From sequence record OR805292.1: a stretch of 64,000 bases of DNA. The stretch is one strand, 5' to 3'. The position numbers and the translations under genes are program-made. The notes below the pieces were generated by a model. The model had not been told where the DNA came from and did not search any database. It saw nothing but the letters and a program-made list of their open reading frames with translations. Each line of letters starts with the position of its first letter. The first letter of the stretch is position 1. Positions 1 through 64,000 of the stretch are shown one piece after another.

Positions 1-1
1 C

Positions 2-664
2 GAGTCTTTCTAAGAAATCTTTTAGTCCATTTACTTCGAAGCCCCGATCGTGTTGCTCTATATCGCCGGTAACTATCATTTTACAATTCTCACCTATTCT
101 TGAAAAAAGCATTTTAGACATGTTAGGCGTTGTATTCTGTATTTCGTCTGCTAATATAACACAATTTTTAAATGTTCTGCCTCTCATATATGCAAGGGGA
201 GCAATTTCTATAATTTCTTCCATAAGCATTTGTTCTATTTCGACAGGGGAATAATATTCTTTAAACACATCCATTATTGGTATTACCCAAGGAGCCATTT
301 TATCTATTAGCGTGCCTGGCAAAAAACCGTGTTCTTCGTCGACTGATACTGCTGGCCTAGTAATTACAATCTTATCGCATTTACCTTCTTTATATGCTTT
401 AATTGCATACATAGATGCTAGTAATGTTTTTCCAGATCCCGCTGGACCTGTTGCAAATACAATGTGCTGTGTATCGTCTTCTAACGCATCTACATATTCT
501 TCTTGTGCTAAGCTTTTTGGTATTAGCTTAACTTCTTGTTTTCTTTGTATAGATCTTACTTGTTTAGTATTAGTAGACGGCTGAACAACATTGTTAGTTA
601 CTAGATGAAAGGTACTATTAGGACCTTCGCTTGCTCGAGCTTTGCGCTTATCACGTTGTTTCAA
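2..664 (-). CDS. phoH: PhoH-family ATPase (3' end runs off the window)
   Basis: Not in the ORF track. Manual translation from TTG at 664 (GGAG SD upstream) gives IVFATGPAGSGKTLL, KIVITRPAV, GFLPGT, APLAYMRGRTF, ILADEIQN and MIVTGDIEQHDR, all PhoH signature motifs. Confidence 0.93.
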   Translation of the reverse strand, partial: MKQRDKRKARASEGPNSTFHLVTNNVVQPSTNTKQVRSIQRKQEVKLIPKSLAQEEYVDALEDDTQHIVFATGPAGSGKTLLASMYAIKAYKEGKCDKIVITRPAVSVDEEHGFLPGTLIDKMAPWVIPIMDVFKEYYSPVEIEQMLMEEIIEIAPLAYMRGRTFKNCVILADEIQNTTPNMSKMLFSRIGENCKMIVTGDIEQHDRGFEVNGLKDFLERL

Positions 665-734
665 AAGTATGACTCCTGGTTAAAATCTTATTTTTAGTGT
701 GATAATATGTATAAAGACCTAATCTTTACATTGT

Positions 735-740
735 TATTTA
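735..740 (-). promoter_or_regulatory. T4-like late promoter core (TAAATA) upstream of phoH
   Basis: TAAATA on the minus strand in the divergent intergenic region; the motif recurs upstream of many genes in this window. Confidence 0.4.
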
Positions 741-811
741 TGTGTGTTATTATACATTAAGACTTAAGAAAAATCTACATCTAATTTTAAATATTAAGAT
801 TAATGTGTAGA

Positions 812-817
812 TAAATA
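812..817 (+). promoter_or_regulatory. T4-like late promoter core (agaTAAATA)
   Basis: Lies 24 nt upstream of ATG 841. Confidence 0.5.
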
Positions 818-840
818 TAATATATTATTTGGATAGTAAA

Positions 841-1362
841 ATGAACAAACACAATGCAGATACTGCTAGAGAGAATTTAGTTCAAATAGCAGGAAATAAT
901 AAAGTATTAGATATGCTCATAGAATTAGAAAAAACATTAGATAACTGTAATGTTTTTTCTTATGCAAATTGGAATAAAGGAGAATTAGTTGCCGGACCCT
1001 TTATTTCTAGATATTGGGTTACTACTACTTGGATGTACAATGAAAAAGATATGCCGGATCCCGATGCAGGATTGCGTTTACTAAAATACGGTTGCAAAGT
1101 AAAGTACGAAAGGGATGTTTTTTTAGAACCAAAAAAAGTAACAGGCAGACCTGACTACGAAAACCCATCCACTAAGCAAGCAAAAATAGAAGAATTGCCT
1201 ATTTGGTTAGTGACAATAACTATGCCTAGGAAATTTATAGACGAAGCAATAATAGATGGCATGCAGGATTTCTCTAACGTAGATGATATAGATCCTAGTG
1301 CAATAGCCGATGTAGAAGCAGCAGGCGAAAACGGAATAAACGATGTAGATGGAAATCTATAA
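841..1362 (+). CDS. Conserved phage hypothetical protein with acidic C-terminus
   Basis: Track ORF 829-1362 starts at TTG; ATG 841 with a GGA SD is the more likely start. No recognisable catalytic motif. Confidence 0.8.
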   Translation: MNKHNADTARENLVQIAGNNKVLDMLIELEKTLDNCNVFSYANWNKGELVAGPFISRYWVTTTWMYNEKDMPDPDAGLRLLKYGCKVKYERDVFLEPKKVTGRPDYENPSTKQAKIEELPIWLVTITMPRKFIDEAIIDGMQDFSNVDDIDPSAIADVEAAGENGINDVDGNL

Positions 1363-1391
1363 AATTATTCCATATTATAAAGGGGTATATA

Positions 1392-2093
1392 ATGTTAGCT
1401 AGACACTCATTAAAAGGAACCGTATTACCTATAATTTCGGTAGATGAGTATATGCCTAAATCTGGAACACAGGAAGAAGTTATAGTCATTGCATTCTATA
1501 CCATTGACGAAGACCCTGCGTTTGATTTAGACGATTTTATAGAAAAAAGTTTTATAGAAGTATTAGATGTTGATGTAAGTCCCAATCCCGACGAAAACGG
1601 AAATTATTTAGTATTTGTAGAATTAAAAAGAAAAGCAGGCTTTTTTGAAAAATTTTACAAGATTATAAAAGATGTAGAAAATGTTTCTGGAAAGCAAGAC
1701 TGGTTAGTGAAGGCATATCTTTGTAACGAATTACTACCATACAATGACGAAAGACTATTAGATTATATAATATTACTAGATGACGAAGAAGCATCAATAA
1801 CAGAAAGTGTAATATCTATGCTTACTGACAGTGATATATCTTCTGCTCACATCGATGATTCTAGAATATACATATCTAATTCTCATAGAACAGTAAGTTT
1901 TGAGCCATTGTATATAGGCGAAACAGCATTTAATAGTTTAAAACTAAATGAATGTGCTATAGAACTATCTAATGTAGATAGTAATGTTGCTTTATTATCG
2001 GCATTTTTAGGTAAAAAATGGGAAGTATATAAACTAAACGAATATATAATACTTCAACACCAATCTAAGCAACCTATTATAGCCAAATTATAA
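1392..2093 (+). CDS. Phage hypothetical protein (acidic)
   Basis: 233-aa ORF with AGGGG SD, co-oriented, ends at a hairpin. Confidence 0.8.
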
Positions 2094-2097
2094 TCAA

Positions 2098-2124
2098 AAA
2101 GCACTTATTTTCGATAAGTGCTTT
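2098..2124. terminator. Intrinsic terminator-like hairpin
   Basis: aaagcacttat-tttcg-ataagtgcttt, 11-bp stem. Confidence 0.55.
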
Positions 2125-2131
2125 AACTATC

Positions 2132-2821
2132 ATGAAGAATTGGCAAACAATCCTTGGCGTATCTGCTAATCCCACAGAAAAACAGATAAAGACTGCATAC
2201 AGAAAACTTGCATCAAAATATCATCCTGACAGAAATAAAGATAAAGATGCAGAAAACATGTTTAAACAAGTAAGGGAAGCATACGAATATGCAATAAAAT
2301 GGATTTCCATTAAAACAGAACAATACACAGATACAGTATATATTCCATTAAAATACCAAAATAAAGGCGGCAAATTCAAGACAGCTAATCATAAATTTAT
2401 TATAGAAATTCCGCCACATTTCCCTCATAATTCACAAAAAATAATAATAGTAAACAATTCTATATTATTAGTTACTGTAATATTCATACATGATACATTT
2501 TCTATAGCTCAAAATGGCATAGATGTATATGCAACTATTTCTGTAGAAAGTCTCGACATAATTATGGGCACAGAAATAATAGTTGAGCATCCGTACGGAA
2601 ATAAGATAAAAGTAGGTATACCTACATCATTTGTATCTGGATCTAAAATACTAGTGAAGAACAAAGGTATTAAGAATACATATACAGTAAACAATATTTT
2701 AGAAACAATAACTGGTCATTTGTATATAACTGTCAACATGTTCACAAAAGTTCGTTTGACTAAAAGTAGCGATACTAGTATACTACTAACGTACAAAGCA
2801 AAACCATACACAATCTCGTAA
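2132..2821 (+). CDS. dnaJ: DnaJ-family co-chaperone (J domain plus DnaJ C-terminal domain)
   Basis: N-terminal J domain with [17 protein letters not shown] (HPD motif); C-terminal region resembles the DnaJ_C substrate-binding domain; no Zn-finger region. Confidence 0.88.
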
Positions 2822-2830
2822 GGGGTACAC

Positions 2831-5050
2831 ATGGATAGCCAAAAGAAACTGAATACCGTACTTACTGAAGCCAAAAAACTTGCAGTAAGTCACCAACACG
2901 AAGCCATTACTTCGGATCACGTATTGTATGTTTTATTAGGATACGACGAAGTAAAGGACTGTGTTAAAAACTGCAATGCAGACCCGGATCAATTAACTAA
3001 AGCAGTATCTGATTTCCTTGTTACCCAATTGGGAAAATCCCGACACATAACTGATATGAATATTGATATCAGCCCCTCTCTTAGTCGCTGGTGCCAGCAA
3101 TTGGCAACTAAAATTGCATTAGATCCTAACAAAGCAATGACGTATGTCGATATGCTCGATGCACTCATCAAAGACACCAGTTGCAATGCAAGCCAGCTTC
3201 TCGCGCACTACGGTGTTACTACTGCTGTAGTAACTGAAGCGAAGAAATCTGCAGAAGCAGAATCCCTCATAAAGTCGTTTACTCGCAATCTTAACGACGA
3301 AGTATCTGAGGGCAAAATCGATCCGGTTATCGGCCGGGAAGCTGAATTAGAAGAAGTTATCGAAGCCCTCGCCCGCCGGCGAAAAAACAATTGCATTCTT
3401 ACCGGCAAAGAAGGTGTGGGTAAGACAGCAATTGCCGAAGGGCTGGCGATGAAAATCGTCAATGGCGAGGTGCCCGAAGCAATTGCTGACAAACAAGTTA
3501 TTTCACTCGATATCGGCGCGATGATGGCAGGCACTAAATATCGCGGCGAGTTCGAAGAGCGCATGAAAGCGCTGTTAGACGAACTAAAAGCAATGAAAAA
3601 TGCCATCGTCTTCATCGACGAAATACATATGATCATGGGCGCCGGTGCAAGTAACGGTTCGTCAGTAGACGCTGCTAACCTGCTCAAGCCAGAATTGGCA
3701 AAAGGAACACTTCGTTGCATAGGCGCAACTACTTACGACGAATATAGTACACACTTTGAAAAAGATCGGGCATTAATGCGCCGGTTCCAAAAAGTGGATG
3801 TTCCACCGCCTAGTGTAGGTGACACTAAAAAAATAGTTGCCGGACTAAAGCAATATTACGAAGAGTTCCATGGTGTCAAATACGATGTAGGGACTCTAGA
3901 TCTGGCAGTCGATTTGACTGAACGATACATCAAAACTCGGCACCAGCCCGACAAATCAATCGATGCAATAGACCTGGTCGGCGCCAGAGCTAAATTAGCA
4001 GGGATTTCTACCATTACTGAGCGTATGGTCATAGAGACTGTAGCTAAATTAGCTCATATGCGTCCGGAAATGTTAGATAACACCGAAAACGACACTATTG
4101 CTCGTCTAGAAGGTAATCTCAAACACGATGTGTTTGGGCAAGACGAAGCTATTAACAAGCTCTGCGAAGCAGTGATGGTACACAAAGCAGGACTTCGAGA
4201 TGCCAATAAGCCGATTGGTAACTTCTTGTTAGTAGGTCCGACCGGTACTGGCAAAACGTTCTTGGCAAAAAAACTATCCCAGCACATGGGTATTCCTTTA
4301 GTGCGGTTCGATATGTCTGAATACCAAGAACAGCATAGCGTCGCCCGGCTGCTGGGCGCGCCGCCCGGATATGTAGGGCACGGCGAAGGCGAAGCTGGCG
4401 CTGGGCAGTTAATCTCTGAGATTGAAAAAAATCCCAACTGCATCTTGTTGCTAGACGAAATCGAAAAAGCACACCCGAAGGTATTTAGTACGTTCCTTCA
4501 GGTAATGGATGACGCCCGGCTAACTTCGTCAACTGGCAAAACTGTATTCTTCGGTAACGTTTTGCTACTAATGACATCTAACTCCGGCGCTGCTCAAGCT
4601 GCTAAAGCATCAATCGGATTTGGAAATAATTTTAACGACGGTGCAATAGATAGCGCAGTTACAAAAGGATTTGCGCCTGAATTCCGGAACAGGCTCGACG
4701 GCATTGTTAAGTTCTCGGCGCTCACTATTAACGAAATGTCTAAGATTGTAGACACTGAGTTTGCTAAAGTACAAGCAAGTGTACTAGAAAAAGGCGTATC
4801 GTTGATCCTTACCCAAGAAGCACGTCAAAAATTAGCAACAGATGGATATGATCCTAAGATGGGCGCCCGTCCGCTCGCAAGGCTGTTCCAAGAGAAAGTC
4901 AAGTTGCCGCTGTCAAAGCTGATGCTACTCGGCGATCTTAAAAATGGCGGTCACGCAGAAGTTAGGGTAGTAGCAGACGAAGTTGTAGTTATACAAGCAA
5001 TTGCCCCTGCTACTAAAGCTAAAAAGAAAATAGACCAAACTGTAGTTTAA
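2831..5050 (+). CDS. clpA: ClpA-like Clp/Hsp100 ATPase
   Basis: Clp N domain and two AAA+ modules (GKEGVGKT/IVFIDEIH; GPTGTGKT/LLLDEIEKAH, FDMSEYQE, PEFRNRLD). No ClpB middle domain; IGF ClpP-docking loop present (KASIGFG). Confidence 0.9.
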   Translation: MDSQKKLNTVLTEAKKLAVSHQHEAITSDHVLYVLLGYDEVKDCVKNCNADPDQLTKAVSDFLVTQLGKSRHITDMNIDISPSLSRWCQQLATKIALDPNKAMTYVDMLDALIKDTSCNASQLLAHYGVTTAVVTEAKKSAEAESLIKSFTRNLNDEVSEGKIDPVIGREAELEEVIEALARRRKNNCILTGKEGVGKTAIAEGLAMKIVNGEVPEAIADKQVISLDIGAMMAGTKYRGEFEERMKALLDELKAMKNAIVFIDEIHMIMGAGASNGSSVDAANLLKPELAKGTLRCIGATTYDEYSTHFEKDRALMRRFQKVDVPPPSVGDTKKIVAGLKQYYEEFHGVKYDVGTLDLAVDLTERYIKTRHQPDKSIDAIDLVGARAKLAGISTITERMVIETVAKLAHMRPEMLDNTENDTIARLEGNLKHDVFGQDEAINKLCEAVMVHKAGLRDANKPIGNFLLVGPTGTGKTFLAKKLSQHMGIPLVRFDMSEYQEQHSVARLLGAPPGYVGHGEGEAGAGQLISEIEKNPNCILLLDEIEKAHPKVFSTFLQVMDDARLTSSTGKTVFFGNVLLLMTSNSGAAQAAKASIGFGNNFNDGAIDSAVTKGFAPEFRNRLDGIVKFSALTINEMSKIVDTEFAKVQASVLEKGVSLILTQEARQKLATDGYDPKMGARPLARLFQEKVKLPLSKLMLLGDLKNGGHAEVRVVADEVVVIQAIAPATKAKKKIDQTVV

Positions 5051-5060
5051 CACTACTCCT

Positions 5061-5090
5061 AAAAATAGCCCCAAACGGGGCTATTTTTTT
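5061..5090. terminator. Bidirectional intrinsic terminator
   Basis: aaaaatagcccc-aaac-ggggctattttttt. Confidence 0.85.
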
Positions 5091-5139
5091 GACAACAAAT
5101 TTCAGTAACGTACTAATTCAATACAATTACGTACACTGA

Positions 5140-5145
5140 TAAATA
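5140..5145 (+). promoter_or_regulatory. Late promoter core (tgaTAAATA) of the structural block
   Basis: Between a terminator and the first structural gene, 23 nt upstream of ATG 5168 (GAGG SD). Confidence 0.55.
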
Positions 5146-5167
5146 CTGCATAATAATAGAGGTCAAA

Positions 5168-5602
5168 ATGAGTATTAGAAAATCTGTATTAATGCTGCAA
5201 GGTGCAAGTTTTGACGGAGAAATGAAAATAGTAGGTGAAAGAGTTAGGGCTGACAACTTTTTCGGTTTTACTGACGGAATTCATACAGTATCTATGTCTT
5301 ATTATAATTTTAAAGGATACTTTATGCTTCAAGGAACTCTATCTATGAATCCAGAAGAGTCGGATTGGTTTAATATAGATGTAACTGAACGAAATAGAAG
5401 AACCACTGTTTTACGTTTCCCCGAAGATCCGGCGCATCCAACAGGCGAGAAAAACGGCGATACCGGTACAAAGGCATTTACTTTTATAGGTAATTTTACT
5501 TATCTAAGAGCAGTTGTATCGTGGGAAGGATATATACCGCCGCCTGTGCTTGTAACAAACGAAGATATGGGTAGTGTAGATAAAGTGCTGCTAGCAATGT
5601 AA
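5168..5602 (+). CDS. Putative virion structural protein (beta-rich)
   Basis: 144 aa, first gene after the late promoter, upstream of the fibre genes. Confidence 0.7.
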   Translation: MSIRKSVLMLQGASFDGEMKIVGERVRADNFFGFTDGIHTVSMSYYNFKGYFMLQGTLSMNPEESDWFNIDVTERNRRTTVLRFPEDPAHPTGEKNGDTGTKAFTFIGNFTYLRAVVSWEGYIPPPVLVTNEDMGSVDKVLLAM

Positions 5603-5615
5603 GGTTAAAAAGAAT

Positions 5616-8600
5616 ATGAGTATACAATCAGGTCCTTCTGTATTAAATCAATTTGTTCCAGATTTTCTAATAGATAGTACACCAACTAATGGTCAATTTT
5701 TAGTTTATGACGAAACTGTCCAGGCATTTGTAAATAGCACAAATCCCAGAATCGTATTAGATTCGTCTAATATATTAGACGGTTCTATAACAATTGATAA
5801 ACTTGCAATATCTGGTAATAAAGTACCTGGATACGTACTAACTATAACTTCCGCAGGCGGAATGGCATTTTTACCAGTGCCTGGCAGCGGTGGCCAACTA
5901 CCTAGTCTGGATGAATTACTAGACACAAATATAGTATCTCCTACTGTAACCCAATATCTTAAATGGGACGGTTCTGCATGGGTTAATAGTAATATAACGT
6001 TAAATGATGTATCAGATGTCTCTGTTATCTCCCCTACAGCCGATGATGTATTAGCATGGGAATCAGGTTCTTGGACAAATAAGAAAATAGATTATACATC
6101 ACTAACAAACAAACCAGATTTGAGTGATGTAGTTAGATCTAGCGAATTGTCACCAGTTGCATTCAGTGGTGATTATAATGATTTAGTAAATATTCCTAGT
6201 GCAACTTCTAATACTATAGTTGGATTAACAGATGTTAACGACACTGCACTACCTAACGGATTCTTGCGCTGGAACGCAAGCGGTGATGAGGTAGAATTTA
6301 TTACTTCAATTTCTGCTACTGTAATAACCGGGTTAGCTCCGGTTGCTACTAGTGGAAATTATAATGACTTATTAGGAAAACCTAATTTGTCAGTGTATCC
6401 GCTTAGAACTGAATTTTCTACTGTTGCAACCACCGGTAATTATTCTGATTTGAACAATGTGCCTTTGACATTTGCACCAAGTGCGCATACTCACCCGGCT
6501 GCACAAATCACAGGATTAGCATCTGTAGCTACTAGCAACGATTATAACGATTTAGTTAATAAACCGACTGCAATGGCGCCAACAGCACATACGCATGCTA
6601 TATCTGATATTATAGGATTGCAAAATTCGCTAGATAGTAAGCTGACTGTTAATTTAACTACTAGACTTCCAAAAGATGTTATTTATTTTAACGGCACTTC
6701 GTGGGTAAACAAGCAATTATCTTATACTGATATTTCCGGTACTCCTAACTTAGATAACTATGTTACTGATTCAGAATTATCTACTGTTGCTACAACTGGC
6801 AGATATTCTGATTTAATAAATAAACCCGAGTTAGTAGAAAATTTAAACGACTTATTAGATGTAGATGTTTCTTCTAAACAAACAGGGAACGTATTAACCT
6901 GGAACGGAACAGCATGGGTTGCTAGTGCAATAACACAAGCAAGCATAGATTGGGCTAATATAAGCAATAAACCAAGCGTTTTTAGCCCCGCTGCGCATAC
7001 ACACGACATAGTAGACGTACTAGGCCTGCAAAGTTTACTAGACAGCAAACTTGACGCAAATATTGCATTCGACGGCGATTATAATAGTTTAACAAATAAA
7101 CCGGGGTTAATAGATCTTCAAGATACATTTAGTCCTGCTGTACCTAATGGATTCTTACGGTGGAATAATTTAGGTACCTTAGTTGCATATCAAGATTATA
7201 TATATCCGCAAGATATTTCAGGATTGTCGGACGTTGCTATATCAGGTCAGTATTCGGATTTATTGGGTACCCCTTCCTTATCGACTGTTGCTATAACCGG
7301 GAGTTATAGCGACTTAATTGATGCGCCGCCCGCGTTTGACGGCGATTATGATAGTTTAACAAATAAACCGTTTATTCCTACTAATTTTGATTTTAAATTT
7401 ATAGGTTTAAACGATGTAAGTCCTACTGTTCAGCCCGGCGGCTATTTAAAATGGAACTTAAACGGTTCATTTGTTGTATCGTCAGCAAACATTCCTGCAA
7501 CAGATGTAGCAGGATTATCTGTTGTGTCTACAACCGGACAATATTCGGATTTATTAGGCAAACCGTTATTAGCTACAGTTTCTTCGTCGGGTAGTTATAC
7601 TGATTTAATAAATATTCCTACTGAATTTAATCCAGCCGTACATACCCACAATATAGCAGACATATCCGGATTACAGGCAGCCCTGGACAATAAATTAAAT
7701 ACATCTGATGCATTTAGTGGTGATTATAATGATCTAACTAATGCACCTACTAATAGTTCATATTCATTAGTGGGATTATCAGATACTAATTCTGTACCTG
7801 TTGCAAACGGATTCTTACGCTGGAATGCATCTGGAAGTAGTGTTGAATATATTCAAACAATTCCTGTAAATGCAATAACTGGATTGGCTCCTGTCGCATC
7901 ATCTGGCCAGTATGCAGATTTGCAAGGAACACCGGATTTATCTGACTATGTTTTATCTGTATCATTGGCTGACATAGCTACAACTGGAGAATATTCAGAT
8001 TTAATAAATGCACCTGATTTAAGTGTGTATGCTAATAAAACTGATCTGTCAGATGTAGCTACAACAGGACAATATTCGGATTTATTGGGTATTCCTACAC
8101 AATTTACACCGACAGTTCATGTCCATAACGTTTCTCAAATAAGTGGATTAGCTACTGTTGCTACTAGCGGAAGTTATAATGATTTATCTAATAAACCGTC
8201 GTTTGCTAATGTTGCAACTACAGGCAGCTATGATGATTTAAACAATAAACCATCCATACCTACTAATGGCAGTTTTAGTTTACTTGGGTTAAATGATACA
8301 AATAATACGCCAGTTGCAGATGGTATATTGCGTTGGAATTCCAGTGCAAATCAGGTAATATATGCAAATACAATCGATGCACAATCTGTTTCTGGATTAG
8401 CTACTGTTGCGACTATAGGTAAACTATCTTCACTAAGTGATGTAGATTTAATAGGTTTGAATCAGAATGAAATATTGCAATGGAACGGTTCTGCATGGGT
8501 ACCTGTACCTTACAATCCTAATCAAATACAAGCCTACATAGAGAGCGGAAATACAAAAGTTTCTACTAACGATATTTTAGATAGCATTGTTCTAACAGCA

Positions 8601-11600
8601 GGACCTACTACCGGAAATATAATATTCGAGTTAGGAAATACAAATAGCTCAATTATTCTAAATCCAGTTGCTAATAACGTAGATGCTCTTATTTCTTCTA
8701 CTTCTAGAATAAAATTAGATTCATCTACTGGCATATCATTAGGTAATATAAGTTATCCAATGACTGACGGTACAGTTGGGCAAGCAGTAGTTACAAATGG
8801 AGCTGGCCAACTATCGTTTGAAACGGTAGTTAAACCCTCTCAATTGGCTACAGTTGCTACTAGTGGAAATTATAATGACTTAACTAATAAACCTACATTA
8901 GTAACTGAACTAAACGGACTTGCTGACGTTCGTATGCGTGATACTAATGGAAATTATTTAGCACAACCAGAGGATGTGTTAACATATTCTAACGGAATAT
9001 GGCAAGCACGACCGAACACTAGTTCTTCTTTTATAGGTTTAAGCGATACCCAAAATATAACATTGCCGGAAGATAGGGCTAATGCATACCTACGTTGGGA
9101 TACTACCGGAAATCTAATTATATACGAAGATAGTATTTCTGCAAGCGTAATTGCCGGATTAGCAGAAGTAGCAACCACAGGAGATTTGCACGATTTAATA
9201 AATGTAAATGTAAATTTACCTGATATGAACAATCCAGCCACACAAGCTGTTTGGGGTTTAATATGGGATCGTCAGAATCAACGTTGGATAAATTACAATT
9301 TACGTAATATAGCAGGTTCAGGTGGATCTACAGTAGTAGCATTAAATGACTTAACTGATGTTACTCTTACTTTCCCTGTAGTTGACGGTAATGTTCTTAG
9401 AGCAACTGTGCAGCCAGACAATAGTATTGTTTGGCAGAACAAACAACTATCTTATAGTGACTTAACTGGAACTATAAGTATGAGTCTGTTGCAATTAACT
9501 GATACTAGTTCATCTGCTGTACCTAATGGATTCTTACGGTGGGATTCATCGGGTAACACAGTTCAGTATATTACTACAATAAGTACAAATGATATATCTG
9601 GGTTAGCTCCGGTTGCTACTAGTGGAAATTATAATGACTTATCTAATACGCCTGCTATACCGGCATCAATTAACGATTTAGCAGACGTTAATACAGTTAG
9701 TCCTGTTCCTACAAACGGATATGTATTAACATGGGATAGTAGTTCGAATAATTGGATTGCAAAAGAACCTGCAACTAGCCCATCTGGTAGCACAGCCCTC
9801 GCCGATCTAACAGATGTATCTCTATCTGATCTAACTGCTAGTGATGTTTTAAAATACAACGGCACTACATGGGTAAACGAACCAGTTACGTATTCTGAAT
9901 TAACAGATTTACCTACATTTGCGTTAGTTGCATTCAGTGGTGATTATAATGATTTAACTAATAAGCCATCGGGATCTACTACATCTATACTAGATCTAAC
10001 TGACACTGCAGATACTGCACTACCTAACGGATTCTTGCGCTGGAACGCAAGCGGTGATGAGGTTTTATATCAATCATCTATTAATGTTTCTGATATAATA
10101 GGATTATCTAGTGTAGCTATAAGTGGTGATTTTAACGATTTATCCAATAAACCGGAAAATAATTCGTATTATTTTAGAAAGTTAGCTGACGCAGGAAATC
10201 CGCAGCCTAATACATTTATAAAATATCCTGCGTTTACTATTCCGCCTGGTAGTGATATAGACGATGTTAATCCTATACTCGAATATGTAAGTAGCATAAA
10301 TGCACTAACCGACATAGATAACCTAGCTCCGGTTGCTACTAACGGAATACTAGGAAGTTTAGTAGACGTAAATCTAAATTCAGTAGAAGATGGACAAGTT
10401 CTTACTTATGATGCTGTAACAAATAGCTGGATAAACAAAAATAGCTCAGGATCACCGGTAGTAACTTCGTGGACAAAGATAAATGGCAACTATACTGTAA
10501 CTGGCTCAGAATATTTATTGGTAGATACAACTTCTGCTAGTGTAACAATTACTCTGCCTGTTGCCCCTACTGAAAATATGGTAATTCGTATTGCTGATTG
10601 GAAAGGTACATTTAGAACAAATAGTTGCGTAGTGAATACTAATGGCATGCCTTTAATGGGCGCCAGCATGGATAACACACTAACTATTCAGAACCAAAAT
10701 GCAAGTATAGAGTTAACATTTGTAGACACAACGTACGGTTGGAAAATAACAGATGGTATAGGTGAGATATCTAAACAAAACATTCCAGTTACGAATTGGC
10801 GTACTGTAGATTCATCTAGCACTCCTGCTATGCTAATAGCTCAACCGGGCGAAGCAATTTATGTTAATACCAACAATGGTGCCGTAACTGTTAAATTACC
10901 GACAGGAGCAAGTGTTAACGCTGTTGTTAGAATAGCTGACTTGTTAGGTACTTACGATAAAGCAAGTTGCTTTGTAGATGGCAACGGCAACCCAATAATG
11001 GGTAAAAACGAAATACTAGAAATTGCAAACGAAAATGCTTCTATAGAATTTACATACGTCGATTCAGTAGTAGGCTGGAAAGTAACAGACGGCATAGGTG
11101 AATTAGGTAGAAAAACTGATATTGCATCTGATTCGGATATAATAGTTTATGTAGCTACAGATGGTAATGACACTACAGGAAGTGGAACCGAAGAATCTCC
11201 ATTTGCTACATTAAATGCTGCTTTCCTTAGTCTAGATGGCAAATTTGTAAATAGTTCTGCAGAAATTATAGTTCGTGTTGCAGAAGGTGTCTACGAACCT
11301 ACCAATCCCATTGCGTTTAGTCACATTCAAGGGATGAATGTAAAACTTATAGGCGAATTGCCCCAGGCAAGTAGTTCATTTACTGTTACTAATATAACCA
11401 ATGATTCGGGATTGGCAAAAGTAACAATGCAACTTTCTTCTGTTAGTGATTACGAAGTAGGGGACATTATAAAGATTACGTCAGCAGCAACTATGTTAGA
11501 ATGTGTTGAAATTATAACAGCAATAAACACAGGATCTAATACTTTAGAGATAGTAATTCCTAATAGTGTATTAGCTGATGTATCTGACTATACTGGGTAC

Positions 11601-12326
11601 ACCGGAACTATATCTAAATTCACTACAGTATTTAAAAATACAAACATGTATGTAGCTGGCGGATATTCGTTAGGTTTCATAGATAACATAGCGTTAGTAG
11701 ACGATACTGGATTAGGAACTGCACTTACTGTAGGAAGAACATATACCACAGGTATATATGATGGACCTGCGTATGTTGGTTTAGGTGCAAACTTTGCAGT
11801 ATATGGATACGAAACTGCAATACAATCTATACCGGGTTCTAGTGTAGTATTGGCAGGAAATCTATGCAGGCAAGCTGGCGCTGCAATCCGTGCAGACGGT
11901 TCTATATTGTCATTTAATGCCGGACAGTCTGTTTATATTGCAAACCAAGCACAAGATGGTATTGTGTTAAAACACGGAAGTAAACTAATACACAACGACG
12001 ATGCTAGTCAATCGTTTGTATTTGTGATATTCAATAATATCAAATCCGGCACAATCCTGTCGTTAGATACAAGTATATCTACTGCTAATTTTGAAGTTAA
12101 AAACTCAGAAGGCATAATGATAGCTGCAACTAGACATAGTACAGTTGATGCTAGATCAGCTATTGTATCTGGAACAATAACGGGCAATTTAGAAGTAAAT
12201 GCAACAGGCATGTCTGTAATCAACATAAACGAACCTGCAGGCAGTACAAATATACCATTGGCAGTTGTTTGTAATCCTGCTCATGGATCTAATACAGAAT
12301 TACAAAAAGGTTACATAGGATTATAA
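5616..12326 (+). CDS. Giant repeat-rich tail-fibre-like virion protein (2236 aa)
   Basis: Many copies of L-x-D-L-x-D-V...G-x-x-L-x-W-x-G-x-x-W and VATSG-x-Y-x-DL-x-NKP. Two T4 gp34-like repeats (VDTTSASVTITLP...GWKI). C-terminal YVATDGNDTTGSGTEESPFATL followed by a beta-helix-like region. Confidence 0.8.
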   Translation: MSIQSGPSVLNQFVPDFLIDSTPTNGQFLVYDETVQAFVNSTNPRIVLDSSNILDGSITIDKLAISGNKVPGYVLTITSAGGMAFLPVPGSGGQLPSLDELLDTNIVSPTVTQYLKWDGSAWVNSNITLNDVSDVSVISPTADDVLAWESGSWTNKKIDYTSLTNKPDLSDVVRSSELSPVAFSGDYNDLVNIPSATSNTIVGLTDVNDTALPNGFLRWNASGDEVEFITSISATVITGLAPVATSGNYNDLLGKPNLSVYPLRTEFSTVATTGNYSDLNNVPLTFAPSAHTHPAAQITGLASVATSNDYNDLVNKPTAMAPTAHTHAISDIIGLQNSLDSKLTVNLTTRLPKDVIYFNGTSWVNKQLSYTDISGTPNLDNYVTDSELSTVATTGRYSDLINKPELVENLNDLLDVDVSSKQTGNVLTWNGTAWVASAITQASIDWANISNKPSVFSPAAHTHDIVDVLGLQSLLDSKLDANIAFDGDYNSLTNKPGLIDLQDTFSPAVPNGFLRWNNLGTLVAYQDYIYPQDISGLSDVAISGQYSDLLGTPSLSTVAITGSYSDLIDAPPAFDGDYDSLTNKPFIPTNFDFKFIGLNDVSPTVQPGGYLKWNLNGSFVVSSANIPATDVAGLSVVSTTGQYSDLLGKPLLATVSSSGSYTDLINIPTEFNPAVHTHNIADISGLQAALDNKLNTSDAFSGDYNDLTNAPTNSSYSLVGLSDTNSVPVANGFLRWNASGSSVEYIQTIPVNAITGLAPVASSGQYADLQGTPDLSDYVLSVSLADIATTGEYSDLINAPDLSVYANKTDLSDVATTGQYSDLLGIPTQFTPTVHVHNVSQISGLATVATSGSYNDLSNKPSFANVATTGSYDDLNNKPSIPTNGSFSLLGLNDTNNTPVADGILRWNSSANQVIYANTIDAQSVSGLATVATIGKLSSLSDVDLIGLNQNEILQWNGSAWVPVPYNPNQIQAYIESGNTKVSTNDILDSIVLTAGPTTGNIIFELGNTNSSIILNPVANNVDALISSTSRIKLDSSTGISLGNISYPMTDGTVGQAVVTNGAGQLSFETVVKPSQLATVATSGNYNDLTNKPTLVTELNGLADVRMRDTNGNYLAQPEDVLTYSNGIWQARPNTSSSFIGLSDTQNITLPEDRANAYLRWDTTGNLIIYEDSISASVIAGLAEVATTGDLHDLINVNVNLPDMNNPATQAVWGLIWDRQNQRWINYNLRNIAGSGGSTVVALNDLTDVTLTFPVVDGNVLRATVQPDNSIVWQNKQLSYSDLTGTISMSLLQLTDTSSSAVPNGFLRWDSSGNTVQYITTISTNDISGLAPVATSGNYNDLSNTPAIPASINDLADVNTVSPVPTNGYVLTWDSSSNNWIAKEPATSPSGSTALADLTDVSLSDLTASDVLKYNGTTWVNEPVTYSELTDLPTFALVAFSGDYNDLTNKPSGSTTSILDLTDTADTALPNGFLRWNASGDEVLYQSSINVSDIIGLSSVAISGDFNDLSNKPENNSYYFRKLADAGNPQPNTFIKYPAFTIPPGSDIDDVNPILEYVSSINALTDIDNLAPVATNGILGSLVDVNLNSVEDGQVLTYDAVTNSWINKNSSGSPVVTSWTKINGNYTVTGSEYLLVDTTSASVTITLPVAPTENMVIRIADWKGTFRTNSCVVNTNGMPLMGASMDNTLTIQNQNASIELTFVDTTYGWKITDGIGEISKQNIPVTNWRTVDSSSTPAMLIAQPGEAIYVNTNNGAVTVKLPTGASVNAVVRIADLLGTYDKASCFVDGNGNPIMGKNEILEIANENASIEFTYVDSVVGWKVTDGIGELGRKTDIASDSDIIVYVATDGNDTTGSGTEESPFATLNAAFLSLDGKFVNSSAEIIVRVAEGVYEPTNPIAFSHIQGMNVKLIGELPQASSSFTVTNITNDSGLAKVTMQLSSVSDYEVGDIIKITSAATMLECVEIITAINTGSNTLEIVIPNSVLADVSDYTGYTGTISKFTTVFKNTNMYVAGGYSLGFIDNIALVDDTGLGTALTVGRTYTTGIYDGPAYVGLGANFAVYGYETAIQSIPGSSVVLAGNLCRQAGAAIRADGSILSFNAGQSVYIANQAQDGIVLKHGSKLIHNDDASQSFVFVIFNNIKSGTILSLDTSISTANFEVKNSEGIMIAATRHSTVDARSAIVSGTITGNLEVNATGMSVININEPAGSTNIPLAVVCNPAHGSNTELQKGYIGL
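6243..6292 (+). repeat. 50-bp perfect direct repeat; second copy at 10014-10063
   Basis: actgcactacctaacggattcttgcgctggaacgcaagcggtgatgaggt is identical at both positions. Confidence 0.95.
6330..6372 (+). repeat. 43-bp perfect direct repeat; second copy at 9600-9642, 30-bp partial copy at 8853-8882
   Basis: gggttagctccggttgctactagtggaaattataatgacttat is identical at both positions. Confidence 0.95.
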
Positions 12327-12327
12327 T

Positions 12328-12714
12328 ATGTCTAATTTAAATGATTATTTCGGCGGAACATCTAATAGCACTGGAAGTTATCCCAGTGCTATTCCTGCAA
12401 AAAGAATTAATACTTCTGCAACTACTATTACATCTGGCGAAACTAGAGACTTTATTTTAGGAGTATCATCGGGTGCTGTGTTATTCCTCGCTGTCTCTAC
12501 AATAATAGGTAACCAAACAGACACATACGAACTTTATATAAAAATAGGATCTAATATAGTAATAGATTTCGAAACAATAACTGGTAATTTTAATACAAAT
12601 CAACCTGCATTTTTATTAGGTTCGGGTACAGCAACCCTTACAGTACATAATACATCTGCAACAGATATGATGTTTAGTTCAAACACATATTTTGCACCAA
12701 TATCTCTTAGTTAA
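12328..12714 (+). CDS. Small putative fibre-associated protein
   Basis: 128 aa, starts 1 nt after the stop of the giant gene; N-terminus MSNLNDYFGG is shared with the next gene. Confidence 0.75.
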   Translation: MSNLNDYFGGTSNSTGSYPSAIPAKRINTSATTITSGETRDFILGVSSGAVLFLAVSTIIGNQTDTYELYIKIGSNIVIDFETITGNFNTNQPAFLLGSGTATLTVHNTSATDMMFSSNTYFAPISLS

Positions 12715-12740
12715 TAAAAGGGCTTTTAAGCCCTTTTATT
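12713..12740. terminator. Bidirectional intrinsic terminator
   Basis: aataaaagggc-ttttaa-gcccttttatt. Confidence 0.85.
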
Positions 12741-12776
12741 ATATTTTACCTATGTTAAAATACTACTAAAATCTGG

Positions 12777-12782
12777 TAAATA
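12777..12782 (+). promoter_or_regulatory. Late promoter core (TAAATA)
   Basis: After the terminator, upstream of ATG 12830 (AAGGA SD). Confidence 0.5.
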
Positions 12783-12829
12783 TTGTGATAACAATATAAT
12801 AGATTTTAGCTAAGTGTAAAAGGAAACAT

Positions 12830-15800
12830 ATGTCTAATTTAAATGATTTTTTTGGATCAAGTGGATCAGAAGGCGGCGGAGCCGAAGTTAAAAGACTAGA
12901 CGACTTAGTAGACGTTTCTGTAGCTAGTCCAACTAACGGTCAAACCCTTGTTTTTGACAACACAGGCTGGGTAAACAGAAAACTTAGCTACAATGATTTA
13001 TCTAATCTTCCGTCTATATCAAACACATTAAGTGGATTAGATGATGTAGACACTGCCGGTACTATAGCTGGATATGTATTACAATTTAACGGAACAAAAT
13101 GGGTGGGTATGCCTGCCAGTAGTTCTATTTCGTTAGACGATTTATCTAATGTTGCTATTACAACACCCTCAATAAACCAAACACTGCTATTTAATGGATC
13201 AACCTGGTACAACGGATCTGTAGATTTTAATAATTTAATAAACACACCCGTTATTCCTACACATTTAGGTGATTTGTCAGATGTTTCTGTCAGTGCTTCT
13301 ACTCAAGAAGGAAGTGTACTAGTTTTTAGAACAGGACAATGGATTGGTTCTGTAATAAATTACAACGATTTGTCAAATACTCCTACTATACCGCAAAACG
13401 ATTCATTTACATTCTTAGGTTTATCCGATACTAACGATATACCAGAAGCAAATGGGTTTTTAAAATGGAACAATTTAAGTACAGAAATAGAATATGTTAC
13501 TTCAATACCTTCGTCTGCTATAACAGGATTAGCCAATGTTGCAACAACCGGTTTATTATCCAATTTAGTAGATGTGAATGTCAGCGGTGTATCTAATGGC
13601 CAGGTTCTAACATATAATTCCTCTTCTAGCACATGGGTTCCTACCACGCCATCAACTGGCGGCGGAACAAGTGATCCTACTGCTATTTTTAGTACAGACG
13701 GTAATACGTATATTAATACTGAAGAATTAGTAGACGAGCTAGTTTTAAAAACCGGACCTGGATCCGGAAATGTAAATGTCATTCTCGGTGGCAGCGGCAA
13801 GATTGTCGTCGAAGGTCAATCTCCGGAAATAATATCGGAAACTAGTTTAAAATTAACAGGTAGCAATTTATATTTAAATGAACTATCTTGGCCTACAACT
13901 GACGGAACGAGCGGTCAAGTTTTAGCTACAGACGGAAATGGAAATCTCTCATTTATAACAGTATCGTCCGGTGGAACTACTATACTCATAAACTGGCGCG
14001 GCGAATGGGAAGAAACTAGTTATAATATAAACGACGCAGTAAGTTATGCTGGTTCTAGTTATATATGTGTTGCTGAAGTAGCTGGCGGCGATATTTCTGT
14101 TCCGCCTAGCAGTACAAACTTAAATTGGAATATACTAGCACTAAAAGGTGAAGACGGATCATTCTTTACTTATAAGGGAACTTATGATTCTAATACTGAA
14201 TATGTAGATAAAGATGTAGTTTATTATAACGGTTCATCTTATGTAGTGTTAGACGGACAAGGACCTATTACAGGAATCACCCCTACTGACCAATCTAAAT
14301 GGGGTATAATAGCGTTAGCTGGTTCGGGAGGAACAGGCAGTGGTTTTACTTACAAAAATGAATATAATAATTCGGAAACTTATCAAGACCAAGACGTTGT
14401 TAGTTATGGAGGATCTTCATACATTGTTAGTCCTGGTAACGGTCCTGTTACTGGTATTTTGCCTACCGATTCTTCTATTTGGGGTATTATTGCACTCAAG
14501 GGTCAAGACGGGTCTGGAACAGGTAACCAGTCGCTTGAAGATTTAACTGATGTATCTAGTGCCACTCCTACTTCGGGGAATGTGTTAGTAGCTAACGGGT
14601 CATCATGGTCTTCTTCTAAGTTATCATATAGTCAACTCCAAGGTCTACCCACTTTATCTGTAGTTGCTACTTCTGGTAGTTATAATGACTTATTAGATAA
14701 ACCTTCTAATACAGGAACATTTATTGGATTATCAGATACTGATACTCCTTCCCTACCGAATGGATTTTTAAAATGGAATGCACAAGGAACATCTATATCT
14801 TATGTACAATCAATACCTTCAGAATCTATTTCTGGTTTGGCTACTGTTGCTACTACCGGTGATTATAGCGATTTAACTAATACACCTAACATACCAGTTG
14901 TGCTAGACGACTTGACCGATGTGAATTTAGTTACACCTCCTGTAACAGGACAAGCTTTAGTATACAACGGTACGTATTGGTTGGCAGGCAATGCTGGAAG
15001 CGGTTCTAGCACACTAGCATCATTAACTGACGTTAACTTAACTACTCCTACTAATAACCAAGTATTATCGTATGACAATACACAGAATTTGTGGATTAAT
15101 ACACAAATCGATTATGATGATATTTTAAATACACCTAGTATACCCGTAAATAATAGCTTTAGCTTGGTTGGGTTGAACGACACGGATAATTCTGCTATTC
15201 CGAACGCATTCTTAAAATGGAACTCAACTGGGAATTCAGTAGAATATGTTCAGTCTATTTCTGCTAGTAGTATAACAGGATTATCTACTGTTGCTACAAC
15301 TGGAGACTACAACGACTTAACTAATTTACCTTCTATTCCAGAAAATATAAGTGATTTAAATGATGTAGATACATCTACTGCACCTACTGACGGTCAATTA
15401 CTCATATATAGCGCAGCACTAGGAAAGTGGATTCCTGGAGATCAAAGCGGTACTAGTCCGTCTCCGGGCGGCTTCCCCGGCGAATGGTTAAAAATCAATT
15501 ATACCCCTGGTAATTTAATAGGTACAATCGAGTGTTCGCCTAACATATCATACACTATAGTAGATAATGTTGCAAATAATAATCTTACTTTAGATTTAGT
15601 ATTTGCAAATAGACCATATCCGCCTGCTGGATGGATGTGGTATGGTTACTTGGTAACACAAGGCAGGTATGTATTAAAAATGCAAGATACTACTAGTCAT
15701 CCGCATACGTTAGAGCTTACAACTACTGAAAATCCATTTGGAACAGGAACTGGAAAATTATCAGGATTCCAGTGCAGGGTATCAACTACTGGAGCCCAAA

Positions 15801-15850
15801 GTTATGGTCCTCTTCAGCCTACGCATGCATATGTGATATTTGGGTGGTAA
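12830..15850 (+). CDS. Repeat-rich tail-fibre-like virion protein (1006 aa)
   Basis: Same LDDLxDV/VATTGxYxDL repeats as the 2236-aa protein; three ~60-aa aromatic repeats (Y-x-x-x-D-x-V-x-Y-x-G-S-S-Y); distinct C-terminal tip domain. Confidence 0.8.
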   Translation: MSNLNDFFGSSGSEGGGAEVKRLDDLVDVSVASPTNGQTLVFDNTGWVNRKLSYNDLSNLPSISNTLSGLDDVDTAGTIAGYVLQFNGTKWVGMPASSSISLDDLSNVAITTPSINQTLLFNGSTWYNGSVDFNNLINTPVIPTHLGDLSDVSVSASTQEGSVLVFRTGQWIGSVINYNDLSNTPTIPQNDSFTFLGLSDTNDIPEANGFLKWNNLSTEIEYVTSIPSSAITGLANVATTGLLSNLVDVNVSGVSNGQVLTYNSSSSTWVPTTPSTGGGTSDPTAIFSTDGNTYINTEELVDELVLKTGPGSGNVNVILGGSGKIVVEGQSPEIISETSLKLTGSNLYLNELSWPTTDGTSGQVLATDGNGNLSFITVSSGGTTILINWRGEWEETSYNINDAVSYAGSSYICVAEVAGGDISVPPSSTNLNWNILALKGEDGSFFTYKGTYDSNTEYVDKDVVYYNGSSYVVLDGQGPITGITPTDQSKWGIIALAGSGGTGSGFTYKNEYNNSETYQDQDVVSYGGSSYIVSPGNGPVTGILPTDSSIWGIIALKGQDGSGTGNQSLEDLTDVSSATPTSGNVLVANGSSWSSSKLSYSQLQGLPTLSVVATSGSYNDLLDKPSNTGTFIGLSDTDTPSLPNGFLKWNAQGTSISYVQSIPSESISGLATVATTGDYSDLTNTPNIPVVLDDLTDVNLVTPPVTGQALVYNGTYWLAGNAGSGSSTLASLTDVNLTTPTNNQVLSYDNTQNLWINTQIDYDDILNTPSIPVNNSFSLVGLNDTDNSAIPNAFLKWNSTGNSVEYVQSISASSITGLSTVATTGDYNDLTNLPSIPENISDLNDVDTSTAPTDGQLLIYSAALGKWIPGDQSGTSPSPGGFPGEWLKINYTPGNLIGTIECSPNISYTIVDNVANNNLTLDLVFANRPYPPAGWMWYGYLVTQGRYVLKMQDTTSHPHTLELTTTENPFGTGTGKLSGFQCRVSTTGAQSYGPLQPTHAYVIFGW

Positions 15851-15853
15851 TAT

Positions 15854-17827
15854 ATGATTTTATCTATACCTAATAAAGTAATTCAACTGAATATACAATC
15901 AGCAGTTGGTAAAGACTATTGGCCGTACAATCAAGGTGACGAATTCTGGGAAAACGGAAGTTCTCCCAGATTTTATACATGGATTATATCTGCAACCGTT
16001 ATTCCGCAATTTCATAGTTACGAAAACACAAGAGAACCGTATACCTATAACGGTTTAGATTTAAATGTAGGGGATTGGATATCTAACACTGATATACCGC
16101 AAGCTTTTGAAATTATTTCTATAACTGAAAAAACAGAAACATCAATAGTTGCAATAATTAGAGATACATTCAGGTATAATACATTTTCTGCAATTTCACA
16201 AGATGGATTAATAAGTCCCCAATTAGGTAATAATATATTATTCACTCTTAGTGTAGATGGAATGCCATTATTAGATCCATTACCGGCTTCTATAAACAAA
16301 TATGGTTTTGTTTCATCGTTAGATAGTAGATTTAGAAAAGAAAAGAAAAATGAAATATTACAATTATACAAAGAAAATAACGGATTTATAAAAGGCGATA
16401 TATTATCTTTAGATCCTGTCGCTGGATACATATTATCAGACAATAACATTACTCATAAAATTTTAGGGACAGTATACAGTTCGGGACCGGGACCAAATGA
16501 TTTCATAGTTTCTCCTGTAAATGTTTTTAGTAAAAACTATCAAGCATCTGTATTAGGCCAAATCGGTGACACTTTATATATTTCTGATACAGATCCCGGA
16601 AAGTTAACTACTGAAAATACAGGTGTTCCTGCATATGTAAAAATAACAAATGCAATACAAGGAACATCTATTACAACAAAAAGCACAGATAATATGACAA
16701 TTGTTGTAGGAAACACATTTTCTCTAAATAATTCTAACATAGTTATACCTTCTACTAATATTCAAGATCTCGTAAATAGAATTAATACATTTACTATCGA
16801 TACAGGAATAGAAAGCTCTTTGCAGTTGGCGCCTACTAGTTGTGTGTCAAATACAGCTGACATGGCATTCGGTGGTATATTCGTTGGTATAACTCCGCCG
16901 GGTTCAGCAAAAATAAACAATGTTGAAATAATATTCAATAGCGACACTGCTAGCCCAGGTCAATGGGGTGAAGCAAATGATGTTGCTATAGCTATTAATA
17001 ATGCAAACATACCTGGCATAGTAGCAATAGCAGAGAATGGGCAAGTCACATTAACTAACACGTTAGGAACAGAGATAGTTATAGAAAATATAAGTAATGA
17101 AAGTTTTGGTTCTCCTATAGCAGGTCCAAATTCTGCAACCGGATTGCCGTTATACACACCTGCTGCAACTAACAGTTTTATGAAATTTGTTAGTTTAACA
17201 GGCACCGGAATAATATTTAAAAATATATTAGGAAATCCAATAGACGAACTCGGTTTACTATCTAACGAAAATGGAATGCCTGCATATGTTATGTCAGTTG
17301 CTAACGGCATAAGAACAGCAGACACGTATGTAGTAGCAAATATATCTGCAAGAGATGCATTAACTCCGTTAACGGGCGATCAAGCATATGTAATTGACGG
17401 AATGTTACCGAACGGATCCAAGGCAGGCGAATGGGCACTATATTTATGGAACGGAAATAGTTGGATAAAAACAGCCGATGAAGATTCTGCAAAAACAGAT
17501 GCAAGTTCTATAGAACTAGAAATACAGTATAATTCCTCAGAAGCTGTTACTATAGGAAAAATGAGTAATAATTCTAAAGTTACGCAAATATCTATTACTG
17601 TAGAAGAAATATTCAGTAACGAAAATGCAACATTGTCTATAGGAACAGATATTAATAACACAGACATATTAATGAGTTCTGATTTTATAGATTTAACTGT
17701 AGAAGACACTTATTTTATAACACCTAATGTATATTTCGATTCTGGAACCGATACAGAAATTGTAGCTTATTTGGATAGTAACGGTTCTACTACCGGACGA
17801 GTAAAGATAATTGTATCATACACATAA
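15854..17827 (+). CDS. Putative baseplate/tail structural protein (657 aa)
   Basis: Coupled to the fibre gene; beta-rich; C-terminal domain resembles that of the 894-aa protein. Confidence 0.65.
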   Translation: MILSIPNKVIQLNIQSAVGKDYWPYNQGDEFWENGSSPRFYTWIISATVIPQFHSYENTREPYTYNGLDLNVGDWISNTDIPQAFEIISITEKTETSIVAIIRDTFRYNTFSAISQDGLISPQLGNNILFTLSVDGMPLLDPLPASINKYGFVSSLDSRFRKEKKNEILQLYKENNGFIKGDILSLDPVAGYILSDNNITHKILGTVYSSGPGPNDFIVSPVNVFSKNYQASVLGQIGDTLYISDTDPGKLTTENTGVPAYVKITNAIQGTSITTKSTDNMTIVVGNTFSLNNSNIVIPSTNIQDLVNRINTFTIDTGIESSLQLAPTSCVSNTADMAFGGIFVGITPPGSAKINNVEIIFNSDTASPGQWGEANDVAIAINNANIPGIVAIAENGQVTLTNTLGTEIVIENISNESFGSPIAGPNSATGLPLYTPAATNSFMKFVSLTGTGIIFKNILGNPIDELGLLSNENGMPAYVMSVANGIRTADTYVVANISARDALTPLTGDQAYVIDGMLPNGSKAGEWALYLWNGNSWIKTADEDSAKTDASSIELEIQYNSSEAVTIGKMSNNSKVTQISITVEEIFSNENATLSIGTDINNTDILMSSDFIDLTVEDTYFITPNVYFDSGTDTEIVAYLDSNGSTTGRVKIIVSYT

Positions 17828-17864
17828 GACAGGTAAATATCTTTATTAACACGGATTGTATAAA

Positions 17865-18500
17865 ATGATAAAAAGTTTTCTTCTTAGTGCTGTATCTAAT
17901 GTTTTACAGTTTGGAAAAAAAGGTGGAAAAATAACATATACGCCTGAAACATCTAGTTTTAAAGTAGAAACGGATAGCAATGTATTATGTCCGATCGCCG
18001 TAGGACCGGCAACTGCAACTACACATGCCGTTCCTAAAAGTTATGTAGATGGAAGAACTACAAAGTACACAATGCAAGCTGACAAAACAGTTTCTGGTTC
18101 TACATTAAGTGCAATAACAGAATTTACTAGTATATCATTAGAAGCAAATACAACATATTCATACACGTTATTATTGTTATATTCTTCCAATAATACTGCT
18201 GCTGGTATAAAATATCAATTAATGACAAATGGATCATTGACCAGATCTTTTTCTAGTGTAGAAAATGCAAAAACAGGAACAGCATCAACACTTGTAAACG
18301 GTTTTGTTTTAGGAGCAAGTGCAACTATTACAGTAACTACAGTTGCTATTGCAAATAACTTGTATAATGTTTGGGTTCAAGGTTTTATAGAAAATTCTGG
18401 AGGATCACCAGACACACTAACTATATCTCTTGCTTCGTCGTCATCCGGCGCGTCGTGTTCTGCATACGCAGGTTCCCAGTTAGTTATGACTAGATTATAA
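17865..18500 (+). CDS. Putative virion fibre/spike protein
   Basis: Track start 17856 is TTG; ATG 17865 preferred. TAAATA at 17834-17839. N-terminus (LQFGKKGG...HAVPKSYVD) is paralogous to the 894-aa protein. Confidence 0.65.
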   Translation: MIKSFLLSAVSNVLQFGKKGGKITYTPETSSFKVETDSNVLCPIAVGPATATTHAVPKSYVDGRTTKYTMQADKTVSGSTLSAITEFTSISLEANTTYSYTLLLLYSSNNTAAGIKYQLMTNGSLTRSFSSVENAKTGTASTLVNGFVLGASATITVTTVAIANNLYNVWVQGFIENSGGSPDTLTISLASSSSGASCSAYAGSQLVMTRL

Positions 18501-18566
18501 TCTTAGCAAGTAAAAATACAAAAATACCGATAAATATCGGTATAATATATTGAAGGACTAATAACA

Positions 18567-21251
18567 ATGGCTATTAAAAATTTTAGCATAAGTGGCATCG
18601 GACGCGATGTCCAGCTAGGCAAAAAAGGCGGCCGCCTCTCTTTTACAAGCGGTGTATTTGCATTCACTAGTGACCTGGGCGGTACTAACTATGCACCTGT
18701 TATAGGCGGAACACCCCTACAACCAGAACATTTAGCAACTAAAGCATATGTAGATTCTATAAGCGGCGGAATAAAACCACTCCAAAGTGTTTCGGTTTCT
18801 ACACAACAGTCATATACTGTAGATGGTAATAATACTAATCCGGGAACAGGTGCAACTTGGGCTGCCGGTGTATTTAGTGATTTCCCCAGAACAGTAGACG
18901 GACATGTACTGGAAATGGGAAGTCGTGTTTTAGTTAGACTAGAAGGTATAACTATAACAGGCGACACACCTACTGTCGATGATGCTGGCGCAGCTAGAAA
19001 TGGTATTTATATTGTTACTAACGTAGACACGGAAAACAATACAGTTACATTAGACAGGGCACCAGATTCGGACGAAGATAATGAGTTTATATTTGGCTCA
19101 TATGTTCTTGTAGAAAACGGTACTTCTGCAGGTGACGGTTATACTTTAACTGCACAATACGGTGGTTCAGAAGTTACTCCTCCTAACCAGATGAACGTTG
19201 ATCCGCAATTCTGGGTAAAATACACTTCTGCAGGTGCAACATATACTGCCGGCGCTGGCCTAGCGTTGTCGGATAACGAATTTTCGTTAAGTATTCCTAC
19301 TTTATCGGATTTTACAGGCACTGCTGCTGATACATTATCTCTAGCAGTATCTAACGGTACAACTAATAATAAATTAACAGTAAATAAATTATTTACTGAT
19401 TTAGGAGTTGTTACTGCGTTAGGACAAACTGATGGTGTTATAGTAAAATCTGGTTCTAGCTATGTAAGCAGAACTATAGTTGCAGATACTACTGGCAATA
19501 AACTAGGTATTGCTGTATCTAATACAGACGGTTCTGCAGGAAATATAACAGTAGGGTTAGATGTAAATGGATTAACTGCCGTTTCCTCTGCACTAAACGA
19601 TACTGATGTCCTCCCAATATACGATGGAACTAGTAATAAAAAGGTTTCTATAAGCCAATTAGCTGCCGAATTTACATCTGGTTTTTCTTCTAATAGTATT
19701 TCTCAATTAGATAGTTCTGTTGTAGTAACGGACACAGGATCTAACGGTACAATTACCTTTACTGCCGATAATACTGCTGTTGCTACTATTACTTCTGCAG
19801 GTCTTACTTCGTCTAATTTAACTGCAAGTAACTTAACTAGCGGAAGAATAGTACTGGCAGGAACTTCCGGTCATTTAGAAGATAACTCTGCTCTTACTTT
19901 TTCTGCAGGTATACTGAATGTAGGATCACTGACTGTAGATAGTGCTACTAGTACAATTTCTACAACAGAAACAAACGGAAACATAATTATTGCGCCAAAC
20001 GGTACAGGCGAAGTAGTAATACAAGGCAATGGTAATGCAGAAATAAGTGCAGAACTAGGTGAACAACTAAGTCTACGCGGTGACGGTGTTATTATAGGAA
20101 ACACTGCAAACACAGTAGACTATATTACTGCAACAGAAACTAATACTATATTCTATTCTACATTAGCAAATAATATAGCCATTGCCGGCGCCGCTGCGAG
20201 TTCAAACCCGTCTATTACTGCATTAGGTTCAGATACAAACTTAGGTCTAAACTTAGGAGTAAAAGGCACAGGAAAAATTGTTGTTACTGGCGTAACAGCA
20301 TCTGCATATTCTTCTGGCTTAACTGACGAATCGTTAGTTAACAAACTATATGTAGATACTGCTGTTTCGGGTGCTTCTGGCAACATAACAGCACTACAAA
20401 CAGAAGTAAATGCCATAGAAACTTCCGTAGGATTGAATACAGACGGAACTCTTTCTGCATATACCGGAACAAACTATTTAGACTCTGCAACTACTATAAG
20501 ACAGGCTACTACTTTACTTGACGCACAAGTAAAAACTAATGCAGACGATATATTAGATAAAGCAGATCAAACAGAAGTAGATGCTATAGAGACTGCTGTT
20601 GGATTAGGAACAGATGGCACACTAGCACCTTATACTGGAACAAATTATTTAAATTCTGCAACTAGTATAAAACAAGCAACTATTTTGCTAGATACACAAA
20701 TAAAGTCCAACGAAGACGATATAGCACTAAAAGCCAACCAAACAGAAGTAGATGCTATAGAAACAGGCGCTGGGCTTAATACAGACGGTACTTATACTGC
20801 CGATGCAACTACTAACTATATAACTACTGCTACAAGTTTAGCTAATGCAGACAAGTTATTAGATGCACAAATTAAAATTAATACCGATGCTATTGCACAA
20901 TTAGGTTCTGCTGCAGGTTCGGTTCGTACTGTAACATTAGAAAATATTCCATTTGATACTGATAGTTCGACTCCTATAATAGAAGGCACCGATCTACCTG
21001 CAAACGGCATTATTATCAATAGTATAATATTTAAAGTAAATACTGCTGCTGATACTGCTGCCTGGGCTACTGTAACTCATAACTCAGTTACACTAGCATC
21101 AGACACAACTAATGATCCGGAGGTAGCTGGGTTATATCAAGTTGACGTGTTCTCTAATTCGGTCGCTGGACAAGATATTACTCTAACTATAGCTGCACAT
21201 GGTGCAAGTACAGGTACTGTTACTGTATTACTCCAATATACAATTCTATAA
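18567..21251 (+). CDS. Putative virion fibre protein (894 aa)
   Basis: N-terminal VQLGKKGG...HLATKAYVD; Ser/Thr/Gly-rich shaft; three 57-aa repeats; TAAATA at 18531-18536. Confidence 0.75.
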   Translation: MAIKNFSISGIGRDVQLGKKGGRLSFTSGVFAFTSDLGGTNYAPVIGGTPLQPEHLATKAYVDSISGGIKPLQSVSVSTQQSYTVDGNNTNPGTGATWAAGVFSDFPRTVDGHVLEMGSRVLVRLEGITITGDTPTVDDAGAARNGIYIVTNVDTENNTVTLDRAPDSDEDNEFIFGSYVLVENGTSAGDGYTLTAQYGGSEVTPPNQMNVDPQFWVKYTSAGATYTAGAGLALSDNEFSLSIPTLSDFTGTAADTLSLAVSNGTTNNKLTVNKLFTDLGVVTALGQTDGVIVKSGSSYVSRTIVADTTGNKLGIAVSNTDGSAGNITVGLDVNGLTAVSSALNDTDVLPIYDGTSNKKVSISQLAAEFTSGFSSNSISQLDSSVVVTDTGSNGTITFTADNTAVATITSAGLTSSNLTASNLTSGRIVLAGTSGHLEDNSALTFSAGILNVGSLTVDSATSTISTTETNGNIIIAPNGTGEVVIQGNGNAEISAELGEQLSLRGDGVIIGNTANTVDYITATETNTIFYSTLANNIAIAGAAASSNPSITALGSDTNLGLNLGVKGTGKIVVTGVTASAYSSGLTDESLVNKLYVDTAVSGASGNITALQTEVNAIETSVGLNTDGTLSAYTGTNYLDSATTIRQATTLLDAQVKTNADDILDKADQTEVDAIETAVGLGTDGTLAPYTGTNYLNSATSIKQATILLDTQIKSNEDDIALKANQTEVDAIETGAGLNTDGTYTADATTNYITTATSLANADKLLDAQIKINTDAIAQLGSAAGSVRTVTLENIPFDTDSSTPIIEGTDLPANGIIINSIIFKVNTAADTAAWATVTHNSVTLASDTTNDPEVAGLYQVDVFSNSVAGQDITLTIAAHGASTGTVTVLLQYTIL
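20397..20900 (+). repeat. Three tandem 171-bp (57-aa) imperfect repeats
   Basis: acagaagta recurs at 20400, 20571 and 20742 (period 171); protein unit QTEVxAIETxxGLxTDGT...TNY...LLDxQxKxNxD. Confidence 0.9.
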
Positions 21252-21263
21252 GTTGTTTTAAAT

Positions 21264-21293
21264 TAAATAAAGGGCCCTAGGGCCCTTTATTTA
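21264..21293. terminator. 30-bp perfect palindrome, terminator of the structural block
   Basis: taaataaagggccctagggccctttattta is its own reverse complement. Confidence 0.8.
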
Positions 21294-21331
21294 TGTATAA
21301 ACAGAGCAGATCACAAAACACAATAAACTCA

Positions 21332-21412
21332 TAAATACTTTCGTATAGTAAAATACTATGCACAGGAGTTCCTGCTCGGAGTAGAGGCTCCAGAGCATGG
21401 GGTTCTTTCGTG
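21332..21412 (+). promoter_or_regulatory. Late promoter plus structured 5' leader of the holin-like gene
   Basis: TAAATA at 21332-21337, then a hairpin at 21343-21361 and a long GC-rich hairpin at 21361-21412 abutting the GAGG SD. Confidence 0.55.
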
Positions 21413-21425
21413 AGGAAACAAAAAA

Positions 21426-21752
21426 ATGTCAGAAAACACTAAACCCCTAACTTCGGACAAAATGCTTAATTGGAAACCGCTGGCGGCATTAGTCTATTTG
21501 TTTATCTGCGTTATGGATTTTGTTGTTATGCCGGTCCTAGTCCATCAATACAACAAAGAAATGTTATCTAAAATTTCTAACTTATCTGAGCAAAATCTTG
21601 TTTTAGAAAAAACAGAAGTTTTAAAATTACAGAAATGGGAACCATTAACATTACAAAACGCAGGGTTGTTTCATATTGCATTTGGCACTATAATAACAGG
21701 TGCGGCAGTGTTTGGCGAAATTAGACAACGTACCAAATCATCTGGCTCTTAA
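21426..21752 (+). CDS. Putative holin (3TM gene-transfer-release holin-like family)
   Basis: WKPLAALVYLFICVMDFVVMP and WEPLTLQNAGLFHIAFGTIITGAAVFG match my recollection of this family's WRP...FDF..P and W.PLTLQ..GLFH patterns; hydrophobic helices. HMM not run. Confidence 0.55.
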   Translation: MSENTKPLTSDKMLNWKPLAALVYLFICVMDFVVMPVLVHQYNKEMLSKISNLSEQNLVLEKTEVLKLQKWEPLTLQNAGLFHIAFGTIITGAAVFGEIRQRTKSSGS

Positions 21753-21811
21753 AATGAATAATACATACACAGTTTTAACCATTCGGGGTTTTGGTAGAAC
21801 TTAAATAGAAT

Positions 21812-21945
21812 ACCCAAGCCCAGACCAGGCTTAAGTATTTTTAATTAATAGCTGACAGTCACACATAACATTGTATCACATATAGCTACTTGGTGCAAGA
21901 ATACAAGTCGGAATTTGTTAGCTGACCCGTTTGGGTCAGCTCTTT
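21812..21945 (+). ncRNA. Candidate small structured RNA
   Basis: ORF-free stretch between TAAATA (21802-21807) and a terminator hairpin, with several stems. Confidence 0.25.
21920..21945 (+). terminator. Intrinsic terminator
   Basis: agctgaccc-gttt-gggtcagct followed by cttt. Confidence 0.7.
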
Positions 21946-21959
21946 AATTGGATTAGACA

Positions 21960-22532
21960 ATGAGCATACTTACCTCTATATTAAATAATACTTTAAATTC
22001 AGTAGTGTTTGTTTATGGTAGAATGAATCCCCCTACAATAGGGCACGGAAAAGTTATATCAGAAATGCTAAAAATAGCAAAAGAATATAATGCTGCGCAT
22101 TGTGTGTTTTTGTCTCATTCTTCTGGAAATAAAAAAAATCCATTACTTTGGGAAGAAAAAGTATCATATATGAAAATGTTTTTTCCTGGGGTAAATATTA
22201 ACGAATCTAAAATAAATAATCCGTTTTCTGCATTAGATTTACTTTCGAAAAAATATAAACACGTAACCTTTATTGCAGGAAGTGATAGATTAGAAGATTA
22301 CAAAAGAAATATGCCTGCATATGCAAAAAGTATAGGCATAGAATTAGATATAATATCGTCTGGTAATAGACTAGAAGAGAGTACTTCTATAGAAGGTGTA
22401 AGTGCATCTAAAGCAAGAAAATTAGTCTTAGAAAACAACTTTGAACTATTTTCTGAATTAATACCATCCGACGATATTGCAGAAAAAAGAAATTTATTTT
22501 TGCTGCTTCAAACTAGATTAATGGATAATTAA
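21960..22532 (+). CDS. Phage cytidyltransferase-like nucleotidyltransferase
   Basis: VFVYGRMNPPTIGH (HIGH-type motif), FIAGSDR and GVSASKAR, typical of T4-like phage cytidyltransferases. Confidence 0.82.
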   Translation: MSILTSILNNTLNSVVFVYGRMNPPTIGHGKVISEMLKIAKEYNAAHCVFLSHSSGNKKNPLLWEEKVSYMKMFFPGVNINESKINNPFSALDLLSKKYKHVTFIAGSDRLEDYKRNMPAYAKSIGIELDIISSGNRLEESTSIEGVSASKARKLVLENNFELFSELIPSDDIAEKRNLFLLLQTRLMDN

Positions 22533-22534
22533 AT

Positions 22535-23482
22535 ATGTTGAAAATAAAAGGAAGTCCATCCGTAGGCAAAATATCAGCAACAATTAATAGACCGTTTTTA
22601 ACTAAAACCTTAGTTACTACGATGCCACAAAACATTGCAAATTTTACTGCAGGATATGGTGGCGGAATGTTGCATATATTCGGAGGCGAAGCTGTTCCTA
22701 GTGTAGGCCAAATACAAATATATAGACGATACAATATAGCAACTAATACCTGGTTAAGTCCTAGCGGAAACATAGGAGCCTGGGCATGGGGAGGCGGCGG
22801 CTATTACAATGGAAGTTTTTGGGCGCTGTGTGGTTCTAATAATGGATATAATACTTCGTATTTTCAGATAAACCCTTCCACTGCAACAGGTACACGATAT
22901 ACAGATATGGCAGGCGGTTCTAGAGGACAAGGAAGAACTGCATCAGTAGATAATCTAAACGTATTTGTTATAGGAGGTATTGGGCAAAATAATATAACAA
23001 ATGCATTGTGTTATAGATTTAATGCTAGTACAAGAGCATGGACAGTAAGAACAAGTATGCCATCGCCAAGAAATGGACATACCATAGGATCGTATAACGG
23101 GAAAATATATGTACTAGGTGGCTGGAACGAAACATCAAACAACCTTTCAGACGTTCTAGAATACAACATATCTACTAATACGTGGACAACTTTACCCACT
23201 ACAATTCCTGGAGTACCTTCTAGCTGGTTCGGTGGGTTTGTGTATAAACAATATGCTGTATACGGCGCGTCATCTTCTTCTAATACGCTTTTATTTAAAA
23301 TATTAGATTTAAATAAAATGACATGGGAAATTTTAGATACCGGCTTGCCGCGCCGCTGGTCTGCAGAATATGTAGTTACAGAAACTGGTGTATATATGAT
23401 AGGCGGTAGTAGTTCTTATCCCGGCGCGTCCAACTATTTTACTGCCCCTAGATATAACGAAATATATTTCTTCAAAGGTTAA
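22535..23482 (+). CDS. Kelch-repeat beta-propeller protein
   Basis: Repeats such as GHTIGSYNGKIYVLGGW...YNISTNTWTTL, VFVIGG...FNASTRAW and VYMIGG. Confidence 0.85.
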   Translation: MLKIKGSPSVGKISATINRPFLTKTLVTTMPQNIANFTAGYGGGMLHIFGGEAVPSVGQIQIYRRYNIATNTWLSPSGNIGAWAWGGGGYYNGSFWALCGSNNGYNTSYFQINPSTATGTRYTDMAGGSRGQGRTASVDNLNVFVIGGIGQNNITNALCYRFNASTRAWTVRTSMPSPRNGHTIGSYNGKIYVLGGWNETSNNLSDVLEYNISTNTWTTLPTTIPGVPSSWFGGFVYKQYAVYGASSSSNTLLFKILDLNKMTWEILDTGLPRRWSAEYVVTETGVYMIGGSSSYPGASNYFTAPRYNEIYFFKG

Positions 23483-23484
23483 AC

Positions 23485-25395
23485 ATGAAATTAGGAAAAT
23501 TTAATCATAACGGAAATTTACATATAAAATATAGACCGGCGCCGTTAGTCGATGTAGGTCCTGTCCTACAATATAAATTTCTAGCAAATGAACCATTAGA
23601 CGAAGCAACAGAATCGATGTCAATTTCGTCTGGCACAGTTTCTATACAAAATAGTTCGTTGTATACTTCCGGCAGCACAGTAAACAATTATTTCTATAGA
23701 AAATTACCCAGTATACTTAAAAATACCAAATTTACAATAGAACTGACAATAAGGTCAGAAGGCGAAATTCCGTCTACTAGTAATATAATAGGTACATGGA
23801 ATTCATCTAACGAATTTTGGTTGTTATCTGTAATTAACAACAATTTAGTATTTCAATGGAATAATGGAACTGCTACTGCCGGTACTAGACAAGTATTTAC
23901 ATTCAGTAATGTACAAGTACCTTCAGACCAAGACGTTCATTTAGCCGTATGTAGAGATGACACTATGTTATATGGATTTGTAAATGGACAACTAGCAGGT
24001 TCGTTTGAAGTGTCATTTGCAGGACATACCAATGTTGTATCGGGGTCTATATTCTCTACAAGAAGCATGGCCACCACAAATAACTATTTTAATGGATATA
24101 GAAAAAATATTAGAATAGTAAATGACAAGGCATTATATGTTGCACCATTTACACTATCTAGCGTAACTATGGCTGATGTAAAGCCAGACTACTATACCCC
24201 AGAGGATGCTAGCTTAGTAGTAGGTCAAATAACATGTAAACGAAATTCATTGTTCCAAGAAACTATGAATACTCCTACTTTACTACTTACAGGTTTATCT
24301 AACTCTACAACAGGACGATTTGTAACAACTACTAATAATACTTCTGGCTTCCAATTTTCTCCTGTAACAAATTGGCAATCTGGCGATTACACAATAGAAT
24401 TATATATAAACTTATCTACAGTAGGCGCAGGTGGCGCCATACTAATAGGTCAATGGACATCTTCAGGTGGGACTGACATTGGATGGTCTATCTCTATGCA
24501 ACAAAATGGAAGCGTCAGGCATTTCTATTCCACTGACGGATTATACGACCAAGCAAACGGTAACTCTGGAGTATTGCAAGCACCTAATGGTACTTTAGTA
24601 TTAAACAAAGATACCCATGTATGTGCAATGCGGAAAAATGGGGTAATAGGATTATTTGTAGATGGTGTTAGACTAGCCCAGGTAAACGAGGCAAGGCCAT
24701 TATGGAATAGTCAAATACCCATTAGAAACACATGGACTGCGCCAGCAGATGGTTATGCATTAGCAGAACGCTGGAATATAAGATGTATTTCTAAAGCAAT
24801 GTATGATATAGACGGTTTCGTGCCGCCGGTTCGTTTACCTACATTTCCTAATTTATTAACAAATACAGGTAGTTATTCGCGCTCTGTATTGTCTGGTACA
24901 ACTACTACAGCAGATACAATGGGAAATATTATACAATTTAATTCCTCCGGGCAAACATCCGGTGGCGGCTACCAAAAATATTTTATATATGGTTCTAAAA
25001 AAATAGAAATAATAGGAAATACCATATCTTCGGATTCAACACAACAAATGAGATATGGCTTAACAAACACAACTCCTACTACATTTGCAGAGTCAGAATC
25101 TGATTTTAATTCCGGTATATTCCCATATGCGTATGCTGATAGAATTAACAGTGTCATTCAAATAGTTAAACAAGGTAGTGTTATAGGTAGTTTGCCTCAT
25201 TCTACTGCCAATCACACCTTTAAAATAACATATGATTTTGAAAATAATCAGTTTACTTATGCAGTTACTTCTGGCACTGCACAAGGACAATCTGTTACTA
25301 CAAGTCTAGATTCTACAATAACACAGAATACTAAGTTTGCAGTATGTGGGACCAAATCTAATATACAAATAACTTCTGTAAAAATACAACAATAA
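23485..25395 (+). CDS. Concanavalin A/LamG-domain virion-associated protein
   Basis: Two LamG-like modules (FTIELTI...HLAVCRD...GFVNGQ...NIRI; YTIELYI...HVCAMRK...LFVDGV...NIRC). Confidence 0.78.
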   Translation: MKLGKFNHNGNLHIKYRPAPLVDVGPVLQYKFLANEPLDEATESMSISSGTVSIQNSSLYTSGSTVNNYFYRKLPSILKNTKFTIELTIRSEGEIPSTSNIIGTWNSSNEFWLLSVINNNLVFQWNNGTATAGTRQVFTFSNVQVPSDQDVHLAVCRDDTMLYGFVNGQLAGSFEVSFAGHTNVVSGSIFSTRSMATTNNYFNGYRKNIRIVNDKALYVAPFTLSSVTMADVKPDYYTPEDASLVVGQITCKRNSLFQETMNTPTLLLTGLSNSTTGRFVTTTNNTSGFQFSPVTNWQSGDYTIELYINLSTVGAGGAILIGQWTSSGGTDIGWSISMQQNGSVRHFYSTDGLYDQANGNSGVLQAPNGTLVLNKDTHVCAMRKNGVIGLFVDGVRLAQVNEARPLWNSQIPIRNTWTAPADGYALAERWNIRCISKAMYDIDGFVPPVRLPTFPNLLTNTGSYSRSVLSGTTTTADTMGNIIQFNSSGQTSGGGYQKYFIYGSKKIEIIGNTISSDSTQQMRYGLTNTTPTTFAESESDFNSGIFPYAYADRINSVIQIVKQGSVIGSLPHSTANHTFKITYDFENNQFTYAVTSGTAQGQSVTTSLDSTITQNTKFAVCGTKSNIQITSVKIQQ

Positions 25396-25420
25396 GTCCT
25401 TTAAATTAGGAAAAATTTCA

Positions 25421-25449
25421 TTGACTAACTCCGTTTACACTAGTATAAT
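25421..25449 (+). promoter_or_regulatory. sigma70-type promoter
   Basis: TTGACT-17 nt-TATAAT. Confidence 0.85.
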
Positions 25450-25475
25450 ATATGCAATGTTTAACGGAGTTAACA

Positions 25476-25751
25476 ATGACTGACATTAATCCAAATTCTC
25501 GCCACTACTCTGCTGAAGACGTCCGGCGAATTAAACAGTTAGTTTCCGAAGGCATGCAAGTCATGCAAGAAATTGAAGATTTAAAAACCGGACTAGCAGA
25601 AACAGTTAAAGCAATTGCAGAAGAAGTAAATGTTAAGCCTTCCCAGCTTAATAAAGTTATTAAAATCGCACATAAACGTTCTTTAAACGAAGAACTAGAT
25701 AAGATTAACGAAGTAGAAGAGATTCTAGACGCAATTAAAGAAGGTCGTTAA
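25476..25751 (+). CDS. DsbA (T4)/GapR (DUF2312)-like dsDNA-binding protein
   Basis: ATG 25476 with GGAG SD (track start 25452). Three-helix pattern IKQLVSE...LAETVKAIAEEVNVKPSQLNKVIKIAHK...EVEEILDAI aligns by eye with GapR and T4 DsbA. Confidence 0.55.
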   Translation: MTDINPNSRHYSAEDVRRIKQLVSEGMQVMQEIEDLKTGLAETVKAIAEEVNVKPSQLNKVIKIAHKRSLNEELDKINEVEEILDAIKEGR

Positions 25752-25763
25752 TATTTTCAAAAC

Positions 25764-25790
25764 AAGCCGTGCTTTTGCGCGGCTTTTTAT
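25764..25790 (+). terminator. Intrinsic terminator
   Basis: aagccgtgc-tttt-gcgcggctt followed by a T tract. Confidence 0.75.
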
Positions 25791-25804
25791 TTTGTAGGAC
25801 AATT

Positions 25805-28216
25805 ATGTACATCGATATTTTCGAAGATAAGAAAAATGAAATACTTCTAGTTGCAGAACGATCTGCAGGCAAACGAATATACAAACAATACCCCATAGAT
25901 CATACGTATTACATATTAGATGCAAACGGACCGTATAAAGATATATTCGGTAATAATGCTAAAGCAATTAAGCCATCTAGCATAAATGAAAAAATGACTC
26001 AAATGAAAATGCTAGATTTTTCGCAAACGTGCGAAATAGACGTCAGGCCAGAATTTAGATGCCTGGAAGTAAACTATAAGAATGCACCTATGCCAGATTT
26101 GCATGTTGCATTCTTCGATATCGAGACCGCGTTTGATCAAAAACGCGGTTATGCTGACCCGGCTGATCCTTTTAATCCCATTATATCAATATCTGTATAT
26201 TTGCAATGGATGCAGCAAATGGTTTGCTTAGCATTAGCACCAGAGACTATATTGCCAGAAGATGCACAACGCATAGCATCAGAAGTAGGCGAAACAATTA
26301 TATGTAAAAATGAAAAAGAAATGCTAAGTATGTTTATTGACTTAGTAGAAGATGCAGACATTTTATCAGGTTGGAACTCAGAACGTTTTGATATTCCTTA
26401 TACTTTTAACAGAATTGTAAAATTATTAGGTAAGAATGAATTAAGAAAATTATGCCTTTGGAATCTTATGCCCAAGAAGCGCAATATTGAACAAGAAGGC
26501 GGCAGTAGTTTTGTTACATTCGAAACGTTCGGTAGAATACATTTAGATTATCTTCAATTGTATAAAAAGTATAATTACGAAGAACGTCATAGTTACTCGT
26601 TAGATTCTATTTCGGAAATCGAACTAGGTGAACGAAAAGTTCCATACAACGGAACATTAGACAAACTTTATAAATATGATTTTAAAAAGTTTTTAGAATA
26701 TAACATTCAAGATACTCGACTCCTAGATAAGTTAGATAGAAAATTAAAATATATAGATCTAGCTTCCACTATTGCACATAGTAATTGCATTCCTATCCCT
26801 ACAGTTATGGGTGCAGTAGCTACAACTGAACAAGCAATTATAATCGAAGCACATAATAACGGCATGGTAGTGCCATCTAGGCAACGTTTTAAAAACAATG
26901 ATACACTTAAAGCTGCGGGCGGTTGGGTAGCATATCCTAAAGTGGGACTGCATAGAGATATTGGCTCCAGTGACTTGAATTCTCTGTATCCTTCTGTGTT
27001 AAGGGCACTAAACATGAGCCCAGAAACTATTATAGGACAAGTTCGGTTAACGCTTACTAACCCTGCAATCGAAGAATGGTGTGCAAAAGGCGGAACAAAA
27101 CATACATTTGCTGCATGGTGGAACGATAGGTTTACCACTTTAGAAATGGAATATGTGTTAAACAAAGACAGGGGTACTATATTAACGTTAGATATGGCAG
27201 ACGGGCGCTCGTTTGAACTGTCAGGTGCCGAAATATACGAATTAGTATTCAACAGTGGTCAGAATTGGCATATCAGTGCTAACGGAACTATATTTACACA
27301 AGACAGGGCAGGTGTAATTCCGTTACTACTTACAAGATGGTATGCAGAACGTAAAGGGATGCAGAAAATTGCATCAGATTATAATTCTTTAGATAAAGAA
27401 CACCATAGCGACAAAACTGTATTTTTAGAAGATAAATCAGTATTAGATGGAATATGCGTAGGCGAAGTTGAATTAGCAGACCATTATAATATTAATGATG
27501 TATATGTTGCAGCTACATTAAAAAGTCTTGTCGAATCAAAAAATTGGCAAGAAGTAGCAATATATATGAAAAAATATGGACTAGAAGTGTCGTCTGACAA
27601 TTCAATTGTTATGTCAGATTCCCATATGCAAACCGAATATTACGAATATTGGGATAAAGCCCAGTTAGTTCGTAAAATTGGATTGAACAGCTTATATGGC
27701 GGACTACTTAACGAACATTCTAGATTCTACGATAAAAGACTAGGACAGAGTACTACACTCACAGGGCGCTGTATCACTAGACATATGGCATCTAAAACAA
27801 ACGAAATGTTCACTGGCATTTACGATCACGAAGGCGATTGTGTAATTTATGGCGATACAGATAGTGTAGATGGATCAACTATCCTAAATACTTCTCTAGG
27901 TAAAATAACTATAGAAGAATTGTTTAATGTGTCTGACAAGCATATAGTTCATGCAGAAAAAGAATTTGCTTCAAATGAAGATGTTATGGTAATGTCATGG
28001 GATAATTCTGCAAAACAACCATATATGGGGCATATAAACTATGTGTACCGGCACGAAGTAGAAAAAGAGTTATTCGAAATAGAAGACAACAACGGAAATA
28101 AAGTTATTGTAACCGAAGATCATTCTATTATGGTTATACGTAATGCAGAACTACTAGAAGTTAAGCCCGCAGAGTTAACAGACAGTGATATAATATTATC
28201 TATTGTATATGAATAA
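25805..28216 (+). CDS. polB: Family-B DNA polymerase, N-terminal part, fused to split-intein N-half
   Basis: Exonuclease motifs FFDIET, WNSERFDIPY and YNIQD; polymerase motifs SDLNSLYPS, KIGLNSLYG and YGDTD, followed directly by intein sequence SVDGSTIL...TEDHS. ATG 25805 preferred over track start 25769. Confidence 0.95.
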   Translation: MYIDIFEDKKNEILLVAERSAGKRIYKQYPIDHTYYILDANGPYKDIFGNNAKAIKPSSINEKMTQMKMLDFSQTCEIDVRPEFRCLEVNYKNAPMPDLHVAFFDIETAFDQKRGYADPADPFNPIISISVYLQWMQQMVCLALAPETILPEDAQRIASEVGETIICKNEKEMLSMFIDLVEDADILSGWNSERFDIPYTFNRIVKLLGKNELRKLCLWNLMPKKRNIEQEGGSSFVTFETFGRIHLDYLQLYKKYNYEERHSYSLDSISEIELGERKVPYNGTLDKLYKYDFKKFLEYNIQDTRLLDKLDRKLKYIDLASTIAHSNCIPIPTVMGAVATTEQAIIIEAHNNGMVVPSRQRFKNNDTLKAAGGWVAYPKVGLHRDIGSSDLNSLYPSVLRALNMSPETIIGQVRLTLTNPAIEEWCAKGGTKHTFAAWWNDRFTTLEMEYVLNKDRGTILTLDMADGRSFELSGAEIYELVFNSGQNWHISANGTIFTQDRAGVIPLLLTRWYAERKGMQKIASDYNSLDKEHHSDKTVFLEDKSVLDGICVGEVELADHYNINDVYVAATLKSLVESKNWQEVAIYMKKYGLEVSSDNSIVMSDSHMQTEYYEYWDKAQLVRKIGLNSLYGGLLNEHSRFYDKRLGQSTTLTGRCITRHMASKTNEMFTGIYDHEGDCVIYGDTDSVDGSTILNTSLGKITIEELFNVSDKHIVHAEKEFASNEDVMVMSWDNSAKQPYMGHINYVYRHEVEKELFEIEDNNGNKVIVTEDHSIMVIRNAELLEVKPAELTDSDIILSIVYE
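27863..28216 (+). mobile_element. Split intein N-fragment (117 aa, Ser1, no Cys)
   Basis: Starts right after YGDTD; block A SVDGSTIL and block B VIVTEDHSIMV, then a stop codon. Confidence 0.9.
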
Positions 28217-29891
28217 AGAATATTATCAGTCATACGCAAAAGAATTAAAAAAGAATAATAAGAAAGAATACAATCGTATTCTTTCTTTGTATGAGCCTGT
28301 ATTTGATAAATGGGTTGCATTCAAGTATTATATAGAAGGAATATCGCCGCCTGTATGTAAAGAGTGTGGTAATAGAATAACTGTTTCGGCAAAACAAGCA
28401 GAATATCACACAGAATGCAAATATAATAAACACAAGTATTCATTTGATAAATTTATAAAATGCATAGATGATGACCAATACATATATTGTGTGTGGAATG
28501 GATATATTTCAACATCTGACAATATAACATACAGATGCACTAAACACGGCATAATTGTTCAAAAACTTAGTTCTAGACTAAAAGGTCACAAATGCCAAAA
28601 ATGTTCAGCTGAGCGTAAAGTAAGTCTAGATAACTTTAATAACTGGAAAACGCAGTGTTCTAAAATACATAATAATTTTTATGATTATTCTGTATCTACT
28701 GATTTTACATTCTTAACAAAAGATGTATCTATTAAATGTCCAATACATGGAATATTTAAACAAAAAGCAAACGTTCATCAATCGGGTCACGGTTGTAAAA
28801 AATGCTCGTTCGAAGCCATCGGTCATAAATTATCATATGACACAGATTCTTTTATAGAAAGAAGTAATAATGTTCATAATAATTTTTATGACTATACCAA
28901 AACTATATACACTAACATTAGAGATAAAGTTATTATAACATGCCCGATACATGGCGACTTTAACCAGATAGCATATTATCATACTGCCGGGCACGGTTGT
29001 CAGAAATGCGATTTAGATAAAGTAGCAGAAACTACATATAGATCTAAGGCAGAAATAGAAATATTCGATTTAGTTAAATCTTATTGCTCAGATACAATTC
29101 ATTCATACAATAAATTTGGGTTCGAATTAGACATATATGTTCCTAGTAAAAATCTTGCAATAGAATATAATGGACTTTATTGGCATTCTTCTAAACACAT
29201 AGAAACTGATCAAAAGTATAAAACATACCATCTTGATAAAACCACTACATGTGAACAAAATAATATCCAATTATTACACATTTTCGACAACGAATGGCAT
29301 ACTAAAAAAGATATATGGATCTCGGTAATAAAAAATAAACTAGGTTTATCTAATAAAATATATGCAAGAAAAACAGAAATTAAAGAAGTTAATTTCGATG
29401 ATGCAAAGCAATTTGCCGAAACGAACCATTTGCAAGGTCATGCACAATTTCGGCATGCATACGGACTGTATTATTCAGATCAATTAGTTTCTTTATTAAC
29501 AATTGCAAAGCCCAGGTTTAATAAAAATGCAAACTGGGAAATAGTAAGATTTTGTAACCTAAATAACACAAGTGTAATAGGTGGGTTTTCTAAATTATTA
29601 AAGGTAGTTTCTTGTAATTTTACAGGCAAGATAGTATCATATGCAAATAGGCGCTGGTCCGTAGGAAACGTTTATGAAAAAAACGGATTTGCTAAAACTT
29701 CAATAATAGCTCCTGGATTTTATTATACTGACTTCAAAGATACATATAATAGGTTATCTTTCTCTAAAGACAAGGCAAAAGTTAAATTAAAAAATTATAA
29801 TAATTCAGTTAGTGTAGTAGAAAATATTTACGCAAACGGATATGGCAGAATTTGGGATTCAGGAAATATTGTTTATACAAAGGATTTATAA
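28209..29891 (+). mobile_element. Free-standing putative homing endonuclease between the polymerase halves
   Basis: Repeated CPIHG...H..GHGC.KC Zn modules; nuclease-like core SKAE...ELDIYVPSKNLAIEYNGLYWHS...LLHIFDNEW; C-terminal YARK...HLQG...RFC...YANRRWS...WDSG module. ATG 28209 overlaps the IntN stop (track start 28203). Confidence 0.8.
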
Positions 29892-30146
29892 ATGCATAAT
29901 CTAACAAAACACCTTTTAGGTGTATTTTCTGCAAAAACAGAAGACGAAGAATATAAAAGTGCAAAAAGAGCGCTAGAAGAATTAAACAAAAATATAAAAG
30001 AAAGAGATCCTAATAAATTTAATGTGTCTTTAGGAAAGGTATCTAAAGTAACTAATTTAGGAAAAAAGAAACAATATGTATACGATATAGGGATGAAAAA
30101 TCCCGATAATCCGTATTTCTTTGGAAATAATATATTAGTTCACAAT
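29892..30146 (+). mobile_element. Split intein C-fragment (85 aa, ends His-Asn, no Cys)
   Basis: CAC AAT at 30141-30146, followed by TCT (Ser+1). Confidence 0.9.
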
Positions 30147-31031
30147 TCTTGCTATTTTACAGCATGGCCTGCAGTAAAAGACCTTGTAGAATCTGGCGAA
30201 ATGGAATGGGATAAAGATACTGTCATTAAATTATACGACAACGTTTCGTCGCAAGTAAGTGATACATTTCCGGAATTTTTAAAACAAACATTTAATGTTC
30301 CATACAAAAACTCAGAAGGTGTTATTAAGTCGGGTAGGGAAATTGTAGCTACTTCTGGTCTTTTTATTAAAAAGAAACGTTATGCTGCTATGATGTATGA
30401 TAAAGAAGGTACTAGATACGACGACGAAAACAGCCCAGGAAAAGTAAAAGCAATGGGTTTAGACTTACGTCGGTCAGATACGCCTAAATTTGTCCAAACA
30501 TTCCTTATGGAAATTCTAGTTATGGTGCTAACACATAAAACAGAAGATGAAGTAATAGAATATATTCGAGAATTTAAAAAAGAATTTAATAAAATGAAAC
30601 CGTGGGAAAAGGGAATGCCAAAAGGCGTCAACGGTATCAGTACATATGAAGATAAATTAGAAGAACACATGAATAAAAAGTTAGCAGGAAGAGAGTCTAG
30701 AATCACTGTCCCCGGTCACGTGTCTGCTGCGATGAATTGGAATAAACTAAAGCTTATCAATAAAGACCTACATACTCCTAAAATCTCAGATGGTCAAAAA
30801 TGTGTTGTTTGTTATTTAAAAGAAACCGCAGACAATCATTTTACTAGTATAGCATATCCTGTAGATGAATTGCACTTACCAGAATGGTTTACGTCTTTGC
30901 CATTTGATGAAGATTTAATGAGAGAAAAAGTAGTAGATAACAAAGTTAAGAACCTTTTAGGTATTCTAAAATGGGATTTTAGTAAAACAGAAGAAGCTGC
31001 TGCACACTTCGATTCGCTGTTTGGTTGGTAA
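29892..31031 (+). CDS. polB: Split-intein C-half fused to family-B DNA polymerase C-terminal part
   Basis: VYDIGM...YFFGNNILVHN|SCYF (blocks F/G, Ser+1), then KKKRYA and VKAMGLDLRRSDTP (PolB thumb); own AAGGA SD. Confidence 0.95.
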   Translation: MHNLTKHLLGVFSAKTEDEEYKSAKRALEELNKNIKERDPNKFNVSLGKVSKVTNLGKKKQYVYDIGMKNPDNPYFFGNNILVHNSCYFTAWPAVKDLVESGEMEWDKDTVIKLYDNVSSQVSDTFPEFLKQTFNVPYKNSEGVIKSGREIVATSGLFIKKKRYAAMMYDKEGTRYDDENSPGKVKAMGLDLRRSDTPKFVQTFLMEILVMVLTHKTEDEVIEYIREFKKEFNKMKPWEKGMPKGVNGISTYEDKLEEHMNKKLAGRESRITVPGHVSAAMNWNKLKLINKDLHTPKISDGQKCVVCYLKETADNHFTSIAYPVDELHLPEWFTSLPFDEDLMREKVVDNKVKNLLGILKWDFSKTEEAAAHFDSLFGW

Positions 31032-31053
31032 TCAAAAACTATACTTTGTACAC

Positions 31054-31082
31054 TTGCATTATGAAAATATTTAATGTATAAT
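31054..31082 (+). promoter_or_regulatory. sigma70-type promoter
   Basis: TTGCAT-17 nt-TATAAT. Confidence 0.7.
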
Positions 31083-31111
31083 TCACACACATCTTAGGAG
31101 AATAATAAGTA

Positions 31112-31858
31112 ATGATTGTAGACAATTTAAAGGACGTAGTTCGTAACACTCACGGTTTGGGTTTTATAGATACTGTTAAAATTATCGGTTCTGTAAATGA
31201 AACTAAATTAGAAGCTATGTCAACTAATAAAACTGTAGTTATGTACGGTTCTTTAAAAAAATCCATTCCGGGGTTAGACGATACTGTAGGTTTAAGTAGA
31301 ATGTCTGTACTGAGCGGTATGTTAAATTTCCCACCATATTCGGGAGATGATGCTGAAGTTTCTATTAAGAAACAAGAACGTAACGGTGAAGAAATTCCTG
31401 CAGAAATTGTATTTTCTTCTTCGACGGGTCATAAATCGTCGTACCGGTTTATGGCACGAGATACAGTAGACGAAGTGCTAAAAGTTCCGCCGTTTAGAGG
31501 AGTTGTGTGGGATATAGTTATTCAACCTACTAAACAAGCGATGAAGGATCTTCAATATTTTAGTGCTGTATTGGGTTCTTATGAATCTAACTTTTTAGTT
31601 AAAGTAACAGACGGTGTTTTAGAATTCCACATAGGTACCGGTGCTACTAGCGACCGCACCGTTGTACCATTTGCAAAAGATGTAAAGAGCACATTACGCA
31701 ATAACTGGTCCTGGCCATTACCAGAAGTGTTAGCAATTCTAAAAAACGCAGATAGTGGCAAATGTACTATGTCTATTTCTAGCCAGGGTGCATTAATGAT
31801 TGAACTCGATACTGGATTAATAGAAGTTCAATATATTCTTCCTGCAAAAAGTGCATAA
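31112..31858 (+). CDS. Putative DNA polymerase sliding clamp (gp45/PCNA-like)
   Basis: 248 aa, directly after the polymerase; alternating beta-alpha pattern ending YILPA. Size and position fit a clamp. Confidence 0.6.
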   Translation: MIVDNLKDVVRNTHGLGFIDTVKIIGSVNETKLEAMSTNKTVVMYGSLKKSIPGLDDTVGLSRMSVLSGMLNFPPYSGDDAEVSIKKQERNGEEIPAEIVFSSSTGHKSSYRFMARDTVDEVLKVPPFRGVVWDIVIQPTKQAMKDLQYFSAVLGSYESNFLVKVTDGVLEFHIGTGATSDRTVVPFAKDVKSTLRNNWSWPLPEVLAILKNADSGKCTMSISSQGALMIELDTGLIEVQYILPAKSA

Positions 31859-31861
31859 ATA

Positions 31862-32122
31862 ATGATCTTACCTGCTCGTAAATTAGTTAAATTGCAATAC
31901 TATATTGTACAGGAATCTTACAATTCTATAGGTAGACCAATAACTACAGTTACTCTTGTATACAGAAAATATATATTTTTTACAAAGAAAGAAAAAATTA
32001 TATTCGAGCGTATTAAGAAAACAGACAATTTGTATTATAAACAAGAATCCGAAAAAGAGTTGTGTGAACAACTAAGTGTATGGGCAAAAAGAACATTAAA
32101 AATATATGATATAGGGCAATAA
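31862..32122 (+). CDS. Hypothetical protein
   Basis: 86-aa co-oriented ORF ending in a terminator. Confidence 0.6.
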   Translation: MILPARKLVKLQYYIVQESYNSIGRPITTVTLVYRKYIFFTKKEKIIFERIKKTDNLYYKQESEKELCEQLSVWAKRTLKIYDIGQ

Positions 32123-32137
32123 TTGCCCTATATTTTT
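32109..32137. terminator. Intrinsic terminator
   Basis: atatagggcaat-a-attgccctatat followed by a T tract. Confidence 0.75.
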
Positions 32138-32157
32138 CATTTATAAATGAATTAACC

Positions 32158-32163
32158 TAAATA
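32158..32163 (+). promoter_or_regulatory. Late promoter core (TAAATA) upstream of the TGT-like gene
   Basis: Between a terminator and ATG 32195 (AAGGA SD). Confidence 0.45.
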
Positions 32164-32194
32164 CATATGCACTAAAGAATAATTAAGGAATATA

Positions 32195-33817
32195 ATGAAA
32201 AATTTATCAAACAGTCAAAAAGATTATGCGATCTATTTGCCTGCAATTAGTGGGTTTTACACAAAACAATTAGACAGTTCTATTAACGATCCGTCTACAA
32301 GAAAAATACCTAGCTTTCCTAACGGATATAATACTCTTAATTTTTTAGATCCATCTAGCGATACATTCTTTTACGGGTATGGGTTATATTCTGCAGGCCA
32401 TGCAGAACTGTCTTTATCTAGAACTGATGCAAAAGAATGGATGATCCAAGCCAGGGACAAAACACAAACAACAGTTATTGCAGATTCGGGTGGTTTCCAG
32501 GTAGCTACCGGTGTAATTAAATTAAACTGGGATGATTTTAAAGGAGCTAGCGGAGATAAAATAAGAAATGAAATTTTAAAATGGTGTGAACATACCGCCG
32601 ACTGGTCAATGACACTAGATGTTCCTGCGTTTGCTGCTACTCCTCCGTACAGTTCAAAAACCGGTCTTAATAAATTTGAAGATACATTAGATTATTCTCT
32701 TCATAATTTACATTATTACATGAAGAACAGAACTCCTGGCGCAACTAAATTCCTTAGTGTATTATCGGGATCAGATGTAGATACATCTAAAATTTGGTAC
32801 GACAACGTAAAAGCATTTAGTGACCCAGCTAAAGTAGTAGAAATGGGATATCCAGCTAGTCATACACTCGAAGGGTATGCATTTGCTGGTATAAACATGA
32901 GAAATATGTATTGTGCTCTTTCTCGATTCTTAGATTTAATAGATGATAATATTATTTCGGATAAAAACTGGATACACTTTCTCGGACTAGGCAGGACTGA
33001 TTGGGCTTGTTTCTTAACATCTATTCAGCGAAATATAAGAAAACATTATAATCCCAATATTAACATAAGTTTTGACGCAGCTTCTCCGTTTGTTTCTGTG
33101 GCATATGGTCTTGCATATAACTATAATTATTTTAATCCCAAACGGTGGGGATATAATATGGATTCTGCCCCAGACAGTAGAGAGTTTAGTGATAAAGATA
33201 TTCCAATGCCGTTTATGAGTCCTATTATGGAAAAATTATCATTAAAAGACATATGTCCATATCACAATGGTTATGGTATAATAAATGGTGTTAAAAATGC
33301 AAACTTTACAAAAGAAGATGTAGAAACTGCTCTCAAAGAAGGAAAAGATGCAGAATACGTGCCGCCGAGTGCAAATAAAAATGGTAAAGTAGGTAAAACC
33401 AGTTGGGATTCACTTAGTTACTTATTAATAATGAATCACAATGTTTACAATCATATAGCTGCAATCCAAGAATCTAATAGATTAGTTGATATAGAACGGT
33501 TGCGAGTTAAAGTAGATTACCGAGATTGGACTAGAGATAAAAAGAAAGGGACTATAGAAGTAAGTAATCACGTCCCTAGTTCGATTTTATATTTTGACCA
33601 TTTCGTAGAAGTATTGCTAGATCCGAGTACTCCTAATAAGCGACAATTACTAGAAGATTATAGACCTATGCTAGACAGCATTAGTTTCGGTAATTATAAC
33701 TCAAACTCATTTAATAGTCTTTTTGATGTAGATGCTACTGCAATTGAAGATGAAAATAAGTTTGCAGACATAAACGACGAAAAACTAACTGAATTAGAAC
33801 AAGGATTAGACAATTAA
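32195..33817 (+). CDS. TGT/DpdA-like guanine transglycosylase
   Basis: TGT-fold motifs ADSGGFQ (catalytic Asp), MTLDVP, WIHFLG and ISFDAASP; the canonical CxCxxC Zn site is not evident. Confidence 0.75.
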   Translation: MKNLSNSQKDYAIYLPAISGFYTKQLDSSINDPSTRKIPSFPNGYNTLNFLDPSSDTFFYGYGLYSAGHAELSLSRTDAKEWMIQARDKTQTTVIADSGGFQVATGVIKLNWDDFKGASGDKIRNEILKWCEHTADWSMTLDVPAFAATPPYSSKTGLNKFEDTLDYSLHNLHYYMKNRTPGATKFLSVLSGSDVDTSKIWYDNVKAFSDPAKVVEMGYPASHTLEGYAFAGINMRNMYCALSRFLDLIDDNIISDKNWIHFLGLGRTDWACFLTSIQRNIRKHYNPNINISFDAASPFVSVAYGLAYNYNYFNPKRWGYNMDSAPDSREFSDKDIPMPFMSPIMEKLSLKDICPYHNGYGIINGVKNANFTKEDVETALKEGKDAEYVPPSANKNGKVGKTSWDSLSYLLIMNHNVYNHIAAIQESNRLVDIERLRVKVDYRDWTRDKKKGTIEVSNHVPSSILYFDHFVEVLLDPSTPNKRQLLEDYRPMLDSISFGNYNSNSFNSLFDVDATAIEDENKFADINDEKLTELEQGLDN

Positions 33818-34878
33818 TGAAAGTTATAATAATCCCAATCGAATCAATAGAAACTCGGTATACGTCAGAATGGAATACGTTTCTTAAACCGCAACTAGAA
33901 AAGTATATAAACGAATCCGGTCTCGATGCAGAAATAGTTCAAATTGATGTAGATTATGTTGACGAAGGCACCTCTGCGGGCGCCTTCCTTAACTTTGCAA
34001 ATACAAACATATTCAAAAGCAATCAATTCATTAAATTAGCAAGTATAATAGAAACTTTAAACGATAACGATGTTGTTCTCTATACAGACGCATGGAATCC
34101 CACAGTAGTTCAACTAAATTACATGCGATCGTTAATGAATAAAAAATTTAAAATAATGGGGTTGTGGCACGCCGGTTCGTATGATCCGCATGATTTTTTA
34201 GGAAGGCACTTTGATAAAAATTGGTCATATGAATTTGAAAGATCATTATATAATATATATGATGTAAATTTCTATGCAACTAATTTTAGTAAAGATCTCA
34301 TGATAGATAACCTTTTTGGTAAAACAGCTAACGTAAACAGACACGATATAGTAGGTTGGCCAATGGAATATTTAGTTGACCAACTTGCACCTTCTGTTAT
34401 CAAGACAGATACTATATTATTTCCTCATCGAATTTCTCCGGAAAAACAACCAAATATATTTAAAAAATTAAGATCATTACTTCCTAACTACGAGTTTGTT
34501 TTTGCACAAGAAACTAAATTATCAAAGGCAGAATATCATACACTTCTTAAACGTTCTAAAATTGTCTTTTCGGCTTCGTTGCAGGAAACATTAGGTATAG
34601 GTTTCTACGAAGGTGCATTAGTCGGTGCAATTCCGTTATTGCCCGACCGATTGTCTTATAAAGAAATGACAGAAAATGTAAAAAACAGAAATTTGTATGT
34701 ATATCCAAATGAATGGACTATTTCGGAAAATCTGGCAGACCTAAAAAATTTAGTTACCCTAATAGATTATACTATGCGTAATTATAATTTTATAGTAGAA
34801 GAAATGAAACTTAATTTACTGCCCGAATTAAACAAATATTATAACGGAACAGAGTTGTATAAAAGAATTTTAAAATAA
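33817..34878 (+). CDS. GT-B (GT4-like) glycosyltransferase
   Basis: LFPHRISPEKQP and KIVFSASLQETLGIGFYEG (E-x7-E motif), PLLPDRLSYKE; overlaps the TGT-like stop codon (TAATG). Confidence 0.82.
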   Translation: MKVIIIPIESIETRYTSEWNTFLKPQLEKYINESGLDAEIVQIDVDYVDEGTSAGAFLNFANTNIFKSNQFIKLASIIETLNDNDVVLYTDAWNPTVVQLNYMRSLMNKKFKIMGLWHAGSYDPHDFLGRHFDKNWSYEFERSLYNIYDVNFYATNFSKDLMIDNLFGKTANVNRHDIVGWPMEYLVDQLAPSVIKTDTILFPHRISPEKQPNIFKKLRSLLPNYEFVFAQETKLSKAEYHTLLKRSKIVFSASLQETLGIGFYEGALVGAIPLLPDRLSYKEMTENVKNRNLYVYPNEWTISENLADLKNLVTLIDYTMRNYNFIVEEMKLNLLPELNKYYNGTELYKRILK

Positions 34879-34903
34879 TTTCCATTTAATATTCTGCATA
34901 CAA

Positions 34904-34932
34904 TTTACATTTTAATACGAAAACATTATAAT
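34904..34932 (+). promoter_or_regulatory. sigma70-type promoter
   Basis: TTTACA-17 nt-TATAAT. Confidence 0.6.
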
Positions 34933-34962
34933 ATTACAAAATTAAAAATAAGGATTATTTTT

Positions 34963-35340
34963 ATGGGAATTAAACGATGGATCGAAGTTCCTTTTCAAAA
35001 AGAAGGAATTCACATGTACCCGGGTGCAGATAGTAACCCTGCACTAGCTACAAATGATTGGAAAGATGTATCTTTTTTAGGATATCCTCATTTTCATTAT
35101 TTTTATTTTACTGTTAAAATTGAAGTTTTTCATAATGAACGAGATATCGAATTTATTCAATTTAGACGGTTCTTAGAAAGACTGTATAGTGAATCTCTGC
35201 TAAAACTAGATGGTAAATCTTGTGAAACAATGGCAGAAGAATTATATGAACAAATTAACATTGTATATCCTAACAGGGACGTTGTGATTACAGTGGCAGA
35301 AGACAATATTAATAAAGCTGTTTTAGAATTTTTCAAATAA
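34963..35340 (+). CDS. QueD/PTPS-like T-fold protein
   Basis: 125 aa; GIH...GYPHFHY metal-ligand-like His motif and SCETMAEELY, ending in a beta strand (ITVAED); located next to queE. Confidence 0.55.
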   Translation: MGIKRWIEVPFQKEGIHMYPGADSNPALATNDWKDVSFLGYPHFHYFYFTVKIEVFHNERDIEFIQFRRFLERLYSESLLKLDGKSCETMAEELYEQINIVYPNRDVVITVAEDNINKAVLEFFK

Positions 35341-35354
35341 GCAAGGATGCTATT

Positions 35355-35615
35355 ATGTATAATAAACAACTGTCGGGACTATATACTACTACAACGATAA
35401 ACTCTATGCCAGCTAGCTACTCCGGATTAACGGATCTAGGCATGTATGATACAGAACTTTCAGTATTGAGGAAAAAGATAGAACAGATAGAAAAAATGTT
35501 GTGCATGTTAGAAGTAGATAAAATACTTTCAGAAAAATATCCTGCATTAAAATCTGCATATGACGAATACGAAGTCATATTATCTGTCATAAACGGTACG
35601 GAGAAAAAAGAATAA
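35355..35615 (+). CDS. Hypothetical protein (coiled-coil)
   Basis: 86 aa, AAGGA SD, abuts the next ATG. Confidence 0.7.
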   Translation: MYNKQLSGLYTTTTINSMPASYSGLTDLGMYDTELSVLRKKIEQIEKMLCMLEVDKILSEKYPALKSAYDEYEVILSVINGTEKKE

Positions 35616-36134
35616 ATGGCAATGCGTGTCATTATTACTGGTTGTAACGGTTATGTTGGTAAAACAGTAAGCAAATACTACTATACATTAGGATATGATG
35701 TCGTGGGATTTGATTTAATTAATTCAAAAAATAGTTACATAACTAATTTTTATCAAACTAGCTATGCATCTAGTATCGCAGAAGATATAATACTCGAGTC
35801 TGATGCAGACACGCTTATTCATTGTGCTGTAGAAAAAAGCAATACATTACAACAACATTTCTACCACAATAGTATTCAATTTATAAACTTATTATCAGTA
35901 TTAAAAAATACTTCTATAAAAGAAATAATAGTATTTAGAAATAAAAGTGCAGAAAATAATGATGCCCTTTTAAAACTCTCTAATAACACTAATAAAGACT
36001 ATTTAGAAGAATTTTCTAAATCGACAGGAATTAGTTCAAAAATATATAATTTGTTAGATAAGAATAATAAACAACACATTATAGAATTAGTACAACCGTA
36101 TTTAGAATTAAGTAAACACTTTTATATATTTTAA
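35616..36134 (+). CDS. Truncated/degenerate NAD-dependent epimerase/dehydratase
   Basis: VIITGCNGYVG Rossmann motif and LIHCA present; only 172 aa and no YxxxK catalytic motif. Confidence 0.65.
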   Translation: MAMRVIITGCNGYVGKTVSKYYYTLGYDVVGFDLINSKNSYITNFYQTSYASSIAEDIILESDADTLIHCAVEKSNTLQQHFYHNSIQFINLLSVLKNTSIKEIIVFRNKSAENNDALLKLSNNTNKDYLEEFSKSTGISSKIYNLLDKNNKQHIIELVQPYLELSKHFYIF

Positions 36135-36145
36135 GGAGATATTAT

Positions 36146-36580
36146 ATGTACGATAAAAATTTTGTATCAATGGATCAAATGCCAGTTATTGTCAGTGACT
36201 TGGTTAGTGATATAGACGAAGCAGGAATTTCTCCTAAAGTTATTATTGCTATTAGCAAAGGTGGACTAATTCCTGCCACTATGATTAGCTATTATTATGA
36301 TTGCCCTATTGTAACATACGATCCGGTAGAAGATTGTTTTAGTACAAATAATGACATAAGTTCTGAATGCATTATCGTAGATGATGTTATCGATACAGGC
36401 AATACTGTAAATTCTGTTATTTCTTTGTTAGAAGACGAATTCTTTTTTACGAAAGAAGACATTAGTAGAATTAGAGTAGCATCAATATTTGCAACAAGAA
36501 ATAATACAATTGTAGATTTTTATCATGACGAAATAAGTTACCACGATTCGGTAAGTTTTGAATTTAAACAATTTATTTAA
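36146..36580 (+). CDS. Purine phosphoribosyltransferase (type I PRTase)
   Basis: IIAISKGGLIPA and PRPP-binding loop IIVDDVIDTGNT. Confidence 0.85.
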   Translation: MYDKNFVSMDQMPVIVSDLVSDIDEAGISPKVIIAISKGGLIPATMISYYYDCPIVTYDPVEDCFSTNNDISSECIIVDDVIDTGNTVNSVISLLEDEFFFTKEDISRIRVASIFATRNNTIVDFYHDEISYHDSVSFEFKQFI

Positions 36581-36593
36581 TATAAAGTTATTC

Positions 36594-36622
36594 TTTACTT
36601 TTAGTATGATTGCGTTTATAAT
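36594..36622 (+). promoter_or_regulatory. sigma70-type promoter
   Basis: TTTACT-17 nt-TATAAT upstream of queE. Confidence 0.55.
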
Positions 36623-36650
36623 GTATATTATAAAATAAAGCGGATTATGT

Positions 36651-37523
36651 ATGAAACACAGATATACTGAAAAGTTTTTCTCAGTCCAGGGAGAAAGCCT
36701 ACATACCGGAAAACTATGCACTTGGCTTAGATTTTTCGGATGTTCGTTGCAATGTAGGGGCTTTGGACAAAAAGAACCTGGAAATCCCGAAACATGGGTA
36801 GAACAACGACCGGATTTAATAGATGTAACAAACATTACAGATTATAAACAATTACCGACTCCTAAGTATGGATGTGATTCAGACTATTCTGTGTTTGCTA
36901 AATTTAAACATCTTGCAACAGAAGTCGATCCTGTTGTAGTTGCAAATGAAATAAAACAATTAATTCCTAGTAAAACTTTTGGTAAAAAAATAGGTCATGT
37001 ATTTACGGGCGGAGAACCGTTAGTAAACCAAGAATCTATAGTAGATATAGTAAATTATTGGATAGATACTAATGATTATCCTGCATGGATAGGAATAGAA
37101 ACAAATACAACTAGACCGTTAGAAAAATGCTTAATCGATTTAGTTAACAGATGCAAATCGATCGGTGTGCAATTTTATTTTTCTATGTCACCTAAACTAC
37201 TTCATGTAGCAGGTGAACAACCCAAACGAGCTATCCATATAAATTTAATGAAGGAATATATAGATATTGCACCGGATAGCTATCTAAAATTTGTAGTAAA
37301 TGAAGATCAGCGATCGTGGGATCAAGCAAAAAGTATAGTAGACACATTAAATGCTGATGGGTATTTACCAGATGTGTGGGTTATGCCAGTCGGAGGCATT
37401 TATTCCCAACAAACAGACCCGGTAATTGGAAGACTTGCAGATAAAGCTATCTTCGAATACGAATGGAATGTTAGTTTGCGTGTTCACGTATTAACCTGGG
37501 GTGACGATCAACTAGGTAGGTAA
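36651..37523 (+). CDS. queE: 7-carboxy-7-deazaguanine synthase (radical SAM)
   Basis: EKFFSVQGES, WLRFFGCSLQC...CDS, VFTGGEPL, IETNTT, SMSPKL, YLKFVV, VMPVGG and LRVH, the QueE pattern. Confidence 0.85.
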   Translation: MKHRYTEKFFSVQGESLHTGKLCTWLRFFGCSLQCRGFGQKEPGNPETWVEQRPDLIDVTNITDYKQLPTPKYGCDSDYSVFAKFKHLATEVDPVVVANEIKQLIPSKTFGKKIGHVFTGGEPLVNQESIVDIVNYWIDTNDYPAWIGIETNTTRPLEKCLIDLVNRCKSIGVQFYFSMSPKLLHVAGEQPKRAIHINLMKEYIDIAPDSYLKFVVNEDQRSWDQAKSIVDTLNADGYLPDVWVMPVGGIYSQQTDPVIGRLADKAIFEYEWNVSLRVHVLTWGDDQLGR

Positions 37524-37527
37524 AATC

Positions 37528-37947
37528 ATGAACCGTATTATCCTTTCTGTAGTGTTTAGTTTAATATCGTTGCATGCAGTATGCGGAGAAAATAAATCCT
37601 ATATAAATCCGTATCTTCATGGAAAATGTGTCGGGATGGTTACTAAACTGTCTGAATACGCAAATACCGAAGTATTAACTTTAAAATTGTATAATATAGG
37701 TCAGGTACTTCATGCATACGGCAAATACACTGCACTAAAATCGAATAATGCAGATACAGCACTGTATGATCAAGGATTAGTTGACGGAAGAGAAACAGTT
37801 TCTAAAAATATAGAAAATAACAATTTTAATGTGTTAGTAAAATATTATGAAGATAATTGTCTAGAAATATTTTACAAATCTGCAGACTGGTTATATCATA
37901 ATAACATACACCAGTTCAATAAATTAACGGATATTTTTAATAAATGA
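37528..37947 (+). CDS. Hypothetical protein with predicted signal peptide
   Basis: MNRIILSVVFSLISLHAVC N-terminus. Confidence 0.7.
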   Translation: MNRIILSVVFSLISLHAVCGENKSYINPYLHGKCVGMVTKLSEYANTEVLTLKLYNIGQVLHAYGKYTALKSNNADTALYDQGLVDGRETVSKNIENNNFNVLVKYYEDNCLEIFYKSADWLYHNNIHQFNKLTDIFNK

Positions 37948-38555
37948 AAAAAAGATTATTTCCATTTTGGTTATGGCCATATAGCTGGGGATTACCTGCT
38001 AAACAGAAAGCTATTGCAAAAGCAGAGTATTATCTCGAAGGAGAAGAATTAGATAGGGAATTAGTAGCACTATCGAATGCAACAAGCAAAGCTAAAGAAA
38101 TTGAATTATTACATATTGATTTTAAATATGGTAAAATAACAGAATACGAATACGATGTTGCTTTAGCTAAAACTCAATACGATCCGGGTCTGGCTTTAGA
38201 CTTAAAATTAGCTGATATAGATTTAAAGCATCATAAAATAAATGAAAGGGAACATAGCAAACGAATTGCTACCTTAAGAAAGTTACCTTGGGTAGATATA
38301 ATAAAGATAGGCTTGTCTTCTTCTGATATTTCAACAGGAGAAATGGAATTAGACTGGAATGAATATTTTATAGAAGAATTGCACGAATACGGATATGTAG
38401 GTAGGACTGACGAAGAAGTAGTAAATTTATGGTTATCTACTTTATGTAAAAATATCGCATTAGACGAATTCGGAGGAATGGGATCTGTAGATGATCTTTC
38501 AGAAGATAATGACAAAATAGATAGCAAAGAAAACTATAAAAGGGAAGTTAAGTAA
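37944..38555 (+). CDS. Conserved phage hypothetical protein
   Basis: 203 aa, ATGA overlap with the previous gene; GEMELDWNEYFIEEL...VVNLW motif. Confidence 0.75.
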   Translation: MKKRLFPFWLWPYSWGLPAKQKAIAKAEYYLEGEELDRELVALSNATSKAKEIELLHIDFKYGKITEYEYDVALAKTQYDPGLALDLKLADIDLKHHKINEREHSKRIATLRKLPWVDIIKIGLSSSDISTGEMELDWNEYFIEELHEYGYVGRTDEEVVNLWLSTLCKNIALDEFGGMGSVDDLSEDNDKIDSKENYKREVK

Positions 38556-39541
38556 TGTCTAAAACTTATATTTTAATCGATACATTCAACATGTTTCATA
38601 GAGCAAAACATGTAATCAGGTCCTCCTCGTTAGATGAAAAAGTAGGCATGTGTCTTCATGTAATGTTTAACAGTATACGCAAAGTATACAGAGACCATTC
38701 TGCAGATCATGCTGTGTTTTGCATAGAAGGCAAATCTTGGCGGAAGGACTTTTATAAAGAATATAAGTTTAACCGAACAGCAGCTAGAATGGCAAGAACA
38801 GAAGCTGAAATCGAAGAAGATGCTGCTTTAATGGAAGCATATAACGATTTAATCACATTCATTAATGATAAAACAAATTCTAGCGTACTACATCACCATA
38901 AAGCAGAAGCAGATGATATGATAGCTACTTGGATTCAAAATAATCCAAATGATAATCATATCATTGTTAGTTCAGACAGCGATTTTTTCCAGCTATTAGC
39001 ACCTAACGTTAAAATATATAATGGAATTACAGAACAACTAATCACATTAGAAGGTTTCTTTGATAATAAAGGCAAACCTGTAATTGATAATAAAACAAAG
39101 AAACCAAAAGTAGCTCCTGATCCTAAATGGTTATTATTTGAAAAATGCATTAGGGGAGATAAATCTGATTTTATTTTTGCGGCGTACCCAGGTGCAAGAG
39201 AAACTAGTTCTAAAAATAAAGTAGGCATGCGTGAAGTATTTGCCGATATGGATAATAAAGGTTACGCATGGAATAATTTTATGTTGACAAAAATTACAGA
39301 TTCTGCTGGTAATGAATTTGTTGTTCACGATAAGTACGAATTTAACAAAACACTAATTGACTTAACTTGTCAGCCAGATGATCTAAAAACAGAATTTAAA
39401 ACAGTCGCAGATGTGGCTCGTAATAAACCGCCCGTATCTAACGTAGGCATCCATTTTTTAAAATTCTGTAATAGATGGGCACTAGAGCAAATCTCTAAAT
39501 ATCCGGACGAATTTGCAAAACTTCTTAATGCTAAACCATAA
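38555..39541 (+). CDS. rnh: RNase H / 5'-3' flap exonuclease (T4 rnh-like)
   Basis: LIDTFN, SWRKDFYKEYK, AEADDMIA, IIVSSDSDFFQL and IRGDKSD acidic active-site motifs. Confidence 0.88.
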   Translation: MSKTYILIDTFNMFHRAKHVIRSSSLDEKVGMCLHVMFNSIRKVYRDHSADHAVFCIEGKSWRKDFYKEYKFNRTAARMARTEAEIEEDAALMEAYNDLITFINDKTNSSVLHHHKAEADDMIATWIQNNPNDNHIIVSSDSDFFQLLAPNVKIYNGITEQLITLEGFFDNKGKPVIDNKTKKPKVAPDPKWLLFEKCIRGDKSDFIFAAYPGARETSSKNKVGMREVFADMDNKGYAWNNFMLTKITDSAGNEFVVHDKYEFNKTLIDLTCQPDDLKTEFKTVADVARNKPPVSNVGIHFLKFCNRWALEQISKYPDEFAKLLNAKP

Positions 39542-39543
39542 TT

Positions 39544-40002
39544 ATGAAATTAAAATCATTAACTGAAACTTCGTGGATTGTGTTAGACAACCAGGGTGAT
39601 AAAGTAGGTATACTTACTAGAACCAAAGAAAAGCTCAATCTAATGACTCCTGGCGGATCTATGTTATTCGATACGCAAGATGATGCAAATACATTCTTCG
39701 GTGAAGACATATTCAGTAATATAGTATATGTTAGTAAAACAGAAGAAGTGTTCGAATTAGATGGATGGCCAGTATCTACTGCTAACCCTGTTAAAGCACA
39801 ATCAGTAAATAATCTTCCTTGTTACACTAAAACAGAGGGAGGAAAATCAATACACTGTGCCGGATATTATAGTATTAAATTTCCTGGATCATATATAAAC
39901 AGTTTTTGTCCTAAACTTTCTACATTAGAAAAATATGAGTTTAGTGGGCCTTTCAAAACTGAACTCGAAGCAAGAGCAACAACCAGTATTAATAAAAAAT
40001 AA
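39544..40002 (+). CDS. Conserved phage hypothetical protein
   Basis: 152 aa, coupled to rnh; HCAGYY...SFCPK...YEFSGPFKT. Confidence 0.75.
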   Translation: MKLKSLTETSWIVLDNQGDKVGILTRTKEKLNLMTPGGSMLFDTQDDANTFFGEDIFSNIVYVSKTEEVFELDGWPVSTANPVKAQSVNNLPCYTKTEGGKSIHCAGYYSIKFPGSYINSFCPKLSTLEKYEFSGPFKTELEARATTSINKK

Positions 40003-40013
40003 GGAAAATAAAA

Positions 40014-40304
40014 ATGCTCGATAACTATGAACTATTAGCAAAACAAGAATTAGAATCTATGTATAAAAACGTAGTATATGATTTAGGTGCCGATATTCCC
40101 ACAACATTCTTTAATATTAAGTTATCCGAGCACATAGTTCCTAACTCAGAAGCAAATAGAACATTTATAAACAAATATACTAACTTAGTGCATGGTGAAT
40201 GTATGGAATTAGTTTGGTATAGGGCAGTTTGTACAACAGATTCCAAAACAAATAATCTAGTTGTATTAAAATTAGAACGTTGCAGTTCTTATCAGGAAAT
40301 TTAA
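40014..40304 (+). CDS. Hypothetical protein
   Basis: 96 aa, AAGGA SD. Confidence 0.65.
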   Translation: MLDNYELLAKQELESMYKNVVYDLGADIPTTFFNIKLSEHIVPNSEANRTFINKYTNLVHGECMELVWYRAVCTTDSKTNNLVVLKLERCSSYQEI

Positions 40305-40306
40305 TT

Positions 40307-40852
40307 ATGAACAGAAGAAGTTATGATCCCGATTTGTTTAAACAAATAGAAGAAGACGTAGACTGTTATGTGTTTAAACACGAAATGTTTAAAGATATCT
40401 ATTTGTTTATGGATGGTTGGGGTCAAAGTCACAGAACAAACGGTCCTGCTCTTATAATTCCTAATGTATGCGAAGTTTGGTATAATCATGGAAAGATACA
40501 CAGGGATAACGGACCTGCATTTTTTGAAATTACAAAAGACAATGAAGTTAGATATTGTTGGGTTTTAGATAACAATATAATTTCATGCAAGGAACAATAT
40601 GATAACGTATTAGGCACAGAAGCATATGGTGTTTGGGTAGAAGCAACATTAATAAATCATCCTAATTTTTTGGTATTTAATACTAACTATGTAACTCATG
40701 ATTATGTATCTACTGCAAAGAATAAGTATATGCTCGGAGCTACTGATATGAAAGAAGATAATACTAAATGGGCACAGTTGGGTTCGCAACACGATATATA
40801 TAAAAATTTTAAACCAATTTGGATGTCGGAAGAAGAATGGATCAATAGCTAA
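40307..40852 (+). CDS. Hypothetical protein with HRxxGPA repeats
   Basis: HRTNGPALI and IHRDNGPAF; ATG 40307 preferred over track TTG 40280. Confidence 0.7.
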   Translation: MNRRSYDPDLFKQIEEDVDCYVFKHEMFKDIYLFMDGWGQSHRTNGPALIIPNVCEVWYNHGKIHRDNGPAFFEITKDNEVRYCWVLDNNIISCKEQYDNVLGTEAYGVWVEATLINHPNFLVFNTNYVTHDYVSTAKNKYMLGATDMKEDNTKWAQLGSQHDIYKNFKPIWMSEEEWINS

Positions 40853-40854
40853 TA

Positions 40855-41055
40855 ATGACGTTAGTAGTATTGTACATAATAATCCAATCTATTTTAGTAG
40901 GTATACTGCATCATTTAGCTATAAGAAATCTTGTATTAAAAGAAAATTGGTTATGTGTATTTATACTATCAACTATATTATGGATATTATGGCCTATAGG
41001 TTATCTAATATCGTGTATATACGCAATGTATATTAAATATAAAAACCCTGTATAG
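40855..41055 (+). CDS. Small membrane protein
   Basis: 66 aa, two hydrophobic segments. Confidence 0.6.
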   Translation: MTLVVLYIIIQSILVGILHHLAIRNLVLKENWLCVFILSTILWILWPIGYLISCIYAMYIKYKNPV

Positions 41056-41071
41056 TCTATACAGGGTTTTT
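41041..41071. terminator. Bidirectional terminator (near-perfect palindrome)
   Basis: aaaaaccctgtatag-t-ctatacagggttttt. Confidence 0.8.
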
Positions 41072-41131
41072 ATATACCCAGTAAATTATAAAATCAGATA
41101 AATAATACGATGGCTATTACTGGAGATATAT

Positions 41132-41425
41132 ATGGCACGTCCAAAACCTACTATCCTTGTTGAACATGTAGATCCAAAAACATATAAATCTGAGCAAATA
41201 CTCGAAGCTGAAGCTGTGTTTGCTGTGTTTTATAAAGGCGAGCCTATCAATATACGGTCACAGAGTGCATTGATAGATTATGCTCCTAAATATAAGAAAT
41301 CTACATTTGTTAACCCGGGCCATGCACTTAATTTGGCTGAACGTTTAAATGAAATGTTTAAATGCACTGACTTTACTGTTCATAAATTAATTGCAGGAGA
41401 AAAATACACCGGTGAAGAATACTAA
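41132..41425 (+). CDS. Conserved phage hypothetical protein
   Basis: 97 aa, GGAG SD, agaTAAATA at 41099-41104; MARPKP...PKYKKSTFVNPGHA. Confidence 0.8.
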   Translation: MARPKPTILVEHVDPKTYKSEQILEAEAVFAVFYKGEPINIRSQSALIDYAPKYKKSTFVNPGHALNLAERLNEMFKCTDFTVHKLIAGEKYTGEEY

Positions 41426-41762
41426 GCTTAGAGATTCAATTTTCTCTTATTTAAGAGAAAATAACGAATCTTTAACTGAGTTAACAGATATAGAACTTAA
41501 TCGTTTTATATTTGCACACCCTTCTAGTTTTAGACTGTCGTATGACGGTCTAAAACTATTTTCAAAACTATTCACTTCTTATACCTACCATATAGATTTT
41601 AAAATAACTTTCAGACAAAGATTGCTATTAGGTAGGCATCTAAAATTTCCTTATTATTTTAGTGATAAAAGATTAATATTATTTTCATACGACGATTCTT
41701 TATATTTAAATTTAATAGGCGATATAAAGCTCTGGCTAGAATCGTTCGAACATAGTGTTTGA
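41391..41762 (+). CDS. Hypothetical protein
   Basis: 123 aa; the true start may be GTG 41412. Confidence 0.65.
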   Translation: MQEKNTPVKNTKLRDSIFSYLRENNESLTELTDIELNRFIFAHPSSFRLSYDGLKLFSKLFTSYTYHIDFKITFRQRLLLGRHLKFPYYFSDKRLILFSYDDSLYLNLIGDIKLWLESFEHSV

Positions 41763-41787
41763 CATATTTTAAATACTTTTATAAAAT
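41759..41787 (+). promoter_or_regulatory. sigma70-type promoter
   Basis: TTGACA-17 nt-TAAAAT. Confidence 0.75.
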
Positions 41788-41816
41788 TACAGTATATAAA
41801 GTGCTGTAAAATTATC

Positions 41817-42191
41817 ATGAAAAAATCTAAATCTATCACTAGAGCCGAAAACAAAAAACATCAACAATATATAACTAATATGAAATTAGGTGGCAATCCT
41901 AATAAGTACGGTAAATCTAATACTTATAAAAAGCCTAATATAGAACTAAGTCCTAGTATACCTGCATGGGCTACTACACTATCAGAATACAAAAGCATAG
42001 AAACAAATAAACCTATAAACAACGCTATTCCAGTTAAATATGAAGACGAATTTGCAATAAGAGAAGAAATTGCATTAAAAGAAAAAGAACGTAAAAAACA
42101 ATTTGTTGCAGTAGCTTACAACAAGGGCGGATATGTATATTTAGGTGAAAATCCACCCGATGAAATTGTTAAATCAATTGGCAAAAAGTAA
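41817..42191 (+). CDS. Hypothetical basic protein
   Basis: 124 aa, ends VAYNKGGYVY. Confidence 0.7.
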   Translation: MKKSKSITRAENKKHQQYITNMKLGGNPNKYGKSNTYKKPNIELSPSIPAWATTLSEYKSIETNKPINNAIPVKYEDEFAIREEIALKEKERKKQFVAVAYNKGGYVYLGENPPDEIVKSIGKK

Positions 42192-42201
42192 AGGAACATT
42201 T

Positions 42202-42510
42202 ATGTTCTGCACACTACTAAACTTCTTTAAAAAAGATGTAAAGGTATATGCTGTAGTGGTACTTGCTCCTGGCTTAATTTGTTATCTAAGCAAGTTAAAT
42301 AATTTCGATTTAAAGATGGCAACAAGAATTTCTGGTTCAAAATATAAATTAGACGAAAAATTAATCGAAATAATTACTAAAGAAGATGCTATATTGAAAA
42401 TGATATCGGGAGAAATTACTAAAGATGGTAAAAACTATGTTCGCTTTGTAGAAATACCAGATCGTCTTAGACAAGTATTAAAATACCATTACATCGCAAA
42501 TGTGATTTAA
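42202..42510 (+). CDS. Hypothetical protein
   Basis: ATG 42202 with AAGGA SD (track start 42145). Confidence 0.65.
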   Translation: MFCTLLNFFKKDVKVYAVVVLAPGLICYLSKLNNFDLKMATRISGSKYKLDEKLIEIITKEDAILKMISGEITKDGKNYVRFVEIPDRLRQVLKYHYIANVI

Positions 42511-42534
42511 TAGAAAAAATATCTAAAAAGGAAC

Positions 42535-43086
42535 ATGAATAGTATAAAAATGAAATATTACACTAAATGGTTTTTGATGACACACAGAAATAAAATGTAT
42601 GATTTTAAGAATCTATCATTTTATATATTACTAGTAGGAAATGTAGTTTTTAATCCTATTATAGCGAGTTTCTTAATTATTCTCAAAATAATGCAATTAT
42701 TGCAAAATAAACCAGAATATTTAGATACTATCCCTGTGCTTAATGAAGTATTTTATATGTTTGTTGCTGAGTTAGTTTCTATATCTTATCGGTTTATAAA
42801 TAAAACACCCGATTATGAAATATTTCATTCTTCGTTTAACAAAAGAAAACCAAAACAACATAAAAATAATACATGTAAAAAAAGAAATGATCGCTGTATC
42901 GGGGAAGAAACAATTAGCAATAAAAGATCATCATTTTATAATACAGGTGTTAAACTATATAAAGACAGCAAAGATAAAAGAAAACGATATGCTTATCCTA
43001 GGCAATCCGGTCCGCGTGGCTCCTGCTGGTATCCTACATTTAGACTTCCTAAATATTTTAAGAGAAAAAAGAAAAAAGGGCTATAA
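42535..43086 (+). CDS. Hypothetical protein (hydrophobic N-half, basic C-half)
   Basis: AAGGA SD; stop codon falls in the terminator arm. Confidence 0.55.
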   Translation: MNSIKMKYYTKWFLMTHRNKMYDFKNLSFYILLVGNVVFNPIIASFLIILKIMQLLQNKPEYLDTIPVLNEVFYMFVAELVSISYRFINKTPDYEIFHSSFNKRKPKQHKNNTCKKRNDRCIGEETISNKRSSFYNTGVKLYKDSKDKRKRYAYPRQSGPRGSCWYPTFRLPKYFKRKKKKGL

Positions 43087-43098
43087 TTGCCCTTTTTT
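43072..43098. terminator. Intrinsic terminator
   Basis: aaaaaagggc-tataatt-gccctttttt. Confidence 0.75.
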
Positions 43099-43288
43099 AA
43101 TGATTAAAAAATTACGTTTTACTATGTTGACTAACTATATAGTTATTTGCTTTAATAACATCCTGCTTTGCAAAACAACAAATAATAGCATTCATAAAAA
43201 TTGTTAATTATGTGTTGTTTTAAAAGCTACAAGCTGTAAAATGTAGGTGTTAAACAGCAAAACATATTCAACCACAGAGGCATTATAG

Positions 43289-44404
43289 ATGGCTAAAAAA
43301 GAAAACATCGTAGAAACGTATCTTCGTCCGACGGAGTGTGCTGCAATTATCCGCGGCATGTTCAAGGCGAAGCGTCCTGTGTTCCTCTGGGGTCCGCCGG
43401 GGGTAGGCAAGTCGGATATCATCGCCCAGTTGGGTTTCGAGGCTGACCGGCCGGTCATCGACATGCGTCTGATCCTCATGGATCCCACTGATATTAAGGG
43501 CATTCCGTACTACGATCCGAAAACCAATACCATGCGCTGGGCTATTCCGTCCGATCTTCCGCAACCCGGCGAAACTACCCTGGACAACGCCATCCTGTTC
43601 CTGGACGAAATGAACTCGGCGCCGGCGAGCGTGCAGGGCGCTGCGTATCAGCTCATCCTGAACCGTGCTATCGGTTCGTATAAGCTGCCCGATGGCGTCG
43701 ACATTGTCGCTGCTGGTAACCGCGATACCGACAAGGGCGTTACTTATCGTATGCCTAGTCCGTTGGCCAACCGTTTCGTTCACTTGCAGATCGAAACCAA
43801 CTTCGAGGACTGGCAGCAGTGGGCGCTTAACAACACGGTACACCCGGATGTAGTTGGCTACCTCACCCAGCACAAGCAGAACCTGTTCTGCTTCGATCCC
43901 CAAGATCGTAGCAAGGCGTTTGCTACTCCTCGAGCCTGGAAGTTCGTGTCCGACATCCTCCAACTCGCAGGAATCAACAAGGACCACCTGCTACGTGCGA
44001 CTATCGCAGGAACCGTCGGCGAAAGTCACAGCTACTCCTTCATGCAGCACATGAAGTATGCTTCGCAGCTTCCGAAGCCGGAAGATGTACTAACCGGCCG
44101 GGTAACCGATCTCAAAGTCGAAGAGATCAGTGCTCGTTACTCGCTCGTAGTCAGTATGTGCTACACTTTAAAAGAGTGGCTGGCTGACGTAGCTGACGCC
44201 GACAAGAAGTACACTACCGAGGATTGGCACAAGTCGGTAAACTTGTTCTTCGAGTACATGATGAACAACTTTGCCCAAGAAATGGTCATCCTCGGCGCGC
44301 GTACTGCGTTGCGCGAATACCAACTGCCGATCAACAGAAAGTTGATCCCTTGCTTCACTAAGTTCTTCCAAGAGTACGGCAAGTTTATTGTCGACTCGAA
44401 CTAA
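43289..44404 (+). CDS. MoxR-like AAA+ ATPase
   Basis: Walker A GPPGVGKS, Walker B LFLDEMN, IVAAGN, SPLANRF and ATPRAW; markedly GC-rich. Confidence 0.9.
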   Translation: MAKKENIVETYLRPTECAAIIRGMFKAKRPVFLWGPPGVGKSDIIAQLGFEADRPVIDMRLILMDPTDIKGIPYYDPKTNTMRWAIPSDLPQPGETTLDNAILFLDEMNSAPASVQGAAYQLILNRAIGSYKLPDGVDIVAAGNRDTDKGVTYRMPSPLANRFVHLQIETNFEDWQQWALNNTVHPDVVGYLTQHKQNLFCFDPQDRSKAFATPRAWKFVSDILQLAGINKDHLLRATIAGTVGESHSYSFMQHMKYASQLPKPEDVLTGRVTDLKVEEISARYSLVVSMCYTLKEWLADVADADKKYTTEDWHKSVNLFFEYMMNNFAQEMVILGARTALREYQLPINRKLIPCFTKFFQEYGKFIVDSN

Positions 44405-44412
44405 GTAAGGGC

Positions 44413-44445
44413 AAAATAAAAGGGGCTTAAAGCCCCTTTTATTTT
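44413..44445. terminator. Bidirectional terminator
   Basis: aaaataaaaggggc-ttaaa-gccccttttatttt. Confidence 0.85.
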
Positions 44446-44473
44446 ATATATTCATAGGATACAGAATTATAGA

Positions 44474-44929
44474 ATGAGAACACTAACTTCATCTTTGTTT
44501 GTCATTATAATGACATTAGTAAATATTCTTTCTGTAATATATATGTACGTTACTAACGTGCCATTAATTTATATGCTTGTTGCAGTTCCTAATCAGTGTG
44601 TTATATCATTAATTTCTTGTGTATACAGAAAAATCATAGCAGAATTTTTTTATATAAAGAGATTTAGTTTTTATAAACTAGAAGTCGTTTTAGACAAGCA
44701 AAGAGGGAGCTCAACAAAATATATTTTAAAATTAAATGTATTAGGTGAAACATATTATTACGATTTTCATGACAATTCTTTTTGCTGTCTTCCTATTTAT
44801 GCGAATTTCTATACTAATTCAGAATCATTGGCACTTAACACATTCCAAAGGTATGAAGACCAAGCTGAGCTATATAAAAAGAGCAGCGCCATTACTACTG
44901 TAATAAAATCTAGTAAAGGTACTAAGTAG
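44474..44929 (+). CDS. Membrane-anchored hypothetical protein (paralog 1)
   Basis: N-terminal hydrophobic helices plus soluble domain. Confidence 0.65.
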   Translation: MRTLTSSLFVIIMTLVNILSVIYMYVTNVPLIYMLVAVPNQCVISLISCVYRKIIAEFFYIKRFSFYKLEVVLDKQRGSSTKYILKLNVLGETYYYDFHDNSFCCLPIYANFYTNSESLALNTFQRYEDQAELYKKSSAITTVIKSSKGTK

Positions 44930-44930
44930 T

Positions 44931-45383
44931 ATGAGACTTCCGTTCAGTAACATATGTTTAATATTAATACCTTTATTTGCTGTATTGATTACTATATGTA
45001 TTATTCTAGAATACCAAGAACATGTCGTACTGGCACTAGTAATAATACCTTTAATAGTATGTGTACTGTCTGTCAGTATATGCGGGATTGCGATATTGTT
45101 TTATTTGATGATTCTCTGCGAAATATCTGAAAATAAATATTTTACTTCATTCGAAATAGAAGCTATAAAAAGAAAAGGTAAACCTACATTATATTTTATA
45201 AAAAAGATATGGCTGTCCGAAATATTTTATTTTAATGCAAAACAAAATAGATTTTCTATAAGAAGACATATACATAGTTCGTATGATTCATTAGAAGAAG
45301 CACTAAAAGAAATAGAACATATATATAAACAATACACAGAGACAGAATATAATAAAGTTGTGTTTAAAAAAGGAAAAAATTAA
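44931..45383 (+). CDS. Membrane-anchored hypothetical protein (paralog 2)
   Basis: N-terminal hydrophobic helices; YDSLEEAL motif. Confidence 0.65.
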   Translation: MRLPFSNICLILIPLFAVLITICIILEYQEHVVLALVIIPLIVCVLSVSICGIAILFYLMILCEISENKYFTSFEIEAIKRKGKPTLYFIKKIWLSEIFYFNAKQNRFSIRRHIHSSYDSLEEALKEIEHIYKQYTETEYNKVVFKKGKN

Positions 45384-45384
45384 T

Positions 45385-45738
45385 ATGATCGTTAGCGAGA
45401 TTATATATTCTATTTTCATAGCTGCATTAATAACAGTTATGACTATACTATATATAAGTCTCAGAATAATAACATGTAAGATATTAAATAAGTCATTAAA
45501 GATTTCAGCTAATGTAATTATATATGGTACCTCTAATATAGAATATGTATATATTCCCGAAATAAAATATAAATTTCTTTCTTTTAAAATAACACATTCT
45601 GGTTTAGTTATGTTTGACAAAGAGTTTGGATTTAGGACACTAAACGATGCTATAAATGCATTAAATATGTATGTAGACGCCGATATTATAAAAATAGTAT
45701 ATAAAAAGGTACCCACATTTTATACTTGGCACGAATAA
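45385..45738 (+). CDS. Membrane-anchored hypothetical protein (paralog 3)
   Basis: ATG 45385 (track start 45358); single N-terminal TM; FRTLNDAI motif. Confidence 0.6.
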   Translation: MIVSEIIYSIFIAALITVMTILYISLRIITCKILNKSLKISANVIIYGTSNIEYVYIPEIKYKFLSFKITHSGLVMFDKEFGFRTLNDAINALNMYVDADIIKIVYKKVPTFYTWHE

Positions 45739-47234
45739 TGGACAACTTTGATATAGAATTAAAAGAACTCATAAAAAATACAAATCCTAACGCATTAGGA
45801 AATGTAGTAAAAAGTAAAAAAGAAATATATGAGGAATTAGTTCGTCGAACTAATTCCTTTCTTCGTGACGACGTTTCTGTAACAGAAAGGATTCATATAT
45901 ACTTAAATCCGGCTGATAATGTTTACTGTAAGTATGATAACAAACGGACACTAAAGCGAAATAAAGATACAAAACAAACCCAATACGGATTTTGCGGAAA
46001 TAAAAGTAAATGTAAATGTCATATGGAATGGTCTTTAAAAAATCATCCAGGCATGACACAATCCGGAAAAGAAAGTATGAAAACAAAGAGGATAAAAACT
46101 TGGATAGAAAAATACGGTGTCGATAATCCATCTAAGTCAAAAGATATTATTGCAAAACAGCAATTAAGTAAAAAACATATAAAGCCAGATCATAGAACTA
46201 TAAAGGAATTGGGATATAAAAAAGTAGTAGAACGACTTTCTAACATACTCACCCCTACATTTAGTATAGACGAGTACGAAGGGTGCTTTAGAAAAAATGT
46301 GTATGACTGGGTATGCAATGCATGCGGAAATATAGTTATCGGACACGTAGATTATGGGTCTACTCCGAGGTGCAATGTTTGTAATCCTTTAACAAAGTCT
46401 GCCGGCGAAAATGAAATATCTAACTATATAGTATCGCTAGGTTTTGATGTGATTAACAATGACCGATCTATATTATCTAACAAAGAATTAGATATAGTAA
46501 TTAAAGGTACAAACATAGCAATAGAATATAATGGTTGTTATTGGCATTCTACAAAACACAGAAAAAAATCATATCATGTAGATAAATTTATAGAATGCAG
46601 AGATAAAGGAATAAAGTTAATACAAATTTTAGATGTAGATTGGATATCAAAACAAGACATAATAAAATCAAGGTTAAAATCTATTTTAGGTTGTAGTGAT
46701 AGAATATATGCAAGGAATACAACTATAAAAGAAATAACATTTAACGAATCTTTAACTTTTTTAGAAGAAACTCACATCCAAGGTTCTTGTCAATCATCTG
46801 TAAGACTAGGTCTATATGACAGTGAGAATATGTTAGTAGCCGTAATGACATTTGGGAAATCTAGATATACAAAAGAGGAATATGAATTACTTAGATATGC
46901 TAGCAAAAATACTGTTGTAGGAGGAGCCAGCAAACTTCTTAAATATTTCATAAAAACCTATTCCCCCAAATCTATCATTACATACGCAGACAGGTGCTGG
47001 TCAGATGGAAATTTATATAAACAACTCGGGTTTACAAATGTAACTAAGAATGACAGAAATACAGGATATTGGTATATAAAAGACAACATAAAATATCATA
47101 GATCTAATTTCATAAAATCTAAGATTTCTAATAAAAATAATTTACATCTAAGCGAATCGGAAATAATGGATAGTTTAGGTTATTTAAAATATTACGATTG
47201 CGGCAATTACAAATATACATTGCAGGTACGCTAG
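45738..47234 (+). mobile_element. Free-standing putative homing endonuclease (paralog of 28209-29891)
   Basis: ATG 45738 overlaps the upstream TAA. KYGVDNPSK repeat and Zn ribbon, then KSAGE...ELDIVIKGTNIAIEYNGCYWHS...IQILDVDW and the same YARN...HIQG...YADRCWS...YYDCG C-terminal module. Confidence 0.78.
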
Positions 47235-47289
47235 CATAATGTTATACTTGTAACGTAACACAAAACATATCATTTTAACGGAGCATTAT

Positions 47290-48474
47290 ATGTCCACTAA
47301 AACCCTAGAAGAACGCATCATCCGCGCCCGTGTTCAGTTGCTGTTGAACCATCCGTTTTTCGGGACCTTGGCGCTGCGCCTTAAACTAGTCGAGGCGAAC
47401 GACTGGTGCCCTACTGCCGGTACTGATGGACGCCATCTTTATTATAATACCAAGTTCCTCGAAGACTTGGACGATAAGGAACTTATCTTCCTCATCGGTC
47501 ATGAGGTAATGCACGTCGTCTACGACCACATGGGGCGGCGTGGCAGCAGAGAGCCTAAACTGTGGAACTGTGCTGCTGACTTTGTTATCAACCTCGAATT
47601 GCACGATATGAAGATCGGCAAGCTTATCCACCGTCCGGGTACTTGCGAGCCGTGCTTTGACGAAAAGTACCGCGGAATGTCCGCTGACCAGATCTATGAA
47701 CTAATTAAGAAAGACCCGTCGCTAAAAGATAAAGATAGCTTCGACGTTCACCTCGAACCCGGTGGTGCCGGGAATGAAGACGGCGATGCTTCTGGCAAAT
47801 CCGGTCCTATCCCTATGTCTGCAGATGAGCAAGCTGCTCTTCGGGACGAGATCACTGAAGCTGTTCTTCAGGCTGCTAAAGCTGCTGGTGTCGGCAACAC
47901 TCCGGCAGGTGTGCGTCAGATGATCAGTGACATCACTGAACCTAAACTAGATTGGCGCGAATTGCTAAACCAGACTATTCCGTCGCACATTAAATCCGAC
48001 TATATGTGGACTCGTCCGTCGCGGAAGAGTTGGGGAACTGGTGCGACTCTGCCGGGTCAGATTGTTGATGACAAAATCGATGTTATCCTGGCACTAGACG
48101 CCTCTGGTTCGATTAGCTCTTCTCAGCTAAGGGATTTCTTAGGAGAAGTGTTAGGAATTATGGAACAGTTTAGTGACTTTTCCATACAAGTACTAACGTT
48201 TGATACTAGAGTGTATGAATTCCGAAAATATACTCCCGACAATGCAGACGAAATCTATGAGTATCCCCTTAAAGGCGGCGGCGGCACCGATTTTGTGGCT
48301 GTGTTTAACTTCCTTAAAGATACGCTCACTGAACCGCCGCATCAGTTAGTATTCTTCACTGACATGGAAGTGTATGACTACGGCGATCCTAACTATTGCG
48401 ATACTGTGTTTATAAACCACGGTCGCAAAGGTGTAACTGCACCGTTTGGCATCACCATAGACTACGACGAATAA
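47290..48474 (+). CDS. Metallopeptidase-VWA protein (DUF2201-type), partner of MoxR ATPases
   Basis: GHEVMH (HExxH), WNCAADFVIN, MIDAS LDASGS, GGGGTDF and VFFTD; GC-rich. Confidence 0.88.
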   Translation: MSTKTLEERIIRARVQLLLNHPFFGTLALRLKLVEANDWCPTAGTDGRHLYYNTKFLEDLDDKELIFLIGHEVMHVVYDHMGRRGSREPKLWNCAADFVINLELHDMKIGKLIHRPGTCEPCFDEKYRGMSADQIYELIKKDPSLKDKDSFDVHLEPGGAGNEDGDASGKSGPIPMSADEQAALRDEITEAVLQAAKAAGVGNTPAGVRQMISDITEPKLDWRELLNQTIPSHIKSDYMWTRPSRKSWGTGATLPGQIVDDKIDVILALDASGSISSSQLRDFLGEVLGIMEQFSDFSIQVLTFDTRVYEFRKYTPDNADEIYEYPLKGGGGTDFVAVFNFLKDTLTEPPHQLVFFTDMEVYDYGDPNYCDTVFINHGRKGVTAPFGITIDYDE

Positions 48475-48485
48475 TCGTAGGTTAA

Positions 48486-48519
48486 AACAAAAAAGGGGCT
48501 TATAAGCCCCTTTTTTGTT
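48486..48519. terminator. Bidirectional terminator
   Basis: aacaaaaaaggggct-tata-agccccttttttgtt. Confidence 0.85.
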
Positions 48520-48573
48520 GACTAGTTTTAACTACTTAAAGCGCTGTAGCATAGCTGTACATAAGCGCTAAAT

Positions 48574-48661
48574 TAGCGCAAATTTGCGTGTTTTTATGCG
48601 TTACAATACATAGCTAATACTACGCATGCAAAACGCGCTATAGCGCAAATTTGCGTGTTTT
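48574..48661. repeat. 21-bp direct repeat (48574-48594, 48641-48661) containing palindrome cgcaaatttgcg
   Basis: tagcgcaaatttgcgtgtttt is identical at both positions. Confidence 0.9.
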
Positions 48662-48755
48662 AAGCACATCTACTATGCTTTTTATTTTGCATTGTATTTA
48701 ATGCACAGGGACAGTATTGTATGCTTGTTTGTGTCATATAAGACAATAAAATGTT

Positions 48756-48998
48756 ATGTTACATTATCTTCCAGTTATACTATTCGTTTATGTTATAGGA
48801 AACATATTATCATTGTTTTTATACAATGTAGTATCATACAGCACACTATTTCCATATAGTATGTTACACAAACAAAACCACAAGAAAACTCTGTTTCATA
48901 AATTTATAAAAATGTGGTGGTTTTCCTACTTAAACATTATTGTACTCAGTTGTGCTTGCATATATGTAATAGGCAAAAAATATATAAAGAGAATTTGA
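48756..48998 (+). CDS. Small membrane protein
   Basis: 80 aa, two hydrophobic segments. Confidence 0.5.
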   Translation: MLHYLPVILFVYVIGNILSLFLYNVVSYSTLFPYSMLHKQNHKKTLFHKFIKMWWFSYLNIIVLSCACIYVIGKKYIKRI

Positions 48999-49053
48999 AA
49001 TATTATAAAGATTTTATTAAGATTATGATAAATTTAATATAGAACTAATTTAC

Positions 49054-49084
49054 AAAATAAAAGGGCTTAACGCCCTTTTATTTT
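49054..49084. terminator. Bidirectional terminator at the convergent strand switch
   Basis: aaaataaaagggc-ttaac-gcccttttatttt between convergent genes. Confidence 0.85.
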
Positions 49085-49090
49085 AATCAA

Positions 49091-49411
49091 TTATTCTATT
49101 TTTGCATGAATAGTACATAGCATATTGTGATATGCTTCCTGGTATTCAGATTCTAGTTTAATCATATCTAAGTAGATAAAAATAGCCTCTATTTTGCCTA
49201 ACTTAGACAACCGTTCATCTTTTTTGCTCTTAATTAGATTTCCTATAAACTGTCTGTCAAATTTATTAACAGAACCGTTTTCACAAATAACTTCTACATA
49301 ATCTACATAAGAAAGATGTAAATCGTCTAAGCTTATGCTAGGCAGAAATTCTTCTATATCAAACGAAATCCCCTCCTGTTCGGGGAGTTTTTTAAGATAG
49401 ATTTTGGCCAT
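49091..49411 (-). CDS. Hypothetical protein
   Basis: 106 aa, GGAG SD, TAAATA at 49440-49445 on the minus strand. Confidence 0.7.
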   Translation of the reverse strand: MAKIYLKKLPEQEGISFDIEEFLPSISLDDLHLSYVDYVEVICENGSVNKFDRQFIGNLIKSKKDERLSKLGKIEAIFIYLDMIKLESEYQEAYHNMLCTIHAKIE

Positions 49412-49546
49412 ATATGCTACTCCGTTCTATGCATATAGATATTTAGCAATTATACAAAAATGCATAGTTTTAATAGCACACACAAACACGATGCAGCGTA
49501 TTAGTTAGTTTTATTACCAAGCAAAATTGTGCATTTTTTGCCCAAA

Positions 49547-49572
49547 AAAACAGCCCTAGCTAGGGCTGTTTT
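49547..49572. terminator. 26-bp perfect palindrome terminator
   Basis: aaaacagccctagctagggctgtttt. Confidence 0.8.
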
Positions 49573-49577
49573 GTTAG

Positions 49578-49817
49578 TTAAAGCTTTTCTAAAACAAGTG
49601 TTAGCGCATCTTCTCCTATATTAAAGTGTTGTGTTGCACTAACATGACAAAACTTGCCATATATATCTAATGCAGATATTACAACATCTTCAATAACTTT
49701 TTCTATCATTTCACTAGTATCTTTACATCTACATTTTAGTGTAATGTTATCCATAGTTTCTTCAATGGATATAATATTAATGCCCTTTACTTCTAAAGCT
49801 TCTTTTATTTCTTGCAT
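49578..49817 (-). CDS. Hypothetical protein
   Basis: ATG 49817 sits 1 nt after the upstream TAA (track start 49847). Confidence 0.65.
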   Translation of the reverse strand: MQEIKEALEVKGINIISIEETMDNITLKCRCKDTSEMIEKVIEDVVISALDIYGKFCHVSATQHFNIGEDALTLVLEKL

Positions 49818-49818
49818 T

Positions 49819-50559
49819 TTACTCCGCGCGAGTGGAATCGCGCTCAAGTTTTTGAGAAACCTTAAGTTCTAATTCCTCGACGGCCTTAGCTTTGCTTTCT
49901 TCTAGTAAAGCTCTAGCCTTTTCTTCTTCTCGTTTCTGCCTAGCTTCCCTGCGCTTTTCCTTACGTTTTTCTAGGCGCTCTTTGTAACGTTCTTCTAGTT
50001 CTTCTTCTGTAAGTTCACGCTGACGACCAGGCGCTGGTTTTAGTTCAGGACATAAAGAATATGCAAGCTCTAACTTTGCATCAGCCTCTTCTTTAAGCAA
50101 CCGTGCTTGAACTATAAGACCTTCTGCTCGTTGTTTATCAGTAATAGATTCTTCAACTACAGGTACTGATGCAGTTTCTGTATGTACAGGGTCGGCACCT
50201 GCTAATGCAGCTTCACGTATCTGAGAATTAATAAGTTCTAAAGCAACATTAGTACCTGGGTACGGTTGCATAAAAACCTGTCTAACTTCCACTTTGCGTA
50301 AAAAAGACCGATCGTGCATTGTACGAAGTGCAGGCAATCCGTCACCTAAAAGTTTATTATTCAGGACAGTATACAAATCGACAGAATTTTGTCCTTCTCT
50401 ACTTTCAACTATAGTTTTTAGGTTATCTTGGTACATGTCTGGTAGTCTATCTATTTCAACTACTAAACAATGAGTAGGATCATCGGGTAATTCCCGGAAC
50501 ACGACATACACACGTGTTCCAGTATTAGCGATTTTCCCTATGTGGCGCTTAAGACTCAT
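49819..50559 (-). CDS. Conserved phage hypothetical protein with charged coiled-coil tail
   Basis: 246 aa; KRHIGK...VVFRELP...HCLVV N-terminus. Confidence 0.8.
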   Translation of the reverse strand: MSLKRHIGKIANTGTRVYVVFRELPDDPTHCLVVEIDRLPDMYQDNLKTIVESREGQNSVDLYTVLNNKLLGDGLPALRTMHDRSFLRKVEVRQVFMQPYPGTNVALELINSQIREAALAGADPVHTETASVPVVEESITDKQRAEGLIVQARLLKEEADAKLELAYSLCPELKPAPGRQRELTEEELEERYKERLEKRKEKRREARQKREEEKARALLEESKAKAVEELELKVSQKLERDSTRAE

Positions 50560-50576
50560 TAGGAAATCTCCGTGTA

Positions 50577-50849
50577 TTATTTGGCTTCAGTTTCAGCTTC
50601 TTGCTCTTCTTGTTTAGGTTCAATTGCTGATACAAAAGATTTAACTTTACTAAACACACCACCGACGCTGGCCATTTCTTCTGCGCGGAATGCTCCGCGT
50701 TGGCATGCAACATCAACTATGGTTAGTAAATCTTTAATGTCTTGTACACCTAGACGAGGTTCTTCGCTTGCTTGTTCAGTCATATTCTCTTGATCTACAA
50801 CTTCTTTTTCTACAACTTCTTTTTCTACAGCTTTAGCTTTCTTAGCCAT
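50577..50849 (-). CDS. Conserved phage hypothetical protein
   Basis: 90 aa; IVDVACQRGAFRAEEMASVG. Confidence 0.78.
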   Translation of the reverse strand: MAKKAKAVEKEVVEKEVVDQENMTEQASEEPRLGVQDIKDLLTIVDVACQRGAFRAEEMASVGGVFSKVKSFVSAIEPKQEEQEAETEAK

Positions 50850-51444
50850 TTAACATTTCTCCGTAATTGTGTGTCGGGCTCGATTCAATTTCTGATATAC
50901 ATTTTTTATCAGTAATAATTATTAAGTTTGAATCCCATGGCAAATAAAATTTCCAATCACTATCTCTTATTAAAATAGGTAATTGTTGCCTACGAGAAAC
51001 AAGTTCATAATAAGTAGGTCTATGTGGCATTTTAATGGGAATAATATTCTTGTTATCGCCTTTTTTGTTATTACAAACTTTACATGCAGTGCATATATTA
51101 GTCCAATTTGTCTTACCACCGTATCTCTTAGGTAAAACATGATCTAGTGTTAGCTGTTTAACAGGAAACGTTCTAAAACAAAACTGACACTGATAGTTAT
51201 CCCTTAAATATACGTTGTTTCTGGAAAACTTTGTTTTATGATTCCATTTAATGTATTCAGTTGACATTACAATAGATGGAACCTTCATAGTAATACTGGG
51301 AGAATTAACTTCCCAATTGTCGTAATTTTTTAAAATTTCGACCTTGCCAAGCGATACTAATTTAATACTAGTTTGCCAGTCTACAACAGATAATGGTAAC
51401 ATGCATAACGGATTACCGTCTTTGTTAAGTATCAAAGTATCCAT
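50842..51444 (-). CDS. HNH endonuclease (McrA-like)
   Basis: RDNYQCQFC...LTLDHVLP...GGKTNWTNICTACKVCNNKKG; agaTAAATA at 51461-51466. Confidence 0.92.
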   Translation of the reverse strand: MDTLILNKDGNPLCMLPLSVVDWQTSIKLVSLGKVEILKNYDNWEVNSPSITMKVPSIVMSTEYIKWNHKTKFSRNNVYLRDNYQCQFCFRTFPVKQLTLDHVLPKRYGGKTNWTNICTACKVCNNKKGDNKNIIPIKMPHRPTYYELVSRRQQLPILIRDSDWKFYLPWDSNLIIITDKKCISEIESSPTHNYGEMLNG

Positions 51445-51471
51445 TTATAAACTACACAGTTATTTATCTTT

Positions 51472-51714
51472 TTATTTCATGTATTTCTTTAATTCTTCCG
51501 GAAAACCTTTTAATGTTACAAACACTTGATCTTCCTGTTTTTCGAAATCAATGTTATAAAAAATTTCATTTTTTGTAGGTTGTATTTCTTCTAAAATAGT
51601 ATACTTTCCATCACAATTAGAGTCTAGCCATACACCTAAGTAAAGCTTAAATACCTCTCCTAACCCGTTAGCAGATCGTTGTACACTAAACCTAGTCATA
51701 TTAACAAAATCCAC
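51472..51714 (-). CDS. Hypothetical protein
   Basis: 80 aa, overlaps the upstream gene. Confidence 0.6.
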   Translation of the reverse strand: MDFVNMTRFSVQRSANGLGEVFKLYLGVWLDSNCDGKYTILEEIQPTKNEIFYNIDFEKQEDQVFVTLKGFPEELKKYMK

Positions 51715-51949
51715 TTAATATTCCCGGGTCTACATATTGTGAAAAGTATACAGTAGATCTACTATCTTGTATTTTTATATACCAAGGATATTTTATATTG
51801 GTACTAATAACTGTAATGAGTTTTTCTACTTCATCCTTAGAAATATGGACTACATATTTGTTATAAAGTAAATTAGAATATAGAGTAGTGCCTTTTAATG
51901 AATAAAATTCGTCTTCTGTTAATCTATATTCCCGTGTGACAGAAATCAT
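51701..51949 (-). CDS. Hypothetical protein
   Basis: 82 aa, GGAG SD. Confidence 0.65.
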   Translation of the reverse strand: MISVTREYRLTEDEFYSLKGTTLYSNLLYNKYVVHISKDEVEKLITVISTNIKYPWYIKIQDSRSTVYFSQYVDPGILSGFC

Positions 51950-52033
51950 ATACGTTTCTCCTTTTATTAAAGTATTTATCTACGTATATATTTCCTAAGA
52001 AGGGAAATAACGCCTTCCCTAGCTAGTGTGCAT

Positions 52034-52062
52034 ATTATATAACAGCATATTACCGTTGTCAA
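52034..52062 (-). promoter_or_regulatory. Perfect-consensus sigma70 promoter
   Basis: TTGACA-17 nt-TATAAT on the minus strand. Confidence 0.9.
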
Positions 52063-52069
52063 TATATTT

Positions 52070-52495
52070 TTAACTAGTCTTTGTCAGAAGGTAAGTATGT
52101 TCATTATTGGTATTTTTGTTTGACTGTATTGTGTAACCATATTGAGTAGCCATTTTTGTTGCGAGTCTATTGTATAATTTAACTCTAGATGGCTCAGATA
52201 GATCGGCAGTAAAATATATTTGGTTAGGTTTTAATTCAGAAATAGCACGTTTGGTAATATCTAATATAGTAGAGAATACTTTAAATTCATTGCCAGTTCC
52301 GGTGACCGCAGCATCATAATAATAATCGTCAACATCAACTTCCTTTGCAGTAAACGATATTAATAGTCTTCCATTAACCATAGTTTCTATGACTCTATAT
52401 TTCATATTACCAACAATAAAATATGCATTAACGGTTCCATTAGTGTTGGTATACTGATATTTTTCAATCTGATCGAATAGTTCAAATAAGTGCAT
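52070..52495 (-). CDS. Hypothetical protein, possible head-packaged internal protein
   Basis: 141 aa; MHLFELFD N-terminus; TGTGNEFKVFSTI...IYFTA...RVKLYNRL; late motif agaTAAATA at 52518-52523. Confidence 0.7.
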   Translation of the reverse strand: MHLFELFDQIEKYQYTNTNGTVNAYFIVGNMKYRVIETMVNGRLLISFTAKEVDVDDYYYDAAVTGTGNEFKVFSTILDITKRAISELKPNQIYFTADLSEPSRVKLYNRLATKMATQYGYTIQSNKNTNNEHTYLLTKTS

Positions 52496-52539
52496 AAAAA
52501 ATAGTCCTTAATATGGATATTTATCTTATATATAAATTA

Positions 52540-52562
52540 AAAGGGGAATTAAATTCCCCTTT
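52540..52562. terminator. Intrinsic terminator (near-perfect palindrome)
   Basis: aaaggggaatt-a-aattccccttt. Confidence 0.75.
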
Positions 52563-52566
52563 ATCA

Positions 52567-53313
52567 TTACTTACCTTTTCTTACCAAAATTGACATACAA
52601 TGTGCTAATTCGTCATAGTAATTTGGAAATAATTGCTTTACTTTTTTATGAAAACTCATAGGCATTGTTTTATTTTTATCTGCTATATAGTAATATTCGG
52701 GATCAACTTTCATTAATCTAATAGCATCAGTGCCAGTTAATTGCATTTTATTTAATAATGTTTCAGTTTCCCTAGATTTAGGCAATTTATTATTACATAT
52801 TTCAGAAATTACAAGGCAAGGTTTAATGTTATCTATATTGTTATTTGCTATAAATTCGATAAATTTTGTTCTAAACGAAATTTTAAATAAATGCTCAGGA
52901 ATAGGTGTATTATATACTATTGAGTTTAAATCTAAATCTGTTAATATTTTTGCCATACGTTTTATACCGTCTTTAGAATTATAATAAATTACACGATAGT
53001 ATGGAGTATTATGCCAGACTTGCATATACTTCATTAACACTTTAGGATGAATACTAACAATAGTTTTTAACCGCTCGGTTGGAATAACATCGCCGAATGT
53101 GTGTATGTGTCTAGCAACAAACTTGTCTGACATTTTAGAAACTAATCTAGTTTTTGATGCTGTAGATGCATCTACAGCAGCATGATACAGTAACTCGTCG
53201 TCATTAGAATAATTATTCTCTATTAGTTTTATGATGTTATGTTTTTTGCAATTGTACGTATTTAATAAGATTTCTTTCAAATCTTCTCTTTCTATATAAA
53301 TTTTGTCATTCAT
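52567..53313 (-). CDS. Helical hypothetical protein (paralog trio, member 3)
   Basis: 248 aa; ends KQLFPNYYDEL...ILVRKGK. Confidence 0.7.
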   Translation of the reverse strand: MNDKIYIEREDLKEILLNTYNCKKHNIIKLIENNYSNDDELLYHAAVDASTASKTRLVSKMSDKFVARHIHTFGDVIPTERLKTIVSIHPKVLMKYMQVWHNTPYYRVIYYNSKDGIKRMAKILTDLDLNSIVYNTPIPEHLFKISFRTKFIEFIANNNIDNIKPCLVISEICNNKLPKSRETETLLNKMQLTGTDAIRLMKVDPEYYYIADKNKTMPMSFHKKVKQLFPNYYDELAHCMSILVRKGK

Positions 53314-54265
53314 TTGTTTTTCTTTTTCCTTTGCCTGTAGATAAAATATACATAAAATATTCTTCGTTATTTTTTAATTCAGGATACATCTTAAACATTT
53401 CTGACCAACTAGTTTTTGTTAATTTTTCGAGATGCTTAGGTACTATAGGCTTAAAGGTTGTTGTATATTTCTTAGCAAATGCCACTAAGTTAGCACCTGT
53501 AAACGGAGTGCCGTGTACAAATTCTTTAGAAGAAAGTTCATCCGATATATCGTTTTCGTTAATTTCAAAAAAGTTAACAATATTGTATACATCAGATTTA
53601 GAAATGTACCTATTTTTTATTATATCGTTTTTTATTGTATCTAAAGTAAATATTTGCTTAAGATCGTTTACTGTATCTAAAGCATATTTAGGACACAATT
53701 TATTAGACTTATTAAAGTCAGATACTGTATGTTTAATTGCTGGCGGCAAATGGTAATAATACGAAAATGAATTATAAGTAAATACGAGATTTGCCATACT
53801 ACACAGACGTTTAATATGTTTATCTATTACATTGGCATATAATTTATCATAATTTTTATATGTTTTTAAATTATGTAAATCAGACATATGTATTTTATTT
53901 AAACACAGCATCAATGGAATACAGTCACTGTATCTAGCTGCCACATTATTTACAATAGGTTTACTGTTGAATTTAGATTTAAACTCATTAATTATTTTTT
54001 CATTAAACAAAATAGTAATGTCTTTTATAAGAAATTCATGCAATGCTCTGCATAACCCATCAAACTGTGTACTATTCTTAAATGCATAAAGACTAGTAGA
54101 TAAATTATCATTGTTAAAAAACGATGATAATGCATAGTGTGCATCTGATGAATGTTCTAACGGTATGTCATATCTAATAGAACTTTCTAATATATATTCT
54201 ATATCGTTTCGTTCTACCGAATTCCAGTCAATTTGTGATAACATGTGTGATACTGATTTTTTCAT
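53306..54265 (-). CDS. Helical hypothetical protein (paralog trio, member 2)
   Basis: 319 aa; ends WSEMFKMYPEL...ILSTGKGK. Confidence 0.72.
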   Translation of the reverse strand: MKKSVSHMLSQIDWNSVERNDIEYILESSIRYDIPLEHSSDAHYALSSFFNNDNLSTSLYAFKNSTQFDGLCRALHEFLIKDITILFNEKIINEFKSKFNSKPIVNNVAARYSDCIPLMLCLNKIHMSDLHNLKTYKNYDKLYANVIDKHIKRLCSMANLVFTYNSFSYYYHLPPAIKHTVSDFNKSNKLCPKYALDTVNDLKQIFTLDTIKNDIIKNRYISKSDVYNIVNFFEINENDISDELSSKEFVHGTPFTGANLVAFAKKYTTTFKPIVPKHLEKLTKTSWSEMFKMYPELKNNEEYFMYILSTGKGKRKTNE

Positions 54266-55158
54266 TAGTTTCGGGGACCTTTAAGTTTTGCTAGTACATG
54301 TTGTTCTGACCCAGCCAAATGAGGGAAGATCTTTATAAGTTTGTTCCAGTACGAATACGGCAAAAAATCGAGATTTATATGATCTAAATATTTTATAGAA
54401 TTACTATGCAACACATTCCTCGAAAATATAGTCAATATATGTCGTCCTGCTATATAAGACCAATCTATATTTTTAAGAAATTTAATACAACTATCAGTAG
54501 ACATTGTCTGACCATTTGCTTTATGCATATAGAATAGCGAAGACATCCTTTCAAAAAGAAACCAGTGATATTGTTTATTTTTAGAAATAGTATCAAACCC
54601 TACAAATTTTACATATTCTTCAAAAACAGAATATCTTTTACTACAAAAAAAATTAAATACTCTTTTATTCAACAAAACGTTATGTCGTTTTAATTCTTTT
54701 AAAATAAGTCTTACTATGTTTAAATCAGGTAAAGATTGTATGGTACACAATTGCGTTATTATATCTTTAGATAATGCTTTTCTCGGTTTTAAATTCTTTA
54801 AAACAACATAAAATAATTTATGACATGTTATAGGAACTTTCATAGGAAACATTGAATTTGAAAATTTTCCAATACATTGCCTGACAAGATATAAATCTTC
54901 TTTACTTATAGATCTGTTATATTCACTAATAGAAGATGAATAATTACTTGATATAAAGTTTATTAATTTTGGACTTTTAATTTCCATAAGAACATTCAAT
55001 ACAGTAGCATTGAACGGTATATATTCAACATCAATAGAATTACAGACTGCAATTAGTGCATCTTTAGCTGAATTATTAGCAATTGTTATTTCTTTATTTT
55101 TTCTAAATTTAATAAAATATTCTAATTCGCTTAAAGCTTTAATATAGCTAATATCCAT
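54265..55158 (-). CDS. Helical hypothetical protein (paralog trio, member 1)
   Basis: 297 aa; ends WNKLIKIFPHL...LAKLKG. Confidence 0.72.
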   Translation of the reverse strand: MDISYIKALSELEYFIKFRKNKEITIANNSAKDALIAVCNSIDVEYIPFNATVLNVLMEIKSPKLINFISSNYSSSISEYNRSISKEDLYLVRQCIGKFSNSMFPMKVPITCHKLFYVVLKNLKPRKALSKDIITQLCTIQSLPDLNIVRLILKELKRHNVLLNKRVFNFFCSKRYSVFEEYVKFVGFDTISKNKQYHWFLFERMSSLFYMHKANGQTMSTDSCIKFLKNIDWSYIAGRHILTIFSRNVLHSNSIKYLDHINLDFLPYSYWNKLIKIFPHLAGSEQHVLAKLKGPRN

Positions 55159-55184
55159 ACGTATACCGTAAAAATTTTTACCAT

Positions 55185-55213
55185 ACTATAAAATATGTAT
55201 ATTCAATAGTCAA
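55185..55213 (-). promoter_or_regulatory. sigma70-type promoter, leftward
   Basis: TTGACT-17 nt-TATAGT. Confidence 0.75.
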
Positions 55214-55247
55214 CTGTGTTTGGTAACAAAATGTGGTAATTAGGCAC

Positions 55248-55276
55248 TTGACAGTGGCATTGTCTTTTAGTAAACT
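55248..55276 (+). promoter_or_regulatory. sigma70-type promoter, rightward, reading into the ORF-free region
   Basis: TTGACA-17 nt-TAAACT. Confidence 0.75.
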
Positions 55277-55282
55277 GTGCGC

Positions 55283-55895
55283 TTGCGTAAGAAATGTATA
55301 TACGATAGTGCTATATGTATATACAGACAAGTGGCTCTGTTCCGTTATTGGATATTGGTAGTAGAAACTATCCCCATCGTGCTGTTATTGTAGTTCCGAT
55401 AGTGTCGGGTTAACGTTTTAACAGTTATTTAAATTATGATTTTGGGTGCCACAGAGATTGTACTTACTAAAAGGACTTAGTAAGAACCGCATATAATCTC
55501 GAAACTTGTGTAGGATGTTGGTCTAACCACGGCATAGAATATATGCCTCAACTACTACACGGAAAGGATGATGCTCTGGTTGAAACAGAGTTTCTATAAA
55601 TCTTTCAGTATAGATTCCGCATGACTGAAAGTTGAAACACCAACATCAATAGACTATAGTTTTTGTTAGTGTGGCTATGGTTTATTCCGGCATTGAAAGT
55701 ATATGCAGTGATGCGAGACAGTAAGCATTAGTAGCAACTGTATATATGAGTAAGAGGATGCGTTTACAATGAGGAATTACCTATCGGTGCCCGCCTCAGG
55801 GATTGCACTTCCCAACGTACACTAAACTTCGTACCATACCGAAACATACGTTTCTGTTATTACGATTTCCTTCCCGAACGGGGAGGAAATCTTCT
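55283..55895 (+). ncRNA. Candidate large structured non-coding RNA (~610 nt), family unknown
   Basis: No ORF of 60 aa or more; more GC-rich than the adjacent right-hand tract; about ten stems of 5-12 bp and a possible pseudoknot; own promoter; 12-bp terminal hairpin. Confidence 0.6.
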
Positions 55896-55953
55896 CCGCC
55901 CGAATGTCATAAGATCAAAAGCATTAATAATTAATACATAAAATTCGTTTAAT

Positions 55954-56290
55954 TAGTTATTAAGTATATGAGTTGTAGTTTACGAAAACGAATATACTTA
56001 ATAACTACCAGTGAAGCTTGCTTCGCTGTTTAAAATTGCAATTTGTATTTTCAATTTTATATTTTGAAATGTGTTTTTGAAAATCAATCTATAAAATATA
56101 ATTTTAAATATTATTTTTAAATGTCATTTTGTGATTTTAATTTAAAATACTATTTCATGATTTAAAATGGAAATATATTAAACAATATCATTTTGTGATT
56201 TTAATTTAAACAATTTCATATAAAACTATTTTGTCTATTTCTTATATAATCTTAAAGTCATTAAAAACCCTACAAATGTAGGGTTTTTAT
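55954..56290. other. Candidate replication origin / AT-rich repeat tract
   Basis: 16-bp inverted repeat (55954-55969/55992-56007), 23-bp direct repeat (56124-56146, 56188-56210), ~12% GC in a sampled 60-mer, located at the divergent strand switch. Confidence 0.4.
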
Positions 56291-56776
56291 TTGATTATAT
56301 GGTATTCGGTTCTAGATATTCAGATTATAATTAATAACATCTGTATGATAACTATATTTTATAGAAATACATTTACTAATTACATTTGTCAATAAATGGT
56401 TATTTTTCTTTATATCTAATACGTCTTAGGAGTATATAGCAAATATAATAAATCGAGACACATAATATTTGTGTCTATATTTTTTAGTTTCATTACTCTA
56501 CATAATTGATTATTAATGTATACAGTTGTATACGCTATATTGTAATAACAAACTAAATTATATAGAGAATACATATTAAATTCTGTTTTGTGTCGAATCG
56601 ACATTACATATATCATTATGTATTGATATTTGCTGTATATAAAAATAGTTAATTATTATGTGCTTTAGAAGAACTCCATTATAATTAGTTTTCTGTGTCA
56701 TATTCAAATGATGAAAAACATAATTCTTTCATCTGTTTTATTATATGTTATTCAAGATTTATAATATAATTTTATA

Positions 56777-56974
56777 ATGTTTGCAATTTATGACACAAGC
56801 TATTTTAATAGAATTATACTATTCAAAGTTTTGACTTATTTTATGTGTAAAACGACAAAAATAGGCATATATATAAAAAGCACACCTGTTTCCTGTATGA
56901 AACAAAATAGTATTTTATTAAAAATAGTGTATAGTAGTAAAAACATCATTAATCATGCACGTACTTTATGGTAA
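56777..56974 (+). CDS. Possible hypothetical protein
   Basis: 65 aa, overlaps the next start, no clear SD. Confidence 0.3.
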   Translation: MFAIYDTSYFNRIILFKVLTYFMCKTTKIGIYIKSTPVSCMKQNSILLKIVYSSKNIINHARTLW

Positions 56975-57189
56975 ACGTAATTAAAGAACTTCCGCCCATT
57001 AAAGGATATTGCATAGTTGTGCGTCATCCGGGCGATACTAGATTTAGCTGGGTATCGCTAGACGATCAATATATGTTGGTAGACAATCCGGTAGTTTTAA
57101 ATGATGAATTTGACAATTGTAAAAACGAATGGCCGGATGCTGAAATAAAAATAGTAGAAGTATATATTGTCCCGGAGAAGGTGTTATGA
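56968..57189 (+). CDS. Small hypothetical protein (paralog A)
   Basis: 73 aa, homologous to the next ORF. Confidence 0.75.
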   Translation: MVNVIKELPPIKGYCIVVRHPGDTRFSWVSLDDQYMLVDNPVVLNDEFDNCKNEWPDAEIKIVEVYIVPEKVL

Positions 57190-57404
57190 ATGCTATATCC
57201 AAAATATCTCCGTCTAAATGTTACACTGTCGTAGTTACAGATAATAATTGGAAATCATGCACGTGGATAAATTATAATGATTCTCCGGTTGTAGAATATG
57301 ATATTTCTAAAATATCATCTATATTAGAATCTTGTAAGAAAAAGTTTGGCGATAGTAATGTAAGGGTAATGGAAATACATTTAGTACCGGAAAACTTTTT
57401 ATGA
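57186..57404 (+). CDS. Small hypothetical protein (paralog B)
   Basis: 72 aa, ATGA overlap, homologous to the previous ORF. Confidence 0.75.
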   Translation: MNAISKISPSKCYTVVVTDNNWKSCTWINYNDSPVVEYDISKISSILESCKKKFGDSNVRVMEIHLVPENFL

Positions 57405-57610
57405 AAATTCGTTATATATTACTATTAATATTATCAGACTTACAAACACTAGTAAAGGTACAGGCATTTTTATTTGCATTGCTTCCCTGTGTTATTTTGT
57501 TTCTTCCTGCATCGTTCTTTATTACATTAGTTATAACAATTGCCATAGTATGGATAATAAGTTTACTATCTTATTTGCTTATTAATAAACTGATACAAAC
57601 GAGGAGCTAA
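57401..57610 (+). CDS. Small membrane protein
   Basis: 69 aa, two TM-like segments. Confidence 0.6.
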   Translation: MKIRYILLLILSDLQTLVKVQAFLFALLPCVILFLPASFFITLVITIAIVWIISLLSYLLINKLIQTRS

Positions 57611-57612
57611 AA

Positions 57613-57810
57613 ATGGCAGGTCTAAGAAAATGCATTGATGAATTCTGCAAAGGATGCATTTATGATCCTGAGTCTTCCGGTAGTTGGCGCCAACAAGTAG
57701 AAAATTGTAGTGCTAAATCATGCGAACTATGGGAAGTTCGTCCTGTTTCGGTAGGAACTAAACAAGAAAGAATTATTGCAAAACAAAAGAGTTCACAAGA
57801 ACTTGCGTAA
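57613..57810 (+). CDS. Small Cys-rich (Zn-binding) protein
   Basis: CKGCIYDP...WRQQVENC...CELWEVRP; GAGG SD. Confidence 0.75.
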   Translation: MAGLRKCIDEFCKGCIYDPESSGSWRQQVENCSAKSCELWEVRPVSVGTKQERIIAKQKSSQELA

Positions 57811-57846
57811 GACAGCTAACCAACCTAACTCTAGGTTAACCCTAGG

Positions 57847-57875
57847 TTGACTCATTTGTTGGATAGCACTATACT
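57847..57875 (+). promoter_or_regulatory. sigma70-type promoter
   Basis: TTGACT-17 nt-TATACT. Confidence 0.75.
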
Positions 57876-57912
57876 TGTAGCATGTTTAAAAACATAGCTA
57901 GGAGTAGCATTT

Positions 57913-59070
57913 ATGAGTCAGATGTACGTAACTATCACTAATGGAATGTACCGTAACCAGCAAGTAAACGGCACATTCCTTTTACTTGAAGATGTGAAAG
58001 TTACTGGGTCGGGAAAACGAGTTATTAACGTATTAGGTGCATTGCCGGAATGGTCTCAACATAAATGTAGAGTTACACTCGGCAATGACGCAACAGTACA
58101 ATATTCGAACGAACAAGGAGAGGTTTTAGATTTGCCTAATGTTATACGTCCGTTTGTGGGCGAAAATAATAATAATAATGTTCCTGCATCTAGTCGCGGT
58201 ACAGTGTATGAAGGCACCGCAGTAGAAATTGACTACGAAAAGCAATACCAACAACTAGAATCCGAAAACGATGCAATGAATCGTATCAAACGGACCTTTG
58301 AGATTGTAAATGAACTAACAGAGGCTGCTGCGGCAGGCGAAATCCGTTCTATGATCATCTCCGGTCCTCCCGGAATCGGAAAAAGCTTCGGCGTAGAAGA
58401 AACACTAAACAGGTGTTTCTTGTTGGATAAAATTAAAGATAATAAAGAACCGTTTGAGATCGTAAAGGGCGCTGCAAGTGCAATTGGTGTTTACCAAAAG
58501 CTTTACGAATTTAAAGATAAAGGTAAAATCCTTATTTTCGATGATTGCGACCGCGTACTATTTGACGAAGATAGTCTAAATCTCCTTAAAGGTGCATTAG
58601 ATACTACTAAGCGTAGAACTATTTACTGGCTTAGTGAGTCCCGCGTTTTAAAAGAAAATGATATTCCACCTAAATTCGATTTCGAAGGTAGTGTAATTTT
58701 CCTTACTAACCTTAACTTCGAGGATACAAAGTCCCGAATCGGAAGGCACCTAGAAGCAATTATGTCCCGGTGTCATTATTTAGACATGGAAATTAGTAGT
58801 ACGAGAGACCAGATCCTTCGCATTAAACAAGTTGTGCGCGACGGGATGCTTAGTAAATATGAATTTAATAACGGAGAAGATGAGGAAATCCTAGAATATA
58901 TTATCGATAATCAGAATGATCTGCGAGAACTTAGCTTGCGTATGGTAATTAAAATTGCCGATCTGATTAAATTCAAAAAAGATGGTTGGCGAGAATATGC
59001 AGAGACAACTGTACTAAAACGGAATGCAAAATTCCGGCGGCTGTATAACGAAAAGTACAGTGATATTTAA
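57913..59070 (+). CDS. AAA+ ATPase with N-terminal beta domain
   Basis: Walker A SGPPGIGKS, Walker B LIFDDCD, VIFLTN, AIMSRC and ELSLR; GGAG SD. Confidence 0.85.
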   Translation: MSQMYVTITNGMYRNQQVNGTFLLLEDVKVTGSGKRVINVLGALPEWSQHKCRVTLGNDATVQYSNEQGEVLDLPNVIRPFVGENNNNNVPASSRGTVYEGTAVEIDYEKQYQQLESENDAMNRIKRTFEIVNELTEAAAAGEIRSMIISGPPGIGKSFGVEETLNRCFLLDKIKDNKEPFEIVKGAASAIGVYQKLYEFKDKGKILIFDDCDRVLFDEDSLNLLKGALDTTKRRTIYWLSESRVLKENDIPPKFDFEGSVIFLTNLNFEDTKSRIGRHLEAIMSRCHYLDMEISSTRDQILRIKQVVRDGMLSKYEFNNGEDEEILEYIIDNQNDLRELSLRMVIKIADLIKFKKDGWREYAETTVLKRNAKFRRLYNEKYSDI

Positions 59071-59078
59071 TACACAAT

Positions 59079-59100
59079 AAAGTAGCAAGGATGCTACTTT
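59079..59100 (+). terminator. Terminator-like hairpin
   Basis: aaagtagca-agga-tgctacttt. Confidence 0.65.
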
Positions 59101-59113
59101 CCGGAGATACGGT

Positions 59114-59671
59114 ATGAATCATTGTGTTAGGTTTGCTTTTTTAGATAGAAATATAAAAAGTTCTATAACAACGTTTATAGTTATACCTTTAATTCTTACT
59201 TCGGTAATATATTTCCTTTTTTCAGAACAAAATGTGTGGCCGGCGTGTTTTTATTTTGTCACTATGCTTACAATGTTGTTTATTGCAGAACTAGCAGCGT
59301 GTTCATCTGGAAATTTTTTTAATTGTGCTTTAAGTATAATCTCTATTTTTAGAAATATTGGTCACTTTGACACAACTTGGAAAATAACAAATGATGGTTT
59401 TATTTATTCTTTAAAAGATAACGAAACTATACACATCTTTGTAAATAAAAACGGCGTATATTTGCATAATAATGGAAAATTTATTTATGTAGATAATGTT
59501 AAAAATACTAAAATAGATTTATCTAAACTGTCTCACCCGGTATTTATATTAATAACATTTTACCTAAAACATAAACTCAAAGAAGATATGATACTGGCAG
59601 ATTTATACGGATCAGTAAGTTCTAGTGTATTCATGAATGATGAAGATTTTCAAAAATTATACAGACGCTAA
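59114..59671 (+). CDS. Membrane protein
   Basis: 185 aa, N-terminal hydrophobic helices, GGAG SD. Confidence 0.7.
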   Translation: MNHCVRFAFLDRNIKSSITTFIVIPLILTSVIYFLFSEQNVWPACFYFVTMLTMLFIAELAACSSGNFFNCALSIISIFRNIGHFDTTWKITNDGFIYSLKDNETIHIFVNKNGVYLHNNGKFIYVDNVKNTKIDLSKLSHPVFILITFYLKHKLKEDMILADLYGSVSSSVFMNDEDFQKLYRR

Positions 59672-60047
59672 AAAATATCTAAATACGTTTGTTTCTTGTA
59701 AACCAGAACAAACAGATATGCATAGTGTATTAAATGGATATCAAAATTATTGTATATTCTCGTGTTTAATAGATTCTGCACAAAATTTAATAACAACTAA
59801 ATTTTCTGATACTAATACTAATTCATACGAATGGATTATTTCGTACAAAGAAAATAATAAAAATATAACATATTCTGTTGAAAACAAACCAGACATCCTA
59901 AAGAATAACGGGTTGTCTGTTGCCTTTATTGTATGTAGGGCAAAAATAGTGTATACTAATAAATTAACAGAATTTGGTAAAACTAAATTAAAAGAAAAAA
60001 GAAATATTCTGTTAATAGACAGAGATAAAGAAAAACTAAAAATATAA
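59637..60047 (+). CDS. Hypothetical protein
   Basis: 136 aa, co-oriented, overlapping. Confidence 0.65.
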   Translation: MMKIFKNYTDAKKYLNTFVSCKPEQTDMHSVLNGYQNYCIFSCLIDSAQNLITTKFSDTNTNSYEWIISYKENNKNITYSVENKPDILKNNGLSVAFIVCRAKIVYTNKLTEFGKTKLKEKRNILLIDRDKEKLKI

Positions 60048-60049
60048 CC

Positions 60050-60916
60050 ATGAATAGTATAATTATAAAAACAAAAAAAGATCTTTTATACGAAACAACA
60101 CTGTCGAATTTAGGATTTATAACAACTACTATACAAGTAGGTGATATAGTAGAGTTCGATAAAATAGAAGAAGAACTTAATTCTAAGGATTTCTTTACTG
60201 CTTTTGTACGTACATCTACTCATTTTCAATACGAAATAGCAAAACTTTGTGCTTCGAGATGTAAAATTGTTTTCATAGACATAAATGGTTTTAGATCGGC
60301 ACAAGAATGGGAAGATATTAAAAAGGAATTTCCGTATACTAGATTTATTTTATTAAAAAATAATATGTGGAATTCTAATATTTCTGATTTTAAAAAAATA
60401 ATGCCAGACACAAAGGCAATTAATATAAAATGTCTTAATAAAAACAAATTAAATTCTTTAGATTACTGGAACACAATTAAGGGTTTTTCGTTCGGCGGAA
60501 CAAGCAGAGATATATTGCCTCATTTACTAAGTATATTTGTTTCATTAAATGATGATTTTGCAGAATCTGTAGCAACAAAGACAACATTAAAGCGTAATTT
60601 GTCATTATCAGATATAAAAAGATATATACCGGGTCCTGGTTTAATTTATGATGTAGACGATTATTTTAATGTGTCGTATCAATCTAAAATAATATGTAAT
60701 TTAGAAGCTGACTGGAAAAGTAATAAAACTGATGTAAAAAATATAGAATTCATTTTAAATGACGATACTAGTAGTTTATTCGATATAGATTATAATGAAG
60801 AATCATCATACTCTCGGATGATATCTAACTGTGTACAAAATTTAAGTAACGAAGGATTTTGGAGTTATCATTATTTAATAGATGAATGGATACTTAAACA
60901 AATAGAGAATTTATAA
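60050..60916 (+). CDS. Degenerate Gfo/Idh/MocA-like oxidoreductase
   Basis: Overall pattern (TSTHFQY..., KIVFID, KNNMW, DILPHLLS, DVDD) fits the family, but GxGxxG and EKP are absent. Confidence 0.45.
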   Translation: MNSIIIKTKKDLLYETTLSNLGFITTTIQVGDIVEFDKIEEELNSKDFFTAFVRTSTHFQYEIAKLCASRCKIVFIDINGFRSAQEWEDIKKEFPYTRFILLKNNMWNSNISDFKKIMPDTKAINIKCLNKNKLNSLDYWNTIKGFSFGGTSRDILPHLLSIFVSLNDDFAESVATKTTLKRNLSLSDIKRYIPGPGLIYDVDDYFNVSYQSKIICNLEADWKSNKTDVKNIEFILNDDTSSLFDIDYNEESSYSRMISNCVQNLSNEGFWSYHYLIDEWILKQIENL

Positions 60917-61818
60917 TGAAGGTCCGTTATTTTCATCCCATAAACAATGTATTCGAAGAAACAGTATGGGATAAGCCCGACATAAAAAATACAGAAATTG
61001 AAGTTAAAACAAAATATGTAGGTGTTTCCAATAATGATTTAAATGTAATTTATAACCAAACACCTTATGCTAGTAACAAATATGGTTGTGAAAGTGTAGG
61101 TATAGTAACAAAAGTTGGATCTAAAATTACCGATGTAAAAGTGGGAGATTTTGTAGCCACAACTACGAATCATTTATATTCAGATTTTTATAATTGTAAA
61201 ACAGAAGAATATGTAAAAATTCCTAAATGTTCTCCTAGATATATTTTAGAACCAATTGCTCGATCATTAAATTTAATAACACAAAATTGGAACAAATTCG
61301 TAGAGTTAAATAGAAACGAAGGTAAAATACTTATTTTAGGATCTGGTTTTGTTGCATCTGTACTGTTTACTGTCTTAACAAAAGAACACGATGTTGATCC
61401 TGATAGAATATATGTTGTTGGATCTCATAATAAATCTATCTTTAATAAATCGTTGTATAATACTCTACCGATTCACTTGTATGACATAGTGTTTGATTTG
61501 CAGGGCATAAATACCCCCTTAACAAATAATATATTGAATACGAATTCCTTATTAGTAATAGGCGCCGCAGGTAAACCAACTTTAATAGATTTAAATCTAT
61601 TAGCACATAAATCTGTTACAATAAATTTCCCTAGTCCCTATAATAACAAATTTTACGAATCATTAAATGATGCATGTAGGATAGTAGAAACTAAAATCTT
61701 TGATCCTAATAAATTTTGGACTAAGGGATATAAAAGAGACACTGAATGGAAAAGTGCATTCAGTACAGGGATTAATCGCCCGAAACATTATAATTATGGT
61801 TATATTATTTGGAACTAA
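60916..61818 (+). CDS. Degenerate Zn-dependent alcohol-dehydrogenase (MDR)-like protein
   Basis: EIEVKTKYVGV..ND, GCESVGIVTKVGSKITDVKVGDFV, LEPIA and ILILGSGF; the catalytic Zn ligands (Cys, His of GHE) are substituted. Confidence 0.6.
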   Translation: MKVRYFHPINNVFEETVWDKPDIKNTEIEVKTKYVGVSNNDLNVIYNQTPYASNKYGCESVGIVTKVGSKITDVKVGDFVATTTNHLYSDFYNCKTEEYVKIPKCSPRYILEPIARSLNLITQNWNKFVELNRNEGKILILGSGFVASVLFTVLTKEHDVDPDRIYVVGSHNKSIFNKSLYNTLPIHLYDIVFDLQGINTPLTNNILNTNSLLVIGAAGKPTLIDLNLLAHKSVTINFPSPYNNKFYESLNDACRIVETKIFDPNKFWTKGYKRDTEWKSAFSTGINRPKHYNYGYIIWN

Positions 61819-61820
61819 CA

Positions 61821-62327
61821 ATGGATAGAAAAGAAGTAATTTATTTTATAGGAACAGAAGTCGAACATACTCCAGTATACGGTGAAAAAACACTTTTTGT
61901 TGCTGGTCCCCAAGATGGTGACGAAGTAGTAAGTAATGCACTGAAACATAACTGTAAACATATATATTTCGGTGCTAACCAAAGTTTCCCTCTACACAAA
62001 ATAGATATAACAGAAGTAATTAAATGGAAACAAATGATACTGCATTGCTTAAATAAAGGATTTTGGTGTACTTTAGATTTTGATATATGCAATTCTTCTG
62101 TAATTTTAGAAATGGATTTATCTAAGTATGATAAATTTATTCCTATTATAAGTGCAAAAATACCAAATATATCCGAATACAATAAAAACACTATAATAAA
62201 GATAGATGATATAGGTTTTGATGAAACTAACGAAGGAGTATGGTGTCATAAGTTAAACGATTTAAAAGATAATACCGTACATACTAGCTGGGACAAATAT
62301 ACAGGAGATATTTCAATTGACGAATAA
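61821..62327 (+). CDS. Conserved phage hypothetical protein
   Basis: FIGTEVEHTP...KTLFVAG...HIYFGANQSF...GVWCH; ATG 61821 (track start 61809). Confidence 0.78.
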   Translation: MDRKEVIYFIGTEVEHTPVYGEKTLFVAGPQDGDEVVSNALKHNCKHIYFGANQSFPLHKIDITEVIKWKQMILHCLNKGFWCTLDFDICNSSVILEMDLSKYDKFIPIISAKIPNISEYNKNTIIKIDDIGFDETNEGVWCHKLNDLKDNTVHTSWDKYTGDISIDE

Positions 62328-62622
62328 AATTAATTATAGCAAAGTATATGAACCAAAAGGCGCACTATATAGAATTCGTCGCATTTCTGACGGTGCATTT
62401 AGCACAGGGTCTTCTAGTCCGGTGTTTGTAACTTCTGGTCCAGGAAAAGTATTCAATACTTTAGGTAAACTTAGATCTCATCTTACTACTATTCGTAATA
62501 ACCCGGTTTTACAAGACATATACAACGAATGTGAAATTGTTCAATATGTAGAAGCTGACCAGCCAACATACACTCTAGCTGAACACACAGAATTACTTAT
62601 ACTTAAAAAGTTAACACAATAA
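62317..62622 (+). CDS. Hypothetical protein
   Basis: 101 aa; YRIRR...FSTG...GKVF...LRSHL. Confidence 0.65.
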   Translation: MTNKINYSKVYEPKGALYRIRRISDGAFSTGSSSPVFVTSGPGKVFNTLGKLRSHLTTIRNNPVLQDIYNECEIVQYVEADQPTYTLAEHTELLILKKLTQ

Positions 62623-62651
62623 CGCGCTTTACTGCGCGTTAATTTGCGCGT
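62621..62651. repeat. GCGC-rich element related to 48632-48658
   Basis: aacgcgct-ttact-gcgcgtt-aatttgcgcgt. Confidence 0.5.
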
Positions 62652-62691
62652 ATGCTGCAAAAACATGTAACACTAGAGCTTATATACGCTT

Positions 62692-63162
62692 ATGCTTAAA
62701 AAGCTGTATAACGCAATTTATGCGTTCCTTAACGAACTTGCTTATATAAAATATATAAGATTCTATGTCTTCTTTAAATGTGTTAATAAGCATCATCTAT
62801 CGGAAATACTTCTGTTAAGTAATTTAGCAGGTACAACTATAGGAGCATATAGATTTGAACGTCTCTTAAGCATGGATTATTGCACTATATCGATTGACAT
62901 GCCACTCGACGACGATTATTTTATTGCCTGTAATACAAAAGGAATTATTTCTGTAGCAAAATGTAATCTCATATCAATGAATTTTTATGATTTTAGTACA
63001 CAATTGTCAAGCTATTACTTTTTTAAATACGACAATACACCGAATGGTTCGTTTTTTGTGTATCCATCCAAAAATTATTTAGTACATCCAGAAGTAATAT
63101 CTTATATAAAGAAATATAATAATGAGAGTTTATATAAAAGAACAACGTATTTGCCGGGGTAA
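62692..63162 (+). CDS. Hypothetical protein
   Basis: 156 aa, co-oriented. Confidence 0.6.
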   Translation: MLKKLYNAIYAFLNELAYIKYIRFYVFFKCVNKHHLSEILLLSNLAGTTIGAYRFERLLSMDYCTISIDMPLDDDYFIACNTKGIISVAKCNLISMNFYDFSTQLSSYYFFKYDNTPNGSFFVYPSKNYLVHPEVISYIKKYNNESLYKRTTYLPG

Positions 63163-63361
63163 TGCCGAAATATATGATATTGTTATCAGACAGGAAGGTT
63201 ATTTAGAATTTCTAGAAGAAACAGAAACAGAATACACAGGATTTCTAAATGTTGTTAAAATATACAAATGCTCTGATGGGTATCAAAAACGAATTCATAC
63301 AACAAAACAGAAGTTTTCTTTTCCGAAAGATTCTGACGAAATACTTATAATAGAATTATAG
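63122..63361 (+). CDS. Hypothetical protein
   Basis: 79 aa, overlapping, co-oriented. Confidence 0.55.
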   Translation: MRVYIKEQRICRGNAEIYDIVIRQEGYLEFLEETETEYTGFLNVVKIYKCSDGYQKRIHTTKQKFSFPKDSDEILIIEL

Positions 63362-63371
63362 GAATTTCTGC

Positions 63372-63938
63372 ATGACTACAACTGAGGCAACTCTACTTAG
63401 TCTCGCTATCGCTGCAAGTTGTATGGTAGCAGACAAAATGTATTCTAAAGAATTTGAATACATTACTAACCTTAAACTAAAAGAAGAAAAACTAAAAGAA
63501 GAATTTGCTATAAATGATGAAGATAAAATAAAATCATATATAGCGTTGTGTAAAAGAAGAAAGAATTGCAGGGCAGTAGCAGAAGCAATATATTATGAAG
63601 CGCGTAGTGAATCTAGGATCGGAATGCAAGGTGTAGCATTTACGATATTAAATAGAGCCATGAATCCTACTAGATGGCCCAACACCCCGTACAGTGTGGT
63701 TTACTATAAATGCCAATTTAGTTATACTTGCGACGGCAGTAGAAAACAAGGTTTTAAAGAAAAAGATAAATGGGATTTAGCTAATATAGTAGCATATAGG
63801 GCTATAAATAGACTATCTAGCGATCCCACCAACGGCGCAGATCATTATTATGCACCGCACAGAGTAAGCAAACCGTATTGGGCAAAGAAAATGAGAAAAA
63901 CTGCCAAATTAGGTAATCATGTGTTTTATAAATCGTAA
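63372..63938 (+). CDS. SleB-like cell-wall hydrolase (Hydrolase_2)
   Basis: CRAVAEAIYYEARSE...VAFTILNR...CQFSY...GADHYYA...PYWAK...LGNHVFY; hydrophobic N-terminus. Confidence 0.92.
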   Translation: MTTTEATLLSLAIAASCMVADKMYSKEFEYITNLKLKEEKLKEEFAINDEDKIKSYIALCKRRKNCRAVAEAIYYEARSESRIGMQGVAFTILNRAMNPTRWPNTPYSVVYYKCQFSYTCDGSRKQGFKEKDKWDLANIVAYRAINRLSSDPTNGADHYYAPHRVSKPYWAKKMRKTAKLGNHVFYKS

Positions 63939-63951
63939 TGAGGATTATACT

Positions 63952-64000
63952 ATGGTATGTAAAACAATAACAAAAGAAATGTTTGAAATGCAATATAATA
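63952..64000 (+). CDS. Start of an ORF running off the window
   Basis: GAGG SD and ATG at 63952, open to the edge. Confidence 0.5.
   Translation, partial: MVCKTITKEMFEMQYN

Follow-up and report, generated by a model that had tools for sequence, protein, structure and literature searches.

Fractured genes, in which the halves of an intein are encoded on separate ORFs of the same strand that flank a free-standing endonuclease ORF, were described by Dassa et al. in 2009, mainly among phage DNA-metabolism genes and with Vsr-like endonucleases in half of the loci (PMC2677866). The split inteins of Aes123 PolB1 (PMC11923092) and CP21 PolB1 (PMC12707363) were reported to trans-splice in vitro without reductant. 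The native halves of both were only about 30-40% spliced in vitro owing to aggregation of IntN (PMC11923092; PMC12707363), thus homology to these inteins is no guarantee of efficiency. Split inteins that natively lack Cys are, according to the literature, very rare, and the engineered CL and CLm inteins of the Mootz laboratory were derived from Aes123 PolB1. A split PolB intein was also published for Pseudomonas phage vB_PaeM_MIJ3 (MIJ3) by Imam et al. in 2019, who listed blocks A, N2, B, N4, F and G (PMC6892783). Their paper contains no discussion of Ser/Ser chemistry, the absence of Cys or trans-splicing, and notes neither the long IntC nor the relation to Aes123.

The locus analyzed here is from phage Cassandra, a PA5oct-like Pseudomonas jumbo phage (Wroclawvirus) that matched with 100% identity. 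The window is the whole stretch of DNA analyzed, 64,000 nucleotides from record OR805292.1. The split PolB intein of MIJ3 and PA5oct is the same element as that of Cassandra, with 98.2-98.9% identity over the 5.4-kb region, 96.6-99.1% identity of IntN, an identical C-extein protein and a matching layout of three ORFs. The records of Cassandra, PA5oct and others annotate the locus as DNA polymerase, homing endonuclease and DNA polymerase.

Anatomy of the polB locus

A sequence-only reading had proposed that polB is broken inside the catalytic YGDTD|S motif by a naturally split, Cys-free intein that surrounds a free-standing homing-endonuclease gene. The results support that proposal, and the coordinates and sequence statements on the break all checked out (Table 1). 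Also confirmed were an IntN of 117 aa with Ser1 and TEDH, an IntC of 85 aa ending LVHN|S, Ser at positions 1 and +1, and the complete absence of Cys from the 117 + 85 aa of the two halves. The YGDTD sequence occupies aa 682-686 of part 1, and IntN and part 1 end together at TAA 28214-28216. The part 1 ORF, located just downstream of the terminator-like hairpin at 25764-25785, is open from GTG 25769; the hairpin sets the 5' boundary of the polB transcription unit. The endonuclease ORF fills the gap between the polymerase fragments as had been claimed, overlapping part 1 by 8 nt at the part 1 stop and directly abutting the ATG of part 2 with its own stop. An alternative endonuclease start at TTG 28203 is possible.

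Table 1. Features of the fractured polB locus of phage Cassandra (window positions).
Feature	Position	Strand	Description
Terminator-like hairpin, end of upstream DsbA-like gene	25764..25785	+	9-bp stem, 6 GC pairs, T-run
polB part 1	25805-28216	+	803 aa; ATG with AGGA upstream
polB N-extein	25805..27862	+	686 aa; exonuclease domain, palm/fingers; ends in motif C YGDTD; Pfam DNA_pol_B_exo1 and DNA_pol_B
IntN	27863..28213	+	117 aa; Ser1, NX motif R63-H64, block B T84-E-D-H87, no Cys, net charge -14
Free-standing homing-endonuclease gene (predicted)	28209..29891	+	560 aa; ATG 28209, TAA 29889-29891
Perfect hairpin	28260..28287	+	12-bp stem, 4-nt loop; 51 nt inside endonuclease ORF; z = -3.2
Shine-Dalgarno-like AAGGA	29880..29884	+	7 nt 5' of part 2 ATG; read from sequence
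polB part 2	29892-31031	+	379 aa
Whole IntC	29892-30146	+	85 aa; ends LVHN; no Cys; +1 Ser, +2 Cys
IntC N-terminal extension	29892..30023	+	aa 1-44; K/E-rich
Canonical IntC core	30024..30146	+	aa 45-85; GTG first codon; blocks F and G; ends H84-N85; no Cys; net charge +4
polB C-extein	30147..31031	+	294 aa; Ser+1, Cys+2 (SCYF, rest of motif C), then thumb; stop codon included

Colinear exteins and a conserved split intein

The N-extein (residues 1-686) aligned with residues 1-600 of L007, an intein-free PolB, and the C-extein (residues 1-294) with residues 601-882. At the junction, D686 was opposite D600 and Ser+1 opposite S601 of L007 with 0 residues missing or duplicated. The exteins are exactly colinear with an uninterrupted homologue, and the intein pattern has not arisen by chance. 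An uninterrupted YGDTDS is present in 64 of the 80 closest IMG/VR relatives.

The IntN region, part 1 aa 693-798, matched the Pfam Intein_splicing family (PF14890) with 37.1 bits (cut-off 35.8), and part 1 matched TIGR01445 of NCBIfam with 31.9 bits (cut-off 24.5). Part 2 aa 22-85 matched positions 99-155 of the same Pfam profile with 23.2 bits, below the cut-off as is expected for a C-terminal fragment. Ser1 immediately follows YGDTD and is aligned with Ser1 of 10 homologues. The NX motif, in which a His after Arg or Lys is specific to Ser1 inteins (PMC10189870), is aligned with KH or RH in 10/10 homologues, and block G (LVH84-N85|S) is invariant across 20 relatives. The locus contains the residues that define a class 1 intein (Ser1, TxxH in block B, penultimate His, terminal Asn and Ser+1) and has the same-strand layout of the fractured genes reported by Dassa et al. 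Judged by these features, the element is a class 1 intein with oxygen nucleophiles only, naturally split in a fractured gene. The opposite charges of IntN and the IntC core (-14 versus +4) fit assembly by capture and collapse.

Polymorphism was examined in 10 phages, whose sequences varied at 224 sites and contained no indels. The pN/pS ratio was 0.04 for the N-extein, 0.05 for IntN (21 synonymous and 4 non-synonymous polymorphisms), 0.12 for the endonuclease and 0 for the C-extein (32 synonymous, 0 non-synonymous), and the C-extein protein was 100% identical across 11/11 Wroclawvirus records. Purifying selection on IntN is as strong as that on the polymerase. IntC at first seemed low in synonymous diversity, with 2 synonymous sites in its 255 nt, but in 200-nt bins this was within the regional scatter and was dropped.

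Comparison with homologues identified Aes123 PolB1 of Aeromonas T4-like phages as a counterpart, with insertion at DTD|S, Ser1 and Ser+1, an (R/K)H in the NX motif, TxDH, HN, natively Cys-free halves, the typical split site and a Vsr-like endonuclease gene between the halves. IntN matched Aes123 by tblastn with E=8e-10 and about 33-34% identity at the same insertion point. Further tblastn matches were obtained to the split inteins of CP21, likewise about 33% identical, and PTm1 at DTD|S; in each an endonuclease gene separates the halves. Among the 11 split homologues compared, only those of Cassandra, Aes123 and L022 are natively Cys-free. The Cassandra intein differs from Aes123 in the length of IntC (85 versus 39 aa), the +2 residue (Cys versus Val) and the endonuclease family, and polB of Aes123 is broken at an additional upstream site (gp43A/B). 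The PolB mini-intein of Salicola phage SCTP-2 is also homologous (~37% identity) and closest in IntC blocks F and G; however, it is a contiguous 163 aa with no endonuclease, inserted two residues upstream (YGD|...|TDS), with Thr+1, a penultimate Lys and 2 Cys. The gut-metagenome contig L017 has the same three-gene architecture, and all five segments are similarly diverged (39-54% identity).

At 85 aa, IntC is about twice the usual length. The additional ~44 aa are missing from IntC of Aes123, CP21 and PTm1, whereas extensions of a comparable 40-50 aa are found in a metagenomic subclade, similar in length, poorly conserved in sequence and accompanied by either type of endonuclease. Linkage of the extension to the Hef-type endonuclease was rejected, since L018, L019 and L020 pair the extension with an Aes123-type endonuclease. 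Translation of part 2 from GTG 30024, codon 45, would yield a canonical 41-aa IntC and leave the 44-codon extension outside the protein, in keeping with the coincidence of codon 45 with the beginning of IntC in relatives that lack the extension and with the location of the L017 ATG two codons from the equivalent point. This start is nonetheless unlikely: the GTG lacks a preceding Shine-Dalgarno sequence, whereas ATG 29892 has AAGGA at 7-nt spacing and adjoins the endonuclease stop. Furthermore, the 44 codons are open while each of the other two frames contains 5 stops, and an open extension of 40-50 codons recurs in about 10 divergent metagenomic homologues. With translation from ATG 29892, the extension might be a functional accessory module and not a scar, for example one that promotes solubility of IntC or of the thumb fragment or tunes capture of the acidic IntN, although we regard such a function as doubtful.

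The endonuclease between the halves

The endonuclease was annotated as HNH in MIJ3 by Imam et al. (PMC6892783) and in PHROG 559. An HNH identity was rejected in the present analysis, as no HNH family was matched in Pfam or NCBIfam at E<=0.01 and the core is Vsr-like; the protein is predicted to be a Hef-type EDxHD/Vsr-like enzyme. Hef-type enzymes were placed in the EDxHD family by Taylor et al. in 2011 (PMC3239194). N-terminal helices and a zinc ribbon are accompanied by three DUF723-type zinc-ribbon repeats (aa ~101-275; Pfam DUF723), a nuclease core at aa ~278-377 (29040-29339) with E306, D308, E319 and H326, and a C-terminal Mom/GNAT-like domain at aa ~380-560, with Mom PF25680 in close homologues. 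The AF2 model of the endonuclease had a pLDDT of 92.7. The single protein matched no PDB sequence, while a family profile built from 50 sequences matched the catalytic domain of I-Bth0305I (3r3p) with E=1.5e-5 and GNAT with E=0.049. D308, E319, G322 and H326 are invariant in the 50 homologues, and D308 and H326 are at the positions mutated in the I-Bth0305I crystal construct (D196A, H213A). Sub-threshold Pfam matches to Vsr and MTES_1575 were obtained for family members and for a paralogue within the window.

In its conserved Asp, His and Glu residues, the nuclease core resembles that of I-Bth0305I and the T4-type Hef enzymes (PMC3239194). I-Bth0305I has N-terminal NUMOD/HTH modules and resides in a group I intron (PMC3239194), whereas the Cassandra enzyme has DUF723 zinc-ribbon repeats before the nuclease and a Mom/GNAT-like domain after it. 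The assignment to PHROG 559/3339 contrasts with PHROG 22677 for the Aes123 endonuclease, and only the nuclease core is common to both (hhalign probability 91.5%). In the loci of Dassa et al. a hairpin was upstream of the endonuclease ORF in all (PMC2677866), whereas in Cassandra, where the ORF and part 1 overlap, the only strong hairpin is inside the ORF. Such an upstream hairpin is present in L018, L020, L021 and PTm1; L017 has none. The internal hairpin of Cassandra is invariant in the 10 phages, absent at the equivalent place in L017 and possibly an attenuator of endonuclease expression.

Joining of the polymerase fragments

The best explanation of the locus, which we consider highly likely, is a polB fractured by a Cys-free split intein and joined by protein trans-splicing, with a Hef-type homing endonuclease. 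According to this explanation, an intein seated between the YGDTD and SCYF of catalytic motif C would have been split into two genes by insertion of the homing-endonuclease gene at the canonical endonuclease loop. Part 1, the endonuclease gene and part 2 lie head to tail on one strand and are probably co-transcribed; the stretch from part 1 to part 2 contains no called terminator. Once translated, IntN (acidic) and the core of IntC (basic) would associate into the HINT horseshoe fold, in which an N-O acyl shift at Ser1 would be followed by trans-esterification to Ser+1, cyclization of Asn85 and an O-N shift, ligating the exteins into a single 980-aa polymerase with the YGDTDSCYF motif intact. 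In mixed infections the endonuclease is presumed to cut alleles without it and then to be copied into them by recombinational repair, although homing is not observable in Wroclawvirus since the endonuclease is fixed (11/11 known genomes).

The intein is very probably functional. It had also been claimed that active polymerase requires trans-splicing, which is very probable on four grounds: the position of the break within motif C, the full set of splicing residues, the strong purifying selection on the intein and the experimental splicing of homologues. The literature searched contained no junction peptide, full-length PolB or splicing assay for phage Cassandra.

Alternatively, the two fragments could form a non-covalent heterodimer, with the intein halves serving only as an association handle or with splicing defective, an arrangement resembling the intein-less gp43A/gp43B split of some T4-like phages. 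Intein-less split polB occurs in relatives, with a second break further upstream in L019, L021, L022 and Aes123, and the native IntN of Aes123 has only partial activity in vitro (PMC11923092). However, the Cassandra break falls within metal-binding motif C, where unspliced halves of about 200 aa in total would occupy the active site. A handle for dimerization alone would need no Ser1, NX His, TxxH, HN or Ser+1, yet all of the catalytic splicing residues are kept and the pN/pS of IntN is low (0.05), and a heterodimer is very improbable.

Still harder to credit is joining at the level of RNA or translation, either through a group I intron with the endonuclease ORF inside it or through frameshifting and read-through with a nested endonuclease. 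Phage polymerase genes are interrupted elsewhere by endonuclease-bearing group I introns, e.g. in LUZ24, and the endonuclease ORF and part 2 share a reading frame with a single TAA between them. However, the frames of part 1 and the endonuclease differ, and the in-frame TAA is not conserved, as the endonuclease and part 2 of L018 are in different frames. No Rfam family was at threshold in 27500-30600, even with E<=1 and permissive filters, where the only match was an unrelated sRNA on the opposite strand (E=0.19), and the whole window contained no match at gathering scores; a group I intron or other structured RNA at the locus was rejected on these searches. The sequence flanking the break consists of recognizable in-frame intein blocks and the interval is fully coding, in agreement with the earlier statement that there is no room for an intron. 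These results leave protein trans-splicing as the preferred explanation.

The sequence-only reading had further called the intein a new, divergent candidate tool for protein engineering. New it is not, given the MIJ3 intein of 2019 with a 97.4% identical IntN (PMC6892783). The literature searched contained no test of the element and no remark on its Cys-free nature, on which account the description as a candidate tool is fair but modest. The intein adds a further member to the Aes123 PolB1 family, already mined by the Mootz laboratory; its 85-aa IntC is long for tool use, and it is probably orthogonal to Aes123. For engineering it is a reasonable addition to an existing screening pipeline, though an incremental one. 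If the extension were an accessory module, then combined with natively Cys-free halves and a 37 C host, it could provide an efficient Cys-less split intein orthogonal to Aes/CL and LCGC14.

For phage biology, the intein and its homing endonuclease would be a textbook selfish pair, lodged in an essential enzyme at its most conserved motif, and replication of therapeutically studied P. aeruginosa jumbo phages (PA5oct, Paride, Callisto) would depend on protein trans-splicing. The polB relatives comprise alleles that are intein-free, contain a mini-intein, are split with either endonuclease type or, as in L022, are split without an endonuclease, a comparative series that illustrates the gene-breaking model of Dassa et al. 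within a single polB lineage.

The split polB locus of Cassandra

The 5.4-kb region was 100% identical to OR805292.1 from Pseudomonas phage Cassandra, a PA5oct-like jumbo phage (Wroclawvirus, Arenbergviridae), and shared 98.2-98.9% identity with ten other records (Deifobo, Paride, PAC2, Ettore, Callisto, 30-2, 30-3, MIJ3 and two of PA5oct). The architecture proposed in the sequence-only reading was recovered in full: a break at YGDTD, an N-terminal intein half (IntN) with Ser1 and a TEDH block B, a C-terminal half (IntC) ending LVHN before SCYF, no cysteine in either half, and an endonuclease ORF filling the gap. The endonuclease start lies 8 nt ahead of the end of part 1, and the start of part 2, with AAGGA 7 nt upstream, abuts the endonuclease stop. 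Both parts gave Pfam and NCBIfam matches to the polymerase domains and to an intein splicing domain, the part 2 intein match falling below the cut-off. The claim that no intron is present agreed with Rfam searches, in which no family exceeded threshold in 27500-30600 under permissive filters or in the whole window at gathering thresholds. The window (1-64000) also contained no tRNA genes.

Features of the locus and related elements (window coordinates)
Feature	Position	Strand	Description
Part 1	25805-28216	+	803 aa; 117-aa IntN at end, directly after YGDTD
IntN			Ser1; block B T84-E-D-H87; no Cys
N-extein insertion	27389-27631		81 aa (aa 529-609) relative to intein-free L007 PolB; just upstream of motif B
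Endonuclease ORF	28209-29891	+	560 aa; ATG 28209, TAA 29889-29891
Endonuclease C-terminal domain	29346-29888		aa ~380-560
Hairpin	28260-28287		Perfect; 12-bp stem, 4-nt loop
Shared reading frame	28209-31031		Endonuclease ORF and part 2, one TAA between
Part 2	29892-31031	+	379 aa; first 85 aa IntC ending LVHN, then SCYF
IntC extension	29892-30023		~44 N-terminal residues, K/E-rich
Codon 45 of part 2	30024		GTG; no Shine-Dalgarno
Downstream ORF	31112-31858		248 aa; directly after polB; PHROG 12062
Endonuclease paralogue	45726-47234	+	Free-standing Hef-type gene; 502 aa; PHROG 3339/559

The reading frame common to the endonuclease ORF and part 2 recurs, with a 12-nt spacer, in the gut metagenome locus L017; it is probably coincidental since the two ORFs are in different frames in the metagenomic locus L018. 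The hairpin, 51 nt into the endonuclease ORF, did not vary among 10 phages (z = -3.2 over the 131 nt around it); where relatives possess an intergenic spacer, their hairpin lies upstream of the endonuclease start, and L017 has none. The downstream ORF product had no Pfam or PDB match, and the PA5oct annotation gives it as a structural protein with MS evidence. An ORF of 239-247 aa likewise follows polB in nearly all of the related contigs inspected, with one gene intervening in L021 and L022.

The Cassandra IntC comprises 85 aa versus 38-44 aa in Aes123, CP21, PTm1, L021, L022 and L024; the extension is missing from the characterised IntC fragments of Aes123, CP21 and PTm1. Extensions of 40-50 aa, poorly conserved in sequence, recur within a metagenomic subclade, in about ten homologues with either endonuclease family (entries P0002-P0006, P0008, P0009, P0011 and P0012). 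The GTG at codon 45 could serve as an alternative start. The frame of the extension is open, with 5 stops in each of the other two frames, and the long form is likely the real one.

Intein family and predicted trans-splicing

A tblastn search with IntN recovered split inteins at the same DTD/S point, with an ORF between the halves, in the Aeromonas phages Aes123, Aes508 and relatives (33%), Tenacibaculum phage PTm1 (38%) and Campylobacter phage CP21, and a contiguous mini-intein in Salicola phage SCTP-2. The PolB1 inteins of Aes123 (PMC11923092) and CP21 (PMC12707363) trans-splice experimentally without reductant. Since the Cassandra intein matches both, it is assigned by similarity to this experimentally validated family as a divergent member, and mainly for this reason the Cassandra PolB halves are, with high probability, joined by protein trans-splicing. 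The NX motif specific to Ser1 inteins, in which His follows Arg or Lys (PMC10189870), corresponds to R63-H64 of IntN, and the dipeptide aligned in 10/10 homologues examined. The net charges of the strongly acidic IntN (-14) and the basic IntC core (+4) show the charge segregation between halves described for capture-and-collapse assembly (PMC11923092). Over the 5401-bp region, ten Wroclawvirus genomes differed at 224 sites with 0 indels. Synonymous and non-synonymous changes numbered 77 and 11 in the N-extein (pN/pS 0.04), 21 and 4 in IntN (0.05), 52 and 27 in the endonuclease (0.12) and 32 and 0 in the C-extein (0); IntC had too few changes for an assessment.

Only the inteins of Cassandra, Aes123 and L022 were natively cysteine-free in both halves among 11 split homologues compared; a recent screen by the Mootz laboratory covered three inteins, each with one Cys (PMC12707363). 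A natively cysteine-free candidate from a mesophilic host offers a small practical upside. In L022 (5347-6990) the cysteine-free halves are encoded 108 nt apart without an endonuclease, and this locus is another candidate cysteine-less split intein.

Homologous inteins were also observed at YGD-intein-TDS, two codons upstream of DTD/S and with Thr+1, in SCTP-2 (L005), L024, L034 and seven further IMG/VR loci (L039, L042, L045, L046, L049, L062 and L066); 8/13 intein-bearing IMG/VR relatives use this site. The occurrence of homologous inteins at both sites indicates one family with two insertion points in motif C.

The mechanism in the sequence-only reading was thus retained on the strength of splicing homologues, and its description of the intein as new was not. 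For MIJ3, Imam et al. (PMC6892783) gave blocks A, N2, B, N4, F and G, with the same sequences as in Cassandra, and pointed out the likeness to SCTP-2, so the element was already known as an object. It is the split PolB intein already published for Wroclawvirus and belongs to the Aes123 PolB1 family; only the framing as cysteine-free and Aes123-family is new. Imam et al. mention neither cysteine, serine nor trans-splicing, neither PA5oct nor MIJ3 is named in the searched papers that deal with cysteine-less split inteins, and the searched literature contains no report of an experiment on this intein. GenBank labels the three ORFs DNA polymerase, homing endonuclease and DNA polymerase, with "putative Hef-like homing endonuclease" and "HNH homing endonuclease III" as variants for the second. 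The MIJ3 record uses the latter and names the part 2 gene "ATPase"; all three ORFs are hypothetical in Callisto, 30-2 and 30-3, and in the Callisto paper the endonuclease ORF, ORF154, is entered under DNA packaging proteins.

Intein-free alleles and gene breaking

Two IMG/VR loci of one uncultivated relative (L007 and L008, 49-53% identical) encode an uninterrupted 883-aa PolB. Cassandra N-extein residues 1-686 aligned with its residues 1-600 and C-extein residues 1-294 with residues 601-882, placing D686/S1 on D600/S601. YGDTDS was uninterrupted in 64/80 closest IMG/VR relatives of part 2, 13/80 carried the intein and 3/80 were ambiguous. Intein-bearing alleles were scattered among intein-free alleles in the C-extein tree, where Cassandra and L017 shared a 100/100 clade with six alleles that lack the intein. 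Such sporadic occurrence is what would be expected if the element is mobile.

Within a single polB lineage, contigs of metagenomic part 2 homologues, together with known phages, display every stage of the gene-breaking model of Dassa (PMC2677866): intein-free alleles, a contiguous 163-aa mini-intein (L034, SCTP-2), a split intein with a Vsr-type endonuclease of PHROG 22677 (L018-L021, L024) or a Hef-type endonuclease (Cassandra, L017), and a split intein lacking the endonuclease (L022). L017 has the layout of Cassandra (804 + 560 + 371 aa), with identities of 52% in the N-extein, 54% in IntN, 42% in the endonuclease, 39% in IntC and 54% in the C-extein. Since IntN identity correlated with C-extein identity (r = 0.68, 55 pairs), the element, once acquired, is largely inherited with the host gene.

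The region of the 81-aa N-extein insertion is also the place of a second, intein-less polymerase break in L019, L021, L022 and Aes123, holding a different endonuclease gene in L019, and appears to be a hot spot where insertions and gene breaks recur.

The endonuclease

The AF2 model (pLDDT 92.7) comprised helices at the N-terminus, three beta-hairpin/helix repeats that match DUF723 (zinc-ribbon type, invariant Cys and His), a nuclease core (aa ~278-377) and an alpha/beta C-terminal domain. The C-terminal domain weakly matched GNAT and in close homologues matched, above threshold, Pfam Mom (PF25680), the GNAT-like DNA-modification family of phage Mu. A 50-sequence profile matched the catalytic domain of I-Bth0305I (3r3p, E=1.5e-5), with D308 and H326 at the positions mutated in that crystal construct (D196A, H213A). 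Hef-type phage endonucleases were already assigned to the EDxHD family (Taylor et al. 2011, PMC3239194), and the Cassandra enzyme is classified by homology as Hef-type EDxHD. Pfam and NCBIfam revealed no HNH signature, so the HNH annotations lack support. The enzyme belongs to PHROG families 559/3339, whereas the ORFs of Aes123, PTm1, CP21 and five metagenomic loci belong to family 22677, with only the nuclease core in common (hhalign probability 91.5%).

The family is very large: >5000 proteins matched at E<=1e-10, and 910 phage records contained a match. PA5oct-like genomes carry hypermodified guanine according to a preprint, which means that modified DNA must be the substrate of the endonucleases. 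The endonuclease matched 5 places in the Cassandra genome (tblastn). The paralogue, with 38% identity across the nuclease and C-terminal domains, lies between ORFs for small membrane proteins and a DUF2201 metallopeptidase/VWA gene.

Follow-up and report, generated by a model that had tools for sequence, protein, structure and literature searches.

A predicted 7-deazaguanine DNA-modification gene cluster with a conserved glycosyltransferase in Pseudomonas phage Cassandra

The window analysed, a stretch of 64,000 nucleotides of sequence record OR805292.1, derives from Pseudomonas phage Cassandra, a PA5oct-like jumbo phage with a 288-kb genome. A cluster of seven open reading frames on its + strand (32195-37523), each verified at its coordinates, appears on balance to encode the central part of a 7-deazaguanine DNA-modification system with a sugar-elaborated base of the 7-deazaguanine (DG) type. 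This reading draws on protein folds and motifs, on which genes the complete genome encodes, and on a pattern of co-occurrence among related phages. Dozens of related viral contigs carry these genes together on a single strand, so the cluster is not a product of chance. If the prediction is correct, the sugar-bearing guanine analogue would be new to DNA: the preliminary description of this sequence knew of no glycosylated deazaguanine in phage DNA, and the searchable literature yielded none.

Cluster layout and the transglycosylase

The cluster is flanked on one side by DNA polymerase/clamp genes and on the other by an RNase H/5'-3' exonuclease gene. A sliding-clamp-like protein of 248 aa (31112..31858, + strand), annotated as PCNA in phage PAC2, is encoded before it and has a homologue upstream of the TGT-like gene in 48/48 complete related loci; it is context only, outside the modification chemistry. 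A terminator-like hairpin on the + strand (32108..32134; 12-bp stem, then a T run) divides the cluster from the upstream genes. No further + strand terminator-like site was found between the cluster genes, the sole other match (32389-32407) being within the first gene.

That gene (32195..33817, + strand) encodes a 540-aa member of the TGT superfamily, a DpdA-like guanine transglycosylase, in agreement with its initial reading as TGT/DpdA-type. Sequence searches of Pfam, NCBIfam, PHROG and PDB gave no match. The AF2 model (pLDDT 87.9) has the TGT fold: the 11 best structural matches in the PDB are tRNA-guanine transglycosylases without exception (E 4e-5, prob 1.0), and its BFVD matches include phage entries named 'tRNA guanine transglycosylase', a Vibrio phage nt-1 protein and DpdA3 of Cellulophaga phage phiST. 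The protein contains the motifs DSGGFQ (D97), LDVP (D142) and FDAAS (D294); D97, S98, G100, Q102, D142 and D294, together with the AASP after the last, show no variation in an alignment of 36 family members. Bacterial TGT (Z. mobilis 1p0d, E. coli Tgt) shares the TIM-barrel fold and the order of the Asp motifs (DSGGFQ, xDxx, FDxx), whereas the Cassandra protein has no Pfam TGT match, lacks the CxCxxC zinc motif, is longer by ~170 residues and likely acts on DNA rather than tRNA. Comparison by hhalign gave a probability of 81.5% with the DpdA of Acidovorax phage ACP17 and of 32%, a marginal relationship, with phiST DpdA3. The Cassandra transglycosylase represents a new, large and unannotated DpdA-like clade of more than 1,600 clusters. 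Its distant homologues are associated with deazaguanine genes; the one in Vibrio phage 2.275.O is located with QueF, YhhQ, QueC, Gat, FolE and QueE.

Pathway genes and the predicted base

The product of 34963..35340 (+ strand, 125 aa), previously described as a QueD-like His-motif protein, is instead a homologue of DpdL, a proposed 7-carboxy-7-deazaguanine (CDG) decarboxylase. By tblastn it matches phiST CGPG_00067 (33% identity, 4e-8) and ACP17 ASD50405 (47%, 5e-25), it also matches phrog_17812, and its His motif L39-x3-H43-F-H45-x-F47 compares with LxxxHRHxF of DpdL (PMC10516641). A canonical QueD (CxxxHGH; 2e-30) is encoded together with FolE (Pfam 1e-59) at record positions 39743-40934, 54 kb upstream and outside the window. 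The QueE-like radical-SAM CDG synthase recognized at the outset (36651..37523, + strand, 290 aa) was substantiated by its match to phrog_2076 (6.6e-49), by NCBIfam QueE models that align to its N-terminus, and by conservation of QGE (13-15), TGGE (119-122), C31, C35 and C75 across 48 sequences. The window had been described as devoid of FolE, QueC, QueF and Gat-QueC, and tblastn with FolE, QueC, QueF, Gat and YhhQ seeds indeed found none there; QueC, QueF and Gat were not found by tblastn in the entire genome either, so that the search of the remainder for folE and queC recovered FolE (with QueD) but not QueC.

FolE, QueD and the QueE of the cluster would convert GTP to CDG, and the DpdL homologue would convert CDG to DG, as proposed for phiST. 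Its identity as DpdL implies that the pathway probably continues one step past CDG, and the presence of FolE and QueD that precursors from the host are not required. Given DpdL, FolE and QueD, with QueC and QueF absent, we infer that the base is DG, not CDG or preQ0, contrary to the earlier suggestion that the pathway may stop at CDG or draw on host preQ0. The decarboxylase activity of DpdL is itself proposed only, heterologous tests having failed (PMC10516641).

The closest known system is that of phiST, in which FolE, QueD, QueE, DpdL and DpdA3 accompany 100% dDG (Cui et al. 2023, PMC10516641). The two phages are alike in having a CDG pathway without QueC, DpdL homologues (33% identity), distantly related TGT-fold transglycosylases and, in function, restriction protection. 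They differ in the size of the transglycosylase (540 aa in Cassandra, 259 aa in phiST), and the phiST deazaguanine cluster contains no glycosyltransferase, phosphoribosyltransferase (PRTase) or epimerase, whereas Cassandra has all three, the epimerase in decayed form. Every G is replaced in phiST, whereas PA5oct seems to be modified in certain motifs only.

The glycosyltransferase and sugar addition

The second gene (33817..34878, + strand) encodes a GT4-like retaining GT-B glycosyltransferase of 353 aa, and its initial assignment as a GT-B enzyme tied to the pathway was upheld by its model and its retention with DpdL across lineages. The AF2 model (pLDDT 92.5) resembles GT4-type GT-B enzymes, with best Foldseek matches to BshA, PglA, MshA, glycogen synthases, SenB and LmbT (E down to 3e-10); the Pfam score of 18 bits is under the cut-off of 26.4. 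R205, E209, K210 and E265 show no variation, and only E or D occurs at position 257. The transglycosylase stop codon and the ATG of the glycosyltransferase have one base in common (TAATG, 33815-33819), and a ribosome-binding-like AAGGA lies 11 nt upstream. The overlap from which translational coupling had been proposed is present but restricted to PA5oct-like phages, the conserved trait being co-occurrence of the glycosyltransferase with DpdL.

Among 48 complete related loci, with the genes all on one strand, the glycosyltransferase and DpdL are each present in 47 and co-occur in 47, while QueE is present in 39 and FolE in 35. Most of the 47 belong to a single viral lineage that has kept its gene order and therefore do not count as independent cases; independent support for the link comes from about four lineages. 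Homologues of the glycosyltransferase adjoin DpdA and DpdL in ACP17 (38% identity) and in Xanthomonas phage X1/BUDD (24%), and DpdL in Phosso (42%), so that the gene is kept beside DpdL in four lineages and two DpdA clades; in relatives without DpdL (2.275.O, L065) it is missing too. In ACP17 and X1/BUDD, whose DpdL proteins are 47% and 42% identical to that of Cassandra, QueE also adjoins, and DpdA belongs to the other, shorter clade (424-437 aa; annotated as queuine tRNA-ribosyltransferase in X1); searchable papers contain no report of the DNA chemistry of these phages. That a sugar-adding enzyme travels with deazaguanine genes in unrelated phages suggests, from gene content, a sugar-bearing guanine analogue.

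The enzyme would transfer a sugar from a nucleotide-sugar to the deazaguanine, either as free base or in DNA. Sugar addition remains the best reading, but the earlier proposal placed it on the inserted base, and addition to the free base before insertion is as likely. The protein is acidic (pI 5.65), which does not suggest DNA binding, and its nearest structural relatives use small molecules (malate, inositol phosphate, ergothioneine). Mannosyl- and galactosyl-queuosine of eukaryotic tRNA carry a sugar on a 7-deazaguanine-type base, in tRNA nucleosides rather than DNA. The glucosyltransferases of phage T4 (alpha and beta) are likewise phage GT-B enzymes that decorate a modified DNA base against host nucleases; their acceptor is the hydroxymethyl group of a pyrimidine (hydroxymethylcytosine), unlike the predicted deazaguanine of Cassandra, and they do not appear in the 50 best structural matches of the Cassandra glycosyltransferase. 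HuiG of the huimycin pathway N-glycosylates a free 7-deazapurine base with UDP-GlcNAc (bioRxiv 10.64898/2026.04.15.718813) and, with dapiramicin, offers a GT4-type precedent, for products that are secondary metabolites, not DNA.

A smaller but appreciable probability attaches to plain DG (or CDG) in DNA without sugar, in which case the glycosyltransferase could assist DpdA and DpdL as a scaffold or in another non-catalytic way, or could modify an unrelated small molecule or protein. phiST reaches full replacement with no such enzyme, no glycosyltransferase is detectable in several other phages with DpdL, C7 of DG offers no obvious O- or N-acceptor, and the small-molecule substrates of the structural relatives and the decay of Cassandra's own epimerase point the same way. 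E. coli with ACP17 dpdA and dpdL alone made no dDG, for which its authors considered that more enzymes are perhaps required (PMC10516641). Against a role without sugar stand the donor-binding residues R205, K210 and E265, unchanged across 67 homologues, which argue for catalysis, the retention beside DpdL described above, and full-length nucleotide-sugar epimerases in 31/48 complete related loci. Those epimerases would tailor the donor sugar. The Cassandra copy (35616..36134, + strand, 172 aa), an NAD-dependent sugar epimerase/dehydratase of the SDR type noted from the beginning as truncated, is a decayed remnant: relatives have 255-324 aa, the Pfam Epimerase model (3e-7) covers only its N-terminal Rossmann half, and R/N/K, F and T occupy the places of the catalytic Ser, Tyr and Lys in the alignment. 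It is preceded by a small conserved ORF (35355..35615, + strand, 86 aa) of a family found in 15 loci, with a homologue in locus L007 directly upstream of the epimerase.

Proposed base exchange and the modified G of PA5oct

Under the favoured scheme of DG with an added sugar, the transglycosylase would exchange guanine in phage DNA for the deazaguanine base after replication. The DNA of PA5oct is reported to have modified G, apparently restricted to motifs (GA/GG); its virion DNA resists cleavage at G-containing restriction sites, and the phage is sensed by modification-dependent END nucleases, one of them active only on phages with modified G (PMC12191111). Nothing on the chemistry of this modified G was found in the searchable literature. 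The restriction data suggest that the transglycosylase acts in GA and/or GG contexts.

These PA5oct data favour DNA as the target (PMC12191111), and the rival mentioned earlier, that the enzyme modifies host or phage-encoded tRNA, is highly improbable. The fold is that of tRNA-guanine transglycosylase and Cassandra encodes tRNAs, tRNA-Asn among them; however, the TGT-like gene always adjoins DNA polymerase and clamp genes, the closer structural relatives are phage DpdAs, and the zinc motif is missing.

The PRTase gene (36146..36580, + strand, 144 aa) encodes a type I, Gpt/XGPRT-like enzyme, confirmed as purine-type by Pfam Pribosyltran (2.6e-11), a best NCBIfam match to xanthine PRTase and best PDB matches to purine PRTases, XGPRT among them; the PRPP loop DDxxDTGxT is conserved. 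We infer that it most likely turns the guanine freed during the exchange into GMP, a step that would drive the exchange onward. It could instead join CDG or DG to PRPP, the resulting 7-deaza-GMP analogue being reduced, phosphorylated and polymerised, with a secondary or different role for the TGT-like enzyme. TubE of tubercidin biosynthesis uses CDG and PRPP in a pathway that lacks QueC and has a decarboxylase (PMC6112128), the Cassandra genome encodes a ribonucleotide reductase and a dNMP kinase, and the replication genes flanking the cluster and the intact PRPP loop would also suit this route. It is nevertheless improbable: the PRTase was detected in only 24/48 complete related loci, whereas all of them have the TGT-like gene and the catalytic Asp residues of its product are invariant, the clusters of ACP17 and X1/BUDD have no PRTase, and the GA/GG restriction in PA5oct fits a sequence-selective, post-replicative enzyme.

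The module has a displaced fifth member, a 168-aa protein (61821..62327, + strand) that gave no known-family match in family searches. In 59 related loci a homologue adjoins the TGT-like gene, and that of ACP17 is immediately upstream of DpdA (HMM 7.5e-27).

Layout and setting of the gene cluster

Seven open reading frames on the + strand fill positions 32195-37523 of the window (window positions are record positions of OR805292.1, Pseudomonas phage Cassandra, minus 62,000), and very probably they specify a system for deazaguanine modification of DNA that includes a new DpdA-like enzyme and a homologue of DpdL, the proposed 7-carboxy-7-deazaguanine (CDG) decarboxylase of Cellulophaga phage phiST. 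Ten further records, all from PA5oct-like jumbo phages (Wroclawvirus, ~287 kb), which are candidates for Pseudomonas therapy, match the 5.3-kb region at 98.7-99% identity, and the region is flanked by genes for a DNA polymerase B, a clamp-like protein and an RNase H/5'-3' exonuclease. The gene for the family B DNA polymerase (window ~25800-31031) consists of two ORFs, interrupted by a gene for a Hef-like homing endonuclease (562 aa, 28203-29891). Directly 3' of the QueE gene lies a 139-aa ORF (37528-37947), whose product has a hydrophobic, signal-peptide-like N-terminus and for which no family match was found and no homologue was detectable in related loci.

Ahead of the cluster is a strong hairpin of terminator type (32108-32134), and since the sole other terminator-like match on the + strand (32389-32407) falls within the transglycosylase-like gene (32195-33817), no such site separates the cluster genes; a single transcription unit is plausible. 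The transglycosylase-like gene overlaps the glycosyltransferase gene (33817-34878) as originally reported, the TAA stop codon and the next ATG sharing one base (TAATG, 33815-33819), and AAGGA is found 11 nt upstream. The one-base overlap is peculiar to PA5oct-like phages.

A scan of IMG/VR yielded 569 relatives of the transglycosylase-like gene, and 80 loci were analysed, 48 of them complete (at least 9 kb downstream and at least 5 kb upstream of that gene). A clamp-like gene is located upstream in all 48 complete loci; a glycosyltransferase and DpdL are each encoded in 47 of the 48, QueE in 39, FolE in 35, a full-length epimerase in 31 and a phosphoribosyltransferase (PRTase) in 24, and QueC and QueF in none (0/48), counts that do not represent independent events because the loci share ancestry. 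All of the listed genes in complete loci are on the same strand, and in most of these loci the genes for QueE, DpdL and FolE are within ~10 kb of the transglycosylase-like gene. In Vibrio phage 2.275.O, the homologue of the transglycosylase-like gene is ~8 kb or less upstream of genes for QueF, a YhhQ transporter, QueC, an Ntn amidotransferase (Gat), FolE and a QueE homologue.

The transglycosylase-like enzyme

The motifs from which this 540-aa protein was originally likened to tRNA-guanine transglycosylases (TGT) and DpdA are present (DSGGFQ at residue 97, LDVP at 141, FDAAS at 293), and D97, S98, G100, Q102, D142, P144 and D294 through P298 are invariant in an alignment of 36 sequences. From the motifs, D97, D142 and D294 appear to correspond, in the same order, to D89 (TDSGGFQV), D143 (FDEC) and D264 (MFDCV) of E. 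coli Tgt. The zinc site of the latter (CxCxxC...H) has no counterpart in the phage protein, which has only four cysteines. Nothing was matched in Pfam (including PF01702, the TGT family), NCBIfam, PHROGs or the PDB (phmmer and profile searches); the TGT fold was revealed only by structure prediction. The AlphaFold (AF2) model made from the 36-sequence alignment (pLDDT 87.9) is confident and contains a TGT-type TIM barrel, for which each of the top 11 PDB structure matches is a tRNA-guanine transglycosylase, either that of Z. mobilis (TGT) or mammalian QTRT1/2 (E 4e-5 to 1e-3, prob 1.0). Matches among the viral models of BFVD include the Vibrio phage 2.275.O homologue, proteins of ~420 aa and phage TGT/DpdA proteins, as well as the Achromobacter phage Motura 'tRNA guanine transglycosylase', a protein of Vibrio phage nt-1 and DpdA3 of phiST (M4SLA5).

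Placement among the DpdA subfamilies had been suggested as a check, and by hhalign, with no profile match, the protein is not a demonstrable member of DpdA1-4. The core from DSGGFQ to FDAAS was aligned with the DpdA of Acidovorax phage ACP17 (DSGGLQ...YDS) at a probability of 81.5%, and the values for phiST DpdA3 (32%) and E. coli Tgt (18%) are too weak to place the clade. As modelled, the protein belongs to the TGT superfamily, keeps the active-site signature intact and falls in a separate clade. More than 1,600 sequence clusters are related to it at E <= 0.001; their members are typically 50% identical and ~520 aa long, and many come from contigs of 200-400 kb. The only cultured phages with this family are the PA5oct-like phages, Sinorhizobium phage Phosso and Vibrio phage 2.275.O.

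From its fold, motifs and gene context and a published DNA phenotype, the 540-aa enzyme is predicted to exchange guanine in DNA for a deazaguanine base, the third step in formation of the modified DNA. PA5oct DNA has a modified G by restriction and END-nuclease assays; the authors of a preprint inferred that it lies in GA and/or GG motifs, and they found the phage to be restricted by modification-dependent END nucleases, one of which acted only on phages with modified G; the preprint reports QueE and a PTPS gene (gp230), names no transglycosylase and gives no chemistry (PMC12191111). A tRNA target, to which the closest PDB matches would correspond, is very improbable beside this phenotype. A candidate transglycosylase behind the PA5oct-type modified guanine can be named, none having been identified previously in the papers searched.

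Predicted synthesis of the base

The QueD-like protein of the preliminary description (34963-35340, 125 aa) does have a histidine motif, and its identity is not that of QueD: it matches the DpdL proteins of phiST (CGPG_00067; 33% identity, tblastn 4e-8, family HMM 3e-43) and ACP17 (ASD50405; 47% identity, tblastn 5e-25, family HMM 3.5e-60). CGPG_00067 was named DpdL by Cui et al., who described it as a QueD paralogue, related to the T-fold/PTPS proteins on the basis of HHpred results, in which the QueD motif CxxxHGH is changed to LxxxHRHxF, and proposed that it decarboxylates CDG to 7-deazaguanine (DG) in phages that encode FolE, QueD, QueE and a DpdA and lack QueC; heterologous tests of this activity failed (PMC10516641). 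The motif of the Cassandra protein is L39-GYP-H43-F-H45-Y-F47, the replacement of R by F being found in this phage only, and H17, H43, H45, H57, E63, E88 and E113 are invariant across the DpdL family. The protein had no match in Pfam (including PTPS) and no PDB profile match, and its alignment by hhalign to Cassandra's own two PTPS proteins was insignificant.

The gene content of the whole Cassandra genome was assessed by reading its annotation and by tblastn with seed proteins. The recommended search of the rest of the genome for folE and queC recovered the former and not the latter: the genes for FolE (Pfam 1e-59) and for a QueD of canonical type (PTPS 2e-30, C-RHL-HGH) lie at record positions 39743-40934, which is outside the window and 54 kb ahead of the cluster, and neither the annotation nor tblastn with seeds yielded QueC, QueF, Gat or YhhQ. 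In the vicinity of FolE and QueD (record 39743-43181) are genes for a ClpX-like ATPase and a second PTPS paralogue with CxxxHGY instead of CxxxHGH. The PP-loop protein Cassandra_0232 was considered as a hidden QueC and rejected, since it matches the TilS-type PP-loop family and not the QueC family. A TilS-type PP-loop ATPase (178 aa, record 148629-149165; ATP_bind_3, 3.6e-29) is encoded near the phage tRNA gene cluster, and it has no match to the QueC family.

The QueE assignment within the cluster (36651-37523) stands, with a match to phrog_2076 at 6.6e-49 and conserved QGE and TGGE motifs. This QueE-like protein is below the full-length cut-offs of NCBIfam, and its three invariant cysteines (C31, C35, C75) are spaced CX3CX39C rather than in the canonical CX3CX2C arrangement.

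FolE, QueD and QueE convert GTP to CDG by an established pathway, and as all three are encoded in the phage genome, Cassandra can make CDG on its own; this conversion would be the first step in formation of the modified base. The setting proposed for DpdL is found in Cassandra, with FolE, QueD, QueE and a DpdA-like enzyme present and QueC absent. On sequence grounds, the DpdL homologue probably takes CDG to DG, which would be the second step, in keeping with the literature proposal. The earlier suggestion of a pathway that ends at CDG or draws on preQ0 from the host is not favoured, given FolE and QueD elsewhere in the genome and a DpdL homologue in the cluster. The preliminary description was otherwise mostly right, its three corrections being DpdL for QueD, DG for CDG as the predicted base, and the location of FolE and QueD elsewhere in the genome. 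The same gene logic is found in phiST, in which every G is replaced by dDG, the deoxynucleoside of DG (PMC10516641). The Cassandra system is a variant of the known phage deazaguanine systems, its new elements being the unannotated transglycosylase clade and a conserved addition consisting of the glycosyltransferase and a 168-aa protein.

The glycosyltransferase, its partners and the predicted sugar

The product of 33817-34878 (353 aa) was correctly described as a GT-B glycosyltransferase, its AF2 model (pLDDT 92.5) having the two-Rossmann-domain fold. At E <= 0.001 the model matched 104 PDB structures, with BshA, PglA and MshA at the top (TM ~0.6, E down to 3e-10) and other retaining GT4-type GT-B enzymes also present (glycogen synthases, GlgM, SenB, TarM, LmbT). 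The T4 glucosyltransferases are not among the top 50. By sequence, the protein scored 18.0 bits against Pfam Glycos_transf_1, missing the gathering cut-off of 26.4, and a PDB profile search returned WlaC only, weakly (0.0022). Four residues (R205, E209, K210, E265) do not vary among 67 homologues, and the residue at 257 is E or D throughout. The diphosphate residues R205/K210 and the E-x7-E residues we take, by analogy with GT4 enzymes, to be the donor site, and the invariant residues fit an active nucleotide-sugar site. At least 8,000 metagenomic sequences are related to this family, the best-scoring of them including many from marine samples.

Comparison with other phages shows that the presence of the glycosyltransferase goes with that of DpdL, not with a particular transglycosylase. 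In ACP17 a homologue (38% identity) separates the DpdA and DpdL genes; the genes of Xanthomonas phage X1 run glycosyltransferase-DpdA-DpdL-QueE; and in Phosso the glycosyltransferase gene is directly 3' of that of DpdL, 170 kb from the transglycosylase-like gene. The DpdAs of ACP17 and X1, 38% identical to each other, belong to a clade other than that of the 540-aa protein. In contrast, 2.275.O has a preQ1-type route with neither DpdL nor the glycosyltransferase, and both are also absent from one related locus (L065). A 370-aa neighbour of the 2.275.O transglycosylase was tested as the same glycosyltransferase and is not. Distant relatives (24% identity) in Xanthomonas phage PhiXhv-12 (record 122430-124144) and also in PhiXhv-15/16, Ep026 and Ep032 adjoin genes for GlmS and a BshB/LmbE-like deacetylase, without DpdL, and look like part of a different phage sugar module, possibly glucosamine-based.

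Unlike Cassandra, phiST, with DpdL and plain dDG, has a deazaguanine gene cluster without the glycosyltransferase, an enzyme that seems to elaborate the DG branch in some phages only. Plain dDG might likewise be the product in Cassandra, with the glycosyltransferase in another role or as a partner protein; many of its structural matches are enzymes that act on small-molecule acceptors. That account is unlikely, and addition of a sugar is suggested instead by the co-occurrence of the genes, the intact donor residues and the sugar epimerases alongside in relatives. As a fourth step, the glycosyltransferase would attach the sugar before or after insertion of the base, and a GT4-type precedent is HuiG, which N-glycosylates a free 7-deazapurine base from UDP-GlcNAc (bioRxiv 10.64898/2026.04.15.718813). 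Whether the sugar ends up on the base is close to evenly balanced, and a DG-type DNA modification system with a sugar on the base is, by a little, the favoured overall account. Since C7 of DG bears neither a hydroxyl nor an amino side chain, the linkage might be an unusual one through N2 or C7.

Tentatively, a sugar-bearing 7-deazaguanine, made with DpdL and a GT4-like glycosyltransferase and inserted by enzymes of the DpdA type, may be present in PA5oct-like phages, ACP17, X1 and uncultured large phages, the last being very abundant and many of them from marine samples. The literature searched contained no description of DNA with a glycosylated deazaguanine; if this base is confirmed, no genome before it will have had a purine analogue that carries a sugar. 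If real, the sugar would define a new class of purine DNA hypermodification, with a bearing on evasion of restriction, sensing by modification-dependent nucleases, sequencing artefacts in viromes and enzyme tools.

Accessory genes

A 168-aa protein encoded on the + strand at 61821-62327, next to a Zn-ADH-like gene (60916-61818), had no match in any family library searched. Its homologues adjoin the transglycosylase-like gene in 59 related loci, and in ACP17 one immediately precedes the DpdA gene. The protein is probably the fifth part of the module, with a gene that has moved ~28 kb away in PA5oct-like phages. The glycosyltransferase, the 168-aa protein and DpdL form a module across unrelated phages, which may explain why ACP17 dpdA and dpdL alone produced no dDG in E. 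coli (PMC10516641).

The sugar epimerase (35616-36134), truncated as first described, is a remnant of an extended SDR sugar epimerase/dehydratase, which retains the Rossmann half with GxxGxxG and lacks ~140 C-terminal residues compared with its relatives (255-324 aa, with an NPYxxTK motif); where relatives align catalytic Ser, Tyr and Lys, it has R/N/K, F and T.

The purine PRTase (36146-36580) was also confirmed (Pribosyltran Pfam, 43.6 bits versus a cut-off of 26.3), with a conserved PRPP loop (D79, D80, D83, G85, T87) and best matches to XGPRT and purine PRTases, and it appears to be Gpt/XGPRT-like. A route at the nucleotide level by way of this enzyme has a parallel in tubercidin synthesis, in which TubE couples CDG with PRPP in a pathway that has a decarboxylase and no QueC (PMC6112128); such a route is improbable in Cassandra, where the PRTase would rather salvage guanine as a last step.

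In a marine contig (L017), genes for two 2OG-Fe(II) oxygenases (7989-8597 and 11855-12496) and a HIT-family protein are interleaved with those of the transglycosylase, glycosyltransferase, DpdL and PRTase. Such oxygenases were rejected as the source of a hydroxyl acceptor, being lineage-specific with no counterpart in the Cassandra cluster; in the marine lineage, they and the HIT-family gene, also lineage-specific, could indicate further chemical variants of the base.

Follow-up and report, generated by a model that had tools for sequence, protein, structure and literature searches.

The window analysed here is a 64,000-nt stretch of sequence record OR805292.1, which derives from the Pseudomonas jumbo phage Cassandra, a relative of PA5oct and Paride. 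Paride is the phage shown to kill deep-dormant host cultures, and Cassandra, Deifobo and Ettore, isolated on such cultures, are its close relatives. The locus occupies the longest run of the window without an ORF of at least 60 amino acids in any frame (55159-56415, 1257 nt). The next such run, at the window edge, measures 311 nt, which agrees with the large ORF-free gap reported in a first-pass annotation of this DNA, and the longest ORF within 55283-55900 comprises 43 amino acids. The contrast in base composition claimed there was also found, with 36-44.5% G+C across 55200-55900 as compared to 15.5-18% at 56000-56300. In Cassandra, transcription changes strand at this locus. BLAST placed the region at three sites per record; these were the region's own palindromes and paralogues in the genome were rejected. 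The locus contains the following features:

55248-55276, plus strand: sigma-70-type promoter TTGACA-17-TAAACT (hexamers 55248-55253 and 55271-55276)
55283-55913, plus strand: non-coding transcript of ca. 620-630 nt (start predicted from the promoter, 3' end as annotated in PA5oct)
55327-55897, plus strand: conserved RNA core, homologous to positions 1281-1770 of metagenomic contig L017 (collinear blocks, CM matches)
55954-56008, no strand assigned: large palindrome with a stem of ca. 16 bp, just 3' of the RNA, without variable sites in ten genomes
56009-56028, plus strand: hairpin CAGUGAAG-CUUG-CUUCGCUG followed by UUUAAAAUU, read directly from the sequence
56120-56210, no strand assigned: 27-nt direct repeat, two copies 64 nt apart, in a tract of 15-18% G+C
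56262-56289, no strand assigned: strong two-way intrinsic terminator found by the terminator scan, closing the module (equivalent in L017 at 2094-2158)

The promoter is present as first described, with both hexamers in place and a 17-nt spacer. It scores 10 out of 12 and is among the best in 54900-57100, tied with four others, while the scan of that interval as a whole did not exceed chance (21 sites vs 17.2 ± 3.8 in shuffled sequences). Both hexamers are unchanged in ten genomes, in which only spacer positions 55254 and 55258 vary, and the L017 copy is preceded in the same orientation by a consensus promoter of its own, TTGACA-18-TATAAT (1230-1259). That the region is transcribed, as had been proposed, is supported by the RNA-seq-based annotation of PA5oct, where the 'putative lncRNA' ncRNA004 (EST35_0353; MK797984 246116..246734) maps to 55295-55913 of the window on the plus strand. 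The PA5oct and Cassandra RNAs are 98.6% identical over 636 nt, with the same strand and neighbours. ncRNA004 was annotated in 2020 from directional RNA-seq of PA5oct-infected PAO1, and the part of that paper dealing with non-coding RNAs presents it as a low-abundance RNA that accounts for 0.08% of the phage reads early, 0.03% in the middle and 0.02% late in infection (Lood et al. 2020, PMC7318152, Table 1). The same part describes the ncRNA regions as being without known promoters, and its record of ncRNA004 consists of coordinates and read shares, with no report of structure or homologues (PMC7318152). Transcription was thus already known from the RNA-seq annotation, whereas structure and conservation were not; the transcript itself is not new, and the promoter, fold, constraint and distant homologue are added here.

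The annotated start of ncRNA004 lies within 12 nt of the start predicted from the promoter, and its end lies 22 nt beyond the terminal hairpin. This hairpin (55864-55891) is strong but lacks a U-tract, is followed by UUCUCCGCC, and was not called as an intrinsic terminator by the scan; the called terminator nearest to the 3' end of the RNA is that at 56262-56289. The hairpin at 56009-56028, for which the scan made no call either, is possibly a weak terminator judging from its sequence.

The locus is 98.3-100% identical to ten PA5oct-like genomes. The RNA has 17 variable sites in 618 nt (2.75%) among these near-identical genomes, as compared to 3.65-4.8% in four genes, three upstream of it and the 385-aa gene downstream, and 14.8% in the spacer at 56301-56967. 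Apart from a short 69-aa gene and the promoter stretch, the RNA is the least variable part of the neighbourhood. Seven of the nine variable sites located in helices retain the pair through G-U/A-U changes. Comparison of these genomes supports purifying selection on the RNA sequence. Coding potential was rejected, because no ORF is common to L017 and because four of the five variable sites in the 43-aa ORF at 55803-55934, called as a CDS in Cassandra, are at second codon positions. This ORF has no counterpart in L017, whose RNA region contains no ORF of at least 60 aa, and short ORFs in conserved blocks (MILGA..., MMLW...) were discarded since neither their length nor their end is conserved. 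The short CDSs annotated within the RNA of Cassandra and its relatives are most probably spurious, and the annotation is corrected accordingly.

One distant homologue was found, at the syntenic place on metagenomic contig L017; a further contig, L020, is identical to it in the RNA. The flanking proteins of L017 are diverged from those of Cassandra (33% identity for the 319-aa protein, 65% for the AAA protein), the 297-aa gene is absent, an extra 197-aa gene is present, and the module has minus-strand genes at both flanks. The confidently aligned columns of the two RNAs number 365, with 67% identity, and only ca. 15 nt separate the predicted start in L017 from the conserved core. Among GenBank phages only the ten PA5oct-like genomes carry the RNA. 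The neighbouring 297-aa protein has no relatives beyond this group, and the sole relative of the 319-aa protein is that of L017. In IMG/VR, the pattern scans gave no matches and a scan with the AAA protein found no relative; the first scan of the JGI metagenomes likewise gave no matches. A JGI candidate (L019) was rejected as a chance 24-mer in a bacterial gene whose translation, inspected by eye, is capsule-type tyrosine kinase-like. The 13 GTDB matches, about the number expected by chance, were also rejected; one of them (L021) lies inside a 529-aa ORF that by eye is citrate-lyase-like. Other jumbo-phage contigs, whose AAA gene is 45-50% identical, gave no match with nhmmer or with either CM. 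Nor was the RNA matched in E. coli genomes or plasmids, which gives no obvious connection by sequence to plasmid origins or to conserved RNAs of the host.

The RNA was said to carry no signature of a known class, and the database comparisons agree. At the gathering score no Rfam family matched in the 64-kb window, and Rfam 15 at E ≤ 10 with permissive filters returned nothing inside the RNA of either lineage. This cmscan comparison included ROOL, GOLLD, OLE, raiA, HEARO, group I/II introns, RNase P, tmRNA and 6S; the only Rfam matches near the locus are terminator look-alikes downstream. ARAGORN found no tRNA or tmRNA.

The fold was compared with that of L017. In 17 helices with 88 aligned pairs, 60 pairs are unchanged, five have one-sided changes, 23 are compensatory and none is broken, which, with two lineages only, is in effect one pairwise comparison. 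The alignment was structure-guided, in that variable stems were aligned with the structure in mind, and 55687-55769 was excluded from the pair counts since it has no reliable L017 alignment. Chance can produce short helices, as shown by a competing 5-bp pairing from the same screen that has two 'compensatory' pairs. CM R1, for which only PA5oct-group sequences were used, scores L017 at 75.9 bits (E = 4.5e-17), about twice the 37.3 bits of the sequence-only model R2, the structure term adding 38.6 bits. CM R3 finds the 3' domain of L017 with 34.7 bits (E = 1e-5), and its pairs are those of the hand alignment. Separate MFE folds of the Cassandra and L017 RNAs place hairpins between the same conserved blocks. 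The 13 G-U pairs found over both lineages would be A-C mismatches on the opposite strand, which fits transcription from the plus strand. Against shuffled sequence, the Cassandra RNA gave z = -4.84 on the plus strand with 20 shuffles, and -4.13 on the plus and -2.27 on the minus strand with 60 shuffles, while the L017 RNA is only slightly better than its shuffles (z = -1.75). Neighbouring-DNA controls of the same length range from -0.5 to -2.7, so that folding energy by itself is no more than a moderate signal. The earlier proposal of a structured RNA is thus upheld by the two-sided changes and the CM scores, and we are confident that the locus is a genuine conserved structured RNA gene. Its elements, all on the plus strand, are from 5' to 3':

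55295-55325, plus strand: 5' leader hairpin, in the PA5oct group only, present in the MFE fold
55331-55452, plus strand: P1, long-range helix 55331-335/55448-452 (5 bp), enclosing P2-P4
55357-55372, plus strand: P3 hairpin (6 bp) with conserved AGAA loop and two compensatory pairs
55381-55425, plus strand: P4, long hairpin with conserved outer stem and lineage-specific apical part
55424-55458, plus strand: most conserved block, GUUAUUUAARUUAUGAUUUUGGGUGCCRCAGARAU, 32 of 35 nt the same in L017
55454-55500, plus strand: P5 (9 bp) stacked on the P6 hairpin (8 bp), in both MFE folds
55506-55562, plus strand: P7 hairpin domain with conserved core GUAG/CUAC (55510-513/55555-558) and differing inner hairpins
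55567-55591, plus strand: invariant block with P8 hairpin GCUCUG-GUNGAAA-CAGAGU, 24 of 25 nt the same in L017
55602-55631, plus strand: P9 hairpin with partly conserved 14-nt loop (GAYUC...G) and three compensatory pairs
55637-55651, plus strand: conserved block ACRCCAACAUCARUA, candidate pseudoknot partner of 55437-55445
55700-55746, plus strand: long hairpin (10 + 5 bp) with bulge AGUAGCA, in the MFE fold, supported within the PA5oct group only
55770-55813, plus strand: P13 around the small hairpin P14, then hairpin P15, reproduced by CM R3
55864-55897, plus strand: terminal hairpin P17 (12 bp in Cassandra, inner 7 bp conserved) and conserved UUCUCC

The helices listed in the first-pass annotation are all complementary and most occur in the MFE fold, but only some are conserved in L017. 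Those supported there are 55454-462/55492-500, 55463-470/55477-484, 55574-578/55586-590, 55602-609/55624-631 and 55770-774/55794-798, together with the core of 55508-513/55555-560 and the seven inner pairs of the terminal hairpin; 55295-303/55317-325 and 55841-845/55850-854 are confined to the PA5oct group. In L017 a proposed multiloop closure by 55448-453/55670-675 is interrupted by a C-U mismatch. It competes with the better-supported partner 55331-335 in P1, which has a single compensatory pair as support (U-A to C-G in L017) and is reproduced by the CM alignment. Within the 5' domain, an in-group variant at 55358 converts a G-U pair of P3 into A-U, while in P4, which appears in the independent MFE folds of both lineages, four of the six outer pairs are compensatory. 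P5 and P6 have four compensatory pairs each. P6 displays a conserved hexaloop A(A/U)GGAC (55471-55476), and the P5/P6 arm contains the 3' bulge AACCGCA, in place of which L017 has a 27-nt insert with a small hairpin of its own.

In the central part, an in-group variant at 55509 breaks the outer pair of P7, loop base 55581 is the only variable position in the P8 block, and a variant at 55624 in P9 gives U-G. In either lineage, complements to the halves of the P9 loop lie at 55377-382 and 55774-778; from sequence, these are weak candidates for tertiary contacts. A possible pseudoknot, P10, would pair 55437-445 with 55640-648 (4 + 4 bp), by pairs that are invariant in both lineages. The 9-bp pseudoknot or switch originally suggested between 55514-522 and 55639-647 is not conserved, its partner 55514-522 being absent in L017. 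Further downstream, variants at 55705 and 55711 leave the 55700-55746 hairpin paired via wobble, the P13-P15 region has 2 + 2 compensatory pairs, and UUCUCC can alternatively pair with GGAGGA (55882-887/55892-897).

We consider the chances about even that the locus is an independent gene encoding a folded non-coding RNA of the PA5oct ncRNA004 family, and that this RNA acts in trans by the mechanism described here, the statement being judged as a whole. Host sigma-70 RNA polymerase would start at ca. 55283 at the near-consensus promoter, from early infection on, and the transcript would end, or be trimmed back, just past the hairpin at 55864-55891. The RNA is predicted to adopt a multi-domain fold, with a 5' domain closed by the long-range helix P1 and holding P2-P4, followed by the stacked P5/P6 arm with its conserved ANGGAC loop, the central hairpins P7-P9 and the 3' domain P13-P17. 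Folded in this way it would act in trans, the most probable role being that of a platform to which a phage or host protein binds specifically, given that conservation is highest in loops and joining strands and not just in stems. The RNA is rare in PA5oct, where the published table of read shares gives 0.02-0.08% of phage reads, which is low for a decoy or sponge. A more far-reaching proposal is that it represents a new class of large ornate jumbo-phage RNA with a pseudoknotted core, for which P10 and the P9 loop contacts to 55377-382 and 55774-778 are sequence-based candidates, with loops and joining strands that are catalytic or self-assembling, and that it is needed for infection by the PA5oct/Paride group; we regard this as unlikely.

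A live rival to the trans-acting RNA is an origin-linked transcript, because a palindrome and an AT-rich repeat tract are conserved 3' of the RNA in both lineages. The RNA would then act in cis downstream, priming leading-strand synthesis or opening the duplex via an RNA-DNA hybrid in the AT-rich tract, and its folded 5' part would control hybrid formation. We consider this possible, though on the improbable side. Downstream of the RNA, both lineages have a ca. 16-bp palindrome, that of L017 (1857-1910) being similar in size but different in sequence, and a tract of 15-20% G+C with two related elements 64-66 nt apart. The 23-nt core of the Cassandra repeat occurs nowhere else in the window; within the PA5oct group one of the 54 repeat bases is variable as compared to five in the 37-nt spacer between the repeats, and L017 has partly conserved counterparts ca. 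66 nt apart. The module of RNA, palindrome and tract is intact even though the 297-aa and 197-aa genes flanking it differ between lineages. The oriF and oriG transcripts of T4 act in this way in their unwinding element. T4 origins likewise consist of a promoter and an AT-rich unwinding element; oriE combines an early promoter with iterons, and several T4 origins are located at points of transcriptional divergence (PMC3016281), comparable to the strand switch at the Cassandra locus. An RNase H-like protein is encoded by PA5oct according to the portion of the genome paper that describes it (PMC7318152). On the other hand, the annotated transcript end at ca. 55913 precedes the palindrome by ca. 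40 nt and the AT-rich tract by ca. 120 nt, and conserved loops and joining strands across 500 nt exceed what a primer needs; T4 minimal origins are ca. 100 bp, with a hybrid independent of specific sequence (PMC3016281). The L017 module, moreover, lies between minus-strand genes on both sides, and inspection of the repeat and its flanks by eye revealed no DnaA-box-like sequence. The GC skew of the window has no global minimum at the locus, but it tracks gene orientation and is therefore uninformative as an origin signal.

It is quite improbable that the transcript is a precursor or spacer without a function of the whole RNA, i.e. an early-promoter by-product or an RNA cut into small RNAs, with the hairpins as processing or termination signals. 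The low read share in the published PA5oct RNA-seq table, the several hairpins with two terminator-like elements downstream and the long palindrome, which could be an RNase III site, would fit such a role, but the RNA varies less than the neighbouring genes, blocks of 25-35 nt have hardly changed in L017 despite protein identities of only 33-65%, and compensatory changes extend over the whole RNA length. Still less probable is an RsmA/CsrA-type sponge that, like RsmY and RsmZ of Pseudomonas, titrates the host translational repressor RsmA/RsmN via GGA motifs exposed in loops. The best-conserved hairpin, P6, exposes its A(A/U)GGAC hexaloop in both lineages, and Rsm proteins prefer an ANGGAN loop, to which it conforms. 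However, GGA motifs are not enriched (10 vs 8.4 ± 2.5 expected in Cassandra, 7 vs 7.6 ± 2.4 in L017), that of P6 alone is both conserved and in a loop, the remaining conserved ones lie in the P17 stem or GGAUAUUG, Rfam gave no match to RsmY, RsmZ or CsrB, and the abundance in the PA5oct RNA-seq table is low. A decayed protein gene or neutral spacer with fortuitous helices, to which the automatically annotated short CDSs and the control regions with z of ca. -2.7 might point, is scarcely credible given a promoter kept in both lineages, a structure term worth 38.6 bits, the lack of an ORF common to L017, second-position changes in the called 43-aa ORF and a variability that is the lowest nearby except for the 69-aa gene and promoter stretch.

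To our knowledge, a conserved complex fold is rare among bacterial or phage RNAs of more than ca. 400 nt, and a function is known for almost none of those that have one. The system has practical assets, as the phage grows on PAO1, the promoter is defined, an RNA-seq record exists and the diverged L017 homologue already marks the helices and invariant loops to mutate. If the RNA acts in trans, it offers a handle on phage-host interaction in a group studied for therapy and for killing of dormant cells. Acting in cis with the AT-rich repeats, it would instead point to a candidate origin in the PA5oct group, where we found no origin described, and to an unusual, long RNA-primed one.

With ROOL, GOLLD, OLE, raiA and HEARO the RNA shares the size class of 0.5-0.6 kb, the many helices, the conserved loops and junctions and the independent transcription. 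GOLLD and ROOL are phage-associated and form cages. Unlike these families, ncRNA004 matches no Rfam 15 model (E ≤ 10), has no tRNA genes nearby and occurs in two phage lineages only. The resemblance to RsmY, RsmZ and CsrB is confined to one conserved hairpin with GGA in a hexaloop (P6); ncRNA004 has one such site instead of many, a larger and more elaborate fold and no match to their models. ColE1 RNA II and the T4 origins oriF, oriG and oriE resemble the locus in having a promoter that reads towards an AT-rich tract with repeats, whereas the stable ncRNA004 transcript appears to end before this tract. RNA II primes ca. 555 nt from its promoter, a length close to that of ncRNA004, but the promoter scan showed no promoter for an antisense regulator inside the RNA. 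The sigma-70 promoter and the higher early read share of ncRNA004 are reminiscent of the early promoter of oriE. The T4 origins differ in being ca. 100 bp long and in forming a hybrid that is not sequence-specific.

The locus is 100% identical to Pseudomonas phage Cassandra (OR805292; genome position is window position + 62000) and matches ten other phage records at 98.3-99.1% identity, representing nine further PA5oct-like genomes with PA5oct entered twice; all belong to the jumbo-phage genus Wroclawvirus. Cassandra, Deifobo and Ettore are by isolation close relatives of Paride, a phage replicating on deep-dormant P. aeruginosa (PMC10761892). The RNA is transcribed from the + strand: at 246116..246734 (+) of the PA5oct record, corresponding to window 55295-55913, an ncRNA is annotated as "putative lncRNA; ncRNA004; annotation based on RNA-Seq data". 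For PA5oct, Lood et al. 2020 (PMC7318152) describe four transcribed regions that lack plausible ORFs and known promoters, and they assign to ncRNA004 0.08% (early), 0.03% (middle) and 0.02% (late) of phage reads. A literature search found no further analysis of ncRNA004. The first-pass annotation had postulated a transcribed RNA, which is borne out by the RNA-seq feature on the same stretch and strand, but the transcript itself was already known. New here are the conservation and structure of the RNA, the definition of its promoter, a diverged homologue, the map of its helices and the lack of kinship to any curated family.

The promoter proposed earlier is present, both on reading the sequence and in a promoter scan:

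55248-55276, + strand, promoter TTGACA-17-TAAACT

From this sigma-70 promoter, transcription would start at about 55283 and host polymerase would make the RNA from early times on; the 3' end probably lies just past helix P17. The region 55159-56415 (1257 nt) is the window's largest stretch without an ORF of at least 60 aa, the runner-up being 311 nt, and G+C is 36-44.5% across the RNA versus 15.5-18% at 56000-56300, in agreement with the ORF-free gap and compositional contrast noted before. The previously listed helices are all complementary and most occur in the minimum-free-energy fold. Folding energy lies below that of dinucleotide shuffles (z = -4.84 with 20 shuffles, -4.13 with 60), as had been anticipated; however, because the opposite strand (z = -2.3) and same-length controls from neighbouring DNA (z = -0.5 to -2.7) are also negative, thermodynamics alone is suggestive of structure but not decisive.

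No Rfam 15 family reached its gathering score anywhere in the window, and with permissive filters (E <= 10) there was no match inside the RNA of either lineage. As far as the models see, this rules out ROOL, GOLLD, OLE, raiA and HEARO, as well as group I and II introns, RNase P, tmRNA and 6S. The window contains no tRNA genes, and the RNA can indeed be read, as before, as belonging to no known class. E. coli genomes and plasmids hold no DNA similar to it.

Sequence searches of GenBank phages gave RNA matches confined to the PA5oct group. The 385-aa AAA protein encoded downstream has a 65%-identical relative in Logan metagenomic assemblies, and contig L017 (5531 bp, SRR32006999), which carries a cluster member of this protein, extends 3.8 kb upstream and, at the syntenic position, shows a gap of 1.08 kb free of genes. 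BLAST matches are collinear (window 55327-55382, 55424-55458, 55559-55591, 56075-56138 and 56274-56292). Contig L020 is 99.6% identical to L017, with no difference within the RNA. The L017 gap contains no ORF of at least 60 aa and none matching the window's short ORFs; the RNA has no conserved ORF. A consensus promoter (TTGACA-18-TATAAT, L017 1230-1259) has the same orientation as in the window and lies about 30 nt nearer the conserved core, so the leader hairpin 55295-55325 is confined to the PA5oct group. Both RNAs share fifteen sequence anchors in identical order and are 67% identical over 365 confidently aligned columns; this is close to the 68% DNA identity of the most conserved gene nearby, but the identity of the RNA is concentrated in blocks, with these as the strongest anchors:

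55424-55458, + strand, conserved block, 32/35 nt identical to L017
55567-55591, + strand, conserved block, 24/25 identical
55637-55651, + strand, conserved block, 13/15 identical

Pattern scans with the two most conserved blocks also picked up an exact 24-nt match (L019 181-204) and a 26/28-nt match (L021 6717-6744). Each falls within an ordinary bacterial gene whose product, judged by eye, resembles a capsule-type tyrosine kinase (L019) or looks citrate-lyase-like (L021); we rejected them as chance matches, and they are a warning for short-pattern mining of this RNA.

Between the anchors the sequences diverge, with hairpins at the same places in both RNAs. The secondary structure is conserved: for the covariation check that had been called for, 17 helices give 88 aligned pairs, of which 60 are the same in both RNAs, 5 differ on a single side, 23 differ on both sides and still pair, and none is broken, across two lineages only. 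The compensatory changes include:

55357-362/55367-372, + strand, helix P3, 2 compensatory pairs
55381-386/55420-425, + strand, helix P4, 4 of 6 pairs compensatory
55454-462/55492-500, + strand, helix P5, 4 of 9 pairs compensatory
55463-470/55477-484, + strand, helix P6, 4 of 8 pairs compensatory; loop A(A/U)GGAC conserved
55604-609/55624-629, + strand, helix P9, 3 of 6 pairs compensatory
55770-774/55794-798, + strand, helix P13, 2 compensatory pairs
55799-801/55811-813, + strand, helix P15, 2 compensatory pairs

Read on the minus strand, 13 G-U pairs of the two lineages would turn into A-C mismatches, in agreement with the strand of promoter and RNA-seq. Since the variable stems were aligned by eye, two independent checks were added. 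Independent minimum-free-energy folds of both sequences each contain P4, P5, P6, P7, P8, P9 and P17. Covariance models built from the PA5oct group alone were then run on L017: R1 (55327-55500, with structure) found L017 1281-1429 at 75.9 bits (E = 4.5e-17) and reproduced P1-P4 and P6 of the hand alignment, and R3 (55765-55900) found 1650-1773 at 34.7 bits (E = 1e-5) with P13, P14, P15 and P17 paired as by hand. The alignment of R1 stripped of structure (R2) scored 37.3 bits, an imperfect like-for-like measure as the two models are weighted differently, although the direction agrees.

The comparison also bears on two long-range pairings suggested earlier. The 9-bp pairing 55514-522/55639-647 has no counterpart in L017, and the multiloop closure 55448-453/55670-675 reads G-C, C-G, C-G, G-U, C-U, A-U there. 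Its GCCRC strand pairs perfectly with 55331-335 (GYGGC) in both lineages, with one compensatory change (U-A to C-G), and for this reason we prefer this helix, P1, as the probable closure of the 5' domain. The invariant strands 55437-445/55640-648 (UGAUUUUGG/CCAACAUCA) could form a pseudoknot across P1, their invariance barring a covariation test. An all-column screen showed the P9 loop halves to be complementary to 55377-382 and 55774-778 in both lineages, with one compensatory pair each; the same screen yielded a conflicting 5-bp pairing with two "compensatory" pairs, so such short candidates are weak. The stretch 55687-55769 has no reliable alignment to L017, and the hairpin proposed at 55700-746 is backed by two wobble-compatible variants within the PA5oct group and by nothing else. 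In place of the 7-nt bulge AACCGCA, L017 has a 27-nt insert (1423-1449) with its own hairpin CUAUC-GCA-GAUAG. Only CGCA is common to both, so the earlier remark that both bulges end in GCA may reflect a conserved element.

The RNA is under purifying selection. In an alignment of 6.6 kb around the locus from ten genomes, variable sites make up 2.75% of the RNA (17 in 618 nt, free of indels), 3.65-4.8% of the three genes upstream and of the 385-aa gene, 8.6-9.1% of the two small genes downstream, and 14.8% of the spacer 56301-56967, which has indels as well.

Of the variable sites of the RNA, nine fall in proposed helices; pairing is kept by an A-U/G-U switch at seven (55358, 55624, 55651, 55705, 55711, 55798, 55814) and lost at 55509 and 55849. 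Short hypothetical CDSs within or just past the RNA (55178-55330 (-), 55803-55934 (+), 55998-56087 (-) and 56291-56395 (+)) are annotated in Cassandra, Deifobo, Paride, Ettore and PAC2 and absent from the annotation of PA5oct, MIJ3, Callisto, 30-2 and 30-3. The 43-aa ORF 55803-55934, a CDS in Cassandra, has no counterpart in L017, four of its five variable sites are second codon positions, and it does not evolve as a protein; these short CDS calls look spurious. To the right of the terminator, the spacer is hypervariable across the ten near-identical genomes, with several indels and three to five times the variability of genes and RNA; the annotation of its 66-aa minus-strand ORF (56416-56616) differs from genome to genome.

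The terminal hairpin of the RNA (55864-55891) lacks a U-run and is not called by the terminator scan; its purine arm GGAGGA has an alternative pairing with the conserved UUCUCC at 55892-897. Further downstream lie:

55954-56008, palindrome with a stem of about 16 bp, invariant in ten genomes
56009-56028, small hairpin downstream of the palindrome
tract of 15-18% G+C in which a 27-nt repeat occurs twice, at a distance of 64 nt
56262-56289, strong two-way terminator (terminator scan)

The 23-nt repeat core has no other occurrence in the window, and within the PA5oct group the repeats show 1 variable site in 54 nt versus 5 in the 37 nt that separate them. The palindrome of L017 is similar in size but has another sequence; L017 also has short direct repeats of its own and, about 66 nt apart, counterparts of the two repeat elements that are conserved in part. 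RNA gene and AT-rich tract thus form one module kept together while flanking genes changed. A search of 5.8 billion proteins detected relatives of the product of the 297-aa gene adjoining the RNA (54265-55158 (-)) in the PA5oct group only, and the gene is absent from L017. In L017 the gene left of the gap encodes a 266-aa protein homologous to the 319-aa structural protein of the window (33% identity) and abuts the RNA promoter, and an extra 197-aa minus-strand gene follows the AT-rich tract.

The RNA sits at the right edge of a small minus-strand gene island (48500-55158) in an otherwise plus-strand region. The island encodes two proteins that mass spectrometry detected in PA5oct virions, and it includes a homing endonuclease gene (50842-51444); local GC skew simply follows the strand switch. 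The 385-aa protein (57913-59070 (+)) is annotated as "thioredoxin" in PA5oct and PAC2, a label which looks wrong: it has a GPPGIGKS nucleotide-binding motif, a faint AAA_16 match and relatives (about 34% identity) in 1308 phage records, from T4-like phages of Acinetobacter, Vibrio, Escherichia and others, some labelled "putative processivity clamp loader". The small adjacent genes 56968-57189 and 57186-57404 (+; 73 and 72 aa) look like paralogues, both proteins ending in ...VxEx(Y/H)(I/L)VPE...; a single counterpart in L017 (2977-3288) and contig L012 has the terminus ...IIEGYFVPERKL.

Given that loops and joining strands are conserved best and that the fold far exceeds the complexity needed for a terminator, leader or primer, our best reading, held with roughly even confidence, is a trans-acting folded RNA serving as a specific binding platform. 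The main rival, possible but doubtful, is a transcript linked to a replication origin, similar to ColE1 RNA II or the T4 R-loop origins. At T4 origins a promoter occurs together with an AT-rich unwinding element; oriE has iterons and its promoter is an early one, and several T4 origins lie at transcription divergence (PMC3016281). PA5oct encodes an RNase H-like protein (PMC7318152). However, the annotated RNA ends before the AT-rich tract, local GC skew tracks gene strand only, and the L017 module does not coincide with a point of divergence. A sponge of the Rsm type is unlikely, as there is a single conserved loop GGA and no GGA enrichment, and a dead gene or a structure arisen by chance is very improbable. 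The RNA is known from two lineages only, and its abundance is low. We file it with the large structured phage RNAs of unknown function, which are rare, the present one occurring in a tractable phage.
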